Shown here: positions 1 through 64,000 of the stretch, in pieces
How positions within the stretch are numbered: position 1 is the first letter of the stretch
How the letters are laid out: each line of letters opens with the position of its first letter
Assembly: GCA_947642635.1 (NCBI GenBank)
Contig: CANRTI010000004.1
Coordinates: 5,467 to 69,466 of the forward strand
Reading direction: 5' to 3'
Origin: an uncultured Mycoplasma sp.
GTDB lineage: Bacteria; Bacillota_I; Bacilli_A; RF39; UBA660
Length of the DNA: 64,000 nucleotides
Notes under the pieces: model-generated
What the model saw: only the letters and a program-made list of their open reading frames with translations
What the model was told of the DNA's origin: nothing
The model's database searches: none
Made by a program: the position numbers and the translations under genes

Positions 1-93
1 TCTTAAGTAAATAATAACATAACTAGACATTTTTTAAAACGATTATATTGCTTTTAAAAATCTTTTTTACTATAATTATACATGGAGGAAAAT

Positions 94-396
94 ATGAAAC
101 TATATGTAAATGAAGAAGCTTGTATAGGCTGCGGAGCTTGTGTAGCAATTGACTCGGAACATTTTGATTTTAATGAAGATAATTTATCTGAAGTTATTAG
201 TCAAGAAGATATTGAAGGAGAAACTACTAAAAACGCAATTGCTTCATGTCCAACTAACGCAATTAGTTATATGGTTGATGCAGAAGAAGATAATTTTACT
301 GAAAGTTGTGAACATTGTAATGGATCTTGCAATCACGAAAAAGATAATTGTGGTTGTGTAAATGATACTTGCAATCATGACTGTGAAAACAAATAA
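94..396 (+). CDS. 4Fe-4S ferredoxin with C-terminal Cys/His-rich tail
   Basis: CIGCGAC...CP single-cluster motif. GGAGG RBS 5 nt upstream of the ATG at 94; the ORF track starts at 82. C-terminal tail CEHCNGSCNHEKDNCGCVNDTCNHDC. Confidence 0.75.
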   Translation: MKLYVNEEACIGCGACVAIDSEHFDFNEDNLSEVISQEDIEGETTKNAIASCPTNAISYMVDAEEDNFTESCEHCNGSCNHEKDNCGCVNDTCNHDCENK

Positions 397-420
397 AACT
401 TACTTAAAAGGTAAGTTTTT

Positions 421-1134
421 TTATTTTAAATTATATAACATTTTGATTTCTTTTTTAGTAATCTTGCGATATTCGCCGCTTTTTAATCCTGTATCATCTA
501 AAAATGCTAATTTATGGCGGTTTAATTTTTTGACATCATAACCTAATTTTTCAAATAATTTTCTAATAATATGATTTCGTCCTTCATGAATAGTTACTTC
601 TACTAAAGAAGTATTTTTTATTTTATCTATTTTTCGAACTTTAAAATTATCAATAATTAATTTTCGATTATCAATAACTATTCCTTTACGAAGTTTTTGA
701 TAATCACTCTCATTTAAAATCCCATCAATTTTGGCAATATACGATTTGTAAATTTTACTTTTAGGATGCATTAAAATATTAGCTAACTCTCCATCATTTG
801 TTAAAATAATTAAACCTGTTGTATCATAATCTAATCTTCCAACAGGGTATATACGAGTTTCTGTCTTTATTAAATCAACAACTGTTTTACGATTTTTGTC
901 ATCATTTACACTACAAATAACTTCTCGAGGTTTATTTAATAAATAGTATTCTTTAGGAATATTTTTATTAATAGTTGTTCCATCAATAGTTATAATATCA
1001 TTGTTACTAACTTTATATCCCAAAGTGTCAATTAACTTTCCGTTTACAGATACTTTACCTTGAATAATTAATTCTTCCGCTTTTCTTCTTGATGTAAAGC
1101 CACTATTGGCAATTACTTTTTGAAGTCTTTCCAT
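421..1134 (-). CDS. rluB: 23S rRNA pseudouridine synthase (RluB/RsuA family, S4 domain)
   Basis: N-terminal S4 domain plus the RLDYDTTGLIILTNDGELANILMHP catalytic motif typical of RluB. Confidence 0.85.
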   Translation of the reverse strand: MERLQKVIANSGFTSRRKAEELIIQGKVSVNGKLIDTLGYKVSNNDIITIDGTTINKNIPKEYYLLNKPREVICSVNDDKNRKTVVDLIKTETRIYPVGRLDYDTTGLIILTNDGELANILMHPKSKIYKSYIAKIDGILNESDYQKLRKGIVIDNRKLIIDNFKVRKIDKIKNTSLVEVTIHEGRNHIIRKLFEKLGYDVKKLNRHKLAFLDDTGLKSGEYRKITKKEIKMLYNLK

Positions 1135-1174
1135 AATTTCACCTACAACTAATAATAGTATATCAAAATAATGT

Positions 1175-1693
1175 CTAAAAGAAAAGATTGGTTAATATAA
1201 TAGCTGCAATTATGCCAACTAAATCAGCAAATAATCCTACCCATAGTGCATGTTTAATTTTGGTAATCTTGACTGTTCCAAAGTAAAGAGCAATGACATA
1301 TACAGTTGTATCTGTACACCCTTGTAAAATAGATGCTAATCTCCCAATGAAAGAATCTGGTCCAAAACTTTTAAATATATCGTTCATAATAGCTAATGAG
1401 GCCGTACCTGAAATGGGACGTAAAAGAGCCATGGGAATTATTTCAAGAGGCATATTAATATTTCCGGTTATTGGTCCTAATAATTTTAAAATAAATTCTA
1501 AAACATTACTATCTAAAAAAATGTTAATAGCAAATATCATAGCAATTACTGAAGGAAAAATACTAAAAGTTGTTTGTAACCCTTCTTTGGCTCCTTCTAA
1601 AAAAACATCATAAACATTAATTTTCGACTTGACACCATAAAAAATAATAATAATGATAAACAATGGTAAAATTATTTTAGAAATTATCTCCAT
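1175..1693 (-). CDS. spmB: spore maturation protein B (nucleoside-transporter/Gate-domain membrane protein)
   Basis: Polytopic membrane protein immediately downstream of spmA and overlapping it, matching the conserved dacB-spmA-spmB arrangement. Confidence 0.75.
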   Translation of the reverse strand: MEIISKIILPLFIIIIIFYGVKSKINVYDVFLEGAKEGLQTTFSIFPSVIAMIFAINIFLDSNVLEFILKLLGPITGNINMPLEIIPMALLRPISGTASLAIMNDIFKSFGPDSFIGRLASILQGCTDTTVYVIALYFGTVKITKIKHALWVGLFADLVGIIAAIILTNLFF

Positions 1694-2271
1694 TTATGGC
1701 CTCTTTTCCGAATAAAGTAATCTAAGGTAATACCTGCAATTGATGAGCAAGCGGTTGCAATTATAGCAGGAACAATGATTTCCCCTGGAGCACTAGAATT
1801 ATAAGCTACTCGAAGAGCTAATATTGTCGTTGGTATTAATGTCACACCAGCAGTATTTAAAATTAAAAATGTAATCATCGGAGTGGTAGCAGTATCTTTT
1901 TGAGGATTAATTTTTTGAAGTTCATTCATTGCTTTTAATCCAGCAGGAGTAGCAGCACTACCTAATCCAAGCATATTAGCAGCAATATTCGAAGAAATAT
2001 ATCCTAATGCCTTATTATTTTTAGGAACATCGGGAAATAATTTGGATAATAATGGATGTAAAAGAGTAGAAAATTTGTCTAATAAACCACTTAGTTCAGC
2101 AATTTTTAAAATTCCTGTCCAAAGAACGATTACGGGTAGTAAACTTAATATTAAATCTAAAGCTTCTGTAGCATTATTTAAAATACTTTCATTAATAACA
2201 TTAATATTGCCACTTAACAAAGAATAAAATATTCCAATTCCAATTAAAAATGCCCAAATATATCCTACCAT
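1684..2271 (-). CDS. spmA: spore maturation protein A
   Basis: Membrane protein with SpmA-like sequence. It overlaps dacB upstream and spmB downstream. Confidence 0.75.
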   Translation of the reverse strand: MVGYIWAFLIGIGIFYSLLSGNINVINESILNNATEALDLILSLLPVIVLWTGILKIAELSGLLDKFSTLLHPLLSKLFPDVPKNNKALGYISSNIAANMLGLGSAATPAGLKAMNELQKINPQKDTATTPMITFLILNTAGVTLIPTTILALRVAYNSSAPGEIIVPAIIATACSSIAGITLDYFIRKRGHKWR

Positions 2272-3341
2272 TTATTCAACCACCTTTTAAATTTTTGCCA
2301 CCAACTTAACTTTGGAGATTCTTTAACTTTTTTTATATAGATTGGTTCTTTGTGATAAACATTATCTTTTAATTTTACTTCTGCGTAGCCAACTAAATCA
2401 GCATTTTCATAATTTTTTAATTTAAATAAACTAATATTTAAAGATACTTTTTTTAGTTCATTCTTTTTTAAACTCATAAAATAATCATTATTAACATAAA
2501 ACTCAGCATTTTTATAATAGTTTTCATTATCAATTTTAAACTTTTCTTTATTAATTATTTGATAACTTTTATAATTATTAAATATATCAGTATATATACT
2601 TTTATGGTCAGCCCAATCATCAGGATCATTTAAGGTTACAACAACAATATTAACATTATTCTTACTACCAGTTGTTACTAGTGTTCTTCTTGCAAGTTCC
2701 GTAAATCCAGTTTTACCACCAGTAATGTAATCAAGACTTAATAACTTATTTTTATTATGCCATCTATAGGTTTTATTGCTACTTTTACAAACATATTCTT
2801 TAGTTTTAAATATCTCTCTAAATGTACTATTTTCCATCGCATATTTTGTTAATTTTGCCATATCATAAACAGTTGATTTATTGGCATCGCCATTACTTTC
2901 TTCTAAACCATGTGGATTGAAAAAAACTGTATGTTCCATTTTTAAATTACTAGCATAATCATTCATAAGATATACAAATTCTTCTTTACTACCAGCAATA
3001 ATTTCGGCAATCTGGAGTGCTGCATCATTACCACTTCGAAGCATTAAACCATATAATAAATCTTTTAATGTTAATTCTTCACCAACTTCAATATAAATAG
3101 CACTACCAAATGCTTGATAAATAATATCTGTCACTTTAACTTTTTGATTTAAATCGCCTTTTTCAATTGCAACAATAGCTGTCATTATTTTAGTCGTACT
3201 GGCAATCAATCTTTCTTCGTCTAAATTATATCCATATAAAACTCTTCCATTGTCTAAGTCCATTGCAATAACCGAAGAGGCACTAATTGCAAAAACAGGA
3301 ATTGGAAGTAACAGCATTAATATAAATATAATTTTTTTCAT
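2265..3341 (-). CDS. dacB: D-alanyl-D-alanine carboxypeptidase (S11 peptidase, sporulation-type PBP5*)
   Basis: Signal peptide and the SxxK motif (ASTTKIMTA). Sits in the dacB-spmA-spmB operon context. Likely start is MKKIIF at 3341 (RBS aggtga); the ORF track begins 5 codons earlier. Confidence 0.8.
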   Translation of the reverse strand: MKKIIFILMLLLPIPVFAISASSVIAMDLDNGRVLYGYNLDEERLIASTTKIMTAIVAIEKGDLNQKVKVTDIIYQAFGSAIYIEVGEELTLKDLLYGLMLRSGNDAALQIAEIIAGSKEEFVYLMNDYASNLKMEHTVFFNPHGLEESNGDANKSTVYDMAKLTKYAMENSTFREIFKTKEYVCKSSNKTYRWHNKNKLLSLDYITGGKTGFTELARRTLVTTGSKNNVNIVVVTLNDPDDWADHKSIYTDIFNNYKSYQIINKEKFKIDNENYYKNAEFYVNNDYFMSLKKNELKKVSLNISLFKLKNYENADLVGYAEVKLKDNVYHKEPIYIKKVKESPKLSWWQKFKRWLNKW

Positions 3342-3416
3342 GTAGTCACCTATCAAAGTATATGTTTTAATTGAATAAAAAATGTTGATAACATCTCTAT
3401 TATCAACATATGGTAC

Positions 3417-4610
3417 TTAATTAGTTATTATAAATGGGTCAGTTATGGTACCACTTCCAGAAATTTCAATTGATGGTATTAAATAGAAAACTGGTCTAAC
3501 TGAATGTGTATAATCAAAAGGAATCCAATCGAGAGCACCACCAAAATGCACACGCCACCCACCGTAAGTGTTGCTATCACGCCGACCGTAACGCGTCATA
3601 ATCCATTCATGAATTCCATTTTCACTTATTGTTATATTATTTTGAGTTAAGTGCATCCAACTTGTTTTACATTTACTATACTGAACTCCCGTCCCTGGAG
3701 CACCGCTACAGTTTAATCCTGCTTTTTGATATGCAAAGTAATAATCTGCCATATACATTAATCCTATTTTTGCACTTACTGTTGTTGTAAATCCTTGCTC
3801 TTTTTGTACCATTTCTGTTACTGTTACATTTGTAGCTATATAAGGATCAGAACTGTATATATCTCCGTATTTCCAGTTTACTGTCTCTATTTTGTTTTCC
3901 CATCCGCTTGGTATGTATGTGGTGTTTCCTATAAATAGTTTTGTGTACTTTCCACCAGAAATACCATTTAATCCTTTATATAAGTCACTTTGAGGCCATT
4001 TGATATCTGAAGAAGATGTATTATGCCAGTAGAATATCTTATCACTATTTTGCTCTATTGGGGTTTTTTTTATAACTTTAAATCTCCCTGATTTATCTAT
4101 TCCAATTATTCGGTACATGTGTTTATCGGCATCATTTACACATGTATCTTTATTATTTGTTCCAAAGCATAAATAATTATCTGGATTAGTTCCATAATAT
4201 CTTTTAGATAACTCATCTTTAGCTACTTCAGTACTTGTAAAGTGTTCATCCATATAAAAAGTACAATATATTGTTTTATTACTTGTTACTGTTGGTTTAC
4301 CATTAGTTGTAGATATTGCCCCACTTACTATATTGCCATTAGCATCTTCACAAATACTTTTCTCTAAGTTTATTTTATAACCTTCTGGAAATTCTTTTCC
4401 ATCATATTTATCATAATTACCGTCTTCATTTTTGATATACATCGCAAATTGTTCTTTTTTGTTATTCTCTTTTTTTAAAACATTATTATTATTTTTTATT
4501 CTTTCTTTTTTATTAAATAATTTATTTCCACTAAATATTGTTATACATAATATTATTCCTAATATTACTACTATTATTTTCTTGGTTTTTATGTTGATAT
4601 CTTCACTCAT
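3417..4610 (-). CDS. membrane-anchored surface protein, paralog 1 of a 3-member family (conserved C-terminal ~250 aa domain ending ...SVRPVFYL..ISGSGTITDP)
   Basis: N-terminal TM anchor. The C-terminal domain aligns closely with the ORFs at 30347..31864 and 32506..33927. Confidence 0.6.
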   Translation of the reverse strand: MSEDINIKTKKIIVVILGIILCITIFSGNKLFNKKERIKNNNNVLKKENNKKEQFAMYIKNEDGNYDKYDGKEFPEGYKINLEKSICEDANGNIVSGAISTTNGKPTVTSNKTIYCTFYMDEHFTSTEVAKDELSKRYYGTNPDNYLCFGTNNKDTCVNDADKHMYRIIGIDKSGRFKVIKKTPIEQNSDKIFYWHNTSSSDIKWPQSDLYKGLNGISGGKYTKLFIGNTTYIPSGWENKIETVNWKYGDIYSSDPYIATNVTVTEMVQKEQGFTTTVSAKIGLMYMADYYFAYQKAGLNCSGAPGTGVQYSKCKTSWMHLTQNNITISENGIHEWIMTRYGRRDSNTYGGWRVHFGGALDWIPFDYTHSVRPVFYLIPSIEISGSGTITDPFIITN

Positions 4611-4639
4611 AATTAAGTCCTCTTTCTTATTTTTACTTA

Positions 4640-4666
4640 ATTATAAGATACCCCCCCCGGTTGCAA
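4640..4666 (-). promoter_or_regulatory. candidate sigma-A promoter of paralog 1 with G8 homopolymer in the -35/-10 spacer
   Basis: On the coding strand: TTGCAA, then CC+GGGGGGGG+TATCT (15 nt), then TATAAT, then the AGAGGA RBS and ATG at 4610. Confidence 0.4.
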
Positions 4667-4740
4667 GTTTTATTGTTTTTTTATCCGAATTTTTGTTAAA
4701 AAAAATATAGATAATTTTGATATCTATATTTTCTTTTAAA

Positions 4741-5202
4741 TTAATTAGTAGCTTTTTTAGTTTTTGTAGTTGTTGTTTTAGTTTTTTTAACTTCTTTTGG
4801 AGTATTATCTTCTAACTTAGCTGCGGTATTTTTCAACAATTCTGCGGTTTTAGTTTTAACTTTTTTAGCAGTTTTTTCAACAATTGGTGTTCCTTTTTGA
4901 ATTGCTAAATCAACTAATTCTTGAGCTTTAATTTTAATTTCTTTAGATTTGTCTATAATTAATTGTTTTGCAGTTTCTTTGTCTAAATCTTTAATAGTAT
5001 TTTGTAATTCTCTTGATTTTACAATAATAGCATTTTTAACTTCTACTAAATCAATTTCTTTAGCTTTTTCAATCAATTCTTCAATAGCTTTTCCTAAATC
5101 TTCTCTTGTTTCTTTGCCACTTTTAGGAGCAAATAATAATCCTAGTCCTAATCCAATTCCTGCTCCTAATAAGAAATGCCCTTTTTTACTCATTTTCTTC
5201 AC
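4741..5202 (-). CDS. YtxH-like general stress protein (DUF948 family, Gly-zipper N-terminus)
   Basis: GAGIGLGLGLLFAPKSGKETREDL N-terminus with a K/E-rich coiled tail. Adjacent to a ytxG-like gene. Confidence 0.55.
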   Translation of the reverse strand: MKKMSKKGHFLLGAGIGLGLGLLFAPKSGKETREDLGKAIEELIEKAKEIDLVEVKNAIIVKSRELQNTIKDLDKETAKQLIIDKSKEIKIKAQELVDLAIQKGTPIVEKTAKKVKTKTAELLKNTAAKLEDNTPKEVKKTKTTTTKTKKATN

Positions 5203-5482
5203 TCTCCATATCTTCTTTCTTATCTTTATAAAATAATTTTAACACAAAACTTTCAATAGTGCCAATAACTGATGCAATGACATTATTTACTTTATCCGAA
5301 ATTAAGCCAAAAGTATCAAATAATGGTTTTATTCTTTCAACTTTTTCATTAACGCTATCAATAAAAGCATTAACTTTATCAATAGTAATTATAAGCTTAA
5401 TTCCTAAAACTATTCCTACCACTATTATTATTATCAATAAAAAGTAAATTATAATTGGTAATAATTGTAACAAAAATTCCAT
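5186..5482 (-). CDS. DUF948/YtxG-like membrane protein
   Basis: Single N-terminal TM followed by a coiled segment, in the ytxG-ytxH operon context. Confidence 0.5.
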   Translation of the reverse strand: MEFLLQLLPIIIYFLLIIIIVVGIVLGIKLIITIDKVNAFIDSVNEKVERIKPLFDTFGLISDKVNNVIASVIGTIESFVLKLFYKDKKEDMESEENE

Positions 5483-5486
5483 TTAA

Positions 5487-6356
5487 CTAGTCCTCCTCTC
5501 TTTCATCATACATCGAATCAATTAATTCAAATAAATCACTATCTAATGTATCATCTAAATCTTTATCTTCATTAGAACGATTAAAATCAATTTTTTCTAA
5601 TTCTTCTTCAATAGCATCTAAATTGTTAGCTTTAGGAATTTCCAAAGTATCTTCTAATTCAATAGTATCAGATGCATCTTCTAAAAGCGAATCAATCGAA
5701 CGATAATCTTCTTTATTGCTAGAAGAAGTAACACTATCTTTTTCTTCAAAAAATGTAACAACAGGATCATCGATAGTTTCAATTGTATCAATAGAGTCGA
5801 TTACATCATTTTTATTTAAATAGCTATAATCAGGTTTTGGTTCTTCTTTTTTCTCAAAAGCTTTCTTTCTTACTTCTTCTATATTAATAGTAGATGCATA
5901 ATCTTTTTTACTAATAATTTCGTCCGCCTTATAATCTTGATTTAAAATGCCATATACCGGTGAAATTATTGGAGATGGTCGAAATTTTTTCTTATCAACA
6001 TATTCTTTATTTTCAACTCGGTCTAAACGACTATGATTATCAGCTCTTTTTTCACTAATTTTTTTTCTTTCATAATCTAAAACATTGGCTTTTGGTTTAT
6101 TTGCATTTAAATTTGTAATAAATTCATCTTCATCAAATTCCGGAAAATTAAAACTATTCTCTGGCTTAAACAAATCTCTTTCACTAGGAACTTCTCTAGT
6201 AATTGGAGCAGGCATATTCTCCACTTTAGGGGTAGATTCTATTTTAACAATCTTTGGTTCATCAACTTTTTCTTCACGAACCTTAATTTGTTCTGTATAC
6301 TCTTCCTCTTCAAATAATATATCTTTTAATTTTTTGACAAAACTCATAGGAATCAC
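5487..6356 (-). CDS. highly acidic (D/E-rich) hypothetical protein
   Basis: Long ORF with consistent codon usage. Low-complexity acidic composition. Confidence 0.4.
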   Translation of the reverse strand: MIPMSFVKKLKDILFEEEEYTEQIKVREEKVDEPKIVKIESTPKVENMPAPITREVPSERDLFKPENSFNFPEFDEDEFITNLNANKPKANVLDYERKKISEKRADNHSRLDRVENKEYVDKKKFRPSPIISPVYGILNQDYKADEIISKKDYASTINIEEVRKKAFEKKEEPKPDYSYLNKNDVIDSIDTIETIDDPVVTFFEEKDSVTSSSNKEDYRSIDSLLEDASDTIELEDTLEIPKANNLDAIEEELEKIDFNRSNEDKDLDDTLDSDLFELIDSMYDEREED

Positions 6357-6360
6357 CTTT

Positions 6361-7011
6361 CTAATTTATAAAGTCACTATCAATTATTTTATCCGAATCA
6401 TTTGTACTTCCTTCTTCTACATCGCCATAATCTAGCACATTAGAATTATTTTTCTTCTTTTCAAAAATATTAAATGATTCTTCAGTATAATTTAAATCAT
6501 CATCATTAAGCAAATTCTCAATAACTTTATCATTATATTTTATACTATTTAAAATACTAATGGAATTAATTAGAGCTTCATTGATAAAACTCTTTTCTAC
6601 CATTACTTCTATTTTAGCATAATTATACATAATTTCAATCAAATATTTGTTATTTTCTTGTAAAATTACCTCAATATACCCTTGTTTATCTGCATGAGCA
6701 ATTTTTTTGGAATAACTAGCATCTTGGTTAATTTTATAATTTATTGTATTTTTCTTTAAATAACTTACCATATCAATATATAAATAATAATTAATTTTTT
6801 CACTGGCAAATATAATGTAATTTGTTCCTGCTTCATCTATTTTTAAAGATTTTGGAACATAAAAAGAAAAACCTTTTCTATGAGAATTAACTTGTTTGGC
6901 ATCAATACTAAAACCAGTAAGTATTTCTTCATAACTTAAGTTTTCAATATTTACACAACCACATAGCATTGTAATGATTAATCCAATTAATAATAGTTTT
7001 TTTGTTTTCAT
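6361..7011 (-). CDS. putative lipoprotein
   Basis: Signal peptide with a lipobox-like LCGC sequence. Confidence 0.5.
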   Translation of the reverse strand: MKTKKLLLIGLIITMLCGCVNIENLSYEEILTGFSIDAKQVNSHRKGFSFYVPKSLKIDEAGTNYIIFASEKINYYLYIDMVSYLKKNTINYKINQDASYSKKIAHADKQGYIEVILQENNKYLIEIMYNYAKIEVMVEKSFINEALINSISILNSIKYNDKVIENLLNDDDLNYTEESFNIFEKKKNNSNVLDYGDVEEGSTNDSDKIIDSDFIN

Positions 7012-7037
7012 ATTTACTCCATAATTATTATAACAAT

Positions 7038-7640
7038 TTATTTAATTGCTTTCAAATATTTTATTTTGATTCCCTCTTTACTAAAACGCTCTTCATACTC
7101 TGTAGTAATATTTTCTATATTTGTACTATGTAAATCATAAATAAGAGAAGTTATTTCATATCCATAATCTTTTAAACTTTCTAAACTATAATTAAATAAA
7201 TCTAAATTATCAGTTTTTTGAATTATTTCACATTTATTAATAAATAACTTATCATATAATTTTAAAAATTCTTTAGATGTAAGACGCCTTTTAGCATGGC
7301 GTTTTTTTGGCCATGGATCAGAAAAATTCAAATAAATTACTGATACTTTCTTAGCTAATAATTCTTCTAAATTTTGAATATCACTAATAATAACTTTTAA
7401 ATTCGGTAGCTCAAAATCCCGAATTTTTTTAATGGCTATACTTCCAACACTTGAATATTTTTCAATTCCAATAAAATTAATTTCCGGGTGATTAAGCGCC
7501 ATATTTAAAATAAATTGACCCTTTCCCATACCTATTTCAATATGTAATTGTTGTTCTTTAACAAAATTAATTGTATCAGTTATTAAAAATTCACAATTAT
7601 TAATTACTTCTTCTTTATCTTTTGGATTACGCATACGCAT
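7038..7640 (-). CDS. trmB: tRNA (guanine46-N7)-methyltransferase
   Basis: MRMR N-terminus as in Bacillus TrmB. SAM-binding IGMGKG motif and LNFSDPWPKKRHAKRRL motif. Confidence 0.85.
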   Translation of the reverse strand: MRMRNPKDKEEVINNCEFLITDTINFVKEQQLHIEIGMGKGQFILNMALNHPEINFIGIEKYSSVGSIAIKKIRDFELPNLKVIISDIQNLEELLAKKVSVIYLNFSDPWPKKRHAKRRLTSKEFLKLYDKLFINKCEIIQKTDNLDLFNYSLESLKDYGYEITSLIYDLHSTNIENITTEYEERFSKEGIKIKYLKAIK

Positions 7641-7689
7641 AAAAAATCACATCCCAACTTTTAACATATAATGTTGATAGGAGGTATTT

Positions 7690-7992
7690 ATGAAAAAATC
7701 TAGAAATTCATTTTTTTCTGAAAGTAACTTTCAAGCATACAATCCTAACATGAACATGCAACCAAATAATGGTGGAGCCCCTTTCCAAACAGCAAGTAAC
7801 TATTTTTATCAAGGACCCATGCCTAATAATTATAACACAATGCCTAGTGGAAGTGATATAGAAAGTCGCTTAGCTAAAATAGAAAGACAAATTAATCGGA
7901 TTGAGTATCGCTTAAAAAATATTGAAAATTCAACTAATATTATTACTTCAGAAGATTTTGAAAATAATACAACTAATATGTATATGCTCTAA
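7690..7992 (+). CDS. hypothetical N/Q/P-rich protein with C-terminal coiled coil
   Basis: ORF with an RBS (taggaggt). Composition is disordered. Confidence 0.4.
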   Translation: MKKSRNSFFSESNFQAYNPNMNMQPNNGGAPFQTASNYFYQGPMPNNYNTMPSGSDIESRLAKIERQINRIEYRLKNIENSTNIITSEDFENNTTNMYML

Positions 7993-8014
7993 ACTTGGGT
8001 TTTCCTGGGTTTTT

Positions 8015-8182
8015 TTAATGATAGATTACTACTGCACTAAAACAATATATTTGCTCTTCCCCATTAATAGCGAGTGCTACTTGATATTTTATATCGATAA
8101 CATCTATATCGTTACTTAAAAAGCTATTGATACTTTCTTCTAAATCTTTTTCATTTTCTTCATCAAAAACTTTAACTTTCAT
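8015..8182 (-). CDS. cse60: sporulation protein Cse60 family (55 aa)
   Basis: Translates to MKVKVFDEENEKDLEESINSFLSNDIDVIDIKYQVALAINGEEQIYCFSAVVIYH, which closely matches Bacillus Cse60 (YteV). Too short to appear in the ORF track. Confidence 0.65.
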   Translation of the reverse strand: MKVKVFDEENEKDLEESINSFLSNDIDVIDIKYQVALAINGEEQIYCFSAVVIYH

Positions 8183-8333
8183 TATCTATTCACCTATTAT
8201 TACTATACATTATTGAAAGAGATTTTTTTGTCAAAAAAACAGCGATTTCAATTTTTTAGTATTATATTTAAAAAAATGTAAAAAAACTGTTAATTTTGAG
8301 GAATTATGCTATAATTTTAAGAGGTGATGCGAG

Positions 8334-9950
8334 ATGAAAGATAAAATTTTGATTTTTGGGCATAAAAATCCCGATACAGATAGCGTTTGTAGTGCAATTA
8401 GCTTATCATATTTAAAAAATACTTTAGGATATAATACAGAACCTAGGATTTTATCAGGGATTAATGATGAAACTAAATTTGTTTTAAATCGTTTTGGTTT
8501 CAAGATACCGGAAATTTTAACAGATGTAAAGTTAAAAATTAGTGATGTAAATTATCACAAAGATTTTAATATTAGTATTAAAGAATCAGTTTATAATTCT
8601 TTTTTCGAAATGCAAAAAGCTAATATGAGTACAATTCCTTTAATAGATGAAAATGGAACATTTATGGGAGCTTTTGCTATGAAAGATATAGCTAAAAGAG
8701 AAATTTTAGAAGATAATAAAACTTTAAAAGCAACTTTTAGACATATTTTAGAAACTATCAATGGAGAAGAAATTCTAAAGTTTGATGACAAAATAAATGG
8801 AAATATTTTAAATATTGCGATAAGAAGTACAACTTTTAATACTAAGCATGATTTTAATAAAGATACTATTTTAATTGTAGGTGATCGACATGCTATAATT
8901 GAAGAAGCTCTTAAAAAAGGAATTAAACTTTTAATTATAACGAGTGATCATGAATTAAAAAATGAACATTTAGAACTTGCTAAAGAAAATAAAGTTAATG
9001 TTATTTATACAAGATTAGATTCATATGATACATTAATGAAAATTGGTTTTGCTAATACAATTGAAAATTATCGCTATACAAAAGATTTAGTATGCGTAAC
9101 TGATGAAACTGATGTAACTGAATTAAATGAAATTATTAATAAGACTAAGCATAGTTATTATCCAGTAATTGATAAAAATAATAAATGTTTAGGTTTAATT
9201 AAATTAGCAGATTTAAATGATTTTAAACCTAAAAAAGTTATACTAGTAGATCATAATCAAAAAGTTCAAAGTGCTGAGGGACTAGAAGAAGCTGAATTAG
9301 TAGAAATAGTTGATCATCATAATTTAGGAATTATTGGAACTAGTCAACCAATTAATGTTCGGAATATGACTGTAGGGAGTACTTGTACAATACTTTATGG
9401 TTTATTTGAAGAATATAATGTTGAAATTCCTCAAAATATAGCGGCATTACTTTTAAGTGGAATTATCTCTGATACCCTTCTTTTAAAAAGTCCAACTGCT
9501 ACAGAAACTGATAAAAAAGTATTAGATGAATTAATTAAAATAACTGGTTTAAATGCTGAAGAATATGCTATTGAAATGTTTAAAGCTAATGATTCAATTC
9601 CTAGTAAAACTATTAGTGAAGTATTAAATATTGATTGTAAGAAATATCAAGCTAATGAAAAAGAAATCGTTATCAATCAAGTAACAACTTTAAATTCAGA
9701 TGCTATCTTAGATAAACAAGCAGATTATATAAATTATTTAAATGAAGAATGTGCAAATAAAAATTATGAAGTTTTTGTATGTGTAATTACTGATATCTTT
9801 AAAAATGGTTCATATATTATTTTTAATGAAAATGCTTTAAATATTGTTCAAACTGCTTTTGGTGAAAATGTTCAAGAAGGAGATTTTATTCCAGAATTAG
9901 TTTCTCGAAAAAAACAAATTTTGCCACCTTTGATGGAAGCAATAAAATAA
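8334..9950 (+). CDS. ppaC: manganese-dependent inorganic pyrophosphatase, family II with CBS-domain insertion (CBS-PPase)
   Basis: DHH motifs (HKNPDTDS, DHNQ, DHH), a DHHA2 C-terminus and inserted CBS pair. Confidence 0.85.
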   Translation: MKDKILIFGHKNPDTDSVCSAISLSYLKNTLGYNTEPRILSGINDETKFVLNRFGFKIPEILTDVKLKISDVNYHKDFNISIKESVYNSFFEMQKANMSTIPLIDENGTFMGAFAMKDIAKREILEDNKTLKATFRHILETINGEEILKFDDKINGNILNIAIRSTTFNTKHDFNKDTILIVGDRHAIIEEALKKGIKLLIITSDHELKNEHLELAKENKVNVIYTRLDSYDTLMKIGFANTIENYRYTKDLVCVTDETDVTELNEIINKTKHSYYPVIDKNNKCLGLIKLADLNDFKPKKVILVDHNQKVQSAEGLEEAELVEIVDHHNLGIIGTSQPINVRNMTVGSTCTILYGLFEEYNVEIPQNIAALLLSGIISDTLLLKSPTATETDKKVLDELIKITGLNAEEYAIEMFKANDSIPSKTISEVLNIDCKKYQANEKEIVINQVTTLNSDAILDKQADYINYLNEECANKNYEVFVCVITDIFKNGSYIIFNENALNIVQTAFGENVQEGDFIPELVSRKKQILPPLMEAIK

Positions 9951-10116
9951 TTTTAACTAAAAGAAAAAGGAACAGCGGAATCGTTCCTTTTTTAATTTAT
10001 AGTGTGAGTTTTAGGTTTGTTTTATTTTTTCAAATTATTATCTAATTTATCACTCCTCCTAACAATATTAATGATACTATTTATTTATGTAATTTTAGTG
10101 AAGAAATGAAGAAGAT

Positions 10117-11502
10117 TTATAGATTAATGCGAAAATAGAATGTTGAACCTTTATTTTCTTCTGAATGAACACCATATTCAAAATTATGTTTATCTAAAAT
10201 TTCTTTAACAATAGATAGACCTAAACCAGTACTAACAATATTTCGTTCATGGTTTTTATCATTTTTATAATATTTTTCCCATATTTTAGGAATGTCTTCG
10301 CTTTTAATACCCTTTCCTGTATCTATTACTTCAACTAGATAACAACTATCTTCTTTTGTAACTTTAATCCGAACAACTTTATCTGGACCAGTATAATTTA
10401 TAGCATTATTTAATAAATTATATATAACTTGATTTATCTTATTCTTATCAGCTCTTATAAGGGCCTTTTTAGGAAGCTCTAATTTAAATTTGTACTTTTC
10501 TTGAAGTTTCATTACAGAATATCTTTTAATAATCGTTTTAATTTCTTTTACTAAATCATATTCTTCATAATTATACATATAAACATTATTTTGAACTTTG
10601 GATAATTCTAAAATATCGTTAACTAACACTGTTAATCGGTCAGTTTCTTCCATAATAATATTTAAGTGTTCCGTCATCTTTTCAGAATCTTGATAAGAAA
10701 TATCTCGTATCATTTCGGCATAAGCTCGAATCATTGTTAGTGGGGTTTTTAAATCATGAGAAACATTTGCCATTAAATCGCGTTTAACTTTATCATTGAT
10801 ACTTAGTTCTTTTTGAACTTCTTCTAATGTTTTTGATAATTCTTCAATTTCTGTTACACCATTTTTAGGAAAATGAATATTATATTTTCCTTCTCCTAGT
10901 TTTTTAGTTTTTTTAGTGATTTCTCGGATTGGCTTTGTAATATTGTTGGCTAAGAAAAATGATATTAGTATTGAACATAACATGATTAAGAGAATAAAAT
11001 AAATAATTTGGCCTTTAAATAATTCGATGTAATTAGATACATTATTTAAACTACTATAAATAAAAATATGTTTATTATCACTTTTAAAAGCATATAAAAT
11101 GCCTTTAATATTTGTTTTAGGATCAGTTACTTTATAATACTCACTATTTGATCCTCTTATTAAAAAATCTTTAATATAAGTGTTAACTAAAGGATTATTC
11201 TTATTTAAAATACAACCATTTTGTAAAGTGTTAAAGTTAAAAGCAGTAAAATTCTCATCAACTACACTAATACAAACTTCATTGTTATATGCTAATTTTT
11301 CGGCTAATACATAACTATCTTCTTTAGATGTGTTAAAAACTTCAATTACATCATTTAATTTATTGATTTGATAATTACGATATAAATAATTAAAAATAAA
11401 CATTTCACAAAAATAAATAATAAGAATAATACTTAAATTAAATAATAAAATGAATTTTAAAGTTCGAAATTCAATTCCTTTTAATTTACTCTTTATATTC
11501 AA
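10117..11502 (-). CDS. sensor histidine kinase
   Basis: Two TM segments with an extracellular domain. H-box (HDLKTPL) and HATPase_c motifs (NLLNNAINYT, GLGLSIV). Confidence 0.8.
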   Translation of the reverse strand: MNIKSKLKGIEFRTLKFILLFNLSIILIIYFCEMFIFNYLYRNYQINKLNDVIEVFNTSKEDSYVLAEKLAYNNEVCISVVDENFTAFNFNTLQNGCILNKNNPLVNTYIKDFLIRGSNSEYYKVTDPKTNIKGILYAFKSDNKHIFIYSSLNNVSNYIELFKGQIIYFILLIMLCSILISFFLANNITKPIREITKKTKKLGEGKYNIHFPKNGVTEIEELSKTLEEVQKELSINDKVKRDLMANVSHDLKTPLTMIRAYAEMIRDISYQDSEKMTEHLNIIMEETDRLTVLVNDILELSKVQNNVYMYNYEEYDLVKEIKTIIKRYSVMKLQEKYKFKLELPKKALIRADKNKINQVIYNLLNNAINYTGPDKVVRIKVTKEDSCYLVEVIDTGKGIKSEDIPKIWEKYYKNDKNHERNIVSTGLGLSIVKEILDKHNFEYGVHSEENKGSTFYFRINL

Positions 11503-12145
11503 TTTTATAACCCATTCCTCTAACAGTTTTAATTAAATTTCGATAACTTCCTAATTCACTTCTTAATGTTTTTATATGAGTATCAACTGTACGATCATCA
11601 CCATAAAAATCATAACCCCATATATTAGATAAAAGATTTTCTCTAGATAATGCGATATTTTTGTTTTCAATTAAATATTTAAGTAAATCGTATTCTTTGG
11701 GTGTTAATGTTATTTTTTGTTCATCGATATATACTTCATGGGCTAAGTTATCAATTTTAATTCCTGCTAGTGTTAAATATTCTTCTTTACTATTACGTTT
11801 CTTTATAGCTTTTACCCGTGCAACTAATTCTTTGGGACTAAAAGGTTTTGTAACATAATCATCTATACCTAAATCAAAACCAATTAATTTGTCATATTCT
11901 TCACTTCTTGCTGATAACATAATAAAAGGAATATCTTTTATCTTTTTAATTTCTTTACAAGCTGTATACCCATCCATTTTAGGCATCATAATATCCATAA
12001 TTATTAAATCAATATTTTTATTAGTGGCTATATTTATAGCTTCTATACCATTTTCTGCTTCATAAACTTTATAATTTTCTAATTTTAAATATTCTTTAAT
12101 AACATCTCTGATTAATTTTTCGTCATCGACTACTAAAATGTTCAC
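11486..12145 (-). CDS. OmpR-family response regulator
   Basis: Receiver domain (DD...D...K) plus a winged-helix C-terminus. Overlaps the kinase gene. Confidence 0.85.
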   Translation of the reverse strand: MNILVVDDEKLIRDVIKEYLKLENYKVYEAENGIEAINIATNKNIDLIIMDIMMPKMDGYTACKEIKKIKDIPFIMLSARSEEYDKLIGFDLGIDDYVTKPFSPKELVARVKAIKKRNSKEEYLTLAGIKIDNLAHEVYIDEQKITLTPKEYDLLKYLIENKNIALSRENLLSNIWGYDFYGDDRTVDTHIKTLRSELGSYRNLIKTVRGMGYKIEYKE

Positions 12146-12191
12146 TTCAAATCACCTCACTTCATAGTATAGCATAATTGTGAAATATGCA

Positions 12192-12217
12192 TGAAAAAAA
12201 TACAGTTTTCGCTGTAT
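12192..12217 (-). terminator. rho-independent terminator downstream of ltaS
   Basis: ATACAG/CTGTAT stem with a 6-nt loop, followed by a T7 run on the minus strand. Confidence 0.5.
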
Positions 12218-14227
12218 TTATTCATTTTTCTTGCGTTCATTAAATAAATCATACATTATTATGGAATTTCCAACTTCTAAAGCTTTTTCAGTATACTCTA
12301 AGTTGGTCGCAATGTAATCATTATCTAAAATTGCTCCTTCTTTTAAAATTTTATACTCACCAGTTGAATTGTTATAATAAACATTTTCTGTTAAAAAATT
12401 ACCTGTTGGAAAAATAATTATATTATCATCAGTTATATTAAATATATCTTTTCCAAGAGTATACTTATTATCAATATTTAACATATTAAATAGAGTTGGG
12501 GCTGCATCATACATTCCCATCATTTTGTCTACTTTACCATGTAATTTTTTAGATATTTCTTTGTTCTTGGTCCAAAAAATTAGTGGTGTTTTCTTATGTA
12601 AATTATGATCATAACTATCGTACTCTTGATATGACGGATCGGTATTTAATTTTAAATCGCCAGTTAAATAGTCATAATTATATAAGTAATTCATGTCTTT
12701 ATAACTTATTTTGGCATCATGATCACCATAGAAAATAAAAATGGTATTGTCAAATTGAGAACTTTCTTTAATATATTTTAAGAAATCTCCAAGTGCTTCA
12801 TCAGCATAATGGCTACTTATAATGTATCTTCCAATATCTCTTTCGCATAAATAACATGAAGATAATTGTTCTTCGGTAACCTCATCAGTATAATAATCTG
12901 TTAAATCTAATGTGAATGAATCATGATGTTTAAACGGCGAGTGATTTGATAAAGTAATTATGGTTCCAAAATAGTTTTCATATGTGTTTTCTATGGTAGC
13001 TAATTTGCTTATAGCTTGTTCAAAAAATAATTTATCATTAATACCTAAACCAATTTTATCAGCATCAGTGAAAGTAAATTCTTCGCGATAATACATGTCA
13101 GTATAACCAAGACGGGGATGAACATGACTACGGTTCCACATTGATGCATAATTTCCATGCATACTAAATGTATAATAACCACGTTCTTTTAAATAAGATG
13201 CCATTGTTTTAAAAGTATTATCAGCATAACTTACGAAAACTGTGCCACTTGCAGATGGCAATAATCCCGTTAACATAATGTATTCTGCATCTGATGAAGT
13301 TCCCGTTGATATTTGGGGATAAAAGTTACTAAAAAACATTCCTTCCTTAGCTAAATTATTTAAATTAGGAGTTACTTCTGTGCCATTAAATGATAAATCC
13401 ATTAGAAAATTTTGCATGCTTTCCATGTGAACATAAACAATGTTATATCCTTCTAAAATTCCTGTGTATTTATTTTCTTGATTATTTTTTAAATTTTCAG
13501 GGTTATTAAAGTAATCATCAAATAATTTCAAAGCATCTTCATAACCAAATAAACTACTAATTTTAGGTTTAATTGTTTGTAAAACATCATTGGCTTGATA
13601 TAATAAAATACCAAATCGTTCCACAATATATGATCGATTCCATTGTTTATTTAGCCGGCTATAATCAGATTTAGTTGCTGTTGCAAAAGAATAACCTAAA
13701 AATATAAATCCACATAAAAAGGTTGCAAGCATCATTGTTTTTTTCTTTTCAATTTTCCCCAGTAAATTGTAATAATGGGATAATTTTAAATTATGATGAA
13801 TATAATAAAATATGATTGGTTGAAGAACATAGATGAAATCAACTAGTCTTAATTGGTTAAATATGGAATCGGTAACTGTCTCAGCTTGAGATAATGTTGA
13901 TAATTCTCCTAAAGAAGCAAAAGATGTATAAAAAATGTAATAAACAGAATTAATTACTTCAATGATTGTAAAAATAATAAGTAGTATAAAAAAATATTTA
14001 AATTGATTTTTTGGTTTAAATAAATAGCCGATTGATCCAATTAGGAGAATTAATCCAATATCTGTTGCTAAAGGTTTAAATGAAAATGTACCACCAATAG
14101 TGATATTACGTAAAATTATAGCCCCACTTATTGCAATTAATAAATAAGTAATAAATAATCTATTGGTGTAAAAATATTTAGTGACAATAGTTTTAAATTT
14201 TTTTAAATATTTTCCAATCACTTTCAT
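12218..14227 (-). CDS. ltaS: lipoteichoic acid synthase family protein (LtaS-like sulfatase)
   Basis: Five N-terminal TM segments plus an extracellular sulfatase domain. Likely start is MKVIGK at 14227 (RBS aagaagg); the ORF track extends 21 codons upstream. Confidence 0.8.
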   Translation of the reverse strand: MKVIGKYLKKFKTIVTKYFYTNRLFITYLLIAISGAIILRNITIGGTFSFKPLATDIGLILLIGSIGYLFKPKNQFKYFFILLIIFTIIEVINSVYYIFYTSFASLGELSTLSQAETVTDSIFNQLRLVDFIYVLQPIIFYYIHHNLKLSHYYNLLGKIEKKKTMMLATFLCGFIFLGYSFATATKSDYSRLNKQWNRSYIVERFGILLYQANDVLQTIKPKISSLFGYEDALKLFDDYFNNPENLKNNQENKYTGILEGYNIVYVHMESMQNFLMDLSFNGTEVTPNLNNLAKEGMFFSNFYPQISTGTSSDAEYIMLTGLLPSASGTVFVSYADNTFKTMASYLKERGYYTFSMHGNYASMWNRSHVHPRLGYTDMYYREEFTFTDADKIGLGINDKLFFEQAISKLATIENTYENYFGTIITLSNHSPFKHHDSFTLDLTDYYTDEVTEEQLSSCYLCERDIGRYIISSHYADEALGDFLKYIKESSQFDNTIFIFYGDHDAKISYKDMNYLYNYDYLTGDLKLNTDPSYQEYDSYDHNLHKKTPLIFWTKNKEISKKLHGKVDKMMGMYDAAPTLFNMLNIDNKYTLGKDIFNITDDNIIIFPTGNFLTENVYYNNSTGEYKILKEGAILDNDYIATNLEYTEKALEVGNSIIMYDLFNERKKNE

Positions 14228-14331
14228 TAACGTACCTTCTTTATTAATTATTATAACAAGTTTCAGAATTATTGGCAAATTTTGTTGCAAAAAATATAAA
14301 AATTTGATATTATTTATTCATGTGATTTTAT

Positions 14332-14406
14332 GCAGGTGTAGTATAATGGTTAATATATAACCTTGCCAAGGTTGAGATGGGAGTTCGATTCTCCTCACTT
14401 GCTCCA
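14332..14406 (+). tRNA. tRNA-Gly (anticodon GCC)
   Basis: Acceptor stem gcaggtg/cacttgc with a G-U pair. Anticodon loop ttGCCaa. T-arm gggagTTCGATTctcc. CCA is encoded. Confidence 0.75.
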
Positions 14407-14495
14407 TTTGAAAACAACTTACGGACTGTAAAATGTTCGTGAGTTTTTATTTTATATAAAAGGCTTTAGTTCTCTTTCTAGGAAGGAGGACTTTT

Positions 14496-14783
14496 TTGAT
14501 GTTGGAATTTAAAATTATTGAAGAATTAAAACCAAATACTGAAATCTTGGAGATGATTAAAGACTGCACATACAAAGTTAAGAAAGGAGCAATAAAACAT
14601 ATTCTGCATACTAATTTACAAGTTATAGAGCCTACTGAATACTTAATTACATATCCTGCTACTCTTACACTTTTAGAATATAAAGTTAATGAAATATCTA
14701 ATAAGCCATTTTATATTAAAGAACATAATCAAAAATATAATCTCAAAGAAATTATCCAAATTTTAAAGAAAATTAAAATTTAG
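14496..14783 (+). CDS. hypothetical protein (mobile-element associated)
   Basis: ORF between the tRNA and the recombinase. Confidence 0.35.
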   Translation: MMLEFKIIEELKPNTEILEMIKDCTYKVKKGAIKHILHTNLQVIEPTEYLITYPATLTLLEYKVNEISNKPFYIKEHNQKYNLKEIIQILKKIKI

Positions 14784-14901
14784 ACTTCACTTTTTCCGTT
14801 TTAGTGAGGAAACATATGGGAGGACATTTTTACAAATTTTTAAGTTTATTGTTTGCTATTTTGTCTTTCAGTGAGGAAACAAGTGAGGAGATGATTATTT
14901 T

Positions 14902-16221
14902 ATGAGATGTGCAGTATATGTAAGAGTTAGTACAGACGACCAAAGAGATAATGGTTATTCTATTGATTCACAACTTCGTATGATTAAAGAATATTGTGAG
15001 AAAAACGATTATAGTATTGTTGATGTTTATAATGATGCAGGTCATTCTGGAAAAGATTTAATGCGACCAGAAATGCAAAGATTACTTGCAGATATTAAAT
15101 CTAAAAAGATTGATAAGTTAATTGCTATTAAAGTAGATAGACTTACAAGAAACAACTATGATGGATTTTGGCTTTTAAATTACTGTGAGGAACACGATGT
15201 TAAAATAGAACTTATTTTAGAGCCTTATGATGTATCTACTGCTAATGGTGAAATGATATTCGGTATGAATTTAGTATTTGGTCAAAGAGAAAGAAAAGAA
15301 ATTGGAGCAAGAACAAAAAGGGCAATGGAAGAAATGGCTTTAGAGCATATTCACCCTAGTAAAGCACCTTACGGGTATGTAAGAAATAAAGATACAGGAC
15401 ATTTAGAAATAGAGCCTATTGAAGCCCAAGTCGTTAAAGAAATATTTAAACTTTGCCAAGAGGGAAACTCTACTAGAAGCATTGCTACGATTATGGAAGA
15501 CGACAATGCTTATTTAAAAAATGGGAAGTGGAGAGCCGATAGAGTTTATAAAATACTAACTAATTCTATCTATATTGGTATATTTGAATACGGAAAATAT
15601 AAGAGAAAACAACAAGATATCTTAAGAGTAAAAGACTATTGTGAGCCAATTATAGATGAAACAACTTGGAATGCTACTAGAAATGTATCAGTGAAAAATA
15701 AACATTCAAACTATGGAGAGTTTATTCATTTATTTTCAGGATTAGTAAAATGTCCAATATGCGGTAGTATTATGGCTTCATCTGAATCTTTTAAATATCC
15801 AAATGGAAAACAAAAAGTTTATTACCATTTAAGATGTAAAAACCATAATTGTAGTGGATATGGACTTCATTACAATACCGAGAAAATAGAAGTTAAATTA
15901 AGAAGAGTATTAGAAGAATTAACTATCTTTATGATGGGAACAAATAATGAAATTATCACTTGTAATTCTACAAAAAGTAATGATGTAAAAGAAATAGAAA
16001 AAGCCATTGAAAAATTAAAGTTACAGGAAAAAAGACTAGTTGATTTATATTTAAGTTCGACCCTAGATGTTGAAACAATTAACCATAAAAATGATGTTAT
16101 AAAAAAAGAGATTGATAAACTAAACAAAAAGAAAACTACTCTTGATCCAAATAACGAATCAAAAGAATATACAACAGAACTACTAAAAAAATTAGACTGT
16201 AAAAAGGAAAATGACAAGTAA
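14902..16221 (+). CDS. large serine recombinase (resolvase/invertase N-domain + recombinase + zinc-ribbon + coiled coil), TnpX-like
   Basis: N-terminal AVYVRVSTDDQ with the catalytic Ser. C-terminal CPICG...C..H..C zinc ribbon and coiled coil. Placed adjacent to a tRNA gene. Confidence 0.85.
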   Translation: MRCAVYVRVSTDDQRDNGYSIDSQLRMIKEYCEKNDYSIVDVYNDAGHSGKDLMRPEMQRLLADIKSKKIDKLIAIKVDRLTRNNYDGFWLLNYCEEHDVKIELILEPYDVSTANGEMIFGMNLVFGQRERKEIGARTKRAMEEMALEHIHPSKAPYGYVRNKDTGHLEIEPIEAQVVKEIFKLCQEGNSTRSIATIMEDDNAYLKNGKWRADRVYKILTNSIYIGIFEYGKYKRKQQDILRVKDYCEPIIDETTWNATRNVSVKNKHSNYGEFIHLFSGLVKCPICGSIMASSESFKYPNGKQKVYYHLRCKNHNCSGYGLHYNTEKIEVKLRRVLEELTIFMMGTNNEIITCNSTKSNDVKEIEKAIEKLKLQEKRLVDLYLSSTLDVETINHKNDVIKKEIDKLNKKKTTLDPNNESKEYTTELLKKLDCKKENDK

Positions 16222-16393
16222 TGAATATTCGAGTGAATTTGTAGATGATTTTTTTGCTAAAGCCCATAGTCATTTTTATGTAGATGGTATAATTGGCAGT
16301 CCTTATTTTGAGGGAAATGTTTCTAAAGATTTTCTATTATTAGTACCCAAAAAAGAAGTAGTCAAAGCAACCTAAATGTGAAAGGAGTTAGCA

Positions 16394-16636
16394 ATGAAAC
16401 AATTAACAAAAGAAAATATTTTAAAGAATCAAGTAGATACCATAGAACAATTTAAAGTTCTTGATTATCTAAAAAAGCAATTATCTATTCTTGAATTTAA
16501 TTTATATTTAATAGATAGATTTACTATTAAAGTTGTAGATAAAAACAAAAAACAAGGTTATTTTAAATACAATTCTAAAACAAAATCAGTGGATTTTTGC
16601 GAGAGAAATATTAAAAACAAAGAAATGGAGAGATAA
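16394..16636 (+). CDS. hypothetical small protein
   Basis: ORF only. Confidence 0.3.
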   Translation: MKQLTKENILKNQVDTIEQFKVLDYLKKQLSILEFNLYLIDRFTIKVVDKNKKQGYFKYNSKTKSVDFCERNIKNKEMER

Positions 16637-16639
16637 AAA

Positions 16640-16993
16640 ATGGAATTAAATTATATAAAAGTTGGTGATTATTTATTACCAAACTTAACAATAGAAAAAC
16701 AAAATAATGAAAAGATTAACAAGTATGGCTATTTAAGATTACACTATCTGAAAGAAAATAATAAGCCACTTTATACAACTCTTTTAATGAAAAATGAACT
16801 AACAAATCATCTTGTTTCAGTTAGTATTGAAGCAGAAAATAGATTAAATATTTTAATGGAACAATGCAAAAATTCTGATAAATTACTATCTGAAAAAAAT
16901 AAAATGGATAACCAACTTCAATGGGTAAAACTAATGAATAATTATAAAAATATAGCAGAAGAAGTTATCTTAAAGGAACTAATTTATGTATGA
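16640..16993 (+). CDS. TnpV-like transposon protein
   Basis: YIKVGDYLLPNLT N-terminus and QWVKLMNN...AEEVILKELIY C-terminus. From memory this resembles TnpV of Tn4451-type serine-recombinase elements. Confidence 0.45.
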   Translation: MELNYIKVGDYLLPNLTIEKQNNEKINKYGYLRLHYLKENNKPLYTTLLMKNELTNHLVSVSIEAENRLNILMEQCKNSDKLLSEKNKMDNQLQWVKLMNNYKNIAEEVILKELIYV

Positions 16994-17007
16994 AAATAGG
17001 ACTGCAA

Positions 17008-17035
17008 ACCCAGCAGTCCTTTAAAATTACCGTAA
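17008..17035 (+). terminator. terminator hairpin after TnpV-like gene
   Basis: AGGACTGC/GCAGTCCT stem with a 7-nt loop, followed by TTtaaaatt. Confidence 0.4.
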
Positions 17036-17134
17036 GTACAAGTTTGTGCTTTTGTCCTAGCCAGCACTGAAAACCTACTCCCGCACGTTTTCAATTTATG
17101 GGAAATCCCATACCCTTGTTAATACTGAAAAAAA

Positions 17135-18238
17135 TTATTTTCTCAAATCTATAATGTCACAGTTTCTTTCTCCAGTCCCAATTATTGTTACAGGTATATT
17201 AGTTATTCTTTCTATTTTTTTAATAAAATCTTTTACTTTCGTTGGTAAATCATCATAATTGCTACATCTATATGCTTTCCAATCTATGTATTGAGCAAAA
17301 TTTAAAACAATTTGAGTTGGCTGATTTATCATTACATTATATTTTAATCTATCCCAATTCATTTCGAAAACACGTCTTACTTTTTTTGTTACAGTTGTAT
17401 ATTCTTCTAAATCAATATTACATCCACATCTATCTTTTATCTCATTCCAGGTGATTTCAGCGCTACCTGCATAATCGCCACTATAAATGGCTTCTCCAAT
17501 GTTAGTTTTATTACTTATTCTAATAGGATATGGTCTTATTATCATATAAATATCTTTTACTTTAAAAGGATTTAATCCAGCATCTGCAATAAGTTGACTT
17601 GCACTACACATTCTACTTGTAACAAAAGGATAATCTAGACCATAGTTTATATCCAAGTCTTGGCCCTGAGCACCTTCAATTAAAATATTATCATCACACT
17701 CATTTATAATTTTTGCAGTATCAGTTATTTCAATAATAGTTATTAAATCATCTGGAAGATTTTTAAAATAATCTTTTGCTAAAATAATGCTAGGATTTCT
17801 AATAATTTTTTCAGCTTGAGCTACTCCACATCCCTTAAATGTTGAACCACTCTTTATTATTTTTTTTTCTTCTTCGCGATGTTTATCTAAAATGATCATT
17901 GCCCTTGGATGAATATAAATTTTTCTATTTCCAATAAGTTTCTTATATTTTCTGATTTCATCAAATAATATTTCTGGAGTAATAACACACCCAGCATTTA
18001 GTACTAATTTGCAATTTGGAGCTAATATTGCCATAGGCAAATGACTAACTATAATTTTCTCTCCATTATCTTCTACATAAGTATGACCAGCATTACTTGA
18101 ACAACTGTTTGTAGATAATAAAAAGTGTTCTTTTTTAACTAAGTAACCACAAATTTTTCCTTTCCCACAACTTCCTGCTTGACCATCTATTACTACTGTT
18201 ACATTTTTATTATTCAAGAAAAAGCCTCCTTTATTCAT
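17135..18238 (-). CDS. adenylosuccinate synthetase-like protein (truncated, PurA/PurZ-like; P-loop GSCGKGK)
   Basis: Alignment to PurA: GSCGKGKI vs [22 protein letters not shown] vs [34 protein letters not shown] vs [29 protein letters not shown] vs TTGRRRR. It is 367 aa against ~430 for PurA. Confidence 0.75.
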   Translation of the reverse strand: [367 protein letters not shown]

Positions 18239-18665
18239 AAAATTTTTTTATATTTTCCAAATCTAATATTTCTTTAACAAACTGGTTTAAATTTGATAAT
18301 CCTGCTATCTCTTTATTATATATATCCATAACAAAATCAATAGTTTTCCACTCATAATAACCCTCCTCGTTATCAACAACTTCTACTTCTTGAACAAAGT
18401 CATATATAACATGTAAATGTGTATTACTATTCATAATATTTGATTCTGGATAAACATATGTTACCAGAAGTTTAGGATTTTCTAAACTAATACTCGTTTC
18501 TTCCATACATTCTCTTTTAGCAGCTTCAATAGGAGTTTCATTTCCTTCAATTTTCCCACCAATTCCATTCCAACAATTTTTATAAGGTTTTTTATTTCTT
18601 TTCACTAATAACAATTTGTCCTTATCTTTGTTAAACAATATAATTACTACATAATTTTTATTCAT
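18231..18665 (-). CDS. NUDIX hydrolase
   Basis: Nudix box GGKIEGNETPIEAAKRECMEETS. Overlaps the PurA-like gene. Confidence 0.75.
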   Translation of the reverse strand: MNKNYVVIILFNKDKDKLLLVKRNKKPYKNCWNGIGGKIEGNETPIEAAKRECMEETSISLENPKLLVTYVYPESNIMNSNTHLHVIYDFVQEVEVVDNEEGYYEWKTIDFVMDIYNKEIAGLSNLNQFVKEILDLENIKKFYE

Positions 18666-18857
18666 ATGAAACCTCCAAAATAATCATCAATCTTATGATA
18701 ATTTTACTACAAATAGATTTTTTTTGCTATACTCCCATTGAAATTTAATCGTAATTCATATATAATATTTGTAGAAAGAGAACAAAGTTCGTAACTTGTA
18801 TGCGACTCGCTCCATTGACGAATCTGTTCGAACTTATCGGACATTAATATAAAGAAA

Positions 18858-19676
18858 TCAATCGAAAGATTGGTTTTTTTGAGTGTGTAAAAATTTTAAT
18901 TTTCTATTATCAAACATTGACTTCCCATATTTTCTATATACTTCATCAGCAGTACATGAAATTGCATCTTTCATTGAATAGCCCAATTTATTCAGTATAT
19001 TTTCTAGGTCAGATTCAGATTTACCTTCTACTTCAACATATGTTGGTATTCCTAGCCATGTATCTATATCTAATTCATATTCATCTAAAATATATGTAAT
19101 TCTTTCCTTTTCTTGGTAACTTTTGTAAATATACCCTAATGCTTCAAGCAAATTATTTGCCTCTTTAATATTAGGAACTTCAATTTCAGTTTCCAACATT
19201 TGTTGAAGATTAGTTTCATTATCAGCTAAAATATGCTTAACTGCAAAAGTAGTTTTATCATTTGTTTGTCTAACTCTTATCCATTTTTTTGAATTATTAT
19301 GAAATTTATTTATAAAATCTATCAATTTGTTATTATCTAAATAATCGAGCAAATTATCTTTTAAACATAAGCAAGATACATTAACATCACCAACAATTTC
19401 ATTTAGTTCTTTTTTATTTTCTTCTGTTAATAAATTATCTAATTCAAAAAACAATAATTTTAATTTTTCAAGTGCTGTTTCATATTTGATTTCACTTTCA
19501 TTATCTTTTAATTGGGTTTTAATATCAACAAATCTACCATATATAGTAGGTAAATCATAGGTATATAAAAATTGTTTAGTTTTCTTTTTTAATGTTGCAC
19601 CTAATGATTTAATTTTAGTTATAAATTCATCTTTATTAATATCTAGTATTTTAACTTCTAATTCAATTTTTTTCAT
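18858..19676 (-). CDS. CYTH-domain (triphosphate tunnel metalloenzyme / class IV adenylate cyclase-like) protein
   Basis: N-terminal IELEVKI (ExExK) motif. Additional WIRVRQ, ETEIEV and YVEVEG motifs are consistent with a CYTH tunnel. Confidence 0.5.
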   Translation of the reverse strand: MKKIELEVKILDINKDEFITKIKSLGATLKKKTKQFLYTYDLPTIYGRFVDIKTQLKDNESEIKYETALEKLKLLFFELDNLLTEENKKELNEIVGDVNVSCLCLKDNLLDYLDNNKLIDFINKFHNNSKKWIRVRQTNDKTTFAVKHILADNETNLQQMLETEIEVPNIKEANNLLEALGYIYKSYQEKERITYILDEYELDIDTWLGIPTYVEVEGKSESDLENILNKLGYSMKDAISCTADEVYRKYGKSMFDNRKLKFLHTQKNQSFD

Positions 19677-20142
19677 TTTCTAGATCTCCTTCAAACTTAT
19701 TTATTTCAACGCCTGCTTCTTTTAATAAACATTCTGAATATTTATCCGGATATGCTTTTAAATAAATGATCTTTTTTATTCCCACATTTATAAGCATTTT
19801 AGCACATATTATACACGGCTGTTTCGTTACATATAAAACACTATCTTTAACATCTATTTTATTATTTAAAGCATCTATTAGAGCATTTTGTTCCGCATGG
19901 ACAACAAAACATAATTCTTGATTTTCTCCACTTTTTAAATTTAGTTTTTTTCTTATACAAGTTTTTTCAGTACATGGAGTTATTCCATTAGGAACACTAT
20001 TAACTCCTTCTGCAATTATCTTATTATCTTTTACTAAAACAGCACCAACTTTACCTTTAATACAATTAGCACTAGCAGATATTTTAATTGCGTAATTCAT
20101 AAAAAGATTATTGTTTTTAATTTTTACATTCATATAAATCAC
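19663..20142 (-). CDS. dCMP/cytidine deaminase family protein (ComEB-like)
   Basis: Zinc-binding HAEQNAL and PCxxCAKML motifs. Overlaps the CYTH gene. Confidence 0.75.
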   Translation of the reverse strand: MIYMNVKIKNNNLFMNYAIKISASANCIKGKVGAVLVKDNKIIAEGVNSVPNGITPCTEKTCIRKKLNLKSGENQELCFVVHAEQNALIDALNNKIDVKDSVLYVTKQPCIICAKMLINVGIKKIIYLKAYPDKYSECLLKEAGVEINKFEGDLENEKN

Positions 20143-20416
20143 CCATAAAAATTAACACTTACATGAACATTATACCATGAAATTTTATCTTAATTATATA
20201 TATTATAAGATTTTTGTACTAAAAAAGTAGTAGAAATTGATTATTTTATATATCAAATCGTTATGAGTGAAAAAGTTGTAGATACTATGCTATTTGCTTC
20301 ATTTGAAAACGAAATAGTTTCAAATAATTGAAAAAGAATGTATAATAAAAATATATTCTTAAATCTGTAAGGAGTCATTTTTTTAATAAATTTAATGAAT
20401 TATACAAAAGAAAAAG

Positions 20417-20869
20417 GTGTTAAAAATGGTATTAATATTTGGAATAAGTGGAACAATAATTGGAATAATTTCTTTAATTTTTTCTCATTATGGGAAAAAA
20501 AGCTATATAGAAAAGAAAAAAAGATGTACTAGCAGTGTTGAAGGAAAAATAATTAGATTTGAAATTAGAAAATATAGAAATTATGATGATTATGACATAG
20601 TTTATTATCCTGTTTATGAATATTTTGTTAATCAAAAGAGATGCGAATTAATGGGAAGTAATGGGTTATCAGTTTATTATGGTGAAAAAAAAGAAGAAAA
20701 AATTGATTCCTTAATTGGTAAAACTAAAAATATTTTTTATAATCCTCTAAATTGTAATGAAAGTTATATTAGTAACGAAAATATTAATATTGTTTACAAT
20801 ATTGCCAAAATTTTAGGAATAGTACTTTTAATAATAGGACTAATTAATTTGTTGATATATTTAATTTAA
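20417..20869 (+). CDS. DUF3592-like membrane protein
   Basis: N- and C-terminal TM segments with a beta-rich middle region. Confidence 0.4.
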   Translation: MLKMVLIFGISGTIIGIISLIFSHYGKKSYIEKKKRCTSSVEGKIIRFEIRKYRNYDDYDIVYYPVYEYFVNQKRCELMGSNGLSVYYGEKKEEKIDSLIGKTKNIFYNPLNCNESYISNENINIVYNIAKILGIVLLIIGLINLLIYLI

Positions 20870-20905
20870 TAAAATTATGAGAAAAAAGACAATATTAATC
20901 TATAA

Positions 20906-20937
20906 ATAAACTGAACCCCAAAAGTTGGACAGTTTAT
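20906..20937. terminator. bidirectional terminator between convergent genes
   Basis: ATAAACTG/CAGTTTAT stem, 16-nt loop containing a CCAA/TTGG sub-stem, AT runs on both sides. Confidence 0.4.
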
Positions 20938-21055
20938 AAATAATTTCTACTGGTAAATTCCATTTATCAATACATTCTTTTTTCAATTACTTTATCAGTA
21001 ATCTTTATTTTTATTGTCAACACTTCACTTTATAATTATAACATTTTAATTTTGA

Positions 21056-21604
21056 TTAAATTCGAAATAGATATGAACTTAATTCATCATAACATTCATC
21101 TCTATTTACAATTAGATTATTTTCACGCATTTCATTTAATTCATTTATGGTAACAAATTTAATAGCTTGAACTTCACTACTTTGAAATTTGATATTTGTA
21201 TCTGTTAAGCCATTTTGTCTAAGAATAAAGAAATCATAAAATTGTCTATCATAGTGATCATCATTTACTTTTTTCTCTTTTCGATAAGAAAACATAAACC
21301 GAAAATCTCTTACTTCAACACTATACCCCAAACTTACACTTACTTCTTCGCTAATCTCACGAGTTGCAGCAGTTAAAGAATCTTGGCCAGCAGATAAATG
21401 ACCAGTTACAGAAATATCCCACATATCTGGATTTTTATCTTTGTCATGACTTCTTTGTTGTATTAAAATTTCATTTTTTTCATTTACAATTGCTACTACA
21501 ATAATTCTGTGCCAAAGTCCTTGTCTGTGTACTTCTTTTCTCGGCAAAACTTCTCCTGTTTTGATACCATTTTCATTTAAAACATCTAAAAGTTCTTCTT
21601 TCAT
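21056..21604 (-). CDS. NUDIX hydrolase (second copy)
   Basis: Nudix box GHLSAGQDSLTAATREISEEV. Confidence 0.7.
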   Translation of the reverse strand: MKEELLDVLNENGIKTGEVLPRKEVHRQGLWHRIIVVAIVNEKNEILIQQRSHDKDKNPDMWDISVTGHLSAGQDSLTAATREISEEVSVSLGYSVEVRDFRFMFSYRKEKKVNDDHYDRQFYDFFILRQNGLTDTNIKFQSSEVQAIKFVTINELNEMRENNLIVNRDECYDELSSYLFRI

Positions 21605-21791
21605 TTAAATTCCTCCATTAACAAATTTTATCTAATAGTTATTATACAATAAATTTCTAAAAAATCCACATGCCTTTACTAAAATTTTATTGATAATAGT
21701 CTATTATCAAAATATATTAATTTAAAATACTTAGTATCTATAAATTAACAATTTATTCTATCTTCGACATAAAATTTAGAAGGTGATTTAA

Positions 21792-22325
21792 TTGACAAGA
21801 AAAAGAAAACTTTGGAAATTAGAAATATTTAATACTATTTTTATTATGATTGTGGGAACTTTTTTACATTTTACTTATGAGTTTTCTAATTATAATAATT
21901 TAATTGGTATTTTTAGTCCAGTGAATGAAAGTGTTTGGGAACATTTAAAATTATTATTTTTCCCCACTATTTTAACAATATTTATTGGATACATTCTTAT
22001 AAAAGATAATTATCCAAACTATTTATATGCTAAAACTAAAGGACTTTTTATCGCTTTAAGTTTTATAATTATTTTCTTTTATACATATACAGGTATTTTA
22101 GGAAAGAGTATTTTGGTTGTCGATATTGCTAGTTTCTTTATAGCTATTTTAATATTAGAGATATATACTTTAAAAAAAACTTTATATAATGTAAAATATT
22201 TTAATTTTCGAGCTATAGCTTTTTTAACTATTCTTTTAATAGCATTTTTAATATTTACTTTTAATCCTCCAAAAATTGGGTTATTTAAAGATCTCCTTAC
22301 AAATAATTTTGGAATTCAAAAATAA
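21792..22325 (+). CDS. polytopic membrane protein, hypothetical
   Basis: Four to five TM segments. Confidence 0.4.
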   Translation: MTRKRKLWKLEIFNTIFIMIVGTFLHFTYEFSNYNNLIGIFSPVNESVWEHLKLLFFPTILTIFIGYILIKDNYPNYLYAKTKGLFIALSFIIIFFYTYTGILGKSILVVDIASFFIAILILEIYTLKKTLYNVKYFNFRAIAFLTILLIAFLIFTFNPPKIGLFKDLLTNNFGIQK

Positions 22326-22373
22326 TAGTACATAAAAATAGAAATAAATTTAATACTAATAATGGTGGTAAAT

Positions 22374-23117
22374 ATGCCTAATATCCATAGTAGTATTAAT
22401 TTTGGCTTAGTTAATATTCCTGTTTTAATGAATCCTATTATTAAAAATAATGATACATCTTTTAATCAATTACATGAAAAATGTAAAACTAGAATAAACT
22501 ATGTTAAATATTGTCCGAAGTGTAAAATTAAAATTAATGAGAAAGATATTATTAAAGGTTATCAATATGAACAAGATAAATATATTGTTTTTAGTAAAAA
22601 TGAATTAGATAATTTAAAACCTGAAAATGAAAAAGAAATTGATATTATCGCATTTGTACCTTTAAAAGATATTGATCCTATTTATTTTGAAAAAAGTTAT
22701 GATATTGATGCAGAAGGTAAAGGAAAAGCTTACTTTTTATTTTGCGAAGCTTTGAAAAGAACTAAACTAGTGGCATTAGCTAAAACAGTAATTGGTAGCA
22801 AATTTTATTATTGTATTTTAAGATTTAATGGGGACAACATAATTATGACTACTTTATATTTTGAAGAAGAAATTAATGAAAAAAAAGATAATAGTAATTA
22901 TAAAATTAACGAAAAAGAAATTAAATTAGCTACTGAATTAATAACGTCTTTAAAAGGAAAATTTGAGCCGCAAAAATACATTGATGAATATCAAGATAAT
23001 TTAAAACAAGCAATTGAAAATAAAATTGAAGGAAAAAGTGTTAAGAGTACTAAAAAGAAAAATAAAAAACAAATTACTGATTTAATGACTGCTTTAGAAA
23101 AGAGTTTAAAAAAATGA
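22374..23117 (+). CDS. ku: Ku protein (NHEJ)
   Basis: SINFGLVNIPV N-terminus and the Ku core. The ORF track starts 4 codons upstream. Confidence 0.8.
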   Translation: MPNIHSSINFGLVNIPVLMNPIIKNNDTSFNQLHEKCKTRINYVKYCPKCKIKINEKDIIKGYQYEQDKYIVFSKNELDNLKPENEKEIDIIAFVPLKDIDPIYFEKSYDIDAEGKGKAYFLFCEALKRTKLVALAKTVIGSKFYYCILRFNGDNIIMTTLYFEEEINEKKDNSNYKINEKEIKLATELITSLKGKFEPQKYIDEYQDNLKQAIENKIEGKSVKSTKKKNKKQITDLMTALEKSLKK

Positions 23118-23995
23118 GTATTTGGACGAATAGAAATTGGACTCCTATGTTATTACAAGAAATTCCTAAACCTTTTAATTCTAAAGATTATTTATATGAA
23201 TTAAAGTTTGATGGAATAAGAGCTGTTATTTTTGTAAATAAAAAAGAAATAAAAATCCAAAGTCGTAATCAACAAAATTTAACTAATCTATTTCCCGAAC
23301 TACAAGAGATTAAGAAACAAGTGACAAAAAATGTCATTTTTGATGGAGAAATTATTGCATTACAAAATGGATTACCATCATTTAGGAATATTCAAAAGAG
23401 ATTACATTTAAAAAATTCTACTAAAATATTAAATGCAAGTAGAGATAATCCCGTAGTATTTATGGCTTTTGATATTCTTTATGAAAACAAAGAATTAATT
23501 AATAATAATTTAATTATTAGGAAACAATATTTGCAAAAATATGCTGATAGTGATTGTTTTATTAAAACTAAGGCCCAAGAAAATAATGGTTGTGAATTAT
23601 TTCGAAAAGTTAAAAAGTTAGGTTTAGAAGGAATTGTTGCCAAAAACAAAAATAGTACTTATCATATTGATAAAAGAACTGATGACTTTATTAAAATAAA
23701 AAATATAAAGCGTGATGAATTTGTTATTGGAGGATATGAGTTAAAGAAAAATGAACAAATATCTTTGGCACTTGGAGAAATGCATAATAAAAAATTAGTA
23801 TTTGTAGGAAAAGTAACTATTAGAAAAACTAATAAAATTTATTCTAAAATATTGCAAGCCAAACCTAGTGAAAATTATTTTACAGATTTTAATGAGAATA
23901 TAACTTATATTAAACCTACTCTAACTTGTCATGTCGAATATTTAGAAAGAACTATTAATAATCATTTAAGACATCCAATATATAAAGATATTTAG
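23114..23995 (+). CDS. ATP-dependent DNA ligase (LigD ligase domain only)
   Basis: KxDGxR adenylation motif (ELKFDGIRAV). Overlaps the ku stop codon. Confidence 0.75.
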   Translation: MSIWTNRNWTPMLLQEIPKPFNSKDYLYELKFDGIRAVIFVNKKEIKIQSRNQQNLTNLFPELQEIKKQVTKNVIFDGEIIALQNGLPSFRNIQKRLHLKNSTKILNASRDNPVVFMAFDILYENKELINNNLIIRKQYLQKYADSDCFIKTKAQENNGCELFRKVKKLGLEGIVAKNKNSTYHIDKRTDDFIKIKNIKRDEFVIGGYELKKNEQISLALGEMHNKKLVFVGKVTIRKTNKIYSKILQAKPSENYFTDFNENITYIKPTLTCHVEYLERTINNHLRHPIYKDI

Positions 23996-24005
23996 AAGGG
24001 ATTAT

Positions 24006-25388
24006 ATGAAAAAACTAGAAAAATATAATAGTAAACGAAACTTTAAGAAAACTAAAGAACCACAGGGAATAATAAAACCAAAGAAAAACAAAATGTTAAA
24101 ATATGTGATACAACATCATCTAGCTAGAAAAGATCATTATGATTTACGTTTAGAATATAATGGAGTTTTTATAAGTTTTGCTGTTCCAAAAGGTCCCTCA
24201 TTTAATCCTAAAGATAAAAGATTAGCGATTAAAGTTGAAGATCATCCAATAAGCTATGGTAATTTTGAAGGGGTAATTCCTACTGGGGAATATGGAGCTG
24301 GGATAGTAATGATTTTCGATAAAGGATACTGGAAACCACTAAAAGATACTGTTCCAGATTTTGATAATGGTCCAGTAAAATTTACGATTAAAGGAAAAAG
24401 ATTGCAAGGTAATTGGTCGTTAGTTAAATTAAAAGATTCTAATTGGTTATTAATTAAAGAAAAAGATGAATTTGCTAATAATAATGATATAAAAAAATAT
24501 CAAACTAGTATTAAAACTAATCGAACTATGGATGAGATTAAAAATAATGTTAAAAAATCTAGTTTTAGTGAGTTAACTAGTCCTGATAAAATAATTTTTC
24601 CTAAAGATAAAATTACTAAAAAAGAAATTTACGATTATTATCAATTAGTTAGTAAAAGAATGCTACCATTTTTGGATAATCGATTGATAAGTACAGTAAG
24701 GTGTCCTAATGGAATAGAAAAAGAAATATTTTTTATGAAACATTTAAATAATCCTAGTAAAAATTTAGGACAGAAAAAAATTCGAAATAAACAAGATGAA
24801 AAAACTAATTATTATTATATTAAAAATGATGTTGGCTTATTAGAAGAAGTACAAATGAATAGTTATGAATTTCATATTTGGGGGTCTTTACAAAATTATT
24901 ACAAAAAACCCGATATGATTGTTTTTGATTTAGATCCTGATGAAAGATTATCTTTAAAAAAAGTAAGAGATGGAGTTAGAGATTTAAAAAGTATCTTAGA
25001 TAATTTACATTTAATTTCTTATCTTAAAACTAGTGGTGGAAAAGGTTATCATATTTATGTTCCAATTAATTTACCTTCATTTAAAAGAGGTGAAAAAATT
25101 GCTGAAGATATTGCTAACTTAATGACTTTAAATTGGCCCGATAAATATACAACAAATATTCGTAAAGATAAAAGACAAAATAAAATATTTATTGATTATT
25201 ATCGAAATAAATTAGGAGCTACAAGTGTTTGTCCTTATTCTTTAAGATTAAAAGATAAAGCAACAGTATCTTGTCCTATTTTTTGGCATGAATTAGATAA
25301 AATTAAACCCCAAAGTATAACTATTAAAAATATAAAAGAACGTTTAAAGAAAAAAGATCCTTGGGCTGATTTTTTCAATCATTCGTAA
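24006..25388 (+). CDS. LigD 3'-phosphoesterase + polymerase/primase domains (no ligase domain)
   Basis: PE-domain HHLARKDHYDLRLE motif at the N-terminus. Pol domain motif GGKGYHIYVP at the C-terminus. Confidence 0.75.
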   Translation: MKKLEKYNSKRNFKKTKEPQGIIKPKKNKMLKYVIQHHLARKDHYDLRLEYNGVFISFAVPKGPSFNPKDKRLAIKVEDHPISYGNFEGVIPTGEYGAGIVMIFDKGYWKPLKDTVPDFDNGPVKFTIKGKRLQGNWSLVKLKDSNWLLIKEKDEFANNNDIKKYQTSIKTNRTMDEIKNNVKKSSFSELTSPDKIIFPKDKITKKEIYDYYQLVSKRMLPFLDNRLISTVRCPNGIEKEIFFMKHLNNPSKNLGQKKIRNKQDEKTNYYYIKNDVGLLEEVQMNSYEFHIWGSLQNYYKKPDMIVFDLDPDERLSLKKVRDGVRDLKSILDNLHLISYLKTSGGKGYHIYVPINLPSFKRGEKIAEDIANLMTLNWPDKYTTNIRKDKRQNKIFIDYYRNKLGATSVCPYSLRLKDKATVSCPIFWHELDKIKPQSITIKNIKERLKKKDPWADFFNHS

Positions 25389-26232
25389 ATTCATGGTCAT
25401 GTTTTTTAAAAAACTCATGATAAATACGGACATTTTTTAATTCTGTCCACTTTTTTTCTTGGACAGGAATTGTATCTAAATCATATATTTTGGCATTAGC
25501 TAAATTTAATAAAAATGGTGAATGGGTAGCTATGATAAATTGGCAATTATAAAATCTTGCTGAATCTTCAATAAATTGTTTAAGTTTAAGTTGATTTTCA
25601 GCTGACAAACTATTTTCTGGTTCATCTAATAAATAAATGCTATTGTCTTCAATTTCTTTTTCCCAAAACATTAATGCTGATTCACCATTCGATTGTTCAA
25701 TAATATTATTAGTATGCAATTGGTCACGAATATATTTTGACATAGTTTTATGTCGCGATTCACAAGCCAATTTTATTTCGTGATAGTCGTGAATAGAATA
25801 ATCAATTGGATTATATTTTTTGTCTAAATAATCTTGTGTCAACTCTTCTTTGCGAATATTAATCCCACTATTAATTGCTCTAATACTAAGTAAGTATTCA
25901 AAAACATCATCACTGGTAATGATTTTAATTTCAAAAGGAGCTTTGTTATTCATTTTATAAAGACAATCCTGAACATATTTATAAAAATATACACCTTTAT
26001 CTAATTGATTATTACGCTTGGCTTGTAATTTATCAGCTATAATATTTAAAAGAGTTGTTTTACCAGAACCATTGCCGCCATAAAAAATTGTAATATCACT
26101 AAAATCTATTTTTCTTAATTCTTTACGTGGAAATATTCCTAAAGGATAGTAATTATTAAAAATTTTTCTTAAATCTACAACACAATATTCTTTTTCACTA
26201 CTTAATAATTGAAAATTTTTTAAATATAACAT
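25375..26232 (-). CDS. AAA/ABC-type ATPase (AAA_21-like), standalone
   Basis: Walker A GGNGSGKTT. Signature/Walker B region LLDEPENSL. H-loop ATHSP. Confidence 0.6.
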   Translation of the reverse strand: MLYLKNFQLLSSEKEYCVVDLRKIFNNYYPLGIFPRKELRKIDFSDITIFYGGNGSGKTTLLNIIADKLQAKRNNQLDKGVYFYKYVQDCLYKMNNKAPFEIKIITSDDVFEYLLSIRAINSGINIRKEELTQDYLDKKYNPIDYSIHDYHEIKLACESRHKTMSKYIRDQLHTNNIIEQSNGESALMFWEKEIEDNSIYLLDEPENSLSAENQLKLKQFIEDSARFYNCQFIIATHSPFLLNLANAKIYDLDTIPVQEKKWTELKNVRIYHEFFKKHDHEFTND

Positions 26233-26269
26233 TAAATTCTCTCCTTTAAAGATTAGAAGTTACAATATT

Positions 26270-26866
26270 TTATTTTTCTTTAATATCTTTACTTTCAATA
26301 AACGAAATTGTATCCATAATAAAGCCAACAATTTCTTTTTGTTTATTTTCTTTCAAACTTGATTCTTTTTCTTTATGATATTGTAAAGAACTAAGAGGAT
26401 ATCCTTCAATAAATTTCGAACTAGTTTTATTTATAAGAGTTGTGTCAGATTTATATTCATAAGTATAGTGGTTATTTTCATAAAAAATAGCTATGCCTTT
26501 TAAAAAGTAACCATCTAAATAACCATCATGTCCATATTTATTAACTAAATCAATATAGTAATCTAACATTTCTTGATCATTTAAGCGTTTTCCATTGACA
26601 CGTCTTACAAAAGTTCCAGGTTGAATGTTATCCGGAATATCATTTAAATATAAGCCATCATCAATAGCTATTGTGGGTAATTTAGTTATATTGAAATATG
26701 TTTCTGCTTTAATTAAAGCATTTTCTACGGGATCATTACCTGTTTCTTCGACATCAATTGTAATGTTTAAATCATCTAAGGTTACAATATCAATTCCATT
26801 TTCTTGAAGTTTATTAGCATAGTATCTAATCTTAGCTTTGTTAGTTGTTGCAAATAAATATTTCAT
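26270..26866 (-). CDS. divergent Ham1/RdgB-like (non-canonical purine NTP pyrophosphatase family) protein
   Basis: LFATTNKAKIRYYANKL...GIDIV aligns with VLATGNVGKVRELASLL...GLDIV, and ETGNDPVENALIKAE...LPTIAIDDGL aligns with ETGLTFIENAILKAR...LPAIADDSGL. The C-terminal catalytic motifs are degenerate. Confidence 0.45.
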   Translation of the reverse strand: MKYLFATTNKAKIRYYANKLQENGIDIVTLDDLNITIDVEETGNDPVENALIKAETYFNITKLPTIAIDDGLYLNDIPDNIQPGTFVRRVNGKRLNDQEMLDYYIDLVNKYGHDGYLDGYFLKGIAIFYENNHYTYEYKSDTTLINKTSSKFIEGYPLSSLQYHKEKESSLKENKQKEIVGFIMDTISFIESKDIKEK

Positions 26867-27005
26867 ATGGACACTTCCTTGCTAGAATTATTATAACAAA
26901 TTTACATATGAAGATAAATATTTCTAGAATAAATTATGTAACTTTTAAATCATTTAATAATTATAGCTAAAAAAAATTAAAAAAACATAACTAAAATAGT
27001 CATGT

Positions 27006-27734
27006 TTAATCACATTTTTCTCCTTCTGTACAAGCATCTTTGTTACCATAAACTTTTGCAAACATCGCATCATATGTGTTAAATAAGTCTGTGTGTTGTT
27101 CTTTTGTTAGATTGTCATATTTGGTTTGATCGGTTTCTAGAGTAACTGTTCCAATATATTTATCTACTACTTTTTTATCTTTTATTGCTACTATAAATGG
27201 CATAAATATTCTTTTTTCCTTAGTATCATATTTTTTTCCATTATCATCTGTCAAAATATAATCATCTAAGTGATCAGCCAACTTATCTAATAATTGATAA
27301 TAACTTTTGGTGCCTTTTTGAATTTCTTTTAGCTTGCCATTTTTGATTTCATAATTAGATTTTTCACTATCTAAATTTAAATAATAAATAGTTTCAACTT
27401 GATATTTTTTAGCAACTTCAAATAAGATTGGAACTGCATTGCGACACCAAGGACACCATTCAGCCCCAATATAAATAATCGCTTTATCATTTTCTAATAC
27501 ATCTAATGCTTCTTTAGTGTTAATATATTTAATCGGATTATCTTTAGGAATACTGATAGTATTATAAGTGGCGCCATCACTTTTTCGCACTGTATTGTTT
27601 AATGCTTCATACTCTTTTTTAAATTTCAGTGAATCTTTTTCTAATTTATCTAAATTGCTAAATAAAATAATAAATCCTATTGTAATAATTAATATAATTC
27701 CAACAATTATTATTGTTTTTTTGTTTTTTTTCAT
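27006..27734 (-). CDS. membrane-anchored thioredoxin-fold thiol-disulfide oxidoreductase
   Basis: N-terminal TM segment and a WCPWC active-site motif. Confidence 0.65.
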   Translation of the reverse strand: MKKNKKTIIIVGIILIITIGFIILFSNLDKLEKDSLKFKKEYEALNNTVRKSDGATYNTISIPKDNPIKYINTKEALDVLENDKAIIYIGAEWCPWCRNAVPILFEVAKKYQVETIYYLNLDSEKSNYEIKNGKLKEIQKGTKSYYQLLDKLADHLDDYILTDDNGKKYDTKEKRIFMPFIVAIKDKKVVDKYIGTVTLETDQTKYDNLTKEQHTDLFNTYDAMFAKVYGNKDACTEGEKCD

Positions 27735-27798
27735 TTAACTTCCTCCATAATAGTATTTTAACTTTTCTTGAAAACTAATGCAATAAAAAATGAATTTT

Positions 27799-28548
27799 TT
27801 AATCTCGATTTTGAGTTGAATTTGAAAGACAATTATCTTGCAGGCGCAAAGGTATTTGATAAGTTGTTAAAGTGTTATTAATAGTAAGTGCTTGGATTTC
27901 TAAAAACAATGAATTTTCTTTATATAATTTACAAGTTTGTGAATAATTATCCACATTAAATTGAACTTCTTTTAAAAAGTCATCTAAAGTTATGAGAGAT
28001 TTTTCAGAATAATTATATTCACTAATTTTTATTTTTTTATTATTTATTTGTTCATATAATACACAATCAATCTTTTGATATTGATTTTGATTTTTTTTAC
28101 CGCAATAACTAATATTTGAAATATAGATTGAAGATTTATTTTTATCATAAGCAATACTGCCCGAAAGATTAAAATTATCGCAACCAGCTGCTAAAGTTTT
28201 AAATTGAAAATTAGAAGATGATGTAATTATTAAAAATGTACAAAGTATTATTATAATTAATAAAATTATTAGAGTAATATATATCTTTGGTTTAGGTAAT
28301 CGAGATATTTTTGCATCTAAAAAATCATCTAAATTCATATTATAATCACGACAAATTTGTTTTAAAATTGCGATATCAGGAATATTTTTACCAGTTTCCC
28401 ATTTAGAAACAGCTTGATAAGTTACACCATATTTATTGGCAAATTTTTGTTGACTAATTCCTTCTTTTTGCCGAATACTTTTAATAAATTTTCCAATTTT
28501 TTCTGAATTCATATGCGCATTTTTGACCTTTCTATCTAAAATAATCAT
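27799..28548 (-). CDS. membrane-anchored XRE-family HTH regulator with extracellular C-terminal domain
   Basis: N-terminal HTH_3 (ISQQKFANKYGVTYQAVSKWETG), one TM segment and a Cys-containing C-terminal domain. Confidence 0.6.
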   Translation of the reverse strand: MIILDRKVKNAHMNSEKIGKFIKSIRQKEGISQQKFANKYGVTYQAVSKWETGKNIPDIAILKQICRDYNMNLDDFLDAKISRLPKPKIYITLIILLIIIILCTFLIITSSSNFQFKTLAAGCDNFNLSGSIAYDKNKSSIYISNISYCGKKNQNQYQKIDCVLYEQINNKKIKISEYNYSEKSLITLDDFLKEVQFNVDNYSQTCKLYKENSLFLEIQALTINNTLTTYQIPLRLQDNCLSNSTQNRD

Positions 28549-28648
28549 ATCATAAATATAATTTTTTGAAAATATATCTTAAATAATTTATTTAATACAT
28601 TAAAAATTATTATTTTGTTATAATATAAATAATGGAAAGGGACTAATT

Positions 28649-30022
28649 ATGAATAAAACTAATAATAAGAAATTTGTTATTACAATTTTGATAATTTTAA
28701 TTGCGGGAATAGTTTTTTACTTTTCTAATATTTATGGTAAAACTTATGATGATGTTATAAAAACAAAAATAACAAGTAATTTAAATGGAACGATACTTTA
28801 TAATAATGATAAAAATTTAATAATTAAAGATGAAAATAATGTTACATATGATTTTGAAACCGATAAAGTAAAAGAATATGCAGGAACTGAAATCAAAATT
28901 AACTGTGATGGCGATATTTTAAAAGATAATACTAAACAAGATTGTGAAATAAATGATTATGAAGTCATTGAAGAAAGTAAAATACCTAGTTCTTGGTTAG
29001 ATAATGGAATTTTTAGTAAATATTATGTAGATGCTTATGAAACATTAAAAAAAATGACAACTGAAGAAAAAATTGCCCAAACACTTTTAGTAAGATTTCC
29101 CGATACAAACGGAGTTAATTTACAACAACAATATCAATTTGGAGGTTATGTTTTTTTTGAAAGAGATTTTAAAAATAAAACAGTCGAAGAAATTCAAGTC
29201 ATGATTAATGAAGTTCAAAATGTTTCTAAAATACCTATTTTAACTGCGATTGACGAAGAAGGAGGAAAGGTAACAAGACTTAGTAGTAATCCTAATGTAG
29301 TAACTACGCCTTTTAAATCATCTCAAGAATTATATGCTAATGGTGGTTTTGAAGCTATTAAAGAAGATGTATTAAATAAAAGTAAAGTATTAAAAAATTT
29401 AGGATTAAATTTAAATTTAGCTCCCGTACTAGATATTTCAGTAAATCCAAATAACTATATTTATCCTAGAAGTTTTGGACAAAATGCAAATATGACTAGT
29501 GAATATGCAGAAACTGTTGTTAAATCTAGTAAAAATACAGGAGTATCTTATACTTTAAAACATTTCCCTGGATATGGAAGTAATTTAGATACCCATCAAG
29601 GAATATCTTTAGATAATAAAAGCTATGAGAGTATTTTAAATGAAGATATTCTTCCATTTAAAAGAGGAATAAATGTGGGAGCTGAAGCTGTAATGACAAG
29701 TCATAATATTCATGCAAGTATTGATCAATTTCCAGCTTCACTTTCTCCTAAAGTTCATGATATTTTAAGAAGTGATTTAAATTTTACTGGAGTAATTATT
29801 ACTGATGATCTTAGCATGAAAGCTTTAGATATATTTGAAAATAAAACTGCTCAAGCATTACTTGCAGGAAATGATTTAATTATTACATCGGATGCTGATA
29901 AAAGTTTTCAAGAAATTCAAAATGGATTAAATAATGGAATAATAAAAAGTGAAACTCTTGATAAAGTAGTTTTTCGTATTTTGGCTTTTAAATATACAAA
30001 AGGGTTATTAACATCTAATTAA
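28649..30022 (+). CDS. glycoside hydrolase family 3 beta-N-acetylhexosaminidase (NagZ/YbbD-like), membrane anchored
   Basis: GH3 N-terminal-domain motifs KHFPGYG and D-rich catalytic regions. N-terminal TM segment. Confidence 0.75.
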   Translation: MNKTNNKKFVITILIILIAGIVFYFSNIYGKTYDDVIKTKITSNLNGTILYNNDKNLIIKDENNVTYDFETDKVKEYAGTEIKINCDGDILKDNTKQDCEINDYEVIEESKIPSSWLDNGIFSKYYVDAYETLKKMTTEEKIAQTLLVRFPDTNGVNLQQQYQFGGYVFFERDFKNKTVEEIQVMINEVQNVSKIPILTAIDEEGGKVTRLSSNPNVVTTPFKSSQELYANGGFEAIKEDVLNKSKVLKNLGLNLNLAPVLDISVNPNNYIYPRSFGQNANMTSEYAETVVKSSKNTGVSYTLKHFPGYGSNLDTHQGISLDNKSYESILNEDILPFKRGINVGAEAVMTSHNIHASIDQFPASLSPKVHDILRSDLNFTGVIITDDLSMKALDIFENKTAQALLAGNDLIITSDADKSFQEIQNGLNNGIIKSETLDKVVFRILAFKYTKGLLTSN

Positions 30023-30330
30023 AATAACAGAGTAATAGATAAGTTACGTATAACTTAATCATCTCTGTTTTTAATTTAGACAAAATATTAAATCATTTTA
30101 TCTTAGATAATCTTTGTCTTCTATCTTCCCAAAATTATAGCCATAACCATAATATCTTTCAAGTTATAGAAGGCTGGGCGAACCGAATTCGTATTAGTCA
30201 AATTAGGATTGTTGACATTGCCGTTCGAATTCACATCCCACGCATTGTAATTGCCACCATTATAACCGTAACGCGTGTATTCTTTATCAAGACTACCTTA
30301 TATTTATTATAAAGTAATTTTAATTGAAGT
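30021..30330. repeat. ~300-bp cassette repeat copy A (terminator hairpin + 3' gene-fragment + conserved 3'UTR)
   Basis: ~90% DNA identity with 32181..32490 and 34245..34530. Confidence 0.8.
30121..30300 (-). pseudogene. 3'-terminal fragment of surface-protein paralog (no start codon)
   Basis: Translates to ...DKEYTRYGYNGGNYNAWDVNSNGNVNNPNLTNTNSVRPAFYNLKD*, homologous to the paralog C-terminus (SVRPVFYL). Frameshifted at the position of the copy-B ATG. Confidence 0.55.
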
Positions 30331-30346
30331 TAAATACTTTTGGTAT

Positions 30347-31864
30347 TTAGTTGACAATAATATATGGGTCAGTTTGTGTACCACTTCCAGAAATTTCAAT
30401 TGTTGGTACTAAATAGAAAACTGGACGAACCGAATGCTTATTACTTAAAGTACCCATGGTGTAAAGCATGACTCTGCCGTCCGAAGCCACACGCCACGCA
30501 TCATAAGCACTGTAGTATAATTCCTCGGATGAGATGTAACCATAACGCGACATGGTCCATTCATATGATGTGTTTAGTGCACTTATATCATTATTTGAAA
30601 AGTGCATCCAGCTTGTTTTACATGTACTATATTGTCCTGAATTACTACAGTTTGTTCCTGTTTTACTTAATCCATAATAATAATCTGTTACATACATTAA
30701 TCCTATTTTTGCACTTACTCTTGTACTCCACAATTGTTCTTGTTGCACCATTTGTGTCGCTGTTTTATTTGCATTTGTAAAATCTCCATATTTCCAGTCC
30801 ACCGTCTCTATTTTTTCTTCCCATCGGCTTGGTACGTATGTTGTGTTTCCTATAAATAAATCACTATATTTTCCTCCACTTATTCCATTTAACCCTTTAA
30901 ATAAATCACTTGCATTCCATTTGATATCTTGATTATATACATTATGCCAATAGAAAACTTTGTTGCTATTTTGTTCTATTGGTGTTTTCTTTATTAATTT
31001 AAATCTTCCTTTTTTATCTACTCCTATTATTCGATACATATATTTATCAATATCATCTATACAGATATCTTTATCATTTGTTCCAAAACAGATATAGTTT
31101 GGTGGGTTTGTTCCATAATATCTTGTTACCAATTCATCTTGTGCTACTCCAGTTGGTTCTAACACTCCACTTATTGGTTTATCCGCCAAACTATCACCAG
31201 TTATTGGGGGATTATACTCTATACAATCACTTTTTGCTTCAGATATGCCCTCAGCTATATCTTTGATATATGCATACAATATTTTATTACCTCTATTATT
31301 ACTTAATGTGAAATTGTTATTTATTTCGGTTACTCCATTAGTACTTTGCCACGTACAACTATCAATATCTTGTGTCTCACTTATACAGTATTCTTTAATA
31401 TATTGGTCACCCCATTTTAAATGAATTGTTACTTCTGGTACTTTAGTTGTTTTATTACTTGTTTCATCATTTATATAAAACTTATCAATTATTGGTGCAT
31501 CTTTCTTATCAAAATAAAGATAACAATATAGTTTTTGATTTAATCTTAAACTTACTTTACCACTTTCATAGTTAATTGCGTTTACCACTTCTTTTCCTGT
31601 GGTATCAATACATCCGGATTTTTCGCTATTATATATGTATCCTACTTTGGGAAATGTAGTACTTGTACTTTCTTTATAACTACCATCGCCTTCATTTAAC
31701 ATAATAGCTACTGTTTTCTTTTCCTTTTTGTTTTCTTCTTTAAATTTAACATCATCTATTATTGTTACTTTATGCGATAATGATTTCCATGTTAAAAAGA
31801 TTGAACATACTTCCATTATTGTTAATATCATTATTAATACTATTTTCGTTCTTTTCATCTTCAA
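30347..31864 (-). CDS. membrane-anchored surface protein, paralog 2
   Basis: N-terminal ~230 aa are ~90% identical to paralog 3. Shares the conserved C-terminal family domain. Confidence 0.65.
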   Translation of the reverse strand: MKMKRTKIVLIMILTIMEVCSIFLTWKSLSHKVTIIDDVKFKEENKKEKKTVAIMLNEGDGSYKESTSTTFPKVGYIYNSEKSGCIDTTGKEVVNAINYESGKVSLRLNQKLYCYLYFDKKDAPIIDKFYINDETSNKTTKVPEVTIHLKWGDQYIKEYCISETQDIDSCTWQSTNGVTEINNNFTLSNNRGNKILYAYIKDIAEGISEAKSDCIEYNPPITGDSLADKPISGVLEPTGVAQDELVTRYYGTNPPNYICFGTNDKDICIDDIDKYMYRIIGVDKKGRFKLIKKTPIEQNSNKVFYWHNVYNQDIKWNASDLFKGLNGISGGKYSDLFIGNTTYVPSRWEEKIETVDWKYGDFTNANKTATQMVQQEQLWSTRVSAKIGLMYVTDYYYGLSKTGTNCSNSGQYSTCKTSWMHFSNNDISALNTSYEWTMSRYGYISSEELYYSAYDAWRVASDGRVMLYTMGTLSNKHSVRPVFYLVPTIEISGSGTQTDPYIIVN

Positions 31865-31959
31865 ATACCTCTTATTATTTTTATATTAACCCAAAATAGG
31901 TTAAAAGTCAATAACCCATTTTAGGTTATGTTATTATGCGATTAGGGAATAATAAAATT

Positions 31960-32187
31960 ATGAATAGATTAAAAGAAATTAGAGAAGATAACGATTTAAA
32001 TCAATCTCAAGTGGCTAAAATTTTAGATATGAGCCAAACTGGTTATTCAAAATATGAATGCGAAACAAATGATATTCCTACAGAAATATTAAAAAAACTA
32101 GCTGATTATTATAATACTAGTATTGATTATTTATTATATGAAACTGATGTCCGCAATCGTTATCCCAAAAGTTTATTAAAAAAATAA
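31960..32187 (+). CDS. XRE-family HTH transcriptional regulator (divergent from paralog 2)
   Basis: HTH_3 motif QSQVAKILDMSQTGYSKYE. Likely start is MNRLKEIR; the ORF track starts 8 codons upstream. Confidence 0.7.
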   Translation: MNRLKEIREDNDLNQSQVAKILDMSQTGYSKYECETNDIPTEILKKLADYYNTSIDYLLYETDVRNRYPKSLLKK

Positions 32188-32490
32188 CAGAGTAAATAGG
32201 CAATCTCGTAAGATTAACCATCTCTGTTTTTAATTTAGATAAAATATTAAAATCATTTCATCCTAGATAATCTTTGTCTTCTATCTTCCCAAAATTATAG
32301 CCATAACCATAATATCTTTCAAGTTATAGAAGGCTGGGCGAACCGAATTCGTATTATTCAAATTCCAATTGTTGACATTGCCGTTCGAATTCACATCCCA
32401 CGCATTGTAACCGCTGCCATTATAACCGTAACGCGTGTATTCTTTATCAAGACTACCTATATTCATTATAAAGTAATTTTATTTGAAGTT
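32181..32490. repeat. cassette repeat copy B
   Basis: DNA identity with copies A and C. Confidence 0.8.
32281..32466 (-). pseudogene. 61-aa ORF = 3' fragment of surface-protein paralog (intact ATG only in this copy)
   Basis: Translates to MNIGSLDKEYTRYGYNGSGYNAWDVNSNGNVNNWNLNNTNSVRPAFYNLKD.., homologous to the family C-terminus. Confidence 0.5.
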
Positions 32491-32505
32491 AAATATTTTT
32501 ACTAT

Positions 32506-33927
32506 TTAGTTGACAATAATGTAAGGATCAGTAATGGTACCATTACCTGATACTTCTATATTAGATTTTAAATAAAAGACAGGTCTAACATTATAAGGAA
32601 GATCAACCCAATTAGAACTAATAAAACCTGTGATATGAATAGCCCTAGCTACTCCCGTAGATGATGCAGTCATTGTCCATTCAGTCCAATCTGTTAATGT
32701 ACTATCATTGTTTTTCAAAAATAACCAATTATCAATACAATATGAGTTACCATAAATACCACAATCCGCTCCCTCTTTTTGATAAGCATATGTTAAATCA
32801 GTCATATATAATATACCTATTTTCGCACTAATTGTGGATGTAAATCCCTGTTCAGTTTTAAGAGCTGTAATTGCTCTAACATCTGTACCATTATAACTTC
32901 CATATTTCCAATTTACTGTCTCTATTTTGTCACTCCATTTAGAAGAAATATTTGATAGAAATGCACTTCCGTTTACTAGCGTGTATAATGCACTTTGTGA
33001 CCATTGAATAGTATCTTTTGTTGAATTATGCCATTGATATGCTGTATTCAACGCCTCTTTTTTTATTAACTTAAATCTATTACTTTTATCTACTCCAATT
33101 ATTCGGTACATATATTTATCGGTATCATTTACACATGTATCTTTAACAATTGTTCCAAAACAAATATAATTTGCTGGATTTGTTCCATAATATCTCATCT
33201 TTAGTTCATCCTGAGATACTCCTGTTGATTCTAATACTCCATCTATCGGCTTATTTGCTAAATCACCACCTGTTATTGGTACTTTATACTCTATACTATC
33301 ACTTTTGACTTCCGATACTCCTTCAGCTATATCCTTGATATATGCATATATTGTTTTCTTTCCTTCACTTGTAAAAGTATATTTTGAAGTGATTTCTGTT
33401 CCTCCATTAGTACTTTGCCATGAACAACTATCAATATCTTGTGTCTCACTTATACAGTATTCTTTAATATATTGGTCACTCCATTTTAGATGAATTGTTA
33501 CTTCTGGTTCTTTAGTTACTTTATTACTTGTTTCATCATTGATATAAAACTTATCAATGATTGGTTTCTCTTTCTTATCAAAATATAGATAACAATATAA
33601 CTTTTGATTCAATCTTAAACTTACTTTTCCACTTTCATAGCTAATTGCATTTACCACTTCTTTTCCTGTGGTATCAATACATCCAGATTTCTGGGTATTA
33701 TATATGTATCCTACTTTGGGAAAAGTTGTACTCTCACTTTCTTTATAACTACCATTTCCATCATTTAACATAATAGCTACTGCTTTCTTTTCCTTTTTAT
33801 TTTCCTCTTTAAACTTAACATTATCTATTATTGTTATTTTATGCGATAATGATTTCCATGTTAAAAAGATTGAACATACTTCCATTATTGCTAATATCAT
33901 TATTAATATTATTTTTGTTCTTTTCAT
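32506..33927 (-). CDS. membrane-anchored surface protein, paralog 3
   Basis: As for paralog 2. Confidence 0.65.
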   Translation of the reverse strand: MKRTKIILIMILAIMEVCSIFLTWKSLSHKITIIDNVKFKEENKKEKKAVAIMLNDGNGSYKESESTTFPKVGYIYNTQKSGCIDTTGKEVVNAISYESGKVSLRLNQKLYCYLYFDKKEKPIIDKFYINDETSNKVTKEPEVTIHLKWSDQYIKEYCISETQDIDSCSWQSTNGGTEITSKYTFTSEGKKTIYAYIKDIAEGVSEVKSDSIEYKVPITGGDLANKPIDGVLESTGVSQDELKMRYYGTNPANYICFGTIVKDTCVNDTDKYMYRIIGVDKSNRFKLIKKEALNTAYQWHNSTKDTIQWSQSALYTLVNGSAFLSNISSKWSDKIETVNWKYGSYNGTDVRAITALKTEQGFTSTISAKIGILYMTDLTYAYQKEGADCGIYGNSYCIDNWLFLKNNDSTLTDWTEWTMTASSTGVARAIHITGFISSNWVDLPYNVRPVFYLKSNIEVSGNGTITDPYIIVN

Positions 33928-34025
33928 ATATTATCCTCTTTATCTTAATATAATAATATCTCAAAATGCGATACTAGTCAATATAACAATTTGAGATATG
34001 ATATGTTTTTTGAGGTGAAAACAAA

Positions 34026-34253
34026 ATGAATAGATTAAAAGAAATTAGAGAAGATAAAGATTTATTGCAATCTGATATTGCCAAAATACTTGGAATGAGC
34101 CAAAATGGTTATTCTTTATATGAAAATGGTGAACGAAAAATTCCAGTTGATAAATTGCGAATTTTGGCAGACTTTTATAATACTAGTATTGATTATTTAT
34201 TATACGAAACTGATGTCCGTAATCGTTATCCCAAAAGTTTATTAAAAAAATAA
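34026..34253 (+). CDS. XRE-family HTH transcriptional regulator (divergent from paralog 3)
   Basis: HTH_3 motif. C-terminal 25 aa are identical to the other XRE copy, but the recognition helix differs. Confidence 0.7.
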   Translation: MNRLKEIREDKDLLQSDIAKILGMSQNGYSLYENGERKIPVDKLRILADFYNTSIDYLLYETDVRNRYPKSLLKK

Positions 34254-34530
34254 CGGAGTTGCTAGGTTATCTCGTAAGATTAGCCATCTCCGTTTTTAAT
34301 TTGGATAAAATATTAAATCATTTAATCCTAGATAGTCTTTGTCTCCTATCTTCCCAAAAATATAGCCATAACCATATTATCTTTCAAGTTATAAGAGGCT
34401 GGGCGAACCGAATTCGTATTATTCAAATTGGTATTGCCGACATTGCCGTTCGAATTCACATTCCACGCATTGTAATTGCCGTTGCTATTCCGACCGTAAC
34501 GCGACTATTTTCTTTAGCAAGACTACCCTA
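34245..34530. repeat. cassette repeat copy C (more diverged, frameshifted fragment)
   Basis: DNA identity with copies A and B. The hairpin shows compensatory changes. Confidence 0.75.
34346..34530 (-). pseudogene. frameshifted 3' fragment of surface-protein paralog
   Basis: Homologous to the copy-B ORF but with a 5-nt indel. Confidence 0.45.
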
Positions 34531-34588
34531 TTTTTATTATAACATAAGTTTAAAAGAAAAAATGTTGAAAACATTTAAATTTTCAACA

Positions 34589-35269
34589 TTAACGATCATT
34601 ATTGAATATTGCAATCAATCTTATAATTTCTAAAATAGATGTCAATACTGATGCAACATAAGTCATTGCTGCAGAAGATAACATTTTAGTTACACCCACA
34701 ATTTCCTCAGTATCAACTAATTTTAATTTTTCTAATTCTAATTTTGCTCTTTTACTGGCATTAAATTCAACTGGTAAAGTAATTAATTGAAAAATTAACC
34801 CGATACAAATTAAACCTATTCCAAAAGCAAAAACTCGAAAGTATTCAGTTAGTAAACCAATAAAGATTACAATCCAAGAAAATTTAGAAACCAAACCAAC
34901 AAATGGCGCAATAAAACTTCTAATACGCATAAATGAATATTTTTCTTTATCTTGAATGGCATGGCCACATTCATGAGCTGCAACAGCAGCAGCAGCTACT
35001 GTTTCTCCATTAAAAATATCTTTAGATAATTTTAAAACTTTTCTCGTTGGATCATAATGGTCAGTTAAATTACCAGGTGTTTCAACAACATAAATGTCTT
35101 CTAATCCATTAGCATCTAAAATTTTTCTTGCAACTTCAAATCCTGACATTCCTTTTTTATTATCGACTTTCTTATATTTACTATAAGATAAACTTATTTT
35201 AATTTGTGCAATTATTGGAATAGCAATAATTAGTATATACAATATTATATTTAAACTATCATATCTCAT
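34589..35269 (-). CDS. zinc metallopeptidase, YugP family
   Basis: HECGHAIQD zinc-binding motif plus TM segments. Confidence 0.7.
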   Translation of the reverse strand: MRYDSLNIILYILIIAIPIIAQIKISLSYSKYKKVDNKKGMSGFEVARKILDANGLEDIYVVETPGNLTDHYDPTRKVLKLSKDIFNGETVAAAAVAAHECGHAIQDKEKYSFMRIRSFIAPFVGLVSKFSWIVIFIGLLTEYFRVFAFGIGLICIGLIFQLITLPVEFNASKRAKLELEKLKLVDTEEIVGVTKMLSSAAMTYVASVLTSILEIIRLIAIFNNDR

Positions 35270-36654
35270 TAAATCACCTCAACTTTTGTTCCTTCTCTAG
35301 TATCTTTAATACTAATTCCCATTTTTAATAATTCCTCTCTTATTTGATCAGCTTTTTGATAATCTTTATTTTCTTTTGCTGCATTTCTTTCTGCAATCTT
35401 TTGATTAATAAACTCATCATTTATAATATTTATATTATTTTCAGTTAAATCTAACCCTAAAACTTGATCAAAACTTTTAATTAACTTTAATTTAGTGGCA
35501 TCATTAATATTGGATTTTAAAACTTCATATAAAAGTGTAATAGCATTAGCAGTATTTAAATCATCACTTAAATAACTTTTAAACTTATCATTAAATTCCT
35601 CATAATGTGGATTATCAATATCTCCACTACTATTCAAACTTAAAATCTTACTTTTTAATTTTCTATAAGTATTTTCAGCACTATCTAACGCATCATAGGA
35701 AAATGTTAATTGTTTATGATAATGACTTTGTAAACACATAAAGCGATAACTTAAAGGATTATATCCTTTCTCTTTTAAAATATTAACTGTTAAAACATCG
35801 CCTTTACTTTTACTCATTTTCCCTCTAGTATCATTTAAATGTTCAACATGTAACCAATAATTACACCATTTGTGTCCTAAATAACTTTCTGACTGAGCTA
35901 TTTCGTTAGTATGATGTGGAAAAATATTATCTACTCCCCCACAATGAATATCCAAATAAGGTCCTAGGTTTTTAATACTAATACCTGTACATTCAATGTG
36001 CCATCCAGGATATCCTTCACCAAAAGGACTATCCCATTTTAATTCTTGACTTTGAAATTTGGACTTTGTAAACCATAGAGCAAAATCAGTTTTATTACGC
36101 TTGTTATCATCTATTTCAACGGTATCACGAACTGCACTCTTTAAATCTTCACTATCTTGATTTGTTAAAGTGTAATAATTATCTAACTTTGAAGTATCAA
36201 AATAAATATTTCCTCCACTAGAATAAGCATAACCATCTTCTAGTAATTTTTCAATTATCGTAATATATAAAGAAATATTTTCGGTTGCTGGACTAATAAT
36301 TTCTGGTTTTTTTATATTTAAAGTTTCTAAATCTTGAAAAAAAGCTTCTGTATAAAATTTTGCAATTTCTAAAACACTTTTGTTTTCTTTTTTAGCACTT
36401 TTAACCATTTTATCATCACCAGTATCAGCATCACTAGTTAAATGTCCTACATCAGTAATATTCATACATCTTTTAACTTTGTATCCTAAATAAATTAATG
36501 TTTTTTCTAAAATATCTTCCATAATATATGTTCTTAAATTACCAATATGGGCATAACTATAAACTGTTGGACCACAAGTATACATCGTTACATAGTCTTT
36601 ATTCCAAGGAACAAACCTTTCTTTTCGATGAGTTCTTGTATTATATAATTCCAT
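35269..36654 (-). CDS. cysS: cysteinyl-tRNA synthetase
   Basis: HIGN(L) motif, KMSKS motif and class I CysRS sequence. Confidence 0.9.
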   Translation of the reverse strand: MELYNTRTHRKERFVPWNKDYVTMYTCGPTVYSYAHIGNLRTYIMEDILEKTLIYLGYKVKRCMNITDVGHLTSDADTGDDKMVKSAKKENKSVLEIAKFYTEAFFQDLETLNIKKPEIISPATENISLYITIIEKLLEDGYAYSSGGNIYFDTSKLDNYYTLTNQDSEDLKSAVRDTVEIDDNKRNKTDFALWFTKSKFQSQELKWDSPFGEGYPGWHIECTGISIKNLGPYLDIHCGGVDNIFPHHTNEIAQSESYLGHKWCNYWLHVEHLNDTRGKMSKSKGDVLTVNILKEKGYNPLSYRFMCLQSHYHKQLTFSYDALDSAENTYRKLKSKILSLNSSGDIDNPHYEEFNDKFKSYLSDDLNTANAITLLYEVLKSNINDATKLKLIKSFDQVLGLDLTENNINIINDEFINQKIAERNAAKENKDYQKADQIREELLKMGISIKDTREGTKVEVI

Positions 36655-36662
36655 ATTGCCTC

Positions 36663-38090
36663 CTAGCTAAGTCTTTCAAGGACTTGTTCTTTACCAATTA
36701 AATATAATTCATCAGGTAGTTCTGGACCATGTTCAACACCACTTATTTTAATACGTATTGGCATATATAAAAGTTTTCCTTTAATACCTGTTTTTTCTTT
36801 AACAATATCGATCACTTTAGCAATATTTTCTACTTGCCAGTCAGTTATTTTTTCTAATTCTTCTTTATAACAAGCAATTACTTTTGTTATATTTTCATCA
36901 CTTCTTAAAAATTCTTGATTTTCTTTACTAATTGTAAAATCTTTATTAAAAAATATTTTGACTACTTCGTTAATTTCACTACCACAAGATATATGACTAC
37001 GATAAATTAATAATAATTTTTCTACCCATTCAGAACTTTTATTTGAAATATCCCAAGTTAGAAATGGCTTAATATATTCTAAATATTCTTGTTCACTTAA
37101 CATATTATTAATATATTTATGATTAAACCATTTTAATTTTTTAATATCATATGTCGCTGGGGATTTACTTATTCTTTTAGGATCAAATACTTTTATTAAT
37201 TCATCCATTTTGTAAACTTCTTCATTAGTTTCTGGTGACCATCCTAATAAAACTAAATAGTTAACAATCGCTTCTGGTAAAAAACCTTCGTTATATAAAT
37301 CCATAAATGAAGCATCGCCATTTCGTTTGGATAACTTATTACCATCACTTCCTAAAACCATCGGAACATGTATGTAGGTAGGAGCAACCCATCCAAATGC
37401 TTCATATAATAAATTATATTTTGGAGTTTGACTTAAATACTCATTTCCTCTAATAACATGAGTAATACCCATTAAATGATCGTCAATTACATTGGCAAAA
37501 TTATAAGTGGGATAACCATCACTTTTTAATAAAATTTGATCTTCAAGAACACTATTATCGACTTTAACATTTCCATAAACAACATCTCTAACAATACTTT
37601 CACCTGTTTTTGGCATTTTTTGTCTAATAACATATTTTTCCCCATTTTGAATTTTTTCTGCAATAGTCTCTTTTGATAAATGGGAACAGCGACCATCATA
37701 CATAAATGGTTTTTTTCTTTTTTCAGCAATAGCTCGCATACTTTCTAAAGTTTCTTCAGTACAAAAACAATAGTAAGCTTTTCCTTTTTCTACTAACTCT
37801 TCAGCATATTTTTGATATAACTCTAGTCTTTCACTTTGAATATAAGGTCCACAAGTTCCAGCATTACTTGGTCCTTCATCAATATCAATATTACATAATT
37901 TTAAAGTATCATAAATAAAATCTATAGCTCCTTCTACTTTTCTGGATTGATCAGTATCTTCTATCCGTAAAATAAATTCGCCATTTTCATGCTTTGCTAC
38001 TAAGTATTCAAAAATAGCAGTCCTTAAATTACCTATATGCATAAATCCTGTTGGGGATGGAGCAAATCTTGTTCTTGTCATAATAATCAC
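36663..38090 (-). CDS. gltX: glutamyl-tRNA synthetase
   Basis: RTRFAPSPTGFMHIGNLRTA N-terminus and KLSKR motif. Confidence 0.9.
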   Translation of the reverse strand: MIIMTRTRFAPSPTGFMHIGNLRTAIFEYLVAKHENGEFILRIEDTDQSRKVEGAIDFIYDTLKLCNIDIDEGPSNAGTCGPYIQSERLELYQKYAEELVEKGKAYYCFCTEETLESMRAIAEKRKKPFMYDGRCSHLSKETIAEKIQNGEKYVIRQKMPKTGESIVRDVVYGNVKVDNSVLEDQILLKSDGYPTYNFANVIDDHLMGITHVIRGNEYLSQTPKYNLLYEAFGWVAPTYIHVPMVLGSDGNKLSKRNGDASFMDLYNEGFLPEAIVNYLVLLGWSPETNEEVYKMDELIKVFDPKRISKSPATYDIKKLKWFNHKYINNMLSEQEYLEYIKPFLTWDISNKSSEWVEKLLLIYRSHISCGSEINEVVKIFFNKDFTISKENQEFLRSDENITKVIACYKEELEKITDWQVENIAKVIDIVKEKTGIKGKLLYMPIRIKISGVEHGPELPDELYLIGKEQVLERLS

Positions 38091-38151
38091 TTCCTTACTT
38101 CTTATTTTATCATATTATATAATTATTTTATAGCAATCTAAGAATTTATAT

Positions 38152-38182
38152 GAAAAAAAATACAAGTTTTTATTCTTGTATT
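38152..38182 (-). terminator. rho-independent terminator of tex
   Basis: AATACAAG/CTTGTATT stem followed by T8 on the minus strand. Confidence 0.5.
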
Positions 38183-40335
38183 TAATTTATTTCTTTCAAA
38201 CTAAGTGATACTTTTTGTTTATCTTGATTAATTTCTGCCACATAAACATCTATAATATCTCCCACACTTAATAATTCACTAGGATGTTTAATAAATTTAT
38301 CTGCCATTTTCGATATATGAATTAGACCATCATTTTTAATACCAATATCAACAAATGCACCAAAATCAACAACATTTCGAACTGTCCCTTGTAATTTCAT
38401 TCCAACTTTTAAATCTTCTAAGTGTAAAATATCACTTTTTAAAATTGGTTTATCTAACATATCTCGTGGATCACGATGCGGTTTTTCTAAACTAGCAATA
38501 ATATCTTCTAAAGTATAAAAATCAATATTTAATTCTTGGCTAAGAGCATTTTTATCGATATTTTGTAATTTATTTTGCATATTTTCACTCCCAATATCAG
38601 TTAATTGCAAATTTAAATACGCAAGTAATTTTAAGGTATGGGGATAACTTTCTGGATGGATATTTGTAATATCTAAAATATTATCTCCACTTAAAATTCT
38701 TAAGAAACCAATTGCTTGTTCATAAACTTTACTATTTAAGATTTTTTTCTTTAATAATTCTTCACGATTTTTAAATGACCCAAATTGATCACGATACTTA
38801 ATTATTTTATCAATTGTTGTTTTAGTTAAACCAGAAATATACTTTAAAATTGATGGGGATGCAGTATTTAAATTAACACCAACCGAGTTAACTACTTTTT
38901 CCACAATAAAATTTAAACTTTCTTTTAATTTTTTATCAGCAACATCATGTTGATACAGTCCTACCCCGATGCTTTCAGGTTCAATTTTTACTAATTCAGA
39001 TAAAGGGTCTGCAAGTCTTCTGCCAATTGAAATAGCACTTCTTTCTTCGACATGTAAATCCGGAAATTCACTAATAGCCAATTTACTAGCGGAGTAAACT
39101 GATGCTCCAGCTTCATTAACAATAATGTATTCAACTTTTTGAGGGCAAGATTTAATAACATCTGCAATAAAACTCTCAGACTCTCTAGATGCAGTCCCAT
39201 TACCAATAGCAATTACATCTACTTTATATTCTGCGATTAACTTTAAAATCGTTTGTTTACTTTTTTCATATTCATTTTTAGGTTCATGAGGATAAATAAC
39301 AGCTATTTTTAAAGGTTTACCTGTAGCATCTAAAATTGCCAATTTACAACCAGTTCGATAAGCTGGATCAAAACCTAAAATTACTTTCTCTTTTATTGGT
39401 GGTTGCATTAATAATTTTTCTAAATTTTCACTAAAATTATTAATTGCTAAATTCTCGGCTTTTTCTTTTAATTCACTTCTAATCTCTCTTTCGATTGAAG
39501 GAGCAATTAATCTTTTATAACTATCTTTTATTGCACTAATAACTTCTTCGGTTAATTCTTTATTGCTACTATCTTTTATAATTTTACTTTCTAGAAAATC
39601 TAAAATTATTTTTTCAGAAATATCAATATTAACATTTAATATACCTTCTTTTTCTCCCCGATTAATAGCTAAAACTCGGTATAATTTAATATTTTTAATA
39701 TTTTCTTGAAAATCATAATACATTTCATATGTTTTTAATTCATCTATAACATTCTTTTTAATTTTACTAGTTAATATACCATTTTGATAAGTTAAATATC
39801 TTATTTGTTTACGATAATAAGCATTATCACTAATCCATTCTGCAATAATATATTTAGCACCCATTAAAGCATCTTCCGTAGTTTTAACTTTATCATTTAA
39901 ATATTTACTCAATAAATCTTGTAAAGAACCATTTATTTTAAAACTCATAATGATTTTGGCTAAAGGTTCTAATCCATTATTAATCGCATCAGTTGCTTTA
40001 GTCTTTTTCTTCTCTTTAAAAGGACGATAGATATCTTCTATTTCTACTAATTTTGTAGCTGCCATAATTTTACTAGTCAACTCTTCTGTTAATAAACCTT
40101 TTTCAGCAATTAATCTTTGAACTTCTTCTTTTCTTTTTTCTAAATTGACTTGATAACTATATTCCACTTCAATTTCTCTAATTTGGGTTTCATCTAAATT
40201 ATTAGTCACTTCTTTACGATACCTTGCAATAAAAGGAATTGTATTGCCATCTTTTAATAATTCTAATGTGTTTTTAACACTCTTTATACTAACATTTAAT
40301 TTTTTACTTAAATTATTAATTATTTCTTCATTCAT
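38182..40335 (-). CDS. tex: transcription accessory protein Tex (YqgF/RNase H-like, HhH, S1 domains)
   Basis: Size and domain order match Tex, with a C-terminal S1 domain. Confidence 0.85.
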   Translation of the reverse strand: MNEEIINNLSKKLNVSIKSVKNTLELLKDGNTIPFIARYRKEVTNNLDETQIREIEVEYSYQVNLEKRKEEVQRLIAEKGLLTEELTSKIMAATKLVEIEDIYRPFKEKKKTKATDAINNGLEPLAKIIMSFKINGSLQDLLSKYLNDKVKTTEDALMGAKYIIAEWISDNAYYRKQIRYLTYQNGILTSKIKKNVIDELKTYEMYYDFQENIKNIKLYRVLAINRGEKEGILNVNIDISEKIILDFLESKIIKDSSNKELTEEVISAIKDSYKRLIAPSIEREIRSELKEKAENLAINNFSENLEKLLMQPPIKEKVILGFDPAYRTGCKLAILDATGKPLKIAVIYPHEPKNEYEKSKQTILKLIAEYKVDVIAIGNGTASRESESFIADVIKSCPQKVEYIIVNEAGASVYSASKLAISEFPDLHVEERSAISIGRRLADPLSELVKIEPESIGVGLYQHDVADKKLKESLNFIVEKVVNSVGVNLNTASPSILKYISGLTKTTIDKIIKYRDQFGSFKNREELLKKKILNSKVYEQAIGFLRILSGDNILDITNIHPESYPHTLKLLAYLNLQLTDIGSENMQNKLQNIDKNALSQELNIDFYTLEDIIASLEKPHRDPRDMLDKPILKSDILHLEDLKVGMKLQGTVRNVVDFGAFVDIGIKNDGLIHISKMADKFIKHPSELLSVGDIIDVYVAEINQDKQKVSLSLKEIN

Positions 40336-42520
40336 TTATTATACTCTCTACCTTTTCTATTAATTTAATTGTTTCTTCATAATTTTCTTCTAATAATTCA
40401 ATCCGAAAATTAGTAACACCTATCTTTTTTAAAACATTTATTTTATCTAACCAGTTAATTTTTTGCGAATCTAAAATAACTGTACTATTTGTTTCGGGAT
40501 AATTTTCTAATTTATATAAAGCATTGTTCCGATCTTTTAAATGATAATTATAATCAGCTGCAACATTTGTTTTTTTAATAATTTTATTTAAAGGCCATTT
40601 TTTCATTAACATTAACTCAATATTGCCATAAATCAATACTTCAACATTTATATTATTACATTGTTTCATCATATCTTGAATATTTTCTATAGTATTTTCA
40701 GGTGATAACATTATAGATTTTGCATAGTTACTTAAATAATCTAAACTATAATGGTTAGTAACATTTAGAAAATAATCAGCCATCATATGAGGATATTTAT
40801 CTAAACTCGCATAATCGGTTATTAATAAATTTTTATAAGGATAAAAATGGTTTAGATTATCTCTTGTGGTACGATAAATAAAGTTATCTTCCATTAATTC
40901 TTTGTTAATAACAATGATGTTTTCCACACCTTTTTCTTTTAGTGCTTTAATTTGTTCTTTATTTCTTGCCAGAACATTTAAAGAATTGGTGATAGGCATT
41001 TTTTTATTTTTATAAGAGAACTCTTGTTCAACATATTTAACTTTCTTGTTTTCCCGGATATCTTTTAAATTATTTAATACTTCTCTTCGTAAATTATTTA
41101 AAACTCCAATAGGGATAAATATATTATCATCCATATTAATTACAATATTAGTTATTGTAAATGGAGTGTTACCAGTTTTTTTCATAACTTCTGTTATTCT
41201 TTCTTTTAACAATGGTGCTTTATTTGCTTTACTTACTAAATAATCTTTTTCTAAAATTATTTGGTTAACATTATCACTTACTTGGATTTTTAATTTTTGA
41301 TTAATTTTAGCAAACACTTCCACTTTAATAGGTATCTTTTTGGTAACATATTGTTTCCTTTCAACTAAAGGATTTGTTAAAACAATTTCATCTAATGTAT
41401 TTAATCCTAAAAAATTATCTAAATAAATATCGGTATTTTTTAACCCTTTATTTATTAAATTATGATTTTTATCATACATAAAATTAATTGTTAAACCAAG
41501 ATTACTTTCTTTAAAACGGATACCTTCAAATTGATGTAAATCCTTAATCAAATGGATTTTTATATATTTTTTGGTAACACCAGTTACTCTTCCAAGCTTG
41601 ATTCCTTGGTGATTTGGAGCTTTAAAGTTCATGATATTATCATCATTAAACAAAAAACCACTTGTGTATTCCCGATTAAAAATAGCTTGTAATAATTCAA
41701 AATCTTGCATATCAACTTGCAAGGGCTGATTTTTTTCAAATTGGTCAATTAACCCTCTATAAATTTTAGTGACAATTCCTAAATAATCGGGTGATTTCAT
41801 GCGTCCTTCAATTTTAAAACTTTTAATATTACAAGTCATTAGTTTTTCAAAATTAGAAATTGAACAAATATCTTTAGGACTTAATAAATACTTGCCATCC
41901 GTTTGACATTTGACAGAGTTTTCGTAAAGTTCATAAGGAAGGCGACATAAGCCAGCACACTCCCCACGGTTACCACTTCTATTTAAAACACGACTAGAAA
42001 ATAAACATTGACCACTGTAAGATACACAAAGTGAGCCATGAATAAATACCTCTTTTTCTAATTTTGTATCGATATTGTTAATATAATCTAGAGGTAATTC
42101 TCTTGCAAATACTATTCGTTTAATTCCTAATTTTTGTAAAAAATTAATGCTTTCTTCGGAATGATTATGCATTTGTGTTGATGCATGAATTTCCATATTT
42201 GGCAGTGTTTGATGGACTAAATTAATAAACCCTACATCTTGCATAATTAAAGCATCTACACCCATTTTGTGTAAACATTTGACATAGTTTAACGCTTCAA
42301 CAATCTCTTTTTCGTAAAGTAGCGTGTTAACTGTTACATAAATTTTAACACCATATAAATGACATAATTTGGTGGCATTTTCTAATTCGGGAAGTGTAAA
42401 GTTATTGGCATAGGCCCTAGCGCCAAATTTTTTACCACCTAAGTAGACAGCATCCGCTCCATTATTAATCGCTGCTACTAAACTTTCATAACTACCAACT
42501 GGTACTAAAAGTTCATGCAT
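40328..42520 (-). CDS. peptidase U32 family protein (collagenase-like, extended)
   Basis: U32 N-terminal signature PVGSYESLVAAINNGADAVYLGG and C..C motifs. Confidence 0.75.
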   Translation of the reverse strand: MHELLVPVGSYESLVAAINNGADAVYLGGKKFGARAYANNFTLPELENATKLCHLYGVKIYVTVNTLLYEKEIVEALNYVKCLHKMGVDALIMQDVGFINLVHQTLPNMEIHASTQMHNHSEESINFLQKLGIKRIVFARELPLDYINNIDTKLEKEVFIHGSLCVSYSGQCLFSSRVLNRSGNRGECAGLCRLPYELYENSVKCQTDGKYLLSPKDICSISNFEKLMTCNIKSFKIEGRMKSPDYLGIVTKIYRGLIDQFEKNQPLQVDMQDFELLQAIFNREYTSGFLFNDDNIMNFKAPNHQGIKLGRVTGVTKKYIKIHLIKDLHQFEGIRFKESNLGLTINFMYDKNHNLINKGLKNTDIYLDNFLGLNTLDEIVLTNPLVERKQYVTKKIPIKVEVFAKINQKLKIQVSDNVNQIILEKDYLVSKANKAPLLKERITEVMKKTGNTPFTITNIVINMDDNIFIPIGVLNNLRREVLNNLKDIRENKKVKYVEQEFSYKNKKMPITNSLNVLARNKEQIKALKEKGVENIIVINKELMEDNFIYRTTRDNLNHFYPYKNLLITDYASLDKYPHMMADYFLNVTNHYSLDYLSNYAKSIMLSPENTIENIQDMMKQCNNINVEVLIYGNIELMLMKKWPLNKIIKKTNVAADYNYHLKDRNNALYKLENYPETNSTVILDSQKINWLDKINVLKKIGVTNFRIELLEENYEETIKLIEKVESIINE

Positions 42521-43364
42521 TTTCTACTCGTCCTGTTATACCACATGATAAAAATAATTCACTATTTTCAATTGGTAAACATAAATCGTCAACTAAAATT
42601 TTATGATGTTTAAAGTTTATTTTTAAAATATTTTCTAAACTTACTTTTGGTAAATTTGTAGAATAAGTATTAATGATGAAAAATAAGAAATCATCACTAA
42701 GTATTTGTTGGCATAATTTAATTAATTCTTCTAAATCTTTTTCTAAAGACCAAACTTCACCATTAGCTCCTCTTCCATAACTAGGAGGATCCATTATTAT
42801 CGCATCATATTTATTTCCACGGCGAATTTCTCTTTTAACAAATTTAAAAACATCATCAACTAAGTAACGGACTGGTTTATTTTCTAATTTATTTAAATTA
42901 GCATTTTCTTTTGCCCATTCCACCATACCTTTGGAAGAGTCAACATGTGTTACGTGCGCTCCAGCACTAAGGCAGGCTATAGTTGCAGCACCCGTATAAG
43001 CAAATAAATTTAAAACTTTAATATCTTTTTCACTACTCTTAATTTTAGATATGGCAAAATCCCAATTACTAGCTTGTTCAGGAAATAAACCAGTATGCTT
43101 AAAGCCCATTTCTTTTAAGAGAAATTTTAAATCTTTGTACTGAACAGTCCAACTTTTGGGAATGTTTAATTTATTTTCCCAATAACCGCCACCAGTGTTA
43201 CTCCGGTGATAAATACCATTTATTTTATATTCTGAAAAATCGCCCATGTCCCAAGTAATAACAGGGTCTGGTCTTAATAAAGTAATATTTTTCCATTTTT
43301 CTAGTTTCATACCTTTACTAGTTTTTAATATTTTATAATCTTGCCAATCACTACTTACTAACAT
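42513..43364 (-). CDS. class I SAM-dependent (rRNA) methyltransferase, RlmI/YwbD-like core
   Basis: SAM-binding motif FAYTGAATIA and a DPPSY catalytic-like motif. Confidence 0.6.
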   Translation of the reverse strand: MLVSSDWQDYKILKTSKGMKLEKWKNITLLRPDPVITWDMGDFSEYKINGIYHRSNTGGGYWENKLNIPKSWTVQYKDLKFLLKEMGFKHTGLFPEQASNWDFAISKIKSSEKDIKVLNLFAYTGAATIACLSAGAHVTHVDSSKGMVEWAKENANLNKLENKPVRYLVDDVFKFVKREIRRGNKYDAIIMDPPSYGRGANGEVWSLEKDLEELIKLCQQILSDDFLFFIINTYSTNLPKVSLENILKINFKHHKILVDDLCLPIENSELFLSCGITGRVENA

Positions 43365-43434
43365 AACTTTTCTCCTACAAATAATTATACTATGTATAAG
43401 TTTTTTTGGCTAGAATGAAAATAATTTAATTACT

Positions 43435-44325
43435 TTAATTAACTATTTTAGAAATATTACTAACGGCATTTATGGCATCACTAGCAGCTGTCACTAATTG
43501 ATAAATATCTTTTTTTACTGCATCCCCAATTGCATATATACCTTTAATATCAGTTTCAAATTTTGAGTTTATTTTAATATATCCTTGTTCATCAACAATA
43601 TCTAATTCATTAAATATTTCAGTATTTGGCCGATAACCAATATAGATGAAAACACCTGCAACATTTAATTTTGTGTTATTGTCTAAAATAATACTTTCTA
43701 TTTTACCAGCATTTTCATTATACTCAGCAATATTTACATTACATATAATCTCTATTTTAGGATTATTCTTAACTTTATCTAATAATATTGGCTCACCCTT
43801 AAATGTATCTTTACGATTTAGAAGATAAATCTTTTCACAAATTTTGGCTAAATATAATGATTCTTGTAATGCACTACTTCCACTTCCAACTACTGCTATG
43901 GGTTTATCTTTATAAAAGGCCCCATCACATGTAGCGCAAGTACTAATTCCTCGACCTAACAAATCTTTTTCATTGTCTAGTCCTAAATACTTTGGTTTAC
44001 TACCTGTTGCAATAATTATATTCTTCGTAATATATTCACCTTTATTAGTAAGAACTTTCTTCGTTTCTTTTTCTACTTCCAATTTAGTAACTTCTTCAAA
44101 TTTATAAGGGATTTCCAAATCTTTTACTTGCTCAAATAATTTATTAGAAAAATCAGCACCTTTTACATTCATTAATCCTGGATAATTACTTATTTGCTCT
44201 ATGTTATTTAACATTCCTCCAGGCATTCCTTTATCAATTAATAAAACATTTAAATTTCCTCTTTTGGCATAAATTCCTGCCGTAATACCACCAATTCCCA
44301 TACCAATTATAATTAAATCATACAT
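43435..44325 (-). CDS. trxB: thioredoxin-disulfide reductase-like FAD/NAD(P) oxidoreductase
   Basis: GxGxxG FAD motif and CATC redox-active disulfide. Confidence 0.75.
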   Translation of the reverse strand: MYDLIIIGMGIGGITAGIYAKRGNLNVLLIDKGMPGGMLNNIEQISNYPGLMNVKGADFSNKLFEQVKDLEIPYKFEEVTKLEVEKETKKVLTNKGEYITKNIIIATGSKPKYLGLDNEKDLLGRGISTCATCDGAFYKDKPIAVVGSGSSALQESLYLAKICEKIYLLNRKDTFKGEPILLDKVKNNPKIEIICNVNIAEYNENAGKIESIILDNNTKLNVAGVFIYIGYRPNTEIFNELDIVDEQGYIKINSKFETDIKGIYAIGDAVKKDIYQLVTAASDAINAVSNISKIVN

Positions 44326-44357
44326 ATAAATCCTCCTTTATTATTATACTCCCAATT

Positions 44358-45158
44358 TTATTCTTCATTATATAAATCTTCAAAACGACTCTTCCGGCAC
44401 AAAATAATAAATATTATTAAACCACCAATAAATGAAAATATCGAAAATAATTGTGCGGCTTTAAAGCCACCAAGCATCAATGAGTCTGTTCGTAGTGCTT
44501 CAATAAAGAAACGCCCAACAGAGTAATACATTAAATAAATGCAAGTAAGTTGGCCTCTTTTTAAATAACGATACCTTCTTATAAAAAGTAAAATAATAAA
44601 ACCAATTAAACAATAAATACTTTCATAAAAAAATGTTGGATGATAATAATTATTACCAATTTTCATCCCCTCAATTATTTTTTCAGGAATATGTAATTCT
44701 TTTAAATGAAAATAAGTAGTTGCTGGTCCATGAGCTTCCCCATTAAAGAAATTTCCCCATCTGCCAATAGATTGCGCTAGTAAAAGTGGAACGACAATCA
44801 TATCGGTAATTTTGGCAGCTTTATAATTAGATTTTTTAGTATATAATATAATAGTAATTAAACCACCAATAATACCACCATGTATTGCTAAACCGCCTTC
44901 CCAGATTTTAAAAATATCAAGAATATTATTTTTATACATTGAAAAATTAAATAGACAATAATAAATCCGAGCAGAAATAATTCCTACAACTACTACCCAG
45001 AAAGCTAAATTAAATGTAAATTCTTTGGAAATATTAAAACGTTTACCTTCTTTAATAAATAAAATCATCGCAAAAATTATTCCAATTAGAAGCATTACAG
45101 AATACCATCTAACTTCAAAACCAAACAAATTAAATAAAATTGGATTCATTTTGGTCAC
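44358..45158 (-). CDS. lgt: prolipoprotein diacylglyceryl transferase
   Basis: Lgt signature sequence and seven TM segments. Confidence 0.85.
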   Translation of the reverse strand: MTKMNPILFNLFGFEVRWYSVMLLIGIIFAMILFIKEGKRFNISKEFTFNLAFWVVVVGIISARIYYCLFNFSMYKNNILDIFKIWEGGLAIHGGIIGGLITIILYTKKSNYKAAKITDMIVVPLLLAQSIGRWGNFFNGEAHGPATTYFHLKELHIPEKIIEGMKIGNNYYHPTFFYESIYCLIGFIILLFIRRYRYLKRGQLTCIYLMYYSVGRFFIEALRTDSLMLGGFKAAQLFSIFSFIGGLIIFIILCRKSRFEDLYNEE

Positions 45159-45250
45159 TCCTATCTTAAATTACTAATAACTTAATAGTATTTATGTAAT
45201 TATTTTACTATATTTATTTTAAAAAATATAGTATTTAAAAAAGAGAAACA

Positions 45251-48067
45251 TTATTTTTCTCTTTCAAAAATTCTTTTTAAGAAAATTCCAGTATACGATT
45301 CTTTTACTTTACTAACTTCTTCAGGAGTGCCAGTAGCTACAATACTGCCACCATATTTTCCACCTTCGGGACCTAAATCAATGACATAATCTGCTTGTTT
45401 TATGACATCTAAATTATGCTCAATAACAATTACTGTATCACCATTATCAACTATCCGATTTAAAACTTCTAAAAGTTTTTTAATATCAGCTGAATGTAAT
45501 CCCGTTGTGGGCTCATCTAAGATAAAAATAGATTTTCCTGTTGCCTTTTTTTGTAATTCTTTTGCAAGTTTAACCCGACCTGCTTCGCCACCACTTAGTG
45601 TAGGTGCTCCTTGTCCTAGTTTAACATAATCAATTCCTACATCTTGCATAACTTGCAATTTATCATGAACTTTAGGAACGTTTTCAAAAAATGGTAATGC
45701 TTCACTAACACGCATATTTAAAATATCGGCAATACTCTTCTCTTTAAATTTAACATCTAAGGTTTCTCTATTATATCTTTTTCCACCACAGACATCGCAA
45801 GGAACATATACATCAGGAAGAAAATGCATTTCAATTTTTTTAACTCCATCGCCATAGCAAGCTTCACACCGGCCACCTTTAACATTAAATGAAAAACGCC
45901 CTTTATCATAACCTCTAATTTTAGATTCTTTCATATTAGCAAATACATCGCGAATATCATCAAATACCCCAACATATGTTGCAGGATTACTTCTTGGAGT
46001 TCTACCTATTGCATCTTGACTAATATTAACAACTTTATCAACATGCTCAATTCCTTTAATACTCTTACATTTTCCTGGAATATCTTTTGATTTGTAAAAC
46101 TCTCGATGTAATGATTTATATAATATTTCATTAACAAGAGTTGATTTTCCAGAACCCGATACACCTGTTACAACAACAAATTTATTTAATGGAAATTTAA
46201 CATTAATATTTTTTAAATTGTTTTCTGAAGCTCCTTTTACTTCTAAAAACAAACCATTTCCTTTGCGATGTTTTTTAGGTATTTCAATTCTTTCTTTTAA
46301 AGATAAGAAGCGACCTGTAATACTTTTATCATCTTGCATAACTTCTTTAGGAGTACCATGAGATACAATATAACCCCCAGCATCTCCTGCCCCGGGTCCA
46401 ACATCTACTAAATAATCAGCCGCTAACATTGTATCTGTATCATGCTCGACAACAATTAATGTGTTTCCTAAATCACGCATTTCTTTTAAAGAATTGATTA
46501 ATTTTTCATTATCTCTTTGATGTAATCCAATAGATGGTTCATCAAGAACATATAATACTCCTGATAATCGACTACCAATTTGAGTTGCTAATCTAATTCT
46601 TTGGGCTTCTCCACCGCTTAATGTAGCCGCACTTCTTGCCAGTGTTAAATAATTCAAACTAACATTTTTTAAGAAATTTAATCTTGATAAAATCTCTTTT
46701 AATAATAATTTACTTATTTCTTGTTCTTCATTATTAAGTTTTAAATTATTAATAAAATCAAATAGCTCATCGATAGCCATCAAAGTCATATCATAAATAC
46801 TCTTTTTATTAATTTTAACTGCTTCTATTTCACTTTTTAATCTCGTACCATGACATTTATTACAAGTAGACTCTACCATAAAACCGGAAATCCACTCTCT
46901 AATCCAAGAACTATTTGTTTCCATATAACGACGTTCTAAATTATTAATAATACCTTCATAAGTAGATTTGGTATCTCTAGTACTTCCATTTTTAGCAACA
47001 TAGTGAAAGTCCATAATATCATTAGTACCATACAAAATAATATCTAAATCTTTTTTACTCATTTCTTTTATAGGAATATCTAAATTTATATTATAATGAT
47101 CTGCTACAGTTTTCAAACTACTTAAATACATATTATTATCTAAATTAATAGCTACAATAGCGCCATTATTAATACTTTTATTTTTATCTGGTATTAATAA
47201 ATCTTCACTAATTTTTAATTTAGTTCCTAATCCTTTGCAATCTTCACAAGCTCCATATGGCGAATTAAAAGAAAACATACGTGGCTCTAATTCAGTAATT
47301 GAAAAATTACAATAAGGACAAGCATAATTTTCACTCATCAATATATCTTCTGTATCATTAACTCGGATAATTACTAAGCCATTTGCCATTTTAGTACTAG
47401 CTTCAATTGCTTCAAATATTCGGCTTCGCTCATCAAGACTAACAGGTAATTTATCAACTAAAACTAAAATATCATCTTTTTTATTTTTTTCTAAAACAAT
47501 GTCTTCACTACCATTATACATCACACCATTAACTTTGATTTTAGTAAATCCTTTACTTCTTAAATCTTCTATTAATTCTTTGTGAGTTCCTTTTTCGCCC
47601 CGCACTATTGGACTATAAACTTCAATTTTAGTTCCACTTTCTAAATTTAAAACTTTATTAGTCATCTCTTCAATACTTTGACTTTTAATAGGAATTTTAT
47701 GGGTAGGACAATAAGGAATACCTATTCGCGCAAATAATAGCCGTAAGTAATCATATAATTCGGTAATTGTTCCCACAGTAGAACGAGGATTCTTATTAGT
47801 AGTTTTTTGATCAATTGATATACTAGGTGATAATCCTTCAATCGAATCTACATCTGGTTTCTCACTATTTCCAATAAATTGCCGTGCATAAGCTGATAAA
47901 CTTTCAACATATCTTCTTTCCCCTTCAGCATAGATTGTATCAAAAGCTAGGCTACTTTTACCACTACCTGAAACTCCTGTCATGACTATTAATTTATTTT
48001 TGGGTAATTCTAAGTCAATATTTTTTAAGTTATTTTCTCTTGCACCACGTATAACAATTTTATCCAT
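45251..48067 (-). CDS. uvrA: excinuclease ABC subunit A
   Basis: Tandem ABC ATPase domains with zinc fingers. Likely start is MDKIVIRG; the ORF track adds 19 codons upstream. Confidence 0.9.
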   Translation of the reverse strand: MDKIVIRGARENNLKNIDLELPKNKLIVMTGVSGSGKSSLAFDTIYAEGERRYVESLSAYARQFIGNSEKPDVDSIEGLSPSISIDQKTTNKNPRSTVGTITELYDYLRLLFARIGIPYCPTHKIPIKSQSIEEMTNKVLNLESGTKIEVYSPIVRGEKGTHKELIEDLRSKGFTKIKVNGVMYNGSEDIVLEKNKKDDILVLVDKLPVSLDERSRIFEAIEASTKMANGLVIIRVNDTEDILMSENYACPYCNFSITELEPRMFSFNSPYGACEDCKGLGTKLKISEDLLIPDKNKSINNGAIVAINLDNNMYLSSLKTVADHYNINLDIPIKEMSKKDLDIILYGTNDIMDFHYVAKNGSTRDTKSTYEGIINNLERRYMETNSSWIREWISGFMVESTCNKCHGTRLKSEIEAVKINKKSIYDMTLMAIDELFDFINNLKLNNEEQEISKLLLKEILSRLNFLKNVSLNYLTLARSAATLSGGEAQRIRLATQIGSRLSGVLYVLDEPSIGLHQRDNEKLINSLKEMRDLGNTLIVVEHDTDTMLAADYLVDVGPGAGDAGGYIVSHGTPKEVMQDDKSITGRFLSLKERIEIPKKHRKGNGLFLEVKGASENNLKNINVKFPLNKFVVVTGVSGSGKSTLVNEILYKSLHREFYKSKDIPGKCKSIKGIEHVDKVVNISQDAIGRTPRSNPATYVGVFDDIRDVFANMKESKIRGYDKGRFSFNVKGGRCEACYGDGVKKIEMHFLPDVYVPCDVCGGKRYNRETLDVKFKEKSIADILNMRVSEALPFFENVPKVHDKLQVMQDVGIDYVKLGQGAPTLSGGEAGRVKLAKELQKKATGKSIFILDEPTTGLHSADIKKLLEVLNRIVDNGDTVIVIEHNLDVIKQADYVIDLGPEGGKYGGSIVATGTPEEVSKVKESYTGIFLKRIFEREK

Positions 48068-48271
48068 TATTCCACCAACATTTCTAAATATATAATATAA
48101 AATCAAGCAATCATAATATACCAAACAATTGTATGTAAGTCAAGTTTAATTATAAAAAAAGGCATTAATTAAAACGCCTTTTTCCGTAGAGTCAACCTCT
48201 ACTTTATTATTATAACCTTTTTCAAGATTATTATACTTTATTTTTAGAAAATTTGTTATAATGATTAAAAG

Positions 48272-48979
48272 GTGATAATAGTGAAAAAATTAATGTTAAT
48301 AATAATTGTTCTTTTAATAATTGGACTTACTAGTTTTAGTATTTATTACATGAATGAGAATTTAGAAAAAAAACCAACTAATAACACAAACAAAAATCAA
48401 GAGCCAGTTTTAGAAGATGAAGATGAATTTATTGATAATAATCCTATTGTTCTTGGTTTATATAAATATTATGGTAAAGCTAAAAATCGGGAATTAATTC
48501 AAGAATATGTTGCTCCTTGGGAATATCATAAAGATATTTCTTCTTTCGAAGTATTTTATACGAATGATTTAGAAATTAATAATAAATGGTTACCAACAAC
48601 ATTTGATGAATATAAAAATAATTATGAAGATGTTGATAATTATCGAATTGGATATATTATTGAGTTTTCTACTATAAATGAAAATATAAAGAAAACTATT
48701 TTAACACCTAAAGATACTGAAGATTTCTTTAAATATTTAGAAGTTTATTTATATGATGATTATCATCGTCAAAATGGTGTTTGGTATAGTCATACAACTG
48801 AAAACGAATTTAAGGAAGAAACATTATTAACATCAATAAAACTAACTGCTGGAACAAATATTGCAGAAATAAATTCGGATATTAAAGTGTTTGTTTTTAC
48901 ATATGATAATGATGACTTTGATCAAAATAATAATTATAGAGGAAAAAGTATATATAATATTGTAGTTAAAAGAAGTTAA
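48272..48979 (+). CDS. hypothetical membrane-anchored protein
   Basis: ORF with an N-terminal TM segment. Confidence 0.4.
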   Translation: MIIVKKLMLIIIVLLIIGLTSFSIYYMNENLEKKPTNNTNKNQEPVLEDEDEFIDNNPIVLGLYKYYGKAKNRELIQEYVAPWEYHKDISSFEVFYTNDLEINNKWLPTTFDEYKNNYEDVDNYRIGYIIEFSTINENIKKTILTPKDTEDFFKYLEVYLYDDYHRQNGVWYSHTTENEFKEETLLTSIKLTAGTNIAEINSDIKVFVFTYDNDDFDQNNNYRGKSIYNIVVKRS

Positions 48980-48983
48980 AATT

Positions 48984-49676
48984 TTATAATTCTTTTAAAA
49001 TATCGAACATAACATTAGCAATTATTTGACTGCTTTCTTTTACAAATTGTTCATAAGTTATGGCATTATGATTATTTGGAACATCTGAAATACTGCGAAT
49101 AACTAAAAATGGTATTTGACTTAAAAAACATACTTGGGCAATACTTGCCCCTTCCATTTCAACACATAAAGCATTAAATTTATCTTTTATTTTATTACTC
49201 TTCTTAGTTTCAGTACAAAAAATATCTCCAGAGGCGATAGTGCCCCGATAAAAGTTTAGATTTCCTTGTTTTTTTAAAATATTGTTAGCAATATTTAACA
49301 AAAATGTATCTGCTTCTATAAATTGTCCGACATTGGGAATGTAACCTTTTTCATGTTCAAAAACAGTAATATCAAAATCATGTTGAACTAACTTTTCGCC
49401 TAAAACAATATCCCCAATCAATAATTTTGAAGATAAGCCACCAGCAACACCAATATTAAAAACACAATCAATTTTAAAATTATCAATTAATATTTGGGTA
49501 GTTCTTGCAGCATTTACTTTACCAATACCACTTAAAACAATAATACATTCTAAATTATTGAAATTCCCTTCAAAAAAATGCAAATCAAAAAGATTATATT
49601 CTTTAGTTATTTTTAAAATATTTTTTAGAGCCCCTAATTCTTCATCAACTGCAACAATGATACCAATTTTTTGCAT
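48984..49676 (-). CDS. mtnN: 5'-methylthioadenosine/S-adenosylhomocysteine nucleosidase
   Basis: PNP_UDP_1 family sequence with VEMEGASIAQV motif. Confidence 0.85.
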   Translation of the reverse strand: MQKIGIIVAVDEELGALKNILKITKEYNLFDLHFFEGNFNNLECIIVLSGIGKVNAARTTQILIDNFKIDCVFNIGVAGGLSSKLLIGDIVLGEKLVQHDFDITVFEHEKGYIPNVGQFIEADTFLLNIANNILKKQGNLNFYRGTIASGDIFCTETKKSNKIKDKFNALCVEMEGASIAQVCFLSQIPFLVIRSISDVPNNHNAITYEQFVKESSQIIANVMFDILKEL

Positions 49677-49751
49677 ATTCTCACCTAAAAAGTATTATAA
49701 CAAATTACTTAATTAATTTAAATAAAAAAACGAGAACCTTAATTCTCGTAT

Positions 49752-52439
49752 TTAATTTATAACTATCTTTTTAGTTAATGTAATAGGTTTTTCGTTTTTA
49801 TCTAGAACATGTAATTTTAATTCATATTCCCCAGCAGTTAAAACATAATTTAATATTTCAATAGATAATTTTTTAGGAGTATCATTATCAATTGAATATA
49901 ATAGTTTTGCTGGTAATGAACCACCACTTATTACAGCTAATTCAATATCATCACTAGAGACCCAACCAATTGTTTCTTTAAAATCAATTGTAATATATTT
50001 ATTATTTCTTACTTCTAGATTAGTAATTAATTCGTTCTCAGTTTCATCTGGAACATCGATAGTTTCTGGGATTTTATAATGATCGACAAAACCAGTTCGA
50101 TAATTACCATCATAGTCTACAAATAAAGCCCAAACTCTAGTATTTCTAGTTACATTATAACCAGTTAAATCTAAAGTAAGAGTATTTGGTCCTGCATTCA
50201 AAGCTTGTTGTTTGATATTATTATCGCCATTTTTAACGTTTTCAATAACATCATTAGCAAATGGTGTTGATGAGTTATAATCGTATATACCACCATTCCA
50301 CTCATAAATTCCATAGTAAACTATTCCTGCTTCATCAGAGTTAAAATTGAAGATAGCCGTATTTTCATCAACTCTTTTAACATTATCAACAGCACCAGTT
50401 ATTGTTGGAGGATCGAAATGTGAAACAAAACTACTTTCAATTTTTTCTGTATCAGATATTTGAATTTTAACTGTATATTTGTTATCTTTATGACCATAAT
50501 TATCAGGTACAATTATTATATATGTTAATAAATCAGGACTAGTTATAAATTTAGCACCCTTAATAGTTAAGTTCTTTTGAGTTGGACAAATAATTTCAAA
50601 ATCTTCTAATGTTAATTTTTTATCTGGTACTTTATTCAAAGTAAAGACAAATCGATTAGACATTTCTTCACTTGCGGATACTATTTGGTAATTACTTGGA
50701 TCTTTAGTTACTACTTCTCCAGGAATATTAAAAGGTCCTTTTTCTTTAGAAATATTTTCAAAATATCCTTCAATTACATAATACAAATTATATGATTTGT
50801 TTGGTTCTAAATTATTGATTGTAATAGCATTGTAGCCAACTTTTACGGCTCCTTTTTGACCATTTTCTTTAATAAAATTAGGAGTTAGCGCTTCTCTAGT
50901 AGTAACATCTTCTAAAATATAGTAGATATAACCACCTTCATCAACACCGTATAATTCTAAATTAGCAGTTGTCTCAGTTGTTCTTTCCACTACTACTTTA
51001 TTAACTGTTGGATTAGCATAATCAGTATCAAAATCTTTACTAATTATATTACCATTTGGTAAAGTCAAATATAAAGCATAGGAATCATTTTTGAAATATG
51101 ATGTTGTTAAAGTATATGTTTTATTATCACTTGTACTTAAATTATATAATGTAATACTTTTACCAGCATTACAAATAACTGATAAATCTTTAATTGTTAA
51201 ATTAACAGCTTTACTTAAAGTAAAAGTAACACTTCCTTGAGAAGTTGAAATAGCACTTTCAATTCGATTTTCATTTTCAGAACGAATTAAAATATTGTCA
51301 TTTTCGCCTTCTACTATTGGTTTTTCAACAATTGGAGTATATATTCTTGTATTACTAGCACTTATAATAGCACTATTAATTGAACCTGTTCCCGAAACAA
51401 TTGTATTTTCACCTAAATTGTAAAAATTATTAATTATATTACCATTATTAATGCGGATAGTACTTTGTTCATTATTCATAAAAGTATTTACTTCACCATT
51501 AACAATAATTGTAGAATCAGCGCTTCCATTAGTTAACATATCAACTGTTTGATTAACAGAAACTAAACCAGATGTTTTAAATGTAGCTTTTTGGATTGGA
51601 ACATTTAAAATAACTTCATTTGCATCATTAACTGTAACATTAGATATTGTATTTTCACCATTAATCTCAATGTTATTATTTATTACAGCTGTTTCAATTT
51701 TACTACCATTTTGTAAATTAATTGTAGCTCCTTCTAAAGATTTATTCATGCTATTAAAAGAAGATTTTCGAAAAGCATATGTTCTTAATATTTGTTTATT
51801 GGTAGTAAGAGATGTTATATTAGAATTAATAATATCTAATTGATAATTGTTTGGTTCAACTAAAACTAACCCATTGTTTATTTCAATAGTGTCTAACACT
51901 ATTTTAGAATTACTATCAATATTAGCACTAATTGTAATTGAATTATATTTTTGGTTATTAACTTTATAAATACCATTTTGAACCATATCATTAGTAATTA
52001 TTAAATCTTCTAACTTTTCTTCTTCACTAGGTTTACTAGGTTCTTCTATTTGTGGCGGATTATTTGGTTCGTTTTCTTCTGGATTATTAATTGAAGGGTT
52101 TTCAGGAGCTGGTTTATTAACTATTGGTTTAGAATTATTATTTGGTTTTGATGATGGCTTTAAATTTGAAGAATTATTGAAATTATCATTTTCATTTATT
52201 TCATCATCTGGTTCATCTATATTTAAATTATCATCATTATTGTTATTTGTTGAATTATCAAAGTCATCTAAATTATTATTATTATTATCGTTTACCGGAT
52301 TTTTAGTATCTTGTACTTGATTATTATTATCTAATTTATTTTGATTTACAAAAAAATAAGTACATCCACCAATTACTCCGATTACTCCAATACAAGTCGC
52401 AGTTATTATTTTAATCTTTTTTTCCATTAATATAAACAC
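49752..52439 (-). CDS. large N-terminally anchored surface protein with Asn/Pro-rich low-complexity linker
   Basis: TM anchor, N/P-rich region and beta-rich repeats. Confidence 0.5.
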   Translation of the reverse strand: MFILMEKKIKIITATCIGVIGVIGGCTYFFVNQNKLDNNNQVQDTKNPVNDNNNNNLDDFDNSTNNNNDDNLNIDEPDDEINENDNFNNSSNLKPSSKPNNNSKPIVNKPAPENPSINNPEENEPNNPPQIEEPSKPSEEEKLEDLIITNDMVQNGIYKVNNQKYNSITISANIDSNSKIVLDTIEINNGLVLVEPNNYQLDIINSNITSLTTNKQILRTYAFRKSSFNSMNKSLEGATINLQNGSKIETAVINNNIEINGENTISNVTVNDANEVILNVPIQKATFKTSGLVSVNQTVDMLTNGSADSTIIVNGEVNTFMNNEQSTIRINNGNIINNFYNLGENTIVSGTGSINSAIISASNTRIYTPIVEKPIVEGENDNILIRSENENRIESAISTSQGSVTFTLSKAVNLTIKDLSVICNAGKSITLYNLSTSDNKTYTLTTSYFKNDSYALYLTLPNGNIISKDFDTDYANPTVNKVVVERTTETTANLELYGVDEGGYIYYILEDVTTREALTPNFIKENGQKGAVKVGYNAITINNLEPNKSYNLYYVIEGYFENISKEKGPFNIPGEVVTKDPSNYQIVSASEEMSNRFVFTLNKVPDKKLTLEDFEIICPTQKNLTIKGAKFITSPDLLTYIIIVPDNYGHKDNKYTVKIQISDTEKIESSFVSHFDPPTITGAVDNVKRVDENTAIFNFNSDEAGIVYYGIYEWNGGIYDYNSSTPFANDVIENVKNGDNNIKQQALNAGPNTLTLDLTGYNVTRNTRVWALFVDYDGNYRTGFVDHYKIPETIDVPDETENELITNLEVRNNKYITIDFKETIGWVSSDDIELAVISGGSLPAKLLYSIDNDTPKKLSIEILNYVLTAGEYELKLHVLDKNEKPITLTKKIVIN

Positions 52440-52623
52440 CTCTTAATTCAATATAATTTTGTCACATTTTTGACAAATTGTCAACATTTTTAGAGCAATT
52501 AATCGTCAAACACATTGACAAAAAATATATATTAATCTTCTATATTGTATGTCAAATACAAGAAAAAAGAAAGGGATTTTTAGACATAAAAAAATGTTGA
52601 TAAACATAAAGTTATCAACACAT

Positions 52624-54600
52624 TTATTGTTTTTTAATAAATTCGGCAATTTGAATTGCTGTTTTTTCAACACCTAAAATATCAACATTAATTAATAAAT
52701 CATAATTACTTAAATCTTGCCAATCTCTATTTGTATAATATTTATAGTGTTTAGCTCGTTCTTTGTTAATGGCATTAATTTTCTTTAAAGCATCCTTTGA
52801 AGAAAGACCATAATATTTAGTAGCTCTTGCAACTTTACTTTCATTATCACTATATAAAAATACTTTTAAAACTTCTTTTTTATCTTTTAAAATGTAATCT
52901 GCACATCTTCCAACAATAACACAAGATGTTTTTTTAGCTAAATCTTTAATAACTTTAGATTCAGCAATAAAAAGTCGATCATCATTATTATTGGCAAATT
53001 TTGTTGAACTATTTTTCTCATCTATTTTTTTAATATAATCTTTTGATAAACCACTTTCTTTAGCACTTAAGCTAATTAACTCTTTGTCATAAAAATTAAT
53101 CCCCAAATTTTTAGCAAGAATTTCTCCAACATAACGACCACCACTGCCATACTCTCTACTAATAGTAATTACAATATTTTTTCCATTTTTAGCAAGAAAA
53201 TTCTCATTTTTATCTTCTTCAACACTATTATTTTCCACTTTTGATAATTTATGATATTCTGAACCAAATATAAAAAGACATGTTATAAAACATAAAATAT
53301 CCGATAACCATCCAGCATTTAAAACACCATATAAACCTTTGTTAAAAGTTAAACTTAGAAGTAGGGATATAGGGATAAATAAAATAATTTGTCTAATAAA
53401 AGAAACCATTGTAGCTTTAAATATATTTCCTAATGATTGAACAACAATACTGGTAGTAATTTCTAAAGCATTTAAGCCCATTAGCAGCATTAATGAACGA
53501 CATGTTAATGTGGCAAATTCTAAAGATAACTCATAACTAACATCGGATTTAGTTATAAAAAAGCTGACAATTTCTCTTGGAAATAAAACAAAAACTATAT
53601 TAAAAATAATTCCTATTATAAAATTAATTGTTAAAACTTTCTTTAAAACTTCTTTTACTCTTTTCTTATTACCAGCCCCATAATTGAAACCTATAATTGG
53701 TTGAGCTCCAATGGCAATTCCTAAAATAAAAGAAATATACATTGAATTAACTTTAGAAATAATGCCATAAACAGAAAGAGGAATGTCTGCCCCAAATTTT
53801 GTTCTAGAACCTAATCTCGTTAAAATATTATTCATGAAAACAAATAAAACTAAAACTGTCATTTGAGTTATAAAACTAGATAATCCTAATCCAAGTACTC
53901 GAAGAATAGAATTGTTAGGGATAAAATCTTTTTTAGTCAACTTAAAGTTTTTCATTTTTGGGATATATATTAATGCTAGAATAAAGGAAACAAATTGACC
54001 GATAACAGTAGCCCAAGCACCACCAGCAACACCCATATCAAATTTGATAATAAAGATAGGATCCAAAATAATATTAATAATAGCACCTGCTATTAACATA
54101 ATCATTGAATATTTTGGGGAGCCATCTGCTCTTATAATACTTGATAAAGCTGAGTAGAAAATAACAAAAGGTGCTCCAAGCGCAATGATTTTACCATAAG
54201 ATAAAGCGTAGGGATAAACTGCTTTTGTACTTCCAAACAAAGGAATTAATTGAGGTAAAAATACATATGATAAAATGCCAATTATTATTGCTACTAAAAA
54301 AGTAATAGTTATTGAACTTCCTAAAGCTTTTTTAGCTTCTTCTTTTTTACCTTCACCTAACTTTAAAGATAAATTTGCACTGGCACCATTACCAATTAAA
54401 GAAGAAATAGCACCAAATATTAAAACTAAAGGAAAAATAACATTTGTAGCACCATTACCTAAACTACCAACTCCTTTTCCAATAAATATTTGATCAACAA
54501 TGTTATAAACTGCATTAATTAACATGCTTATAACACAAGGAATGGAAAAAGTTAGTAGTAACTTATTAATTTTCTCATTACCTAAATCTAATTTTTTCAT
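52624..54600 (-). CDS. MATE-family efflux transporter fused to C-terminal cytidylate-kinase-like (PF13189-type) domain
   Basis: ~450-aa 12-TM MATE core followed by a P-loop domain (VITISREYGSGGRYVGEILAKNLG). Confidence 0.65.
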   Translation of the reverse strand: MKKLDLGNEKINKLLLTFSIPCVISMLINAVYNIVDQIFIGKGVGSLGNGATNVIFPLVLIFGAISSLIGNGASANLSLKLGEGKKEEAKKALGSSITITFLVAIIIGILSYVFLPQLIPLFGSTKAVYPYALSYGKIIALGAPFVIFYSALSSIIRADGSPKYSMIMLIAGAIINIILDPIFIIKFDMGVAGGAWATVIGQFVSFILALIYIPKMKNFKLTKKDFIPNNSILRVLGLGLSSFITQMTVLVLFVFMNNILTRLGSRTKFGADIPLSVYGIISKVNSMYISFILGIAIGAQPIIGFNYGAGNKKRVKEVLKKVLTINFIIGIIFNIVFVLFPREIVSFFITKSDVSYELSLEFATLTCRSLMLLMGLNALEITTSIVVQSLGNIFKATMVSFIRQIILFIPISLLLSLTFNKGLYGVLNAGWLSDILCFITCLFIFGSEYHKLSKVENNSVEEDKNENFLAKNGKNIVITISREYGSGGRYVGEILAKNLGINFYDKELISLSAKESGLSKDYIKKIDEKNSSTKFANNNDDRLFIAESKVIKDLAKKTSCVIVGRCADYILKDKKEVLKVFLYSDNESKVARATKYYGLSSKDALKKINAINKERAKHYKYYTNRDWQDLSNYDLLINVDILGVEKTAIQIAEFIKKQ

Positions 54601-54725
54601 GTATCAACACCAACTTTCTAACAAATAAAAAAATACATATAATTTTTAAGGCATTATCAATTATCGCTTAAAAATTTTTTAAAGTCAACATTTAATTTGA
54701 ACTTTAAAAGGTGTATTTTTTAAAA

Positions 54726-57671
54726 TTATTCAACTGATTTTAAAGAATCAATCATATCAATATTTTTAATTGTTCTGTTAATTAATAATTGAACTAATAA
54801 TGAAAAGATAATGGTAATAATTGCAGAAAATATATAACTATACCAAAAAATATTATATAAGAATTGAACACTACCTGTTTGAGCTGTAGCAACAACAAAA
54901 TGATGTAAGAAAATGCCTAAACCAAAACCTAGTAAAATCCCTATAATTGTTAAAATAAAGGTTTCGCGGTAGATAAAAATAAATATTTCAAAATTATTAA
55001 ATCCTAAAACTTTAAACGTTGCTATTTCTCTTTTTCGTTCATTAACATTAATAATAGTCAAATTATAAATTACTGCAAAAACTAATAAACAAGCACATCC
55101 TATAATTAAAATAATTAGATTATTTATACTTTTTATAAAAGTATCGAAAGTTTCAATTATATCTTTAGTATTATTAATTGCATAAATATCATAATCATTT
55201 AATTCTATTGGAGATTTAATCTCTTTATTAGTGACAATATTATTATATTTAACTTCCTTTTTAAATACTTCTTCATAATAAGTAGAACTCATGTATATAT
55301 AATGACCAATATAATTTTCTACCACATCTTTAACTTGAAAAATAAATAATTCATTATCACTATTTCTTATTTTTATAAAGCCGTTTTTGGTAACTTGTAA
55401 TTGCTCGGCCATTTGACTAGTTATAATAGCCCCTTTTTCATGTATTTGAACACTTTTTTTATTAATAGTACTACTTAATTCAACAAAATCATTGAGTTTA
55501 TTTTGATTATTTGGAACAATTATATAAACAGTTTCTTCTTTATTATCATAAGAATATTTATATGCATTTTGACTAAGTAGTAAGTAGTTAGTTATTTTAT
55601 TATTTGTTAATAAATTGTTAATAGCGGGAGAAATATTTGTAACTTCTTCTTTTAAAATTATTTGAGAATCATATTTAATTATTGAATTATACTGAATTTT
55701 AGAAATAATATTAATACTATCATTTAAACCAAAACCAGTTAAAAGTAAAGCTGTACAACCAGCAACTCCTAAAATAGTCATAGTTATTCTTTTTTTATAA
55801 CGAAATAAATTTCTAATAGTAATTTTATTCATAAAATTTAAGCGGTTCCAAATTTTTTTAAATCTTTCCAAAAATACTTTTTTACCATTTTTAGGAGCTT
55901 TGGGACGAAGTAATTCAGCAGGTTTATCCTTTAATTCTTTAGAACATGCTATTATTGTAATTGTAAACATTAATACTATAGTAATTAAAATAATTAAAAT
56001 TAATGATATTTGATCTACTTTGGACAGGAATTTTGGCAAGTTATAGTTTGAAGTAAAAACACTATAAATTACTTTAGTAATAATTCCATAACCAAGACTA
56101 AGCCCTAAAAAAATTCCAATTAAAGTTGAAGATAGAACATATAGTAAATAACTAAAAATAATATTTGCTTTACTAAAACCATTAGATTGTAAAATACCAA
56201 TTTCGCCTCGCTCTTCTTCTATTAATCTAGTAAGTGTATTTAAACACATTAACATAACGACAATTATAAAAAATACTGGTAATATTTTTGAAATTGCTGC
56301 AACTTTTATAGCATCATCATAATAATTTTGATAGCCAGGATTACTAGTTCGATCTTGTAAATACCAAATTGGTTTAGCAATTTTTGTCACTTCTTCTTTG
56401 GCCTTAGCAATTTTCTCATTAGCATCTTTTTTGGCATTTTCTAATTTTGTAATACCTTCATTATATTCATTGTATCCTTTTTCTAATTTGTTTTCTTGTT
56501 TTTCTATAGTATCTAAAAATTTTTGCTTTTCAACATTTAATTTTATTAAACCATCATCTATTTCTATAATAGCATTTTTTAACATTACAAGATTGTTATA
56601 TTGAGAATTTAAAGATGCTAATGTACTATTTAATTCCTCATATCTAATGTCATCTTTCGAAATACTATTTATTAATTCTTTTAAATTATTGATTTCATTA
56701 TTTAGATTATTTATGGAACTATCTATATCATTATAAGAAATATGATAATTTGCTAACTCTTGAATAAGATTTTCTTTTTCTTTAATTAAATTATCATAAC
56801 TATTACTTAATTTGCTAATTGTTTGTTTTTTGGTTTGTTTAAGTTTATAATTATTATTATCTAATTCTTTTTTAACATTAGCTAACTTATTAGAATTTTT
56901 CGAAATTTCTGTAGATAAATCAGCTTCTATTTTAGCTATTTCATCATTTGCTTTTTGTAAAACTTCTTCGTATTTTAATGTTTCTCTAATCGGTTTTAAA
57001 TTTACTAATTCTTTATGTAACTTCTCAATGCTTTTTTGATATTTTTCACTATAACTCGAAGTTTTTTGACTATTTTTGGCAATTAAATAAACTTCAGTAT
57101 AATATTCTAAATTAAATGTGTCTGGTAAAACAAAAATAAAACTTTTTAATTGTCCATTACCAGTATTAGAAATTCCATAATTATTATTTAAGTAAAGTGG
57201 AGATTTAATTAAGCCAACTATTTCACACTTTGAAACATTAAGATATTCATTATGAAATTCTAGTGTGTCTTTTATTTGAAATTCTTGATAATCACCTAAA
57301 CATTCATTGATATTTTGGGGCATTTTTCCATCAACTAAATTAACTTTATTTATTTCTTCAATGGAATGCATTCTTACAGATTTTCCTTCAATTAATATGT
57401 CTAAAGAATAACTAGGAATAACTTTAGCAATATTTTGAAGATTTTTTAAGGCATTAATATCATTAGTGTCCAAGCCATAAGTACTACTAATTTTATAATC
57501 CATTAACTCTAATTCATCATAATAATTATCGGCTGTATGAAGCATTCCTGGAGTTGATTCGCGTAGTCCAACAAAAACTCCGATACCAATTAAAATGATA
57601 AGAGAAATAGAGATAAAGCGACCAAACGATTTAAAAACTTTTTTAGTGCTATTTTTTAATAAAAGCCACAT
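54726..57671 (-). CDS. FtsX/MacB-type ABC transporter permease with large coiled-coil extracellular domain
   Basis: Two FtsX-like four-TM modules and a ~350-aa coiled-coil insert. Confidence 0.7.
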   Translation of the reverse strand: MWLLLKNSTKKVFKSFGRFISISLIILIGIGVFVGLRESTPGMLHTADNYYDELELMDYKISSTYGLDTNDINALKNLQNIAKVIPSYSLDILIEGKSVRMHSIEEINKVNLVDGKMPQNINECLGDYQEFQIKDTLEFHNEYLNVSKCEIVGLIKSPLYLNNNYGISNTGNGQLKSFIFVLPDTFNLEYYTEVYLIAKNSQKTSSYSEKYQKSIEKLHKELVNLKPIRETLKYEEVLQKANDEIAKIEADLSTEISKNSNKLANVKKELDNNNYKLKQTKKQTISKLSNSYDNLIKEKENLIQELANYHISYNDIDSSINNLNNEINNLKELINSISKDDIRYEELNSTLASLNSQYNNLVMLKNAIIEIDDGLIKLNVEKQKFLDTIEKQENKLEKGYNEYNEGITKLENAKKDANEKIAKAKEEVTKIAKPIWYLQDRTSNPGYQNYYDDAIKVAAISKILPVFFIIVVMLMCLNTLTRLIEEERGEIGILQSNGFSKANIIFSYLLYVLSSTLIGIFLGLSLGYGIITKVIYSVFTSNYNLPKFLSKVDQISLILIILITIVLMFTITIIACSKELKDKPAELLRPKAPKNGKKVFLERFKKIWNRLNFMNKITIRNLFRYKKRITMTILGVAGCTALLLTGFGLNDSINIISKIQYNSIIKYDSQIILKEEVTNISPAINNLLTNNKITNYLLLSQNAYKYSYDNKEETVYIIVPNNQNKLNDFVELSSTINKKSVQIHEKGAIITSQMAEQLQVTKNGFIKIRNSDNELFIFQVKDVVENYIGHYIYMSSTYYEEVFKKEVKYNNIVTNKEIKSPIELNDYDIYAINNTKDIIETFDTFIKSINNLIILIIGCACLLVFAVIYNLTIINVNERKREIATFKVLGFNNFEIFIFIYRETFILTIIGILLGFGLGIFLHHFVVATAQTGSVQFLYNIFWYSYIFSAIITIIFSLLVQLLINRTIKNIDMIDSLKSVE

Positions 57672-58372
57672 TACCAGTCAATCTCCTTTATGCTTTTAGG
57701 TTTCTTATTAATTATTAAATCAGCTATTTGACCGTTTTTCATCTTTATAACTTTATCTGCCATATTAGCAATTACTTGGTTATGCGTAATTATTACAACA
57801 GTCATTTGATATTTACGGGAAGCATTTTGTAAAACTTCTAAAACTTTTTTACCCGTAACTGAGTCTAGAGCACCAGTTGGTTCATCACATAGTAAAAGTT
57901 TAGGATTTTTGGCAATTGCTCTTGCAATAGCTACTCGTTGTTGTTCACCTCCAGATAATTGACTTGGAAAATTATTTTTACGAGAAATTAAACCAACTTT
58001 TTCTAAAACTTCTTCTCCAGATAATGCGTTTTTACATATTTGACTTGTTAATTCAATATTTTCTAAAGCAGTTAAATTTTGAACTAAATTATAAAATTGA
58101 AAAACAAACCCGATATCATTACGGCGATATTTGGTTAATTCTTTTTCAGTATATTTAGAAATATCTTTGTCAGCTACAATCACACTTCCATTACTAGGAG
58201 AATCCATTCCACCCAAAATATTTAAAATTGTAGTTTTACCAGCACCACTAGGGCCTAATACGACAACTAATTCTCCTTCTTCAATATCAAAAGAAACATT
58301 GTCTACTGCTTTTATTGTTATTTCGCCCATACGATATTCTTTAGTTAAATTAGATACTTTGATATAAGCCAT
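57671..58372 (-). CDS. ABC transporter ATP-binding protein (MacB/LolD-like)
   Basis: Walker [10 protein letters not shown], signature LSGGEQQR, Walker B LLLCDEPT. Likely start is MAYIKV. Confidence 0.85.
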
Positions 58373-58445
58373 AGTAATTCTCCTTATTATAGTATTCAAG
58401 CTCATTATAACATGAAAGTATTAATTTTGAAATGTTTACTTATTT

Positions 58446-59726
58446 TTAATTCTTAAACTCTTTTAGTAAAAAATTCATATCAAAAACTGGGATATGATTA
58501 ATAATATTTTGACAATTACTATATTTCGGAGCATTTGATTCAAATAGTGCATATAACCATTTTTCTTTAATAGTAATTTGTTCTAAAAGAGGTGGTAATT
58601 CATAAGTCAATTTAAAAAGATTAGGATTGGAATAATTAGTAATTTTTTCATCATACTTATAAATATGCAAATATGATGAGTTATTTCGGCCATAAGAAAT
58701 ACTTAGCAATAAATATATTTGATTATTATTTTGATAAAAAGTTATACCTTGAACTTGAGATGGCACTTCAAAACTTTTAAGAAATTTTAAATTTATATTT
58801 TTTTTAGTTTTAACTATTTGAAATTTTTTGATAATTCCAGTTTGATTTTTCGAAAAATTCCCAATGTATAAATATTTATCATGAATTGTAAGATAATCAA
58901 TAGTATTTTGAGATTTATTTTGATAATCAACTAAATTATTACTAAGTCCTGTAAACTGATATTTAGCTTGAACTTGTTGATTAGTAAAAAAATCTTTAAC
59001 TGTATATGCATTTAACATTCCATTTTCGGCAGGAATCCATAATAATTTATTATCTTGATCATATTGAATACCACCAACATGAGAAGAATTATCTAATTCA
59101 ACTTTATTAATAATTTGACCATATTTACTTAAAACATAACATATTGATTTAAAATTTTTTTCATGATAGGCAGTAATAAAAATAAAATTGTTAACTAAAG
59201 TTATGCCTTGAGGCACAATTTCCTCTTCTTGCGGAATTTTAATGTTACTCTCATGTAAAATATGAAAAAAATCGGGATATTTATTAAAATTAAACACCAT
59301 TTTATTAGTAAAAGTATTTTTAGTCTTCAAAAAATAACACTTTCCTTTAGTGATTTCTAAAAAATTATTATCTTTAATATAATTAGTAGATGTACTAGTT
59401 GAATTACAATTTGCTAAACGAGAGATTACAAGGGTACATAAATATTTTTGTAAGCCATTAGTTTTAGAGTCATTAATTATCTCCATTAAAATGGGAATAA
59501 CAGGAGCTTTAAGATTTTGAATATTTTGGTAATATTCATTGTTTATGTAATTAAAATCCTCATCACTTAGCCAATCAGTTGTCTTCTCAATTTGTTTTAA
59601 ATTATAAATTACTATTTTTTTTAAAATAGCTTTTTCTCTTTGCAAATCTTTTTTGGAATAAATAAAAAATATTCCTAACACAATTATAATTAATAATACA
59701 CATATTTTTTTCATAAATACCAACAT
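58446..59726 (-). CDS. hypothetical secreted/anchored protein
   Basis: N-terminal signal/TM segment. Confidence 0.4.
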   Translation of the reverse strand: MLVFMKKICVLLIIIVLGIFFIYSKKDLQREKAILKKIVIYNLKQIEKTTDWLSDEDFNYINNEYYQNIQNLKAPVIPILMEIINDSKTNGLQKYLCTLVISRLANCNSTSTSTNYIKDNNFLEITKGKCYFLKTKNTFTNKMVFNFNKYPDFFHILHESNIKIPQEEEIVPQGITLVNNFIFITAYHEKNFKSICYVLSKYGQIINKVELDNSSHVGGIQYDQDNKLLWIPAENGMLNAYTVKDFFTNQQVQAKYQFTGLSNNLVDYQNKSQNTIDYLTIHDKYLYIGNFSKNQTGIIKKFQIVKTKKNINLKFLKSFEVPSQVQGITFYQNNNQIYLLLSISYGRNNSSYLHIYKYDEKITNYSNPNLFKLTYELPPLLEQITIKEKWLYALFESNAPKYSNCQNIINHIPVFDMNFLLKEFKN

Positions 59727-59902
59727 CTTCTAAAAACAAAGATTGTTTATATATTAGATTAAATAAACTAATTTTATTGTTTTTGTTGTGTTTATAATAT
59801 CATATTTTTGATAATTTGACAAAACTTAGATGCTTAGAAATAATTAATTTATATAAAAAACCTCGTTTCTTTATTGTAAGAAATGAGGTTTATTTCGTTA
59901 AT

Positions 59903-62900
59903 TTATGCTTTTTGTTTTAATAAATAAATTGATGTTCCTAAAACAATAACTAAAGAACAAACAATAGTTAAAATTGTGTAATATTTTTGATCAGTTTCTG
60001 GTTTAGAATTGGCCACAGGACTCCAATTACTTAATACATCATATGATATAACGTATTTACCAAGATCTTTCGCTTTAATTTCAATATCAGAACCATTTAT
60101 AGTAAAATCTACAGCTGTTAAAGTGTTATCATCATTAATTTCATAAATTCCTCTTATTTTTTTAGTTTCATTTATTTTAAAGCTTATTTTTAACAATTCT
60201 TCTGAAATAATATTTAATTTTTCAAAATCATTACTTGCTAAATAAATATCAAAATATTCACTAACTTTGCCAACTTTGTCTTTTAATTCTTCAGGTGTTA
60301 AAAATCTTTCTACTCTTAACATTGTCGTGTCATTTATTAAATTGTTAGGCACTTCAACTTTAACATTATTTAAAGCATATTTTTTATATCCTGCAACTGG
60401 TGTATTCGGATTATCAGTTGAGGGGATATCAGGAATGCTTGGTTTATTTGGAATACTTGGTTGGTTTGGCGTACCTGGTTTTGAACCATTTGGCTGGTTT
60501 GGTTTATTATTTCCTGATTGATTTGGAGGATTTGGGGTAGTAGGTTTATCAGTTGGATTATCAACTACTGGTGGATTAGGATTATCCGGGTTATGATTAG
60601 GTTTATTATCTTCATTACCATCAGGTATGGAGTCAATAATTGCCGTTAATTTTCCTTCATTCCCAGCTTTATCATAGAAATAAATATCAAATTGACCTAC
60701 TTCAGTAAATTCATATATGCCATTACCAGTTTGGAAAGTTATTTCTTCACTGGGATTTATAACTTGAACTATAACTTTACCATTTTCTTTAACATAACTT
60801 AGTTCAGCAGTTGGAGCAATTTTATCAATCCAATCTACAACGGCTGTTACATATCCAATGTTACCATTAGTATCAACATATTGAAAATCAAAACTACCAT
60901 TCTCAGTAAAAGTATAAGTATTATTACCATTATTACTAATTATTTTATAACCATCTTCGATTTCAAGAACAACTTCAACATCTTGGTTAGTTAAAGTTGA
61001 TGGATTATATTTAAAAGTATGTTTTGGTAGTTTGGTAATCCATGTAACTTTAGCAGTAGCACTACCTTTATTTCCTACTTTATCAACAAATTCGAAAGTA
61101 AATTCGCCATTATCATTAAAGGTATAAACATCTTTGCCAGCATTATTTAATATTGTTACTTCTTCACTTGGTTGTAATTTGGCTGTAACTGGTTGGTCTG
61201 TTAATGTAGCAGGAGTATATTCAAATTCAGCAGTTGGAGCAACTTTGTCTATCCAATCAACACTGGCTGTAATAAAACCTACATTACCATTATTATCAGC
61301 ATATTGGAAATCAAAACTACCATTTTCAGTAAAGGTATAATTCTTACTACCATTATTGCTAATAACGCGATATCCATCTTCAATTTCAAGAACAACATCC
61401 ACATTTTGATTAGTTAAAGTTGATGGATTATATTTAAGATTATATTTTGGCATTCTTGCAATCCAAGAAACATTAGCAGTGGCACTTCCAATATTTCCAG
61501 CCGTATCAACAAACTCAAAAGTAAATTCGCCATTATCATTAAATGTATAAACATCTTTACCATCATTATTTAATATTGTTACTTCTTCACTTGGCTGTAA
61601 TTTTGCTGTTACTGGTTTGTCTGTTAAATGTGTTGTACTATATTCAAATTCAGCAGTTGGAGCAACTTTGTCTATCCAATTTACAGCAATAGTTTCTGTC
61701 CCAATATTACCTAATTCATCCATAAATTCTAATTTGAAACTATCATTTTTTAAAAAAGTAATTGTTTGACTTTTATCTACAGGATTTTCAACAACTTCTA
61801 CATCTTTGGATAATATAGTTACTTTTTTATCAAAAGTTAATGTAGCAACAACATCTTCATTAGTTACTTCCATTGTACTAAAAACAACTGTTGCCTTAGG
61901 CGGTTCTTTATCAATCCAGTCAACATAAGCTCTAGTTGAACCACGATTACCATCTTCATCAACAAATTCAAAAGTAAATTCTCCGTTTTCAGTAAAAGTA
62001 TAAGATGTTTTTCCGTTATTATTTGTAACAGTAACTGGTCTTGTAAAATTAACTAATTCCGCAACGACATTTTTATTTGTAGGTCTTACAATATTGTAAT
62101 TTACATCTGCTCTCGGTGTTTCATTTACAATAACATTTTCATATAATTTTATGACTGATACTGCTAAAGTTAGGTAATCACCTTCATATACTGATTCGCA
62201 TTCAAATTTAACATATAATCCTTTTTTAGCTTCCGGAAAATCAATATGTTTTAAAGAATCGTTATTTCCTAAATTAGTTTTAGTTGCTGCAAGCTCCCAA
62301 TTTTTATTATCCATACTAACATAAATTTTAACATTTCTCGCTCTACCATAAGGAATAAAACCAATATATTTAGCATTTTTATCTGGTACATAATCTAGGC
62401 CCGAAATGTAGCGTGGTTGATCTAATTTAATAGTAACATAAGCTGGCATTATTCCATGTTTTGATCGCCAATAAGTATTAATATCACCATCTAATATATT
62501 ATCTTTATTTCCAGTTTGAGTGGCATTTACTTCAAAAACACTGAGATTTTTTGATTGAATATACCATTTAGTATCATCAGAATTGTTTTCAGTAAATGTG
62601 TAATATACAGGATCACTAGCTATTTGAGTTCCGGCAGCAATTATTCTAACATAAACTCGCTTATTTCCACTAAATATTGGATTAGTATTAGCAAATGAAT
62701 TCCAACCATCTTTAGGATCTAATGTCCATTCCATTTCGTTTGTAGCGCCAATCATGCGGTCTTCTTCATCATTAATTGAAATTACACCAGTTGGAAATGT
62801 TCTCTTAGTAATATCAATTGTATAAATATTAGCATCTGTTAAAGGTAATCCAGAAATATGAACTTTAATGTCATTATCAACAGTTATACTATCAATTTCT

Positions 62901-64000
62901 TCTTGAGTAAGTTCTATGGTATGTTCAAAACAATCTTTCCATGTTTTACCACCATCTAAGCTATAACTCCAATTAACTTGCGAACTTTGTAGTTGTTTTG
63001 AAAGAACAATTTTTCTTGCATTTGTGCCTGTAAAGGAGAAAGAAGCTATTTCAGAATTTATTTCTCCTAATAATGCTTGGGCTACAACTGGTACTTCTTT
63101 ATATTGTAATGAATTACTAGCGGTTGCTTTAGTAGCTTCTCGTAATGTTTTATTTTGTAAAAGCATTAATCTTCCGCGATATTCTGGTGAAGTGATTTTA
63201 GTTCCTATACGACGAGTTAAATCATACATCGGTAGAGGATGATAAGTTAAAACTTCACTAATTTCTTCGGCTAGTTCGATTAAATCTGCTTCGCTTTTAG
63301 TTTCATCTTTAATATATAAATTAACTAAACCAAGCCATGCATCCCAATGGATAATTTCTTCTTCTAAAGTATCACGATAAATTTGTTCTAATTTAGCAGG
63401 ATTATCTTTATAAACATTTTCTAGTAACATAATTAATTCTGCTTTTTCGTATTTTTCATATTCATTTTGAGCTTCTTGAGAAAGGAAGAAATAAGAAGCT
63501 GATTTTATAGTTCCTGTGTTAGTTACGACTCCACTACTAAAATTTCCCCAATCATTAGGCATTCTGGAATATCCTTGGGTATTTGCCCAAGCCGTAGCCG
63601 CAACATTATAAGCTAATTGCCAAGCTCCTTTACCACCAACATTATAATAATAAATATAAGCAGCATGAGCGGGTTGTCCTACGACACTGGCTGGTATTCC
63701 CCAAACTCCATAAAGATTAGCAGCAGTTTTAGACAATCCTCCACAAACAGCTCCTTCTTCAAAAACTATCCATAATTTTGGTTTTCCAGATTGATAAGTA
63801 ATATTATAAGCTGATAGATTGTATTTTTGATCCCATTTAGAATAATTTTCTGCACTGTAATATTGGGGTCTATAATAACTATAACCAGTCCTGTATGTAA
63901 TATATTTATAAGGATTGAAGCGATCATTTGTATTTGGATATTTCTTCAAAGAATAATCATGAAGCCATTTTATTTCTTCATCATCTATATTTACATGCAT
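59903..64000 (-). CDS. giant surface protein (partial; N-terminus outside window): transglutaminase-like core, F5/8 type C (discoidin) domain, tandem Ig-like repeats, Pro-rich linker, C-terminal TM anchor
   Basis: Transglutaminase-like GAVCGGLSK...GIPASVVGQPAHAAY. Discoidin-like GDINTYWRS. Repeated ~90-aa units (WIDKVAPTAEFEY...). PNPP linker and a C-terminal TM anchor. Confidence 0.6.
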   Translation of the reverse strand: MHVNIDDEEIKWLHDYSLKKYPNTNDRFNPYKYITYRTGYSYYRPQYYSAENYSKWDQKYNLSAYNITYQSGKPKLWIVFEEGAVCGGLSKTAANLYGVWGIPASVVGQPAHAAYIYYYNVGGKGAWQLAYNVAATAWANTQGYSRMPNDWGNFSSGVVTNTGTIKSASYFFLSQEAQNEYEKYEKAELIMLLENVYKDNPAKLEQIYRDTLEEEIIHWDAWLGLVNLYIKDETKSEADLIELAEEISEVLTYHPLPMYDLTRRIGTKITSPEYRGRLMLLQNKTLREATKATASNSLQYKEVPVVAQALLGEINSEIASFSFTGTNARKIVLSKQLQSSQVNWSYSLDGGKTWKDCFEHTIELTQEEIDSITVDNDIKVHISGLPLTDANIYTIDITKRTFPTGVISINDEEDRMIGATNEMEWTLDPKDGWNSFANTNPIFSGNKRVYVRIIAAGTQIASDPVYYTFTENNSDDTKWYIQSKNLSVFEVNATQTGNKDNILDGDINTYWRSKHGIMPAYVTIKLDQPRYISGLDYVPDKNAKYIGFIPYGRARNVKIYVSMDNKNWELAATKTNLGNNDSLKHIDFPEAKKGLYVKFECESVYEGDYLTLAVSVIKLYENVIVNETPRADVNYNIVRPTNKNVVAELVNFTRPVTVTNNNGKTSYTFTENGEFTFEFVDEDGNRGSTRAYVDWIDKEPPKATVVFSTMEVTNEDVVATLTFDKKVTILSKDVEVVENPVDKSQTITFLKNDSFKLEFMDELGNIGTETIAVNWIDKVAPTAEFEYSTTHLTDKPVTAKLQPSEEVTILNNDGKDVYTFNDNGEFTFEFVDTAGNIGSATANVSWIARMPKYNLKYNPSTLTNQNVDVVLEIEDGYRVISNNGSKNYTFTENGSFDFQYADNNGNVGFITASVDWIDKVAPTAEFEYTPATLTDQPVTAKLQPSEEVTILNNAGKDVYTFNDNGEFTFEFVDKVGNKGSATAKVTWITKLPKHTFKYNPSTLTNQDVEVVLEIEDGYKIISNNGNNTYTFTENGSFDFQYVDTNGNIGYVTAVVDWIDKIAPTAELSYVKENGKVIVQVINPSEEITFQTGNGIYEFTEVGQFDIYFYDKAGNEGKLTAIIDSIPDGNEDNKPNHNPDNPNPPVVDNPTDKPTTPNPPNQSGNNKPNQPNGSKPGTPNQPSIPNKPSIPDIPSTDNPNTPVAGYKKYALNNVKVEVPNNLINDTTMLRVERFLTPEELKDKVGKVSEYFDIYLASNDFEKLNIISEELLKISFKINETKKIRGIYEINDDNTLTAVDFTINGSDIEIKAKDLGKYVISYDVLSNWSPVANSKPETDQKYYTILTIVCSLVIVLGTSIYLLKQKA
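60790..61700. repeat. near-identical intragenic tandem DNA repeats (~570 bp x2, ~85-90% identity) inside giant surface-protein gene
   Basis: Direct comparison of 60800..61240 against 61240..61690. Confidence 0.7.

Follow-up and report, generated by a model that had tools for sequence, protein, structure and literature searches.

A length-variable run of guanines in the window, the 64,000-nt stretch of DNA analysed here, probably serves as a slippage-driven phase-variation (contingency) switch within the sigma-A-type promoter of a gene for a predicted lectin-like surface protein. Direct reading of the sequence places this G8 homopolymer at positions 4651-4658 on the minus strand (C8 on the plus strand, read as CCCCCCCC), inside a 15-nt spacer at 4646-4660 (−) composed of CC, G8 and TATCT (CC-GGGGGGGG-TATCT). 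The spacer is bounded by a −35-like TTGCAA hexamer at 4661-4666 (−), with 4/6 matches to TTGACA including the TTG, and by a fully matching (6/6) TATAAT −10 hexamer without a TG extension at 4640-4645 (−), an arrangement in which, as in promoters of the porA type, a homopolymer of at least ~7 nt lies between recognisable −35 and −10 hexamers. The position and strand of the tract, together with the two hexamers and their 15-nt spacing upstream of the gene starting at 4610, had been proposed in the first-pass annotation and agree exactly with the minus-strand sequence. Its impression that an 8-bp G:C run is striking at ~26% GC is likewise borne out by run counts, as G/C runs of 3, 4, 5, 6, 7 and 8 nt occur 258, 55, 4, 0, 0 and 1 times, respectively, the tract being the sole run of at least 6 nt in the 64 kb (window GC 26%; next longest run, 5 nt) against an iid expectation of 0.014 for runs of at least 8 nt. 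A dinucleotide-shuffle control, which retains the GG dinucleotides of the tract itself, gives a mean of 0.40 for G7, and across ~45 kb of related loci every G/C run of at least 7 nt is a copy of the same tract.

The tract-bearing hexamers are followed by a ribosome-binding site, AAGAAAGAGGA, at 4618-4628 (−), located 11 nt past the −10 hexamer and 7 nt before the ATG at 4610, for a total −10-to-ATG distance of 29 nt, and are preceded by an A-rich, UP-element-like stretch, AACAAAAATTCGGATAAAAAAACAATAAAAC, at 4667-4697 (−), which we consider a putative UP element. The controlled gene (3417-4610, −) encodes 397 aa. Upstream of it, a YtxH-family gene (4741-5202, −; PF12732 match) ends in a terminator-like hairpin at 4698-4737 (−), whose MFE structure has a 16-bp stem and a U-run (z = −5.1 over the full 156 nt), and a second terminator-like hairpin, ATGTTGATAA-N7-GTTATCAACAT with a T-run, can be read directly from the sequence 3' of the controlled gene at 3376-3409 (−). 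Hairpins on both sides of the 397-aa gene define it as a monocistronic unit that needs a promoter of its own. TTGCAA/TATAAT is the top-scoring hexamer pair (10/12 matches) of the 130-nt intergenic region at all tract lengths tried, and its TATAAT is the sole perfect −10 hexamer there; a promoter consensus scanner that takes spacers of 16-18 nt only leaves the pair unlisted in the window G8 allele and ranks it first in the natural G9 allele of contig L226. The tract-bearing pair is the sole good promoter candidate for the 397-aa gene and would be the promoter in use, with the transcription start site downstream. Involvement of the G-tract in a terminator or other RNA structure was rejected, as the MFE fold engages only four of its G's, in weak pairing to a distal UUCGG, and the strong hairpin is located further upstream; an Rfam search of the intergenic region found neither a riboswitch nor a leader.

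To compare natural alleles, we recovered the locus from independent metagenome assemblies by exact-protein look-ups with the two upstream neighbours and with family members, leaving out one adaptor-contaminated fragment (L240). The first-pass annotation had called for a comparison of tract length between isolates, and the length does differ: the 16 intact copies of the promoter cassette carry 7 (n = 1), 8 (n = 3) or 9 (n = 7) G's or an interrupted form, GGAGGGGGG (n = 5), giving spacers of 14, 15 or 16 nt between a TTGCAA that is unchanged in 16/16 copies and a TATAAT that is unchanged in all. At locus 1, downstream of the YtxH-family gene, G7 is found in L242, G8 in the window and in L001/L225, G9 in L226, L227, L228, L229, L239 and L249, and the interrupted form in L230, L231, L233, L234 and L251, and the contig end of L232 (= L250) falls inside the tract, which may be a hint of length switching within a population. 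At locus 2, downstream of PRK and GAPDH genes, L236 carries G9 and L243 carries G8, the latter being weak evidence at 1x coverage. Across the ~100-nt cassette the 16 copies differ at five SNP sites and the tract is the sole indel site; a T8 run and an A7 run, 25-55 nt away from the G-tract, control internally for homopolymer error and are constant in all copies. Similarly, when 12 locus-1 contigs are aligned over 2.8 kb, no indel besides the tract is present in ~1.9 kb (the upstream region and the first ~400 nt downstream), and the remaining gaps all fall within the divergent gene body of L239.

These data bear directly on whether the length differences might be sequencing or assembly errors around a true tract of one fixed length, an explanation that we regard as highly improbable. 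Homopolymers are error-prone, the contigs were assembled from short metagenomic reads at a coverage of 1-15x, the L232 contig terminates within the tract, and single-base homopolymer calls could be errors in the low-coverage L242 (4.4x) and L243 (1x) assemblies. Against this, G8 recurs in the window and L001, which are separate assemblies distinguished by a SNP, G9 is present in 7 assemblies from at least five projects, and neither the T8 and A7 runs adjacent to the tract in the same contigs nor the ~1.9 kb shared by the 12 contigs show any other length change outside the L239 gene body. Furthermore, the tract is found with identical flanks in >15 assemblies from different studies and is therefore not an assembly artefact.

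As in porA-type systems, tract length differs among closely related strains whose flanks are conserved. The window shares 99.99% identity with L001 over 7.2 kb, and an A/G SNP at 4618, the last position of the ribosome-binding site and 33 nt from the tract, provides a flanking marker for tract-length haplotypes. In the near-clonal haplotype group to which these two belong, each tract length is found with each SNP base (8/A in the window, 8/G in L001, 9/A in L226 and 9/G in L228), a pattern that takes either repeated change at the tract or at the SNP, or a recombination event inside the 33 bp. Of the two sites, the homopolymer would be the likelier to change recurrently, and the distribution argues for recurrent slippage. 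The earlier expectation that slippage would shift the spacer to 16-17 nt holds for 16 nt, the modal spacer of the natural copies, but not for 17 nt, as a G10 allele is absent among the 16 cassette copies. Moreover, 12 of the 16 copies share a total length of 9 and observed lengths span 7-9 only, so switching may be slow or its range narrow. On the minus strand, positions 4650-4658 read as G8 followed by T, a 'GnT' motif, and T-to-G substitution at such motifs is reported to be raised >1000-fold in other bacteria (PMC12344412); such a substitution would extend the run without altering the spacing, and none is seen in the 16 alleles. A scan of viral contigs for the cassette returned no match, scans of metagenome and genome contigs with the 17-mer CAATAAAACTTGCAACC returned chance matches only, the pattern being too short, and the window ORFs that were scanned against Pfam include neither mutS nor mutL.

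The allele series also allows us to weigh a fixed structural element, either a rigid GC-rich spacer or a CCGG-containing regulator site, of which G8 and G7 would be degenerative forms in a gene that is being lost. The constancy of the modal length at 9 would suit such an element, as would the linkage of G7 to a damaged gene: in L242 the G7 allele precedes an ORF (344-1431) that is broken by a 1-nt deletion into 100 aa and 243 aa. This broken ORF could be a pseudogene or an assembly error at 4.4x coverage, and the co-occurrence of G7 and a frameshift fits a loss of selection after silencing, with plain decay fitting equally well. Spacer-bound regulation also exists in the family, some relatives having an operator-like spacer palindrome and adjacent XRE regulators. 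Nevertheless, a fixed element is very unlikely: the G8 ORFs of the window and L001 are intact and identical to, or a few SNPs from, those of G9 strains, the four length/SNP combinations imply change in both directions or recurrent events, and the 397-aa gene itself has no adjoining regulator gene.

The proposed switch appears to travel as part of a portable unit, the cassette, which extends from ~45 nt upstream of the −35 hexamer through the ribosome-binding site and the first ~45 codons. A near-identical cassette at locus 2 precedes the paralog P0002, which is 67% identical overall to the window protein, and the homology between locus 1 and locus 2 (L236, L243) starts at the A-rich stretch 5' of the −35 hexamer. 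The P0002-like 404-aa gene body is found both at locus 1 of another strain (L239, 777-1991) and at locus 2 (L236, 3001-4215, and L243), a distribution that indicates putative cassette-style recombination among family members. Near-identity of the cassette at two loci and before a different gene body suggests that selection keeps the promoter and the tract together.

This conservation also weighs on a further reading, in which the tract is a mutational hotspot without switch function, its polymorphism being neutral because another start is used or because the promoter is insensitive to spacers of 14-16 nt. Only three lengths occur among the copies, and a second, weaker hexamer pair, TTAACA-16-AACAAT (9/12 matches), does lie further upstream; however, its −10 hexamer (AACAAT) is poor and it overlaps the terminator tail. 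A run of 8-9 G's is strongly disfavoured in this genome and yet kept in every copy, at two loci and before divergent gene bodies, and the interrupted GGAGGGGGG allele holds the spacing exactly. We consequently consider a neutral hotspot distinctly unlikely and retain the phase-variation switch as the preferred interpretation.

In other family members the 5' cassette differs, with TTGACT-17-TAAAAT or TAATAT promoters and operator-like palindromes, and a homopolymer is absent from the family promoters of P0003/P0004 (L235, L237, L238), P0020 (L241) and window paralogs 2 and 3. Among the sequences compared, the tract is a conserved property specific to the promoter of one subfamily, apparently recombined onto different gene bodies. 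A common promoter, TTGACT-[A ATGGTTAAATAACCAT]-TAAAAT, is present at L237 2880-2930, L238 190-240 and L241 2380-2430, and its 17-nt spacer contains a perfect, operator-like 16-nt palindrome. TAACC...GGTTA palindromes flank or overlap the promoters of paralogs 2 and 3 (TTGACT-17-TAATAT/TATTAT), and small genes at 31936-32187 (+) and 34026-34253 (+), Cro/C1-like and XRE-looking by appearance only, are divergent from these two paralogs. Most family members look repressor-controlled rather than tract-controlled.

In the mechanism that we propose, slipped-strand mispairing at replication would lead to the gain or loss of one G, and each such step would move both the TTGCAA-TATAAT distance and its rotational phasing by one bp. 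Sigma-70/sigma-A promoters depend strongly on a 17±1-nt spacer, so the G9 (16 nt) and G10 (17 nt) forms would be expected to be transcriptionally competent and the G8 (15 nt, as in the window) and G7 (14 nt) forms weak or off. The 15-nt spacer of the window is probably a minority, low or off state, and the modal length of 9 fits 16 nt as the expressed state, as does the interrupted GGAGGGGGG allele, in which the long run is broken and the 16-nt spacing retained and which would look like a naturally locked, functional state. We infer that spacer length alters expression, that there are on and off lengths, and that switching between them is frequent and reversible. A population would then always hold cells with and without the displayed protein, and such mixed display could help the population to withstand phages, antibodies or other selection directed at the surface.

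As to the product, the 397-aa protein has no match in Pfam (E <= 0.01) or NCBIfam and ~1,285 homologs, the few with a source name deriving from 'Bacilli bacterium' MAGs. The AF2 model, built from a 50-sequence alignment with a mean pLDDT of 86, comprises a helix at residues 7-48 (membrane anchor and stalk), a beta domain at 55-122 and a globular domain at 134-397 that ends in the ...SVRPVFYL variable-region motif. A Foldseek search against the PDB returned one significant match, the IgA peptidase of Thomasclavelia ramosa (9qa6, E = 1.5e-5), whose N-terminal domain is annotated as DUF6273 (PMC12402451), and among the targets of phage diversity-generating retroelements (DGRs), DUF6273 domains have a C-type-lectin-like character (PMC10743442). 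PF19789 (DUF6273) is matched by 1 of 50 family members. Paralog 3 scores 27.0 bits against a gathering cutoff of 23.5, and the 397-aa gene remains without a match at E <= 0.01. The 397-aa protein is thus predicted, from the structural model, to be membrane-anchored with an extracellular DUF6273/C-type-lectin-like domain. The variable surface-protein family named in the first-pass annotation is more narrowly a predicted membrane-anchored family with a DUF6273/C-type-lectin-like domain, a type of domain that DGRs diversify; the variable region of the 397-aa gene itself is static.

The C-terminal hypervariable ...SVRPVFYL region of the family aligns with Asn-codon-rich elements that resemble DGR template repeats, three copies of which (30090-30298, 32250-32458 and 34315-34523, all on the minus strand; 78-95% identical) adjoin paralogs 2 and 3. 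One copy translates as ...SRYGRNSNGNYNAWNVNSNGNVGNTNLNNTNSVRPA..., the 61-aa ORF called for one of them reads ...YTRYGYNGSGYNAWDVNSNGNVNNWNLNNTNSVRPAFYNL, every copy has a conserved ~100-nt tail, and the repeated module order is template-like repeat, divergent XRE gene, paralog gene. P0004 mismatches the third template-like copy at 18/50 A and 7/98 non-A positions, and the variable region of the 397-aa gene mismatches the best window repeat at 25/41 A and 28/89 non-A positions; not one of the window's three variable regions derives cleanly from a repeat by changes at A alone. The window, L001/L225 and L226 have one and the same variable region in the 397-aa gene, the exact protein is present on 7 contigs, and P0002 and P0129 differ by two non-A changes in their variable regions. 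For a DGR reverse transcriptase, six-frame translation of the window yielded no stop-free YxDD motif context, and Pfam scans detected no RVT in 36 of the 49 window ORFs of at least 120 aa (all those of at least 283 aa bar 8334-9950). The 397-aa gene resembles DGR variable proteins in its ...SVRPVFYL region and C-type-lectin-like domain and differs from them in its non-A mismatches and strain-identical variable region, on which grounds an active DGR target was rejected; to judge from sequence, it is a paralog of DGR-type targets and not a demonstrated active one.

Elsewhere in the window, two minus-strand ORFs without a Pfam match, of 895 aa (49752-52439) and 426 aa (58446-59726), and an ORF of >1,364 aa (59903-64000, −) that has an F5/8 type C (discoidin) domain and continues past the window end may represent further surface proteins. 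A large serine recombinase with Resolvase, Recombinase and Zn-ribbon domains is encoded at 14902-16221 (+), ~500 nt from a tRNA at 14332-14403 (+) that is the only Rfam match in the whole window, and the two together may mark the edge of an integrated element. An ATP-dependent DNA ligase adjoins LigD phosphoesterase and primase-polymerase genes at 23114-25388 (+), forming an NHEJ module.

The closest characterised systems are the poly-G promoters of porA and of Treponema pallidum tp0126/tpr. In Neisseria meningitidis porA, a poly-G tract lies between the −35 and −10 hexamers, and one-base slippage off the optimum lowers or abolishes transcription (PMC7864442). The tract described here likewise lies inside the −35/−10 spacer of a predicted surface-protein gene, but its host is an uncultured low-GC Bacilli lineage, whereas that of porA is a Gram-negative pathogen. 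The porA tract measures 9-11 G, in contrast to a shorter tract of 7-9 G in the window family, with spacers of 14-16 nt versus 15-17 nt for porA. In T. pallidum, poly-G tracts lie between the −35 and −10 hexamers of tp0126, an OmpW homolog, and control the promoters of tprE/G/J/L; tracts of ~8 nt within or adjacent to promoters of paralogous surface-protein genes vary in length among and within strains and modulate transcription (PMC7864442). The T. pallidum genome has 53% GC and poly-G is common in it, unlike the tract here, which is unique at 26% GC and confined to one paralog subfamily. In the vlp system of Mycoplasma hyorhinis, which encodes a family of variable surface lipoproteins with repetitive C-termini, each paralog has a poly-A run in its promoter spacer, and a conserved 5' promoter/leader cassette containing the spacer homopolymer is reused before divergent gene bodies at several loci. 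As a promoter cassette with a homopolymer that paralogs have in common, vlp is the nearest analogue, and it too belongs to a low-GC Firmicutes-derived lineage; the window family differs from vlp in its poly-G tract, its predicted membrane-anchored lectin-fold products, and the ordinary 17-nt promoters, palindromes and XRE regulators of most of its paralogs. In another Firmicute, Streptococcus pyogenes M28, an intergenic homopolymer indel is reported to alter virulence-gene transcripts (PMC7098570).

The mechanism itself is known and will not surprise a specialist; what is new is the instance, its host and gene family both being unusual. Contingency loci based on homopolymers are textbook examples in a few pathogens (Neisseria, Haemophilus, Campylobacter, Helicobacter, Treponema and the mycoplasmas), and to our knowledge they have hardly been documented in uncultured commensal Firmicutes/Bacilli. 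The present case can be read from metagenomes alone, with a unique tract, a clean promoter, alleles of 7, 8 and 9 G's and an interrupted, 'locked' form, and it connects a putative switch with a family of proteins that is otherwise associated with hypervariation by DGRs. It is conceivable, though on balance unlikely, that one lineage layers three devices on this lectin-like family, namely DGR-type hypermutation, gene-body shuffling and the poly-G promoter cassette. Were that so, 'phase-locked' GGAGGGGGG alleles would mark lineages selected for constitutive expression, and in paralogs whose template has been lost, switching on and off would take the place of diversification by a DGR. The tract offers a cheaply testable marker for surface phase variation in an unculturable gut-type organism.

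Follow-up and report, generated by a model that had tools for sequence, protein, structure and literature searches.

The four minus-strand genes that an earlier note read as one nucleotide-enzyme operon in the window (the whole 64,000-nucleotide stretch of DNA analysed here) are two unrelated pairs juxtaposed by the insertion of a mobile element, and this "four-gene operon" is not one conserved unit. One pair, a MutT-type Nudix hydrolase and a homologue of adenylosuccinate synthetase (PurA), is the cargo of an integrative element, E1, whereas the other, a CYTH protein and a dCMP deaminase, consists of ordinary resident nucleotide-housekeeping genes. On the evidence of its sequence, the PurA-like protein belongs to the serine-type (PurZ) radiation and is not a canonical PurA. 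We think it rather probable that the E1-borne pair, lying beside resident genes, acts as a Nudix-based counterpart of the phage MazZ-PurZ step.

An integrative element at tRNA-Gly and its resident neighbours

The earlier note had located the four open reading frames and named their domains correctly; the PurA-like, Nudix, CYTH and dCMP deaminase assignments all pass Pfam cut-offs. The features of the locus are as follows.

14332-14406, plus strand: tRNA-Gly(GCC) (ARAGORN; Rfam tRNA, 62.8 bits), whose 3' end is the integration site
14407-18814, no strand assigned: integrative element E1 of the serine-recombinase/TnpV family, 4,408 bp (empty site in L061, intact copy in L100)
14496-14783, plus strand: orf95, a small element ORF with no Pfam match and with homologues in other element copies
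14902-16221, plus strand: large serine recombinase, truncated, 439 aa, with Resolvase, Recombinase and Zn_ribbon_recom domains
16211-16375, plus strand: orf54, a stranded C-terminal recombinase remnant, continuous with the recombinase reading frame of L003 and of the 596-aa homologues
16394-16636, plus strand: orf80, a conserved small element ORF also found in L002, L095 and L100
16640-16993, plus strand: TnpV (Pfam PF14198, E 8e-31)
16998-17020, minus strand: terminator-like hairpin directly past the PurZ-like stop codon
17135-18238, minus strand: PurZ-like (Ser-type) adenylosuccinate-synthetase homologue, 367 aa (Pfam PF00709), E1 cargo
18231-18665, minus strand: MutT-type Nudix hydrolase, 144 aa (Pfam NUDIX, 59.7 bits), E1 cargo
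18666-18814, minus strand: right end of E1, which is also the cargo leader, conserved in the window, L001-L006 and L010
18815-18890, plus strand: native DNA downstream of tRNA-Gly, including the tRNA terminator hairpin, with a homologous counterpart past the tRNA-Gly of L061
18858-19676, minus strand: CYTH / triphosphate-tunnel protein, 272 aa (Pfam CYTH, 28.9 bits), native chromosomal gene
19663-20142, minus strand: dCMP deaminase (ComEB-like, single domain), 159 aa (Pfam PF00383, 85 bits), native
20294-20310, plus strand: a 17-mer similar to the tRNA 3' end, TTGCTTCATTTGAAAAC (16/17 match to 14399-14415)

Genes overlap within each pair, by 8 nt between Nudix and PurZ-like genes and by 14 nt between deaminase and CYTH genes, and between the pairs lies a 192-nt gap in which E1 has its right end. 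The hairpin at 16998-17020 is the sole terminator-like site detected in 16900-20500.

The element sits precisely at the 3' terminus of tRNA-Gly(GCC), at its last bases, and its ends are fixed by the empty site of L061 together with the intact element copy of L100; L002, L095 and L100 have homologous ends. At the left junction the chromosome ends in ..CACTTGCTCCA and the element opens with TTTGAAAACAACTTACGG, at the right junction ..GCGACTCGCTCCA passes into TTGACGAATCTG, and the junctions share the core GCTCCATT. The unoccupied site of L061 runs from ..CACTTGCTCCA directly into TAATGAAATCTGCTCGAACTTTTCGAG and matches the window to the right of 18814. The right end is GCTCCA (18809-18814), followed by 44 nt of native tRNA-downstream sequence up to the CYTH stop codon; conservation among all E1 copies begins exactly there (TGGAGCG), and the 96-99% DNA identity of the window to L001-L003 and L100 ends at 18814-18893. 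Because this end falls in the Nudix-CYTH gap, with native DNA beyond it, the CYTH and deaminase genes lie outside E1. The earlier claim of a serine-recombinase element adjoining tRNA-Gly with nucleotide-enzyme cargo is thus borne out for the Nudix and PurZ-like genes; the claim that all four genes form one unit inside it is not.

E1 belongs to a very common family of gut Bacillota that combines TnpV with a large serine recombinase, and it has the recombinase and TnpV, the defined ends, the unoccupied site and the backbone recurring elsewhere that mark an integrative element, but not an intact recombinase. Its recombinase spans 439 aa against 595-596 aa in intact relatives (full-length homologues at 88-96% identity have 596 aa), and by comparison with L003 some 315 nt have been deleted between two AAAATGACAA repeats and the frame has shifted, so the copy in the window is probably immobile. 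Comparison of the window with L002 gives 98% identity for the element against only 55% for LtaS, which indicates recent horizontal transfer.

TnpV and the conserved right end bracket a variable cargo slot. L100 has the identical gene set, with Nudix and PurZ-like genes as its only cargo, L095-L099 carry different cargo in an E1-type backbone with the same type of ends, and the Nudix/PurZ-like cargo has been retained in several species. In this slot the pair is translationally coupled and transcribed inward from the right end. A right end with 86% identity to the segment 18701-18814 is found in the L095 element, where it precedes different cargo transcribed in the same direction, and its retention there suggests that the cargo has its own promoter. 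The whole leader (18666-18814), which matches no Rfam family, probably includes the inward-facing cargo promoter and the recombination half-site.

Clostridial mobilisable transposons of the Tn4451/Tn4453 type comprise the large serine recombinase TnpX, TnpV and cargo. E1 resembles them in being small, in having its large serine recombinase followed by TnpV and in its cargo slot, but it is site-specific for tRNA-Gly 3' ends, this copy has no Mob/TnpZ gene, it carries nucleotide enzymes instead of catP, and its recombinase is distant from theirs (best NCBIfam match CcrB, 152 bits).

The overlapping deaminase-CYTH pair recurs in L055 and L061-L065 within a deaminase-CYTH-NDK cluster that has no PurZ-like gene nearby. 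The order in L061 is deaminase-CYTH-NDK-p267-p79-tRNA-Gly-LtaS, and tRNA-Gly(GCC) adjoins LtaS in L061, L063 and L002; NDK and two further genes have been lost by deletion in the lineage of the window. The CYTH protein, at 272 aa against 262 aa in relatives, has a 10-aa C-terminal extension encoded antisense within the native tRNA-downstream DNA (18815-18890). It carries an ELEVK (ExExK) motif at residues 4-8, scores above the Pfam cut-off of 23.2 with a match that covers only its C-terminal half, and matches the triphosphate-tunnel structure of Saci_0718 in the PDB (E 3e-5). The deaminase is similar to ComEB/dCMP deaminase. We rejected it as an anti-phage dCTP deaminase (NF041025 / PADLOC dCTPase), a class defined by a kinase-like N-terminal domain plus a deaminase and an equivalog cut-off of 400 bits: it scores 79.6 bits, over profile positions 322-402 only, so that the deaminase domain alone matches.

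Could the four genes nonetheless form one cargo operon, with CYTH replacing DatZ in dATP removal and the deaminase tuning pyrimidine pools, so as to make up a whole dZ pathway from non-homologous enzymes or else a defence module of four genes? They share a strand and close spacing, no strong terminator is predicted in the Nudix-CYTH gap, all four proteins act on nucleotides, and the 17-mer at 20294-20310 can be read as an outer att site around the set. A similar sequence stands in the same position and orientation upstream of the deaminase in L055, a locus without E1, and we rejected the 17-mer as an end of E1 in favour of an old remnant. With the element ending between the pairs, with the CYTH and deaminase genes syntenic with NDK, tRNA-Gly and LtaS in element-free relatives, with L100 carrying two cargo genes only, and with no co-occurrence of the two pairs in the search that the earlier note had proposed (0/60 and 0/11 loci), this reading is largely refuted and very improbable. 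It was by chance that the orientation of the insertion set the Nudix/PurZ-like pair head-to-tail behind the deaminase and CYTH genes.

The PurZ-like enzyme and its Nudix partner

Canonical PurA is defined by the general base Asp13, by R303-R305, which contact aspartate and IMP, and by K331/D333, which confer GTP specificity. The window protein has Ser (QAGSCGKG), K-V-R and F/Q at these positions. Of 120 family members, 117 have serine in place of Asp13, as do 123 of the 127 nearest cluster representatives; in published comparisons, Asp13 is kept in 99% of PurA, and Ser is found in 100% of 147 phage PurZ/PurZ0 proteins (PMC12884076). The F/Q pair, within a donor motif LNFAQ (LNFAQY) where PurA has TKLD, corresponds to the ATP-contacting F306/Q308 of S-2L PurZ. 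PurZ is further distinguished by the tip of its aspartate loop (T273-T276 in S-2L) and by an insertion that presses Val/Ile against C2' (PMC8342488). Both loop features are present in the window protein: its aspartate loop is identical to that of phiVC8 PurZ, and a PurZ-type insertion follows PIR(I/V) where the PurA equivalent reads TRVGAGPFPTE.

Every PurA equivalog model scores the protein below its cut-off (NF003295, 233.6 against 368 bits; TIGR00184, 171.3 against 395.55; NF002223, 135.7 against 402), and so does the curated PurZ model NF038379 (210 against 300 bits), slightly under the score of the best NCBIfam match, archaeal-type PurA (233 bits). In a distance-based neighbour-joining tree of 143 sequences, built without bootstrap, the family is sister to IMG/VR phage sequences within the Ser-type clade, and P. 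horikoshii and E. coli PurA fall outside that clade. The nearest non-bacterial relatives are gut-phage proteins at 50-54% identity, and all phage matches belong to known Z-genome lineages. A comparison of PurA with PurZ clades, which the earlier note had proposed, therefore places the protein on the PurZ side by its Ser, loops, donor motif and tree position.

The phage PurZ enzymes of phiVC8, S-2L and Acinetobacter SH-Ab 15497 belong, with MazZ/DUF550 and DatZ, to the 2-aminoadenine (dZ) cluster. Like them, the window protein combines the serine, the phiVC8 aspartate loop, the PIR(V/I) insertion and the F-x-Q/N donor-base motif, and it has an NTP-pyrophosphatase-type partner encoded directly upstream. 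Unlike them, it is just 31-37% identical to phage PurZ, keeps ~50 residues of a PurA-like C-terminus that are missing from phiVC8 PurZ, is partnered by a MutT/MTH1-type Nudix protein instead of MazG/DUF550/Dut, has no DatZ or DpoZ beside it, and is encoded, like its family, by bacterial chromosomes and by a small recombinase element instead of a phage. PurZ0, from Arthrobacter, Gordonia and Microbacterium phages with DutZ/DmtZ, shares the Ser-type P-loop and the TTVT aspartate loop, but is only 25-29% identical, has a GTP-type Asp333 (TMLD / SFAD) in place of F/Q, and works with different helper enzymes. Archaeal PurA from P. horikoshii (PDB 5K7X/2D7U; NF003295) is of similar length and aligns end to end, including the C-terminal helix region, but has Asp13, GRRRR and TMLD; the window protein reads Ser, KKVRR and NFAQ there and has 15 residues inserted. 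Proteobacterial plasmid islands carry a second family of Ser-type PurA-like proteins, which are fused to an AAA_18 kinase-like domain and partnered by DUF7002. This family shares the serine and the accessory, island-like context; it is ~30% identical, keeps Asp333, has other partners and is itself uncharacterised.

The Nudix box (GX5EX7REUXEEXGU) of the partner is present as GKIEGNETPIEAAKRECMEETSI, only the final G being replaced by S, and the best PDB matches are MutT, NUDT18, MTH1 and NudB. The box is shared with the purine (d)NTP pyrophosphohydrolases MutT and MTH1 (NUDT1), from which this type of Nudix differs in being the dedicated partner of a PurZ-like enzyme. In most loci it adjoins the PurZ-like gene or is fused to it: it is adjacent in 27 loci and fused in ~30 of the top 120 homologues. 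Two different lineages fill this place, one MutT-like (Nudix1) and one that is a true MTH1 homologue (E 3e-35), and the fused domain of P0090 is an MTH1 homologue. The Nudix fold is not homologous to MazZ. By analogy with the phage cluster, this recurrent pairing strongly suggests that the Nudix protein is a non-homologous stand-in for the NTP pyrophosphatase, as the earlier note had supposed. Judged by family resemblance, its predicted substrate is a purine (d)NTP, with dGTP or GTP the likeliest, which it would cleave to the monophosphate. The parallel suggestion that CYTH stands in for DatZ is not supported, since it is a native gene outside E1, part of a deaminase-CYTH-NDK cluster in relatives. 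The earlier dZ-pathway idea thus has support for two of the four genes, those for the PurA-like and Nudix proteins. The note had weighed its reading against a canonical purA among conserved housekeeping genes free of any mobile element, and half of that is so: the CYTH and deaminase genes are conserved, housekeeping-type neighbours unlinked to E1, but the PurA-like gene proves not to be canonical.

The PurZ-like family is frequent in gut Bacillota chromosomes. Many genomes carry the gene amid housekeeping genes, without mobile or phage context (e.g., L086 and L089). Such settings would fit an ordinary metabolic role as well. Several other loci adjoin ORF6N/Rha-type genes, serine recombinases or a Ser/Thr kinase. 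Neither DatZ nor a Z-specific polymerase is encoded in E1, and no homologue of phiVC8 DatZ or PolA was found in the related loci searched; with no DatZ-type dATPase or Z-specific polymerase alongside, complete replacement of A by Z is unlikely.

Proposed function and competing explanations

In the reading we favour, the Nudix protein would convert (d)GTP to (d)GMP, the PurZ-like enzyme would join (d)GMP and aspartate into N6-succino-2-amino-(deoxy)adenylate with ATP or dATP, not GTP, as phosphate donor, and host PurB and kinases would carry the succino product on to (d)Z nucleotides. On this view the phage MazZ-PurZ step would have in this pair a two-gene counterpart that relies on a Nudix protein, was acquired from gut phages and has since settled in the chromosomes and mobile elements of bacteria. 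We lean, speculatively, toward a role in phage-host or element-host conflict, in which dGTP would be diverted or dZTP made. The toxicity of constitutive dZTP synthesis in E. coli (PMC8342488) counts against the proposal.

An alternative of low probability is that the Ser-type enzyme is a working adenylosuccinate synthetase of the IMP-to-AMP branch, possibly the sole one of these reduced gut Bacillota, with the Nudix protein supplying IMP/dIMP from ITP/dITP or serving as an unrelated house-cleaning partner, and with the element spreading a salvage gene. The archaeal-type PurA as best NCBIfam match, the full-length alignment to the P. horikoshii enzyme and the stable residence of the gene amid housekeeping genes all fit such a role, as do a purB 4.5 kb from the PurZ-like gene in L030 and a survey of 1.1 Mb of related DNA that found no Asp-type purA, although that sample, spread over ~70 genomes, is far too small to establish absence. 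Against it stand the loss of a catalytic Asp13 conserved in 99% of true PurA, the change of the GTP-specifying K331/D333 to F/Q, scores under every PurA equivalog cut-off, nesting among phage PurZ-type sequences, and the presence/absence polymorphism and recent horizontal transfer of the gene. That the pair is instead the decaying remnant of a Z-genome prophage, without present function in the bacterium, we consider highly unlikely: the phage affinity of its closest non-bacterial relatives, the broken recombinase of E1 and a fragmented Nudix gene in L089 would suit decay, but more than 1,000 homologues at 70-99% identity retain every catalytic motif, the family has kept independent fusions to Nudix and to GNAT domains, phage structural genes are absent nearby, and identical cargo is kept across several species.

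The biochemistry may also be as proposed, or similar, and the role specifically anti-phage, such that upon infection dGTP is drained and/or dZTP or another aberrant purine nucleotide floods the cell and poisons phage replication. Carriage on a mobile element, the variable accessory contexts of other copies and the occurrence of the second Ser-type family in plasmid islands are consistent with this, and PADLOC reports a match, weak and to the Nudix protein only, to the candidate family PDC-S07. Against it, the PurA-like protein is covered by no PADLOC model, there is no evident sensor or regulator, plain housekeeping neighbourhoods surround many of the copies, and we found no supporting literature. 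The defence or counter-defence role raised in the earlier note is possible, and its specifically anti-phage form seems to us unlikely.

Returning to the Nudix-based MazZ-PurZ step, we found no description of a PurZ-like and Nudix combination outside phages, and natural dZ-DNA has so far been reported exclusively from phages (PMC13128860). More tentatively than the step itself, we suggest that many gut Bacillota and small elements that target tRNA-Gly may have domesticated a phage-derived PurZ-type enzyme together with a Nudix dGTP-pyrophosphatase, and that these cells may make Z nucleotides themselves, either to put some Z into the DNA of the bacterium or the element, or to turn the diversion of dGTP to dZTP into an anti-phage weapon. 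If true, a Z-nucleotide pathway would be known for the first time from cells and not only from viruses.

The four minus-strand genes and the ends of element E1

The earlier note had drawn four minus-strand genes as a single cargo operon of a serine-recombinase element beside tRNA-Gly. All four genes were recovered by ORF calling, each with a domain assignment above its Pfam cut-off, and the element does sit next to tRNA-Gly. The genes are nevertheless two modules, and the operon as first framed is an artefact of insertion. The features, in a window of Bacillota DNA with a GC content of 26%, are as follows.

14332-14406, tRNA-Gly(GCC), upstream of the recombinase (tRNA search)
14902-16221, large serine recombinase, after the tRNA gene (Pfam)
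16640-16993, TnpV, after the recombinase (Pfam)
17135-18238, minus strand, PurA-like protein, 367 aa
18231-18665, minus strand, Nudix protein (Nudix1), 144 aa, overlapping the PurA-like gene by 8 nt
18858-19676, minus strand, CYTH protein, 272 aa
19663-20142, minus strand, dCMP deaminase, 159 aa, overlapping the CYTH gene by 14 nt

A gap of 192 nt separates the Nudix/PurA-like pair from the CYTH/deaminase pair. Loci L061 and L063, whose CYTH is 88% identical, have the gene order deaminase-CYTH-NDK-p267-p79-tRNA-Gly(GCC)-LtaS. The window matches L061 over LtaS and the tRNA gene up to 14407, and the match resumes at 18890 and runs through CYTH and the deaminase. Base by base, L061 has CACTTGCTCCA followed directly by TAATGAAATCTGCTCGAACTTTTCGAG at this site; the left junction in the window reads CACTTGCTCCA followed by TTTGAAAACAACTTACGG, and the right junction GCGACTCGCTCCA (18809-18814) followed by TTGACGAATCTGTTCGAACTTATCGGA and then by a homologue of the L061 tRNA terminator hairpin. 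This comparison therefore delimits the element, E1, as 14407-18814 with the core GCTCCATT. Conservation among all copies begins exactly at its right end; 44 nt farther out is the stop codon of CYTH. Junctions and synteny thus leave the PurA-like and Nudix genes as cargo and place CYTH and the deaminase outside the element.

The comparison of gene neighborhoods divides the four genes in the same place. In L001-L003, three loci from three species, DNA identity of 98 to 99% with the window spans TnpV through the PurA-like and Nudix genes and ends at 18814-18893, within the 192-nt gap. Neither a CYTH nor a deaminase homologue was found in any of 54 PurA-like loci of other species (homologues 69 to 99% identical), and none of 11 loci retrieved through CYTH homologues contained a PurA-like or Nudix1 gene. 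Nudix was adjacent to the PurA-like gene in 27 of the 54 and fused to it in many of the remainder; ORF clustering over these loci returned PurA-like and Nudix as the only recurring families and no conserved neighborhood beyond them. No locus in either set combines both pairs, and together with the junctions this essentially refutes a four-gene pathway. E1 is a case in which the insertion of an element can mimic an operon.

We read CYTH and the deaminase as resident nucleotide-housekeeping genes. CYTH homologues (463 matches, 70 to 99% identity; one source is named Candidatus Aphodocola) occupy ordinary chromosomal settings, and in L055 and L061-L065 the deaminase and CYTH genes again overlap and precede a gene for nucleoside diphosphate kinase (NDK). 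CYTH resembles a triphosphate tunnel metalloenzyme and carries an ExExK motif. The deaminase, a single-domain protein of the ComEB/dCMP-deaminase type, scored 79.6 bits against a cut-off of 400 for the anti-phage dCTP deaminase model, in which a kinase-like N-terminal domain is obligatory, and its PADLOC match covers only the deaminase domain of dCTPase. No link between this pair and the PurA-like gene was found in the loci compared. In the window lineage, NDK-p267-p79 has gone from between CYTH and tRNA-Gly, and the 64-kb window contains none of the three; the CYTH frame is extended by 10 codons (LHTQKNQSFD) that run antisense to the former tRNA terminator (18815-18890), giving 272 instead of 262 aa.

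Two other candidate features were rejected. A 17-mer at 20294 resembles the left junction and was considered as the outer att site of E1; the element-free locus L055 has a similar remnant, likewise upstream of the deaminase, and the true right end is 18814, so the 17-mer is an older remnant and not an end of E1. This remnant, which resembles a tRNA-Gly 3' end (window 20294-20310; L055:9373-9389), lies ~150 nt upstream of the deaminase gene and is a hint that tRNA-end repeats once enclosed the deaminase-CYTH(-NDK) block itself. The ~150-nt Nudix leader was considered as a riboswitch or regulatory RNA and had no Rfam match; because its conservation is limited to copies that share the element end, and it is absent from other PurZ-like loci, the leader is the end of E1. 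Beyond the deaminase lie a DUF3592 membrane protein (20417-20869), a second, unrelated Nudix gene (21056-21604, minus strand), and then a Ku gene and two LigD-type ORFs (22362-25388; an ATP-dependent ligase and a polymerase/primase-type domain protein) that look like a nonhomologous end-joining (NHEJ) cluster.

Placement of the PurA-like protein among PurA and PurZ

The PurA-like protein falls short of both the archaeal PurA model (233 bits; cut-off, 368) and the PurZ model (210 bits; cut-off, 300), and it matches solved structures of both PurA and PurZ at E values of 1e-38 to 1e-44. Alignment with these structures and with reference sequences reveals four derived states shared with PurZ. Its P-loop, QAGSCGKG, has Ser at the position of Asp13. 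Its aspartate loop is identical to that of phiVC8 PurZ, where PurA has GATTGRRRRTG or GTVTGRRRRVG. A 15-residue insertion follows PIR(I), at the point where the PurZ insertion pushes Val against C2'. Where PurA has LTKLD, the window protein has LNFAQY, replacing K331 and D333 with the F and Q that correspond to F306 and Q308 of S-2L PurZ, which contact the ATP base. Asp13 is kept in 99% of PurA proteins and replaced by Ser in every one of 147 phage PurZ/PurZ0 proteins (PMC12884076), and S23, T273, Q308, and the insertion are PurZ specific (PMC8342488). Unlike phiVC8 PurZ, the window family retains a PurA-like C-terminal segment.

These motifs, including Ser at the Asp13 position, are kept in 117 of 120 bacterial homologues. 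An exhaustive search returned 4,506 matches (467 at E <= 1e-30); of the 127 nearest cluster representatives that are close to full length, 123 have Ser at this position. In a neighbor-joining tree, the window family is sister to IMG/VR phage proteins (50 to 54% identity), and both lie inside the Ser-type radiation, with the PurA proteins of P. horikoshii and E. coli outside it; PurZ0 and a plasmid family, both with Asp333 kept, are more basal. The shared states and the position in the tree identify the protein as PurZ type.

All 175 phage-database matches belong to lineages known for Z genomes; the best of them is a Bacillus phage protein at 41.5% identity. In this closest cultured-phage relative, vB_BpsS-140, the gene annotated as purA (L080:8950-10071) is also Ser type (QVGSEGKG, LNFANY), and the phage genome may contain Z (2-aminoadenine). 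On the viral contigs nearest the window protein, ThyX, PD-(D/E)XK nuclease, and helicase genes lie next to the PurZ-like gene, and tblastn found no homologue of phiVC8 DatZ, phiVC8 PolA, or Nudix1 there. Plasmids yielded a distinct Ser-type family with a kinase fusion, at ~30% identity, and nothing closer. This second bacterial family (L092:4449-6741, Rhizobium sp. Kim5 pRetKim5a; L093:4431-6774, a B. thailandensis plasmid) comprises proteins of 537 to 571 aa that join an AAA_18 kinase-like domain to a PurA-like domain (QFGSEGKG, LTFADY). A DUF7002 gene always follows it, the surroundings look like islands (a RelA/SpoT protein, a DDE transposase, an integrase), the family is absent from PADLOC, and the searched literature makes no mention of DUF7002.

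Mobile elements, chromosomal settings, and the Nudix partner

More than 1,000 PurZ-like homologues (70 to 99% identity) occur on bacterial chromosomes and in a common mobile element. E1-type elements with the gene are present in the window, L001-L006, L010, and L100; elsewhere it follows IreB-RuvX-DUF1292 in a housekeeping setting (L086) or has an AMP-binding enzyme on one side and PGI/pyruvate kinase on the other (L089), and its neighbors in some loci include ORF6N/Rha-type genes, serine recombinases, GNAT genes, or a Ser/Thr kinase. In the loci searched, neither a DatZ-type nor a polymerase gene occurs alongside it.

Full-length recombinase homologues (88 to 96% identical, several hundred clusters) have 595 to 596 aa. 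The window copy has lost ~315 nt between two AAAATGACAA repeats, so that it shifts frame and ends at 439 aa, with its C terminus stranded as orf54; L002 has lost most of the recombinase, and both copies are probably immobile. The L100 element is intact and has the gene set of the window copy (recombinase, small ORF, TnpV, PurA-like, Nudix). There (L100:326-8688), the 596-aa recombinase, TnpV, PurZ-like, and Nudix genes are directly followed by genes for another large serine recombinase, of 642 aa, and for a Mob_Pre relaxase, which suggests tandem or nested elements. Window and L002 share 98% identity over E1 and 55% over LtaS, which indicates that E1 spread recently and horizontally. In L095-L099, an E1 backbone follows tRNA-Gly(TCC), with left and right ends 89% and 86% identical to those of the window and different cargo from TnpV to the right end: NikA-like, HAD hydrolase, and a 734-aa kinase-like/His_biosynth protein (APH/RIO1-like kinase plus His_biosynth in L095:6326-12859). 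In both element types, transcription of the cargo runs from the conserved right end into the element, from which we infer that this end carries a cargo promoter; the Nudix/PurA-like pair, then, need not rely on read-through from CYTH.

Nudix1 has an intact Nudix box, and its nearest matches are the (d)NTP pyrophosphohydrolases MutT, NUDT18, MTH1, and NudB. Among the best 120 PurZ-like homologues, about one in four is a Nudix-PurZ-like fusion. The fused domain is Nudix1-like in protein P0030 and a true MTH1 homologue in P0090 (E value 3e-35; only 35% identity with Nudix1 across the Nudix box), and therefore the association arose at least twice. Z-phages encode a dGTP pyrophosphatase directly upstream of PurZ, with a fold that varies among MazZ, DUF550, and DutZ (PMC12884076, PMC8342488); by analogy, Nudix would be a further nonhomologous solution for this role. 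Some PurZ-like proteins (P0021, P0078; L012, L014) have an N-terminal GNAT acetyltransferase fusion instead of Nudix, with more GNAT genes upstream. In a very abundant gut lineage (P0058, 59 collection blocks), the Nudix gene upstream is split into 75-aa and 50-aa fragments (L089:7556-7954), and the partner may be dispensable there.

Proposed function and significance

In the pathway that we propose, Nudix would convert (d)GTP to (d)GMP, the PurZ-like enzyme would use ATP and Asp to convert (d)GMP to N6-succino-2-amino-(d)AMP, and host PurB and kinases would carry this product on to Z nucleotides. We hold the structural part of this reading with high confidence; the biochemical part, which draws on sequence comparison, we consider reasonably probable, and the two combined make the best reading, one that we favor with some reserve. 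The main rival is that the PurZ-like enzyme still acts as adenylosuccinate synthetase (AdSS) for these reduced genomes. The window lacks a canonical, Asp-type purA, and 1.1 Mb of related MAG DNA, a sample far too small to show absence, contains one purB and no such purA; against an AdSS role, Asp13 and the GTP determinants have been lost from the enzyme. That sole purB (L030:4147-5502; 47% identical to E. coli PurB) lies 4.5 kb from a PurZ-like gene, with four genes of mixed orientation between, probably by coincidence. For the Nudix/PurZ-like pair we lean toward a conflict-related role, because it is mobile cargo of phage origin. In a comparison with known defense systems, PADLOC matched Nudix only to the candidate family PDC-S07 and returned no match for the PurA-like or CYTH proteins.

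Synthesis of 2-aminoadenine has so far been regarded as restricted to phages, and PurZ homology serves to predict Z-genome viruses. According to a 2026 paper, reports of natural dZ-DNA are confined to phages (PMC13128860), and the literature searched ties PurZ solely to phages and four archaeal sequences; it neither links PurZ to Nudix nor describes a family on bacterial chromosomes. The PurZ-type family described here is large, well conserved, and bacterial, is carried by a common E1-type element, and is coupled or fused to a Nudix (MutT/MTH1-type) protein without DatZ or a special polymerase; it is a worthwhile and directly testable lead. If its members make Z nucleotides, bacteria may carry or weaponize a noncanonical base, and virus prediction based on PurZ would need a caveat. 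If they are instead Asp-less AdSS enzymes, the view of what PurA catalysis requires would be revised.

Follow-up and report, generated by a model that had tools for sequence, protein, structure and literature searches.

Within the window, i.e., the whole stretch of 64,000 nucleotides that was analysed, a short-form homologue of adenylosuccinate synthetase (AdSS, PurA) and a NUDIX hydrolase were found to be encoded by adjoining genes on the minus strand, next to genes of a mobile element. The locus comprises the following features:

14902..16221, plus strand: large serine recombinase (Resolvase, Recombinase, and Zn-ribbon domains), bordering a block shared with other species
16394..16636, plus strand: 80-aa ORF without a family match, located between recombinase and TnpV and within the shared block
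16640..16993, plus strand: TnpV, a transposon-encoded protein, within the shared block
16998..17020, minus strand: terminator-like hairpin in the gap between the PurZ-like gene and TnpV, downstream of the stop codon of the former
17135..18238, minus strand: PurZ-like short-form AdSS homologue, 367-aa ORF from ATG (Pfam PF00709)
17288..17305, minus strand: nucleotide-base pocket L312-NFAQ-Y317, by alignment with S-2L PurZ
17372..17401, minus strand: aspartate-loop motif Y280-TTVTKKVRR-289, by alignment (Thr281 equals S-2L T273)
18155..18184, minus strand: P-loop G19-QAGSCGKG-K28, in which Ser23 replaces the catalytic Asp13 of PurA
18231..18665, minus strand: MutT-like NUDIX hydrolase of 144 aa, Nudix box intact; conserved partner of the PurZ-like gene
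18666..18835, minus strand: conserved leader upstream of the two genes (NUDIX and PurZ-like), containing a -10-like element, TAAAAT

Translation of the window reproduced the 367-aa ORF of the original prediction on the minus strand, and since its protein matched PF00709 (Adenylsucc_synt) with an E-value of 6.6e-45 in a Pfam profile search, it is no chance ORF. The ATG at 18238 overlaps the stop codon of the NUDIX gene, and a perfect AAAGGAGG Shine-Dalgarno sequence lies 7 nt ahead of a TTG at 18217. Public gene calls of the protein use this TTG, giving a product of 360 aa (P0001), and it is probably the true start. The product had initially been described as a truncated PurA homologue; however, it aligned end to end with the 339-aa enzyme of Pyrococcus horikoshii, and the approximately 65 missing residues corresponded to two internal deletions common to P. 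horikoshii PurA and all PurZ/PurZ0 proteins. Its shortness is hence that of the natural Pyrococcus/PurZ short form. No credible Rfam match was obtained in 16000-21800, and no riboswitch or known RNA was found upstream of the pair. A promoter scan returned 34 matches vs 30 expected, which is uninformative in DNA of 25% GC.

Motifs, family models, and phylogeny of the PurZ-like protein

The P-loop stretch reads D18-G-Q-A-G-S23-C-G-K-G-K28, with Ser23 (codon AGT, 18172-18170 on the minus strand) aligned to Asp13 of E. coli PurA, as had been predicted from the change of GDEGKGK to GSCGKGK. The other motifs named in that prediction were also recovered, i.e., NAGH (residues 49-52), the EGAQG..D..G.YP(Y/F)VTS-type motif (residues 188-208), and RR (residues 288-289). 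The signature G-S-[C/S/T]-G-K-G was present in all 117 of 117 cluster representatives whose P-loop is intact, the Ser being invariant in the family, and almost all of the nearest 150 clusters (50% identity) carried Ser as well. Asp13 is conserved at 99% in the PurA clade and Ser occupies its position in 100% of 147 phage PurZ/PurZ0 sequences (PMC12884076), so that the Ser variant is not widespread in ordinary PurA. The published PurZ group consists of phage sequences and four archaeal ones only (PMC12884076).

For S-2L PurZ, the PurZ-specific contacts have been named as S23, T273, and N305/F306/Q308, the last three of which read adenine (PMC8342488). Every PurZ-specific substrate contact examined by motif alignment was present in the window protein: Ser23; Thr281; the aspartate loop TTVTKKVRR, identical to that of phiVC8 PurZ (PurA counterpart G(A/T)(T/V)TGRRRR); and the N-F-x-Q pocket, in which N313/F314/Q316 correspond to S-2L N305/F306/Q308 and replace T330/K331/D333, the guanine-reading positions of PurA. 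From PurA to the window protein, the exchanges are D13 to S23, G298 to T281, R303/R304 to K286/V287, and T330-K331-x-D333 to N313-F314-x-Q316. The catalytic K16 is kept, as are N38, H41, T129, R143', Q224, T239, and R305, and the catalytic residues were all invariant in 33 aligned family members. Also present is an insertion of the PurZ type after V273 (SG..Y....E..W), longer than in PurZ; V273 itself corresponds to I241 and R303 to K286. In PurZ, an insertion at this place combined with the loss of R303 disfavours a 2'-OH; in the model of the window protein, the insertion loop has a pLDDT below 50.

The NCBIfam PurZ model (NF038379) gave a score of 210 bits and did not reach its cut-off of 300. 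The best NCBIfam match, the archaeal short-PurA model PRK04293, likewise remained below its cut-off (233.6 vs 368), as did the PurA equivalogs TIGR00184 (171 vs 395.55) and PRK01117 (135.7 vs 402); the protein thus scored about equally well on the PurZ and the archaeal short-PurA models. Among the PHROGs it matched the PurZ family phrog_1211 (E = 2e-64). Foldseek comparisons with P. horikoshii PurA and with PurZ tied at TM 0.74-0.75, and the fold was therefore dropped as a discriminator between the two.

In a neighbor-joining (NJ) tree, the window protein was placed in a Ser-type PurZ/PurZ0-like group that was separated from PurA of E. coli and P. horikoshii (bootstrap 98), i.e., outside housekeeping PurA, and the family formed a clade of its own (bootstrap 100). 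The backbone within the Ser-type group had supports of 0-25 only, and a joint clade with characterised PurZ was unsupported. The closest relatives outside the family were phage genes with 50-54% identity, located inside replication modules of 39-69 kb phage contigs. The PurA-like genes of Bacillus phage vB_BpsS-140 and of uncultured Firmicute-type phage contigs (L072, L082-L087), 41-54% identical to the window protein, share with it the Ser, the N-F-x-N/Q pocket, and a C-terminal segment; they are located in replication modules that also encode a PDDEXK nuclease, ThyX, a helicase, a primase, and adenylate kinase, with no NUDIX within 10 kb. As no relative above 54% identity was found among 2.9 million IMG/VR contigs, a prophage origin of the family itself was rejected.

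Compared to PurZ of Vibrio phage phiVC8 and cyanophage S-2L (PDB 6FM1, 7ODX), the window protein has the same short-form AdSS fold (TM 0.74-0.75), Ser for Asp13, the N-F-x-Q/N ATP pocket, the insertion after V273, and the shared catalytic residues, but is only 31-33% identical. Its P-loop reads GSCGKGK and that of phage PurZ GSTGKGL; a C-terminal segment of the Pyrococcus type (K..Y....DD LP.K...FI..IE), which phage PurZ no longer has, is retained in the window protein. Phage PurZ is phage-encoded with a MazZ/DUF550 partner, whereas the window protein belongs to bacterial chromosomes and mobile elements, with a NUDIX partner and without DatZ/DpoZ. PurZ0 from Gordonia phage Archimedes (PDB 7VF6) and Arthrobacter phage Wayne (25-28% identity) shares the Ser at Asp13, the short form, and the TTVT.K.RR loop, but retains the guanine-reading Asp (S/T-M-x-D) and GSEAKG in place of N-F-x-Q (NFAQ) and GSCGKG; in the phages that encode it, PurZ0 is accompanied by DutZ, DmtZ, and DUF5664 (PMC12884076). 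The archaeal short enzyme of P. horikoshii (PH0438, PDB 2D7U/5K7X; PRK04293) was both the best PDB sequence match and the best fold match, being of the same length class and having the same C-terminal segment; it is of the IMP/GTP type (GDEGKG, GTVTGRRRR, T-M-L-D), and the window protein differs at all three motifs. At the motif level, the window protein is a member of a PurZ-like family. The PurZ-like reading of the original prediction was carried by Ser23 and the tree, and further by Thr281, TTVTKKVRR, and N313-F314-x-Q316, which that prediction did not mention; it lost its claims of truncation and of a four-gene operon (see below).

NUDIX partner and mobile block

The Nudix box GGKIEGNETPIEAAKRECMEET of the partner fits G-x5-E-x7-R-E-x2-E-E in translation, and the protein matched the Pfam NUDIX family with an E-value of 3.9e-16. 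Its best PDB matches were MutT, NUDT18, and MTH1; it remained below all equivalog cut-offs. MutT, NUDT18, and MTH1 are purine (d)NTP/(d)NDP hydrolases and classical sanitising enzymes. In a partner census of 48 species loci, a type A NUDIX was encoded upstream in 20 and fused in 2, a type B (MTH1/MutT-like) NUDIX was fused in 11 and encoded downstream in 1, and a type C NUDIX was encoded downstream in 3. A MutT/MTH1-like NUDIX partner therefore accompanies approximately 80% of the PurZ-like loci, fused in about a quarter of them (511 aa in the natural NUDIX-PurZ fusion P0030 of Clostridium sp. CAG:440), and is the sole conserved partner of the gene. A GNAT was fused in place of the NUDIX in 2/48 loci and 9/48 had no partner; both groups are left unexplained by a NUDIX-PurZ model.

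The deaminase-CYTH-NUDIX-PurA-like operon of four genes that had been proposed was rejected as a functional unit, since homologues of CYTH and dCMP deaminase accompanied the gene in 0/47 other species loci. Both genes lie upstream, outside the shared block, and the only contigs in which they co-occurred with the pair were from the species of the window itself. Nor is the PurZ-like gene a phage gene. No DatZ, MazZ, or DpoZ homologue was found near any family member, and neither blastp nor tblastn returned DatZ/MazZ analogues in bacterial or phage loci; an HD protein beside the CAG:440 fusion was considered as DatZ and rejected (E = 0.029, not DatZ-like). In place of the phage Z-cluster context (datZ, mazZ/DUF550, usually dpoZ), the gene has a bacterial one, in a mobile-element-associated family of about 53 species-level gut MAGs.

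A block of 2.6 kb (16208-18835) was 98-99.7% identical, with pS of approximately 0, in three other species-level MAGs with unrelated flanks. Its end falls in the leader of the pair, where it is marked by 'GGAGCGA' and, at 18782-18799, by an imperfect palindrome (ACAAGTT-ACG-AACTTTGT) of which no second copy was found; no convincing terminal repeats were detected at the element ends. As judged from the near-identity, the block has moved laterally between species, and recently. In roughly one in three of the other loci, the PurZ-like gene is flanked by a homologue of the serine recombinase. The PurZ-like family is under purifying selection (dN/dS 0.12-0.16, about 0.14).

Proposed function and alternative readings

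The gene pair resembles a minimal set of enzymes for producing building blocks of 2-aminoadenine ('Z') DNA. In the reading we prefer, to which we give about an even chance, it would consist of a phage-derived, ATP-dependent, dGMP-directed PurZ and a NUDIX enzyme in place of MazZ. The PurZ-like enzyme would be an N6-succino-2-amino-2'-deoxyadenylate (deoxyguanylosuccinate) synthase with dGMP and ATP as predicted substrates: the O6 of dGMP would be phosphorylated with ATP, L-aspartate would then displace the phosphate, and the product would be converted to dZMP and dZTP via host PurB and nucleotide kinases. The MutT/MTH1-like NUDIX, with a predicted specificity for dGTP, would cleave dGTP to provide dGMP and might drain dATP as well, i.e., do the job of the MazG-like MazZ or DUF550 in Z-genome phages. 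These are the dGTP or dATP/dGTP pyrophosphohydrolases of the Z-cluster, and S-2L MazZ/DUF550 likewise acts from dGTP to dGMP directly upstream of PurZ (PMC8342488). MazZ has an all-alpha MazG fold, unrelated to Nudix, and no sequence similarity between them was found. The two genes form a self-contained unit with its own upstream promoter-like elements. Since phage genes, with 50-54% identity, are its nearest kin beyond the family, the module presumably originated in Firmicute phages; it now circulates among low-GC gut Clostridia beside large-serine-recombinase/TnpV genes.

The product may lead to partial Z substitution of DNA, to depletion of the dGTP pool, or to a role in defence or conflict. 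As the module lacks dATP removal (no DatZ/MazZ/DpoZ nearby), Z substitution would be partial at best, and since a Z-cluster is toxic to E. coli when expressed (PMC8342488), activity of a constitutive kind inside a cell calls for an explanation. We hold as rather doubtful the wider proposal that uncultured, low-GC gut Clostridia make 2-aminoadenine deoxynucleotides via a domesticated mobile NUDIX-PurZ module and may carry some Z in their own DNA or turn dZ/dGTP-pool chemistry on invaders. Z chemistry has so far been reported from viruses only; if true, it would provide the first example of a natural Z pathway that is not viral, in a minimal two-gene and sometimes single-polypeptide version. A PurZ-like family in about 53 bacterial species would widen the phylogenetic and ecological range to human and animal gut cells, Nudix would be a further, unrelated fold among the enzymes recruited to feed PurZ, and the natural single-chain NUDIX-PurZ could serve Z-DNA engineering. 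The question whether Z occurs in any cellular genome is thereby made testable.

With another 6-oxopurine deoxynucleotide as substrate, the same two enzymes could also clean and salvage the nucleotide pool instead of making Z, the NUDIX sanitising a non-canonical purine dNTP such as dITP, dXTP, or 8-oxo-dGTP and the synthetase recycling or neutralising the monophosphate, e.g., from dIMP via succinyl-dAMP to dAMP. This would suit the resemblance of the NUDIX partners to sanitising MutT, MTH1, and NUDT18, a module without a dATP-removing enzyme, and a Ser by the purine C2 that should fit H as well as NH2; it is nevertheless unlikely, given that all PurZ-specific pocket residues are conserved, that a Ham1/RdgB-type ITPase is already encoded near by in the host, and that the publications consulted offered no precedent for a pathway of this kind.

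Alternatively, the chemistry of the preferred reading may have been selected for anti-phage or anti-plasmid defence or for element addiction, irreversibly draining dGTP (to dGMP and on to succino-dZMP) or poisoning invading DNA with Z. The PurZ-like protein had no meaningful match to any PADLOC model, no sensor or regulator is evident, and several members have purely housekeeping neighbours; a conflict system is thus an unlikely explanation as well, even though the pair adjoins mobile-element genes, has recently moved between species, and occurs in variable, island-like contexts with recombinases and GNATs, and even though another Ser-type PurA-like family resides in mobile or defence-like islands of proteobacterial plasmids.

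A housekeeping or backup AdSS, i.e., a short-form, IMP-specific enzyme for AMP synthesis or salvage in low-GC gut bacteria that look reduced, with the Asp-to-Ser exchange as a tolerated lineage quirk, would account for a chromosomal gene that in several genomes adjoins housekeeping genes (PGI, pyruvate kinase, LigA, DnaG, sigma-70), for a widespread family under purifying selection, for PRK04293, an archaeal PurA equivalog, as best NCBIfam match, and for a C-terminal segment like that of P. horikoshii PurA and unlike PurZ. No canonical PurA was found in approximately 1.4 Mb of related loci, which is a very small sample. We consider it quite improbable in view of the 99% conservation of Asp13 in PurA, with K331/D333 and R303/R304 all in PurZ states, and of scores under every PurA equivalog cut-off. 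The near-identical block across species, with unrelated flanks and beside serine recombinase and TnpV, also argues against it, as do the two copies in one MAG (L042, L046), the unconserved synteny across the family, and a recurrent fusion to a dNTP-type NUDIX that has no rationale for a conversion of IMP to AMP. If the enzyme uses IMP instead of dGMP, it would be an AdSS working without the canonical Asp base and of mechanistic interest. A decaying phage-gene remnant without current function, as the phage genes among the nearest outside relatives might suggest, is effectively refuted by the conservation data (the dN/dS values, the intact Nudix box, homologues in about 53 species-level genomes, and catalytic residues invariant in 33/33 aligned members).

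Literature searches returned nothing on the bacterial NUDIX-PurZ family or on DUF7002. In the Ser-type PurA-like family of the proteobacterial plasmids, the protein carries a fused P-loop kinase-like domain and has DUF7002 as its partner, and its neighbours include AbiJ-NTD4, RelA/SpoT, a PDDEXK nuclease, and integrases.

Residues and relatives of the PurA homologue

The gene of interest lies in a window of about 25% GC:

17135..18238, minus strand: PurZ-like ORF of 367 aa (Pfam Adenylsucc_synt, E = 6.6e-45)

Translation and alignment with MAFFT (window protein, PurA of E. coli and of P. horikoshii, four PurZ and two PurZ0 sequences) recovered the P-loop as well as the EGAQG...YPFVTS and RR motifs, and the ORF and motifs of the original prediction were thus right. 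Its description of the protein as truncated was wrong: the absent residues correspond to two internal deletions that characterise the short Pyrococcus/PurZ class, and residues 14-366 align to 4-336 of the 339-aa Pyrococcus enzyme (HMMER). The ATG at 18238 overlaps the stop codon of the upstream gene, and a perfect AAAGGAGG is found 7 nt ahead of the TTG at 18217, the start used in public gene calls (360 aa).

Curated models were undecided between PurA and PurZ, as the protein scored below threshold on both the NCBIfam archaeal short-PurA equivalog (233.6 bits, cut-off 368) and the NCBIfam PurZ model (210 bits, cut-off 300). The PHROG match was the PurZ family phrog_1211 (E = 2e-64), and the PDB sequence matches were, best first, P. 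horikoshii PurA (2.5e-44), phiVC8 PurZ (2e-41), S-2L PurZ (1e-37), and, lower, PurZ0 (4e-23) and E. coli PurA (4e-22). The AlphaFold2 model (pLDDT 81, pTM 0.84) reached a TM of 0.74-0.75 against P. horikoshii PurA and PurZ alike. Substrate-site residues were read from the alignment.

Residues of E. coli PurA and their counterparts in the window protein
D13: S23
G298: T281
R303 / R304: K286 / V287
T330-K331-L-D333: N313-F314-A-Q316

K16, N38, H41, T129, R143', Q224, T239, and R305 (E. coli numbering) are retained. In the S-2L structure, S23, T273, and Q308 are the substrate-touching residues unique to PurZ, N305/F306/Q308 read the adenine, and ribonucleotides are disfavoured by an insertion after V241 (PMC8342488). 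All of these residues are matched in the window protein, which also has an insertion in that loop, possibly of like effect, and whose TTVTKKVRR is identical in phiVC8 PurZ. According to a 2026 survey, 99% of the PurA clade have Asp13, and 147 of 147 phage PurZ/PurZ0 sequences have Ser (PMC12884076). Searched exhaustively with phmmer, 1.84 billion cluster representatives yielded 4506 relatives, and among the best 150 of these essentially all readable P-loops carry Ser, as GS[C/T/S/E]GKG. A neighbour-joining tree (141 sequences, 100 bootstraps) separated the Ser-type proteins as a whole, PurZ and PurZ0 among them, from E. coli and P. horikoshii PurA (bootstrap 98), and recovered the protein's own family (100) and this family with a few sister clusters (82). 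Deeper branches lack resolution, hence monophyly with characterised PurZ cannot be claimed. The PurZ-type residues and the Ser-type grouping strengthen the PurZ-like reading proposed originally.

The closest sisters of the family (50-54% identity) lie on phage contigs of 39-69 kb, on which the gene is surrounded by PDDEXK nuclease, ThyX, helicase, primase-helicase, and adenylate kinase genes; the setting in Bacillus phage vB_BpsS-140 is similar (41.5% identity to the window protein). No relative above 54% identity was found in IMG/VR, and no NUDIX gene within 10 kb of the PurA-like gene in phage relatives. A group of Firmicute-type phages of 39-69 kb (L010 8950-10071, the vB_BpsS-140 purA; L072; L082-L087; L094-L095) has PurA-like genes of the Ser type with an ATP pocket and a GSEGKG or GS[CS]GKG P-loop, in replication modules beside ThyX. 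These phages are probably uncharacterised Z-genome phages; BLAST of the 10-kb flanks found neither DatZ nor MazZ. In one sister-clade representative (P0200, 372 aa), Asp has been kept or regained (DGQAGDCGKGK) and the TTVTK loop lost, with IIPHDGEVRR in its place; this protein may have degenerated or taken on a new function.

The NUDIX-PurZ-like module and its mobility

More than 1000 relatives of the window protein are present in the protein database; the best 120 clusters of these (68-96% identity) are of gut-metagenome origin, often with a NUDIX domain at the N-terminus. Scanning one genome per GTDB species gave 54 loci, spread over 53 MAGs that bear the labels uncultured Clostridia, Clostridium, or Bacilli, including Clostridium sp. 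CAG:440 and CAG:575. The settings are chromosomal, and genes for LigA, PGI, pyruvate kinase, DnaG, sigma-70, and ThyX are close by; conserved synteny is limited to close relatives. A Nudix hydrolase was the sole recurrent partner.

Partners of the PurZ-like gene at the 48 usable loci
Type A NUDIX immediately upstream: 20
Fused to type A NUDIX: 2
Fused to type B NUDIX: 11
Type B NUDIX downstream: 1
Type C NUDIX downstream: 3
GNAT fusion instead of NUDIX: 2
No partner: 9

The three NUDIX types share just 33-42% identity, over partial alignments, and type B carries an MTH1/MutT-like motif (KKRGFGxGKYNGVGGK...FPDDxYWLPL). The divergence of the types and the fusions, known for two of the three, argue for metabolic coupling of NUDIX and PurZ-like enzyme. 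The Nudix box of the window NUDIX is intact, and its nearest solved relatives are MutT, NUDT18, and MTH1. The true unit is a bacterial, mobile-element-associated NUDIX-PurZ-like module, two genes here and one gene elsewhere, and the gene is not a phage gene. Purifying constraint was estimated as dN/dS of 0.12-0.16 for the PurZ-like gene versus homologues of 72-86% identity.

MAG RGIG4938 holds two NUDIX-B/PurZ-like fusion genes on separate contigs (L042, JAFUYJ010000028.1; L046, JAFUYJ010000023.1). The GNAT acetyltransferase is fused N-terminally (L025 9524-11101, L027 9473-11101; 525-542 aa; cluster P0021, 34 members), and GNAT genes adjoin the module in L006/L008 (11588-12028) and L058 (2808-3308).

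The following features define the module's surroundings in the window:

16208-18835: shared block with an 80-aa ORF, TnpV, the PurZ-like gene, and NUDIX
18782-18835, minus strand: block-edge GGAGCGA(T) motif, then imperfect palindrome ACAAGTT-ACG-AACTTTGT
18858-19676, minus strand: CYTH/triphosphate-tunnel protein, 272 aa, ExExK start, ~90-aa insertion; a real gene
19663-20142, minus strand: dCMP deaminase (ComEB-like, HAEQNA/PCxxC motifs); a real gene

The block is 98-99.7% identical in three other species-level MAGs (L014-L016), with synonymous divergence of ~0, and their remaining ~9 kb are without similarity to the window. Its edge lies 25-45 nt away from the stop codon of CYTH, with equivalent positions in L014-L019, L023, L034-L040, and L044-L045; diverged members carry a related GGAGCGAT motif 160-215 nt upstream of NUDIX, and metagenome contigs L080 and L081 break 40-55 nt inside the boundary. 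Motif and palindrome may constitute a recombinase attachment or crossover site. About a third of the 48 loci have a serine recombinase within 4 kb of the PurZ-like gene and, given the near-identical block across species, the pair appears to travel with large-serine-recombinase/TnpV genes.

A four-gene operon as functional unit was not upheld: the deaminase and CYTH genes, which overlap by 14 nt, lie just outside the block, accompany the PurZ-like gene solely in the window's own species, and look like a separate host operon. Nothing was found linking them functionally to the pair. Most diverged family members have an extended -10-like element, TGnTA(T/A)AAT, ~35-50 nt upstream of NUDIX, which suggests a separate promoter for the pair; in the window, just a TAAAAT -10-like hexamer is present. 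No terminator was found between the four genes in the window, so their co-transcription is possible.

Proposed chemistry and competing explanations

The most economical reading, of middling confidence, is a three-step route to dZTP. NUDIX would convert dGTP to dGMP and PPi (possibly also dATP to dAMP), the PurZ-like enzyme would convert dGMP, Asp, and ATP to N6-succino-2-amino-dAMP, and host PurB and kinases would complete dZTP. This parallels what MazZ and PurZ do in the phage Z-cluster (PMC8342488). Counted against Z synthesis were the absence of DatZ and DpoZ from the module, the toxicity of the phage Z-cluster in E. coli (PMC8342488), and the GNAT fusions and neighbours, for which a supply of dGMP offers no explanation. 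A pair that sanitises and salvages some other 6-oxopurine dNMP is unlikely, and a conflict system built on the chemistry of the dZTP route is equally doubtful. A housekeeping AdSS is slightly less probable than these two. No description of the bacterial NUDIX-PurZ-like family was found in the searchable literature, where natural dZ is stated to be phage-only.

Further loci

A second bacterial Ser-type family has a P-loop kinase-like AAA_18 domain fused N-terminally to the PurA-like domain (GSEGKGN P-loop, GTP-type LTFADY). Plasmid records matching the window protein number 39, and both of the two examined show this architecture (L096 6431-8774, B. thailandensis plasmid NZ_CP141811.1; L097 6449-8741, Rhizobium sp. 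Kim5 pRetKim5a), always with a DUF7002 protein next. Their islands are mobile or defence-like (AbiJ-NTD4, RelA/SpoT domain, PDDEXK nuclease, integrases, transposase); the family had no PADLOC match, and no literature on DUF7002 was found. In the window, an NHEJ cluster lies a few kb from the module (22362-25388, plus strand; Ku, 251 aa; ATP-dependent DNA ligase, 293 aa; a separate LigD primase-polymerase, 460 aa), followed by a Ham1/RdgB-type ITPase at about 26270-26866 (minus strand), both annotated as in the identical public contig L076.

Follow-up and report, generated by a model that had tools for sequence, protein, structure and literature searches.

A tandem array of putative DGR template repeats and lectin-fold surface protein genes in an uncultured gut Bacilli lineage

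Results

A repeated module next to paralogous genes

The window, the entire 64-kb stretch of DNA analyzed here (26% GC), contains three copies of a ~320-nt module, all on the minus strand, at positions 30021–30342, 32181–32502, and 34247–34572 (units 1–3); a 25-mer taken from the module finds three exact matches, with none expected. Unit 1 is followed, in coordinate order, by a minus-strand gene (paralog 1, 30347–31864; 505 aa from a TTG start, 503 aa as called in databases, P0004/P0250) and by a divergent plus-strand gene for an XRE-family HTH protein (XRE1, 31936–32187; 83 aa; HTH_3, 48 bits), which is also gene-called in L001. The same arrangement recurs with unit 2, paralog 2 (32506–33927, minus strand; 473 aa, P0001), and XRE2 (34026–34253, plus strand; 75 aa; HTH_3, 54.5 bits). 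Unit 3 is a solo copy, flanked by XRE2 and the 3′ end of a Zn-peptidase gene. An initial sequence-only reading had described a cassette of gene fragment, paralog, and regulator recurring three times; the repeat architecture is real, but it comprises two complete units and one solo fragment. Likewise, only two full-length minus-strand paralogs have a divergent XRE gene each, and the third, shorter paralog, which lacks the middle domain, lies outside the array (3417–4610, minus strand; 397 aa).

All modules share the same order of elements: a TATAAT box, a leader, a ~100-nt core that we refer to as the candidate template repeat (TR), a conserved ~125-nt spacer, and a bidirectional terminator hairpin. 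Unit 1 features a −35/−10 pair (TTAACT-16-TATAAT), the leader AGGTAGTCTTGATAAAG, a TR core at 30172–30273 (CGT TAC GGT ... CGC CCA GCC; 44% GC), and a hairpin at ~30027–30069. The cores of units 2 and 3 lie at 32332–32433 and 34397–34501, respectively, and unit 3 carries an extended −10 element (TGTTATAAT). At 44–47% GC, the cores stand out from the 26% of the window. Fixed, GC-rich codons make up the structural positions, and the loop codons read AAY, which amounts to eight or nine Asn per 23-codon core.

The terminator proposed from sequence is present in all three modules, as a hairpin able to fold on either strand (−9 to −14 kcal/mol; z-scores −1.9 to −3.9) and flanked on each side by U-runs, and pairing between leader and spacer is predicted as well. 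A promoter/terminator scanner flagged none of these hairpins because of its loop-size rule. In the same scan, promoter-like consensus matches were not enriched overall in this AT-rich region, and our promoter assignment is based solely on TATAAT conservation across ten copies of the module. These comprise the three window copies and seven more from other metagenomes (at least five other assemblies), and they have in common an invariant scaffold, the −10 box, the spacer, and the hairpin, the latter with compensatory changes. An Rfam search by E-value of positions 29900–34700 returned no match.

The modules, initially taken for C-terminal pseudogene remnants, are not decaying. Unit 1 shares 91.4% identity with unit 2, and either is 82–84% identical to unit 3. 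With 8.6% divergence between units 1 and 2, against a pS of 0.32 in the adjoining 5′ part of the paralogs and 0.41 in the XRE genes, they are the best-conserved part of the repeat; they also keep the −10 box and terminator and occur in the other assemblies. An intact ORF (61 aa) exists in unit 2, where it is unchanged in six further samples (L015–L020); the TR frame of unit 1 has no start codon, and unit 3 contains in-frame stops. We therefore discarded the possibility that the modules are small protein genes, and regard the 61-aa ORF as a by-product of the TR reading frame. Overall, the modules are non-coding, AAY-rich copies of a target 3′ end that do not vary among strains (unit 2 is invariant across eight samples), the exception being two A/G differences from L001 in the TR1 core (30258 and 30267), out of four SNPs over 13.4 kb. 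We did not adopt these as a sign of active mutagenesis: the reading is post hoc, and they are G/A transitions at scaffold positions.

The paralogs are predicted DUF6273 proteins with a C-type-lectin fold

Paralogs 1 and 2 are 62% identical at the protein level. As suggested from sequence alone, they combine similar 5′ halves (85.8% nucleotide identity over aa 1–285) with divergent 3′ parts (58%), and dS is very uneven along the unit, rising from 0.42 in the 5′ portion to more than 2 in the 3′ portion. The array probably grew by tandem duplication of a segment comprising TR, paralog, and XRE gene, after which the 5′ gene halves would have been homogenized or exchanged.

The C-terminal domain, for which the sequence-only reading could name no family, is DUF6273 (PF19789): in a Pfam profile search, paralog 2 scores 27.0 bits, above the gathering score of 23.5. 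Paralogs 1 and 3 escape detection in the sequence-based search, but show 47–62% identity to paralog 2 or to one another. A Foldseek search of the full-length model against the PDB returned generic Ig/FN3 matches only, and the C-terminal domain was therefore modeled separately. The AF2 model of paralog-1 residues 232–505 (pLDDT 93.7) adopts a C-type-lectin-like fold, in which the stretch equivalent to a variable region (VR) occupies the C-terminal loops just before the SVRPVFYL motif. By predicted structure, each paralog starts with a TM helix at its N-terminus, continues with one Ig/FN3-like domain or two (two in paralog 1), and closes with a C-terminal DUF6273/C-type-lectin domain, and the predicted VR site of the family is formed by the last loops preceding SVRPVFYL. 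DUF6273 has been published as a target domain for diversity-generating retroelements (DGRs), in which a reverse transcriptase (RT) rewrites surface-protein tips, and DGR variable regions have been placed at its C-terminus (PMC10743442; PMC11792537; bioRxiv 10.1101/2024.10.15.618418). The sequence-only proposal of a locus diversifying surface proteins is upheld in spirit: the locus is built around diversifiable proteins predicted to be membrane-anchored.

The window retains decayed VR-like traces and no RT, Avd, or MutS-like gene

None of the hallmarks of a complete DGR, namely an RT gene near a TR, a TR/VR pair differing almost only at adenines, and an accessory gene, was found in the window. 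Pfam searches of 28 ORFs (no RVT_1) and tblastn identified no RT, Avd, or MutS-like gene in the 64 kb, and the RT of the related locus L007 has no homolog in the whole window by tblastn. No cognate VR was found in the window either, the best non-A identity outside the TRs being 0.65–0.67 (paralog 3) and ~0.6 (paralog 1, where indels are also needed).

Paralogs 1 and 3 do show weaker A-biased mismatches (p ~4e-4 against TR3, 0.001–0.03 against TR1/TR2), although mismatch of this kind to an Asn-rich sequence could partly reflect ordinary protein-level loop variability. Both keep GC-ending codons (GCG TGG / GTG / TCG / GGC / GTC), with AT-ward synonymous decay elsewhere. The VR-equivalent of paralog 3 equals TR3 in length and combines A-biased mismatches with AT-ward decay; the decayed VR-like stretch of paralog 1 lies at ~30413–30505, and in the C-terminal loop region of paralog 2 the resemblance to the TRs is gone. 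Since the local paralogs carry only such decayed traces, they look, as far as their sequences indicate, like former targets that are now frozen.

TR copies, VRs, and DGR genes at related loci

An A-masked scan for TR/VR patterns produced no hits in viral contigs or JGI metagenomes and two loci in GTDB genomes, which provided the lead to L007. Here, a homolog of the paralogs (P0022) is encoded 5 kb from Avd, RT, and MutS-like genes. Compared with the window TRs, the P0022 VR is mismatched at 14–16 of 29–31 A sites and 5–8 of 71–73 non-A sites, so that about half of the A sites differ while 90–93% of the non-A sites match (p 1e-4 to 1e-6). At L022, the VR of a gene lies just upstream of a TR copy, with mismatches at 9/13 A sites versus 2/29 non-A sites (Fisher p 7e-5). 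Both relatives thus hold a VR that differs from a TR almost only at adenines. Every TR copy ends in GCC, whereas the two bona fide VRs show GTC there.

The close relative L014 carries two TR copies upstream of genes for a MutS-like protein, Avd, and an RT; this RT cassette directly adjoins the TR array, at a place where the window has other genes. The L014 Avd matches NF033474 (E 6.5e-10), and the L014 RT carries an IGNMTSQ motif that is also found in the L007 RT. Across L007, L008–L013, and L014, accessory genes match bAvd and NF033474 (E 6e-8 to 6.5e-10) and MutS_I. In the relatives, a small hairpin/ORF element separates TR copies. A repeat search and an adenine-tolerant scan found no TR in the L007 and L008 contigs, which end 43–67 nt past the target genes. 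Two samples carry the P0022 VR, and its sequence does not differ between them; hence ongoing diversification is nowhere observed.

A recombinant fuses a VR to a TR

The locus is not invariant, as the sequence-only reading would require. In sample ERZ14425196 (L025), a precise deletion of 256 nt within the segment 30219–30480, which is bounded by a 6-nt microhomology (ACGGCA), fuses the paralog-1 VR to TR1 and yields protein P0249. In the database, variants of several paralogs (P0251, P0255, and P0248) have N-terminal and middle domains pieced together from other paralogs, outside the fragment; these mosaics may stem from metagenome mis-assembly.

Discussion

We consider it probable (roughly 0.78) that the three modules are stand-alone TR RNA genes of a DGR and that the paralogs encode surface proteins, anchored in the membrane, of the kind that DGRs target. 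So interpreted, the array is an unusual variant of a known system. Templating by a reverse transcriptase is indicated by the Asn-codon-rich TRs, the adenine-specific mismatches in the relatives' VRs, and the adjacency of MutS-like, Avd, and RT genes to the TRs of L014. By analogy with established DGR biology, the TR unit would be transcribed, an RT acting with Avd and the MutS-like accessory protein would make cDNA in which adenines are misread, and the cDNA would replace the cognate VR and thereby randomize the ligand-binding loops. Several non-identical TRs would then impose different patterns of fixed and variable positions.

The sequence-only reading had cast the fragments as donor cassettes. 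They do appear to be donors, but as templates and not through gene conversion: apart from a single 40-nt stretch at 80%, a fragment and its adjacent gene 3′ end lack DNA similarity, and the proteins share 34% identity over 53 residues. This bears on the possibility that the fragments are paralog 3′-end remnants that donate sequence by homologous recombination, as in Neisseria pilE/pilS or Borrelia vlsE, which we judge improbable. The L025 recombinant, the mosaic variants, and the dS heterogeneity would fit such exchange, and the arrangement of partial, promoterless-looking gene copies beside expressed surface-protein genes is similar. However, silent cassettes differ from one another and match the expression locus over long tracts at high identity, whereas the fragments here resemble the neighboring 3′ ends too little to act as homologous-conversion donors and, being near-identical among themselves (82–91%), would add no diversity. 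No conversion tracts were found; the one exchange observed between fragment and gene is a microhomology deletion, and the mosaics, possible assembly chimeras, lie elsewhere in the genes. Moreover, the fragments are conserved far past neutrality with promoter and terminator elements, they adjoin RT genes in relatives, and their apparent template chemistry points to reverse transcription. Even less probable is a reading in which the fragments code for small proteins or represent the VRs of truncated target genes. Gene callers report the unit 2 ORF in several samples, and half of the SNPs relative to L001 fall in the TR1 core; yet the ORF is broken in the other two units, 11–13 of ~17 variable-position codons per copy still read AAY, which is unexpected after adenine mutagenesis, unit 2 does not vary, and the copies have the GCC ending of TRs, not the GTC of VRs.

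The main alternative to an RT elsewhere using these TRs is that they are recently orphaned relics: former DGR templates whose RT was lost from the genome, kept intact by recency of the loss or by mutual homogenization, with nothing diversified at present. This is a serious possibility, if less likely than not, and it would account for the absence of RT and cognate VR from the 64 kb, the decayed VRs of the neighboring paralogs, and the position of the L014 RT cassette right beside the TR array, where the window has other genes; DGR target loci without a DGR have already been published. On the other hand, every GC-rich scaffold codon is kept in 3/3 copies in a genome of 26% GC, while neighboring synonymous sites are 32–41% diverged, which argues for long-lasting selection. 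In addition, a TR and its RT need not be neighbors to work together, as they can act in trans, and the literature records DGR components at remote sites. Because all three TRs have kept their scaffold intact, we lean slightly towards an RT elsewhere in the same genome that still uses them. A more specific version, a "distributed" multi-template DGR, is offered tentatively: the units would be working genes for template RNAs, each transcribed on its own, that were multiplied and scattered among the paralogs and are served in trans by an RT more than 29 kb away. If correct, alternative TRs would impose different fixed and variable patterns on lectin-fold surface proteins in an uncultured gut Bacilli lineage.

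Among known systems, DGRs with MutS-like (MSL) accessory genes, such as that of Legionella, constitute Architecture D of Wu et al. 2017 (PMC5758913). Shared with these are the relatives' TRs homologous to the window fragments, the adenine-specific TR/VR mismatches in relatives, the Avd, MutS-like, and RT genes of L007 and L014, and a C-type-lectin target with a C-terminal VR. Unlike them, the window lacks RT, Avd, MSL, and a matching VR, and its three TR copies, each apparently a transcription unit of its own, do not lie beside an RT. Gut-phage DGRs targeting DUF6273 include those with tentaclins and Mtd-like targets (PMC10743442), those of Faecalibacterium prophages (PMC11792537), and Toutatisvirus (bioRxiv 10.1101/2024.10.15.618418). 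These, too, have a DUF6273 lectin-fold target with the VR at the C-terminal end of the domain and Ig-like domains attached, and their target genes can persist without a DGR. The window paralogs, in contrast, belong to uncultured low-GC Bacilli, where they are TM-anchored cellular proteins encoded on the chromosome in housekeeping neighborhoods and paired with XRE regulators, and are not phage tail or capsid proteins. More than one TR for a family of tandem lectin-fold target genes is also known from Stenotrophomonas sp. SKA14, which has two TRs and six VRs (PMC6642488), but the window TRs are interleaved with paralog and regulator pairs and detached from an RT, and the TR copies of its relatives are set apart by the hairpin/ORF element.

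A seemingly unnamed array of surface proteins and pseudogenes thereby becomes a recognizable piece of DGR machinery in poorly known gut Bacilli, with templates that can occur as repeated, self-contained units far from any RT. To our knowledge, current DGR finders need a TR adjacent to the RT and would therefore miss a distributed arrangement. If the units are active, RT-centered surveys undercount templates and targets, and non-identical templates would direct randomization to particular loop positions of a lectin-fold receptor. If they are relics, they offer a clear case of target freezing and decay, in which the GC-rich VR scaffold erodes AT-ward and VR and TR recombine into deletions.

The XRE genes retain an HTH_3 domain and their divergent pairing with a paralog across loci, and XRE and paralog pairs also occur in L003, L004, L005, and L008. 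This recurrence makes one dedicated regulator per paralog copy, as first proposed from sequence, plausible; judging from the conserved pairing, the XRE proteins probably control expression of the adjacent paralogs.

Architecture of the array

The array lies between a GH3 glycosidase gene on the plus strand (28649-30022) and a Zn-peptidase gene on the minus strand (34589-35269). It comprises, in order, fragment 1 (30021-30342), paralog 1 (30347-31864, minus strand), the divergent HTH gene XRE1 (31936-32187, plus strand), fragment 2 (32181-32502), paralog 2 (32506-33927, minus strand), XRE2 (34026-34253, plus strand), and fragment 3 (34247-34572), that is, two full units and one extra fragment rather than the three units of the sequence-only reading. 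A 25-mer from the fragments occurs exactly three times in the window, with zero occurrences expected, and a third paralog without the middle domain is located 26 kb from the array (3417-4610). The window's proteins have homologs in MAGs from gut-type metagenomes, which are labelled as uncultured Bacilli/Firmicutes.

The paralog-2/XRE2 intergenic region contains an imperfect 21-nt inverted repeat (33953-34002; 81% complementary, 8-nt spacer) that may serve the XRE protein as an operator. A 249-aa protein encoded at 27799-28548, divergently from the GH3 gene, has an XRE HTH at its N terminus, a TM segment, and a C-terminal part that looks extracellular; it may act as a membrane-bound regulator.

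The paralogs carry a DUF6273 domain

Over their full length, paralogs 1 and 2 share 62% identity; at the DNA level, identity is 85.8% over the N-terminal ~285 residues and 58% in the divergent C-terminal parts. An AlphaFold2 model of paralog 1, built with 66 homologs, is confident (pLDDT 88.7). It places a TM helix at residues 2-28, followed by a disordered linker, two beta-sandwich domains, and a globular domain at the C terminus, which reaches pLDDT 93.7 when modelled separately. Foldseek searches with the whole model retrieved Ig/FN3-like domains only. The C-terminal domain, initially thought to fit no nameable family, can now be assigned: paralog 2 matches Pfam DUF6273 with 27.0 bits, above the gathering score of 23.5. 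DUF6273 has been described as a C-type-lectin-like target domain of diversity-generating retroelements (DGRs), with the variable region (VR) at its C-terminal end (PMC10743442; PMC11792537; bioRxiv 10.1101/2024.10.15.618418).

The fragments are probably DGR template repeats

The minus-strand translation of each fragment, ...RYGYN..NYNAW(D/N)VNSNGNV..N.NL.NTNSVRPAFYNLK, corresponds to the final loop region of DUF6273; fragment 2 is the only one of the three with both a start codon and an open reading frame. Asn codons (AAT/AAC) account for 8-9 of 23 in the fragment core, and AAY-rich tracts are a known signature of DGR template repeats (TRs). The non-Asn core codons are GC-ending (GCG TGG, GTG, TCG, GGC, GTC, ACG, TCG GTT CGC CCA GCC), and the core has 44-47% GC, compared to 26% for the AT-rich window.

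In a comparison of units 1 and 2, no segment is better conserved than the fragment module (91.4% identity). The corresponding values are pS 0.32 at synonymous sites for the paralog 5' part, 0.41 for the XRE genes, and 0.71 for the paralog 3' part, and 63% identity for the paralog-XRE intergenic region. This segment-by-segment divergence excludes neutral decay of the fragments, which had earlier been described as 3' pseudogene remnants.

Using the fragment-2 ORF as a protein query, we retrieved five small called ORFs and examined their contigs for the module, which yielded seven further copies from five other assemblies. The ten-copy alignment features a conserved TATAAT box, the leader AGGTAGTCTTGATAAAGAA, an invariant TR scaffold into which three or four variable blocks are set, a ~125-nt spacer that hardly varies, and a terminator hairpin that exists in two alternative versions with compensatory changes. 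RNAalifold predicts that the leader pairs with the spacer. The module hairpins fold on both strands and are flanked by U-runs; thus, they can also terminate the plus-strand XRE and GH3 genes.

A second strong promoter-like site, TTGAAA-17-TATAAT (10-11/12 matches), is kept on the minus strand inside all three units, directly after the TR (30134-30162, 32294-32322, and 34359-34387); it could drive a short spacer-only RNA or be coincidental. In relatives, a ~330-nt element lies between TR copies (L014 1190-1510; L021 1-290 and 610-816; L024 357-680). It combines a promoter-like TTGTCA-17-TACAAT with a long inverted repeat (GCTAGGTGCTTACC...GGTAAGCACTTAGC) surrounding a 44-aa hydrophobic ORF (MIKIDWRWLLMRKKDILIIFLFTIIFFLLYILKEIIKIAPSITG), and may either belong to the DGR RNA or constitute a type-I-toxin-like module.

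Relatives link the module to a reverse transcriptase

In L014, a 3.9-kb scaffold of a close relative, a gene 87% identical to paralog 2 is followed downstream by two module copies, which lie upstream of MutS-like, Avd, and reverse transcriptase (RT) genes. The Avd protein matches the NCBIfam model 'diversity-generating retroelement protein Avd' (E 6.5e-10). The RT contains IGNMTSQ, which fits (I/L/V)GxxxSQ, a motif typical of DGR RTs. A second contig, L022, starts within the 3' end of a target gene and continues through a terminator and a module copy; the sequence beyond matches what lies upstream of the MutS-like gene in L014. Compared with its own TR, the target-gene end of L022 mismatches at 9/13 adenine positions and 2/29 other positions (Fisher p 7e-5). 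An A-masked pattern scan over 185,579 genomes retrieved the homolog P0022 (L006/L007). Its C-terminal region agrees with the window fragments at 90-93% of the non-A positions, and about half of the A positions mismatch (p 1e-4 to 1e-6). Avd-RT-MutS-like genes are located 5 kb from P0022. For DGRs, there is precedent for MutS-like accessory genes, for remote targets, for TRs that are not necessarily co-transcribed with the RT, and for more than one TR.

The earlier proposal of surface-protein diversification from donor cassettes was a correct guess, and the architecture it rested on is real and meaningful. The donors, which it took for possible gene-conversion cassettes, are better read as DGR template repeats, given their AAY-rich cores and the adenine-specific VR mismatches in relatives; we assign this reading a probability of about 0.8.

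Cassettes of the L007 type (Avd-RT-MutS-like) also occur in L008-L013, with the RT at 10001-11128 in each, in a conserved chromosomal context (uvrA, lgt, trxB-like, spoU, sigma factor, [cassette], ecfA, ecfA', ecfT, truA). In the window (43435-48124), uvrA-lgt-trxB-like is followed by a methyltransferase and a U32 peptidase, and the cassette is absent there. Target-gene contigs stop 43-67 nt past the stop codon (L007 11213-11255; L008 19372-19438). L009-L012 terminate where the homologous gene starts or shortly before it, and L022 begins within a VR. It seems that VR/TR repeats systematically interrupt the assemblies and thereby hide these genomes' TRs.

State of the system in the window

No RT, Avd, or MutS-like homologs were found within the 64-kb window, and an adenine-tolerant scan detected no cognate VR in it. 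The best non-self matches at non-A positions were paralog 3 (0.65-0.67) and paralog 1 (~0.6, needing indels), against a background of ~0.45. By inspection, the paralog-1 stretch GAT GCG TGG CGT GTG GCT TCG GAC GGC AGA GTC matches the TR at 22/23 non-A positions and differs at 7/10 A positions. The A-bias of paralogs 1 and 3 is significant against TR3 (p ~4e-4) and weaker against TR1/TR2 (p 0.001-0.03). Many of their other mismatches are AT-ward and mostly synonymous (CGC to CGT or AGA, TCG to TCA, ACG to ACA), the pattern expected after retro-templating stops, and paralog 2 has lost its resemblance to the TR. Accordingly, we read the local paralogs as former targets.

Whether the TRs of this genome are currently active, through a candidate RT elsewhere and a cognate target, is roughly an even bet. 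The alternative is that the three TRs are a recently orphaned relic, as the lack of an RT within 64 kb and the decayed local VRs would suggest; however, their GC-rich scaffolds are intact in 3/3 copies despite 32-41% synonymous divergence of the neighbours, which favours continued selection.

The TR ends in ...CCAGCC in each of the ten copies; the two bona fide VRs have ...CC(A/G)GTC instead. Directly after CGC CCA, the TRs carry GCC (Ala; window 30172-30174, 32332-32334, and 34397-34399, and all other copies), and the bona fide VRs carry GTC (Val; L007 11138-11140, L022 34-36). This difference may represent a candidate IMH*/IMH distinction, which sets the direction of homing.

Publications already cover DGRs as such, DUF6273 targets, accessory genes of the MutS-like kind, remote targets, and cassettes with multiple TRs. 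New are the host group, the chromosomal TM-anchored targets paired with XRE regulators, and the repeated self-contained TR units, apart from any RT and interleaved with ex-target paralogs.

Variation between samples and neighbouring loci

Contigs L001 and L002 represent the same strain (99.97-100% identical); of the four SNPs that separate the window from L001 across 13.4 kb, two lie in the TR1 core, an anecdotal placement. Coverage of the window's contig is about 7.8x in sample ERZ14425190, 8.7x in ERZ14425194, and 10.3x in ERZ14425196. Over 7.5 kb, L025 (sample ERZ14425196) is identical to the window apart from a precise 256-nt deletion, whose junction lies at a shared ACGGCA in the homologous register of the paralog-1 VR and TR1 and creates the fusion protein P0249. 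We take this deletion as real because the shared exact sequence is too short for collapse by a k-mer assembler. The database variants P0251, P0255, and P0248 are mosaics with middle-domain segments identical to other paralogs, and dS along the unit is very uneven, which together suggests recombination among paralogs; the mosaics could also be products of chimeric metagenome assembly.

The large ORFs at 49752-52439 (895 aa) and 48272-48979 (235 aa) gave no Pfam hit at E <= 1e-5. At 14332-16993, a large serine recombinase gene (14902-16221, plus strand) and two small ORFs come after a tRNA-Gly(GCC). The record behind L001, from another assembly, begins at about window position 16715, and the region may vary between strains or represent an integrated element. 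A LigD-like protein (24006-25388) with 3'-phosphoesterase and primase-polymerase domains suggests that this small low-GC genome encodes an NHEJ repair module.
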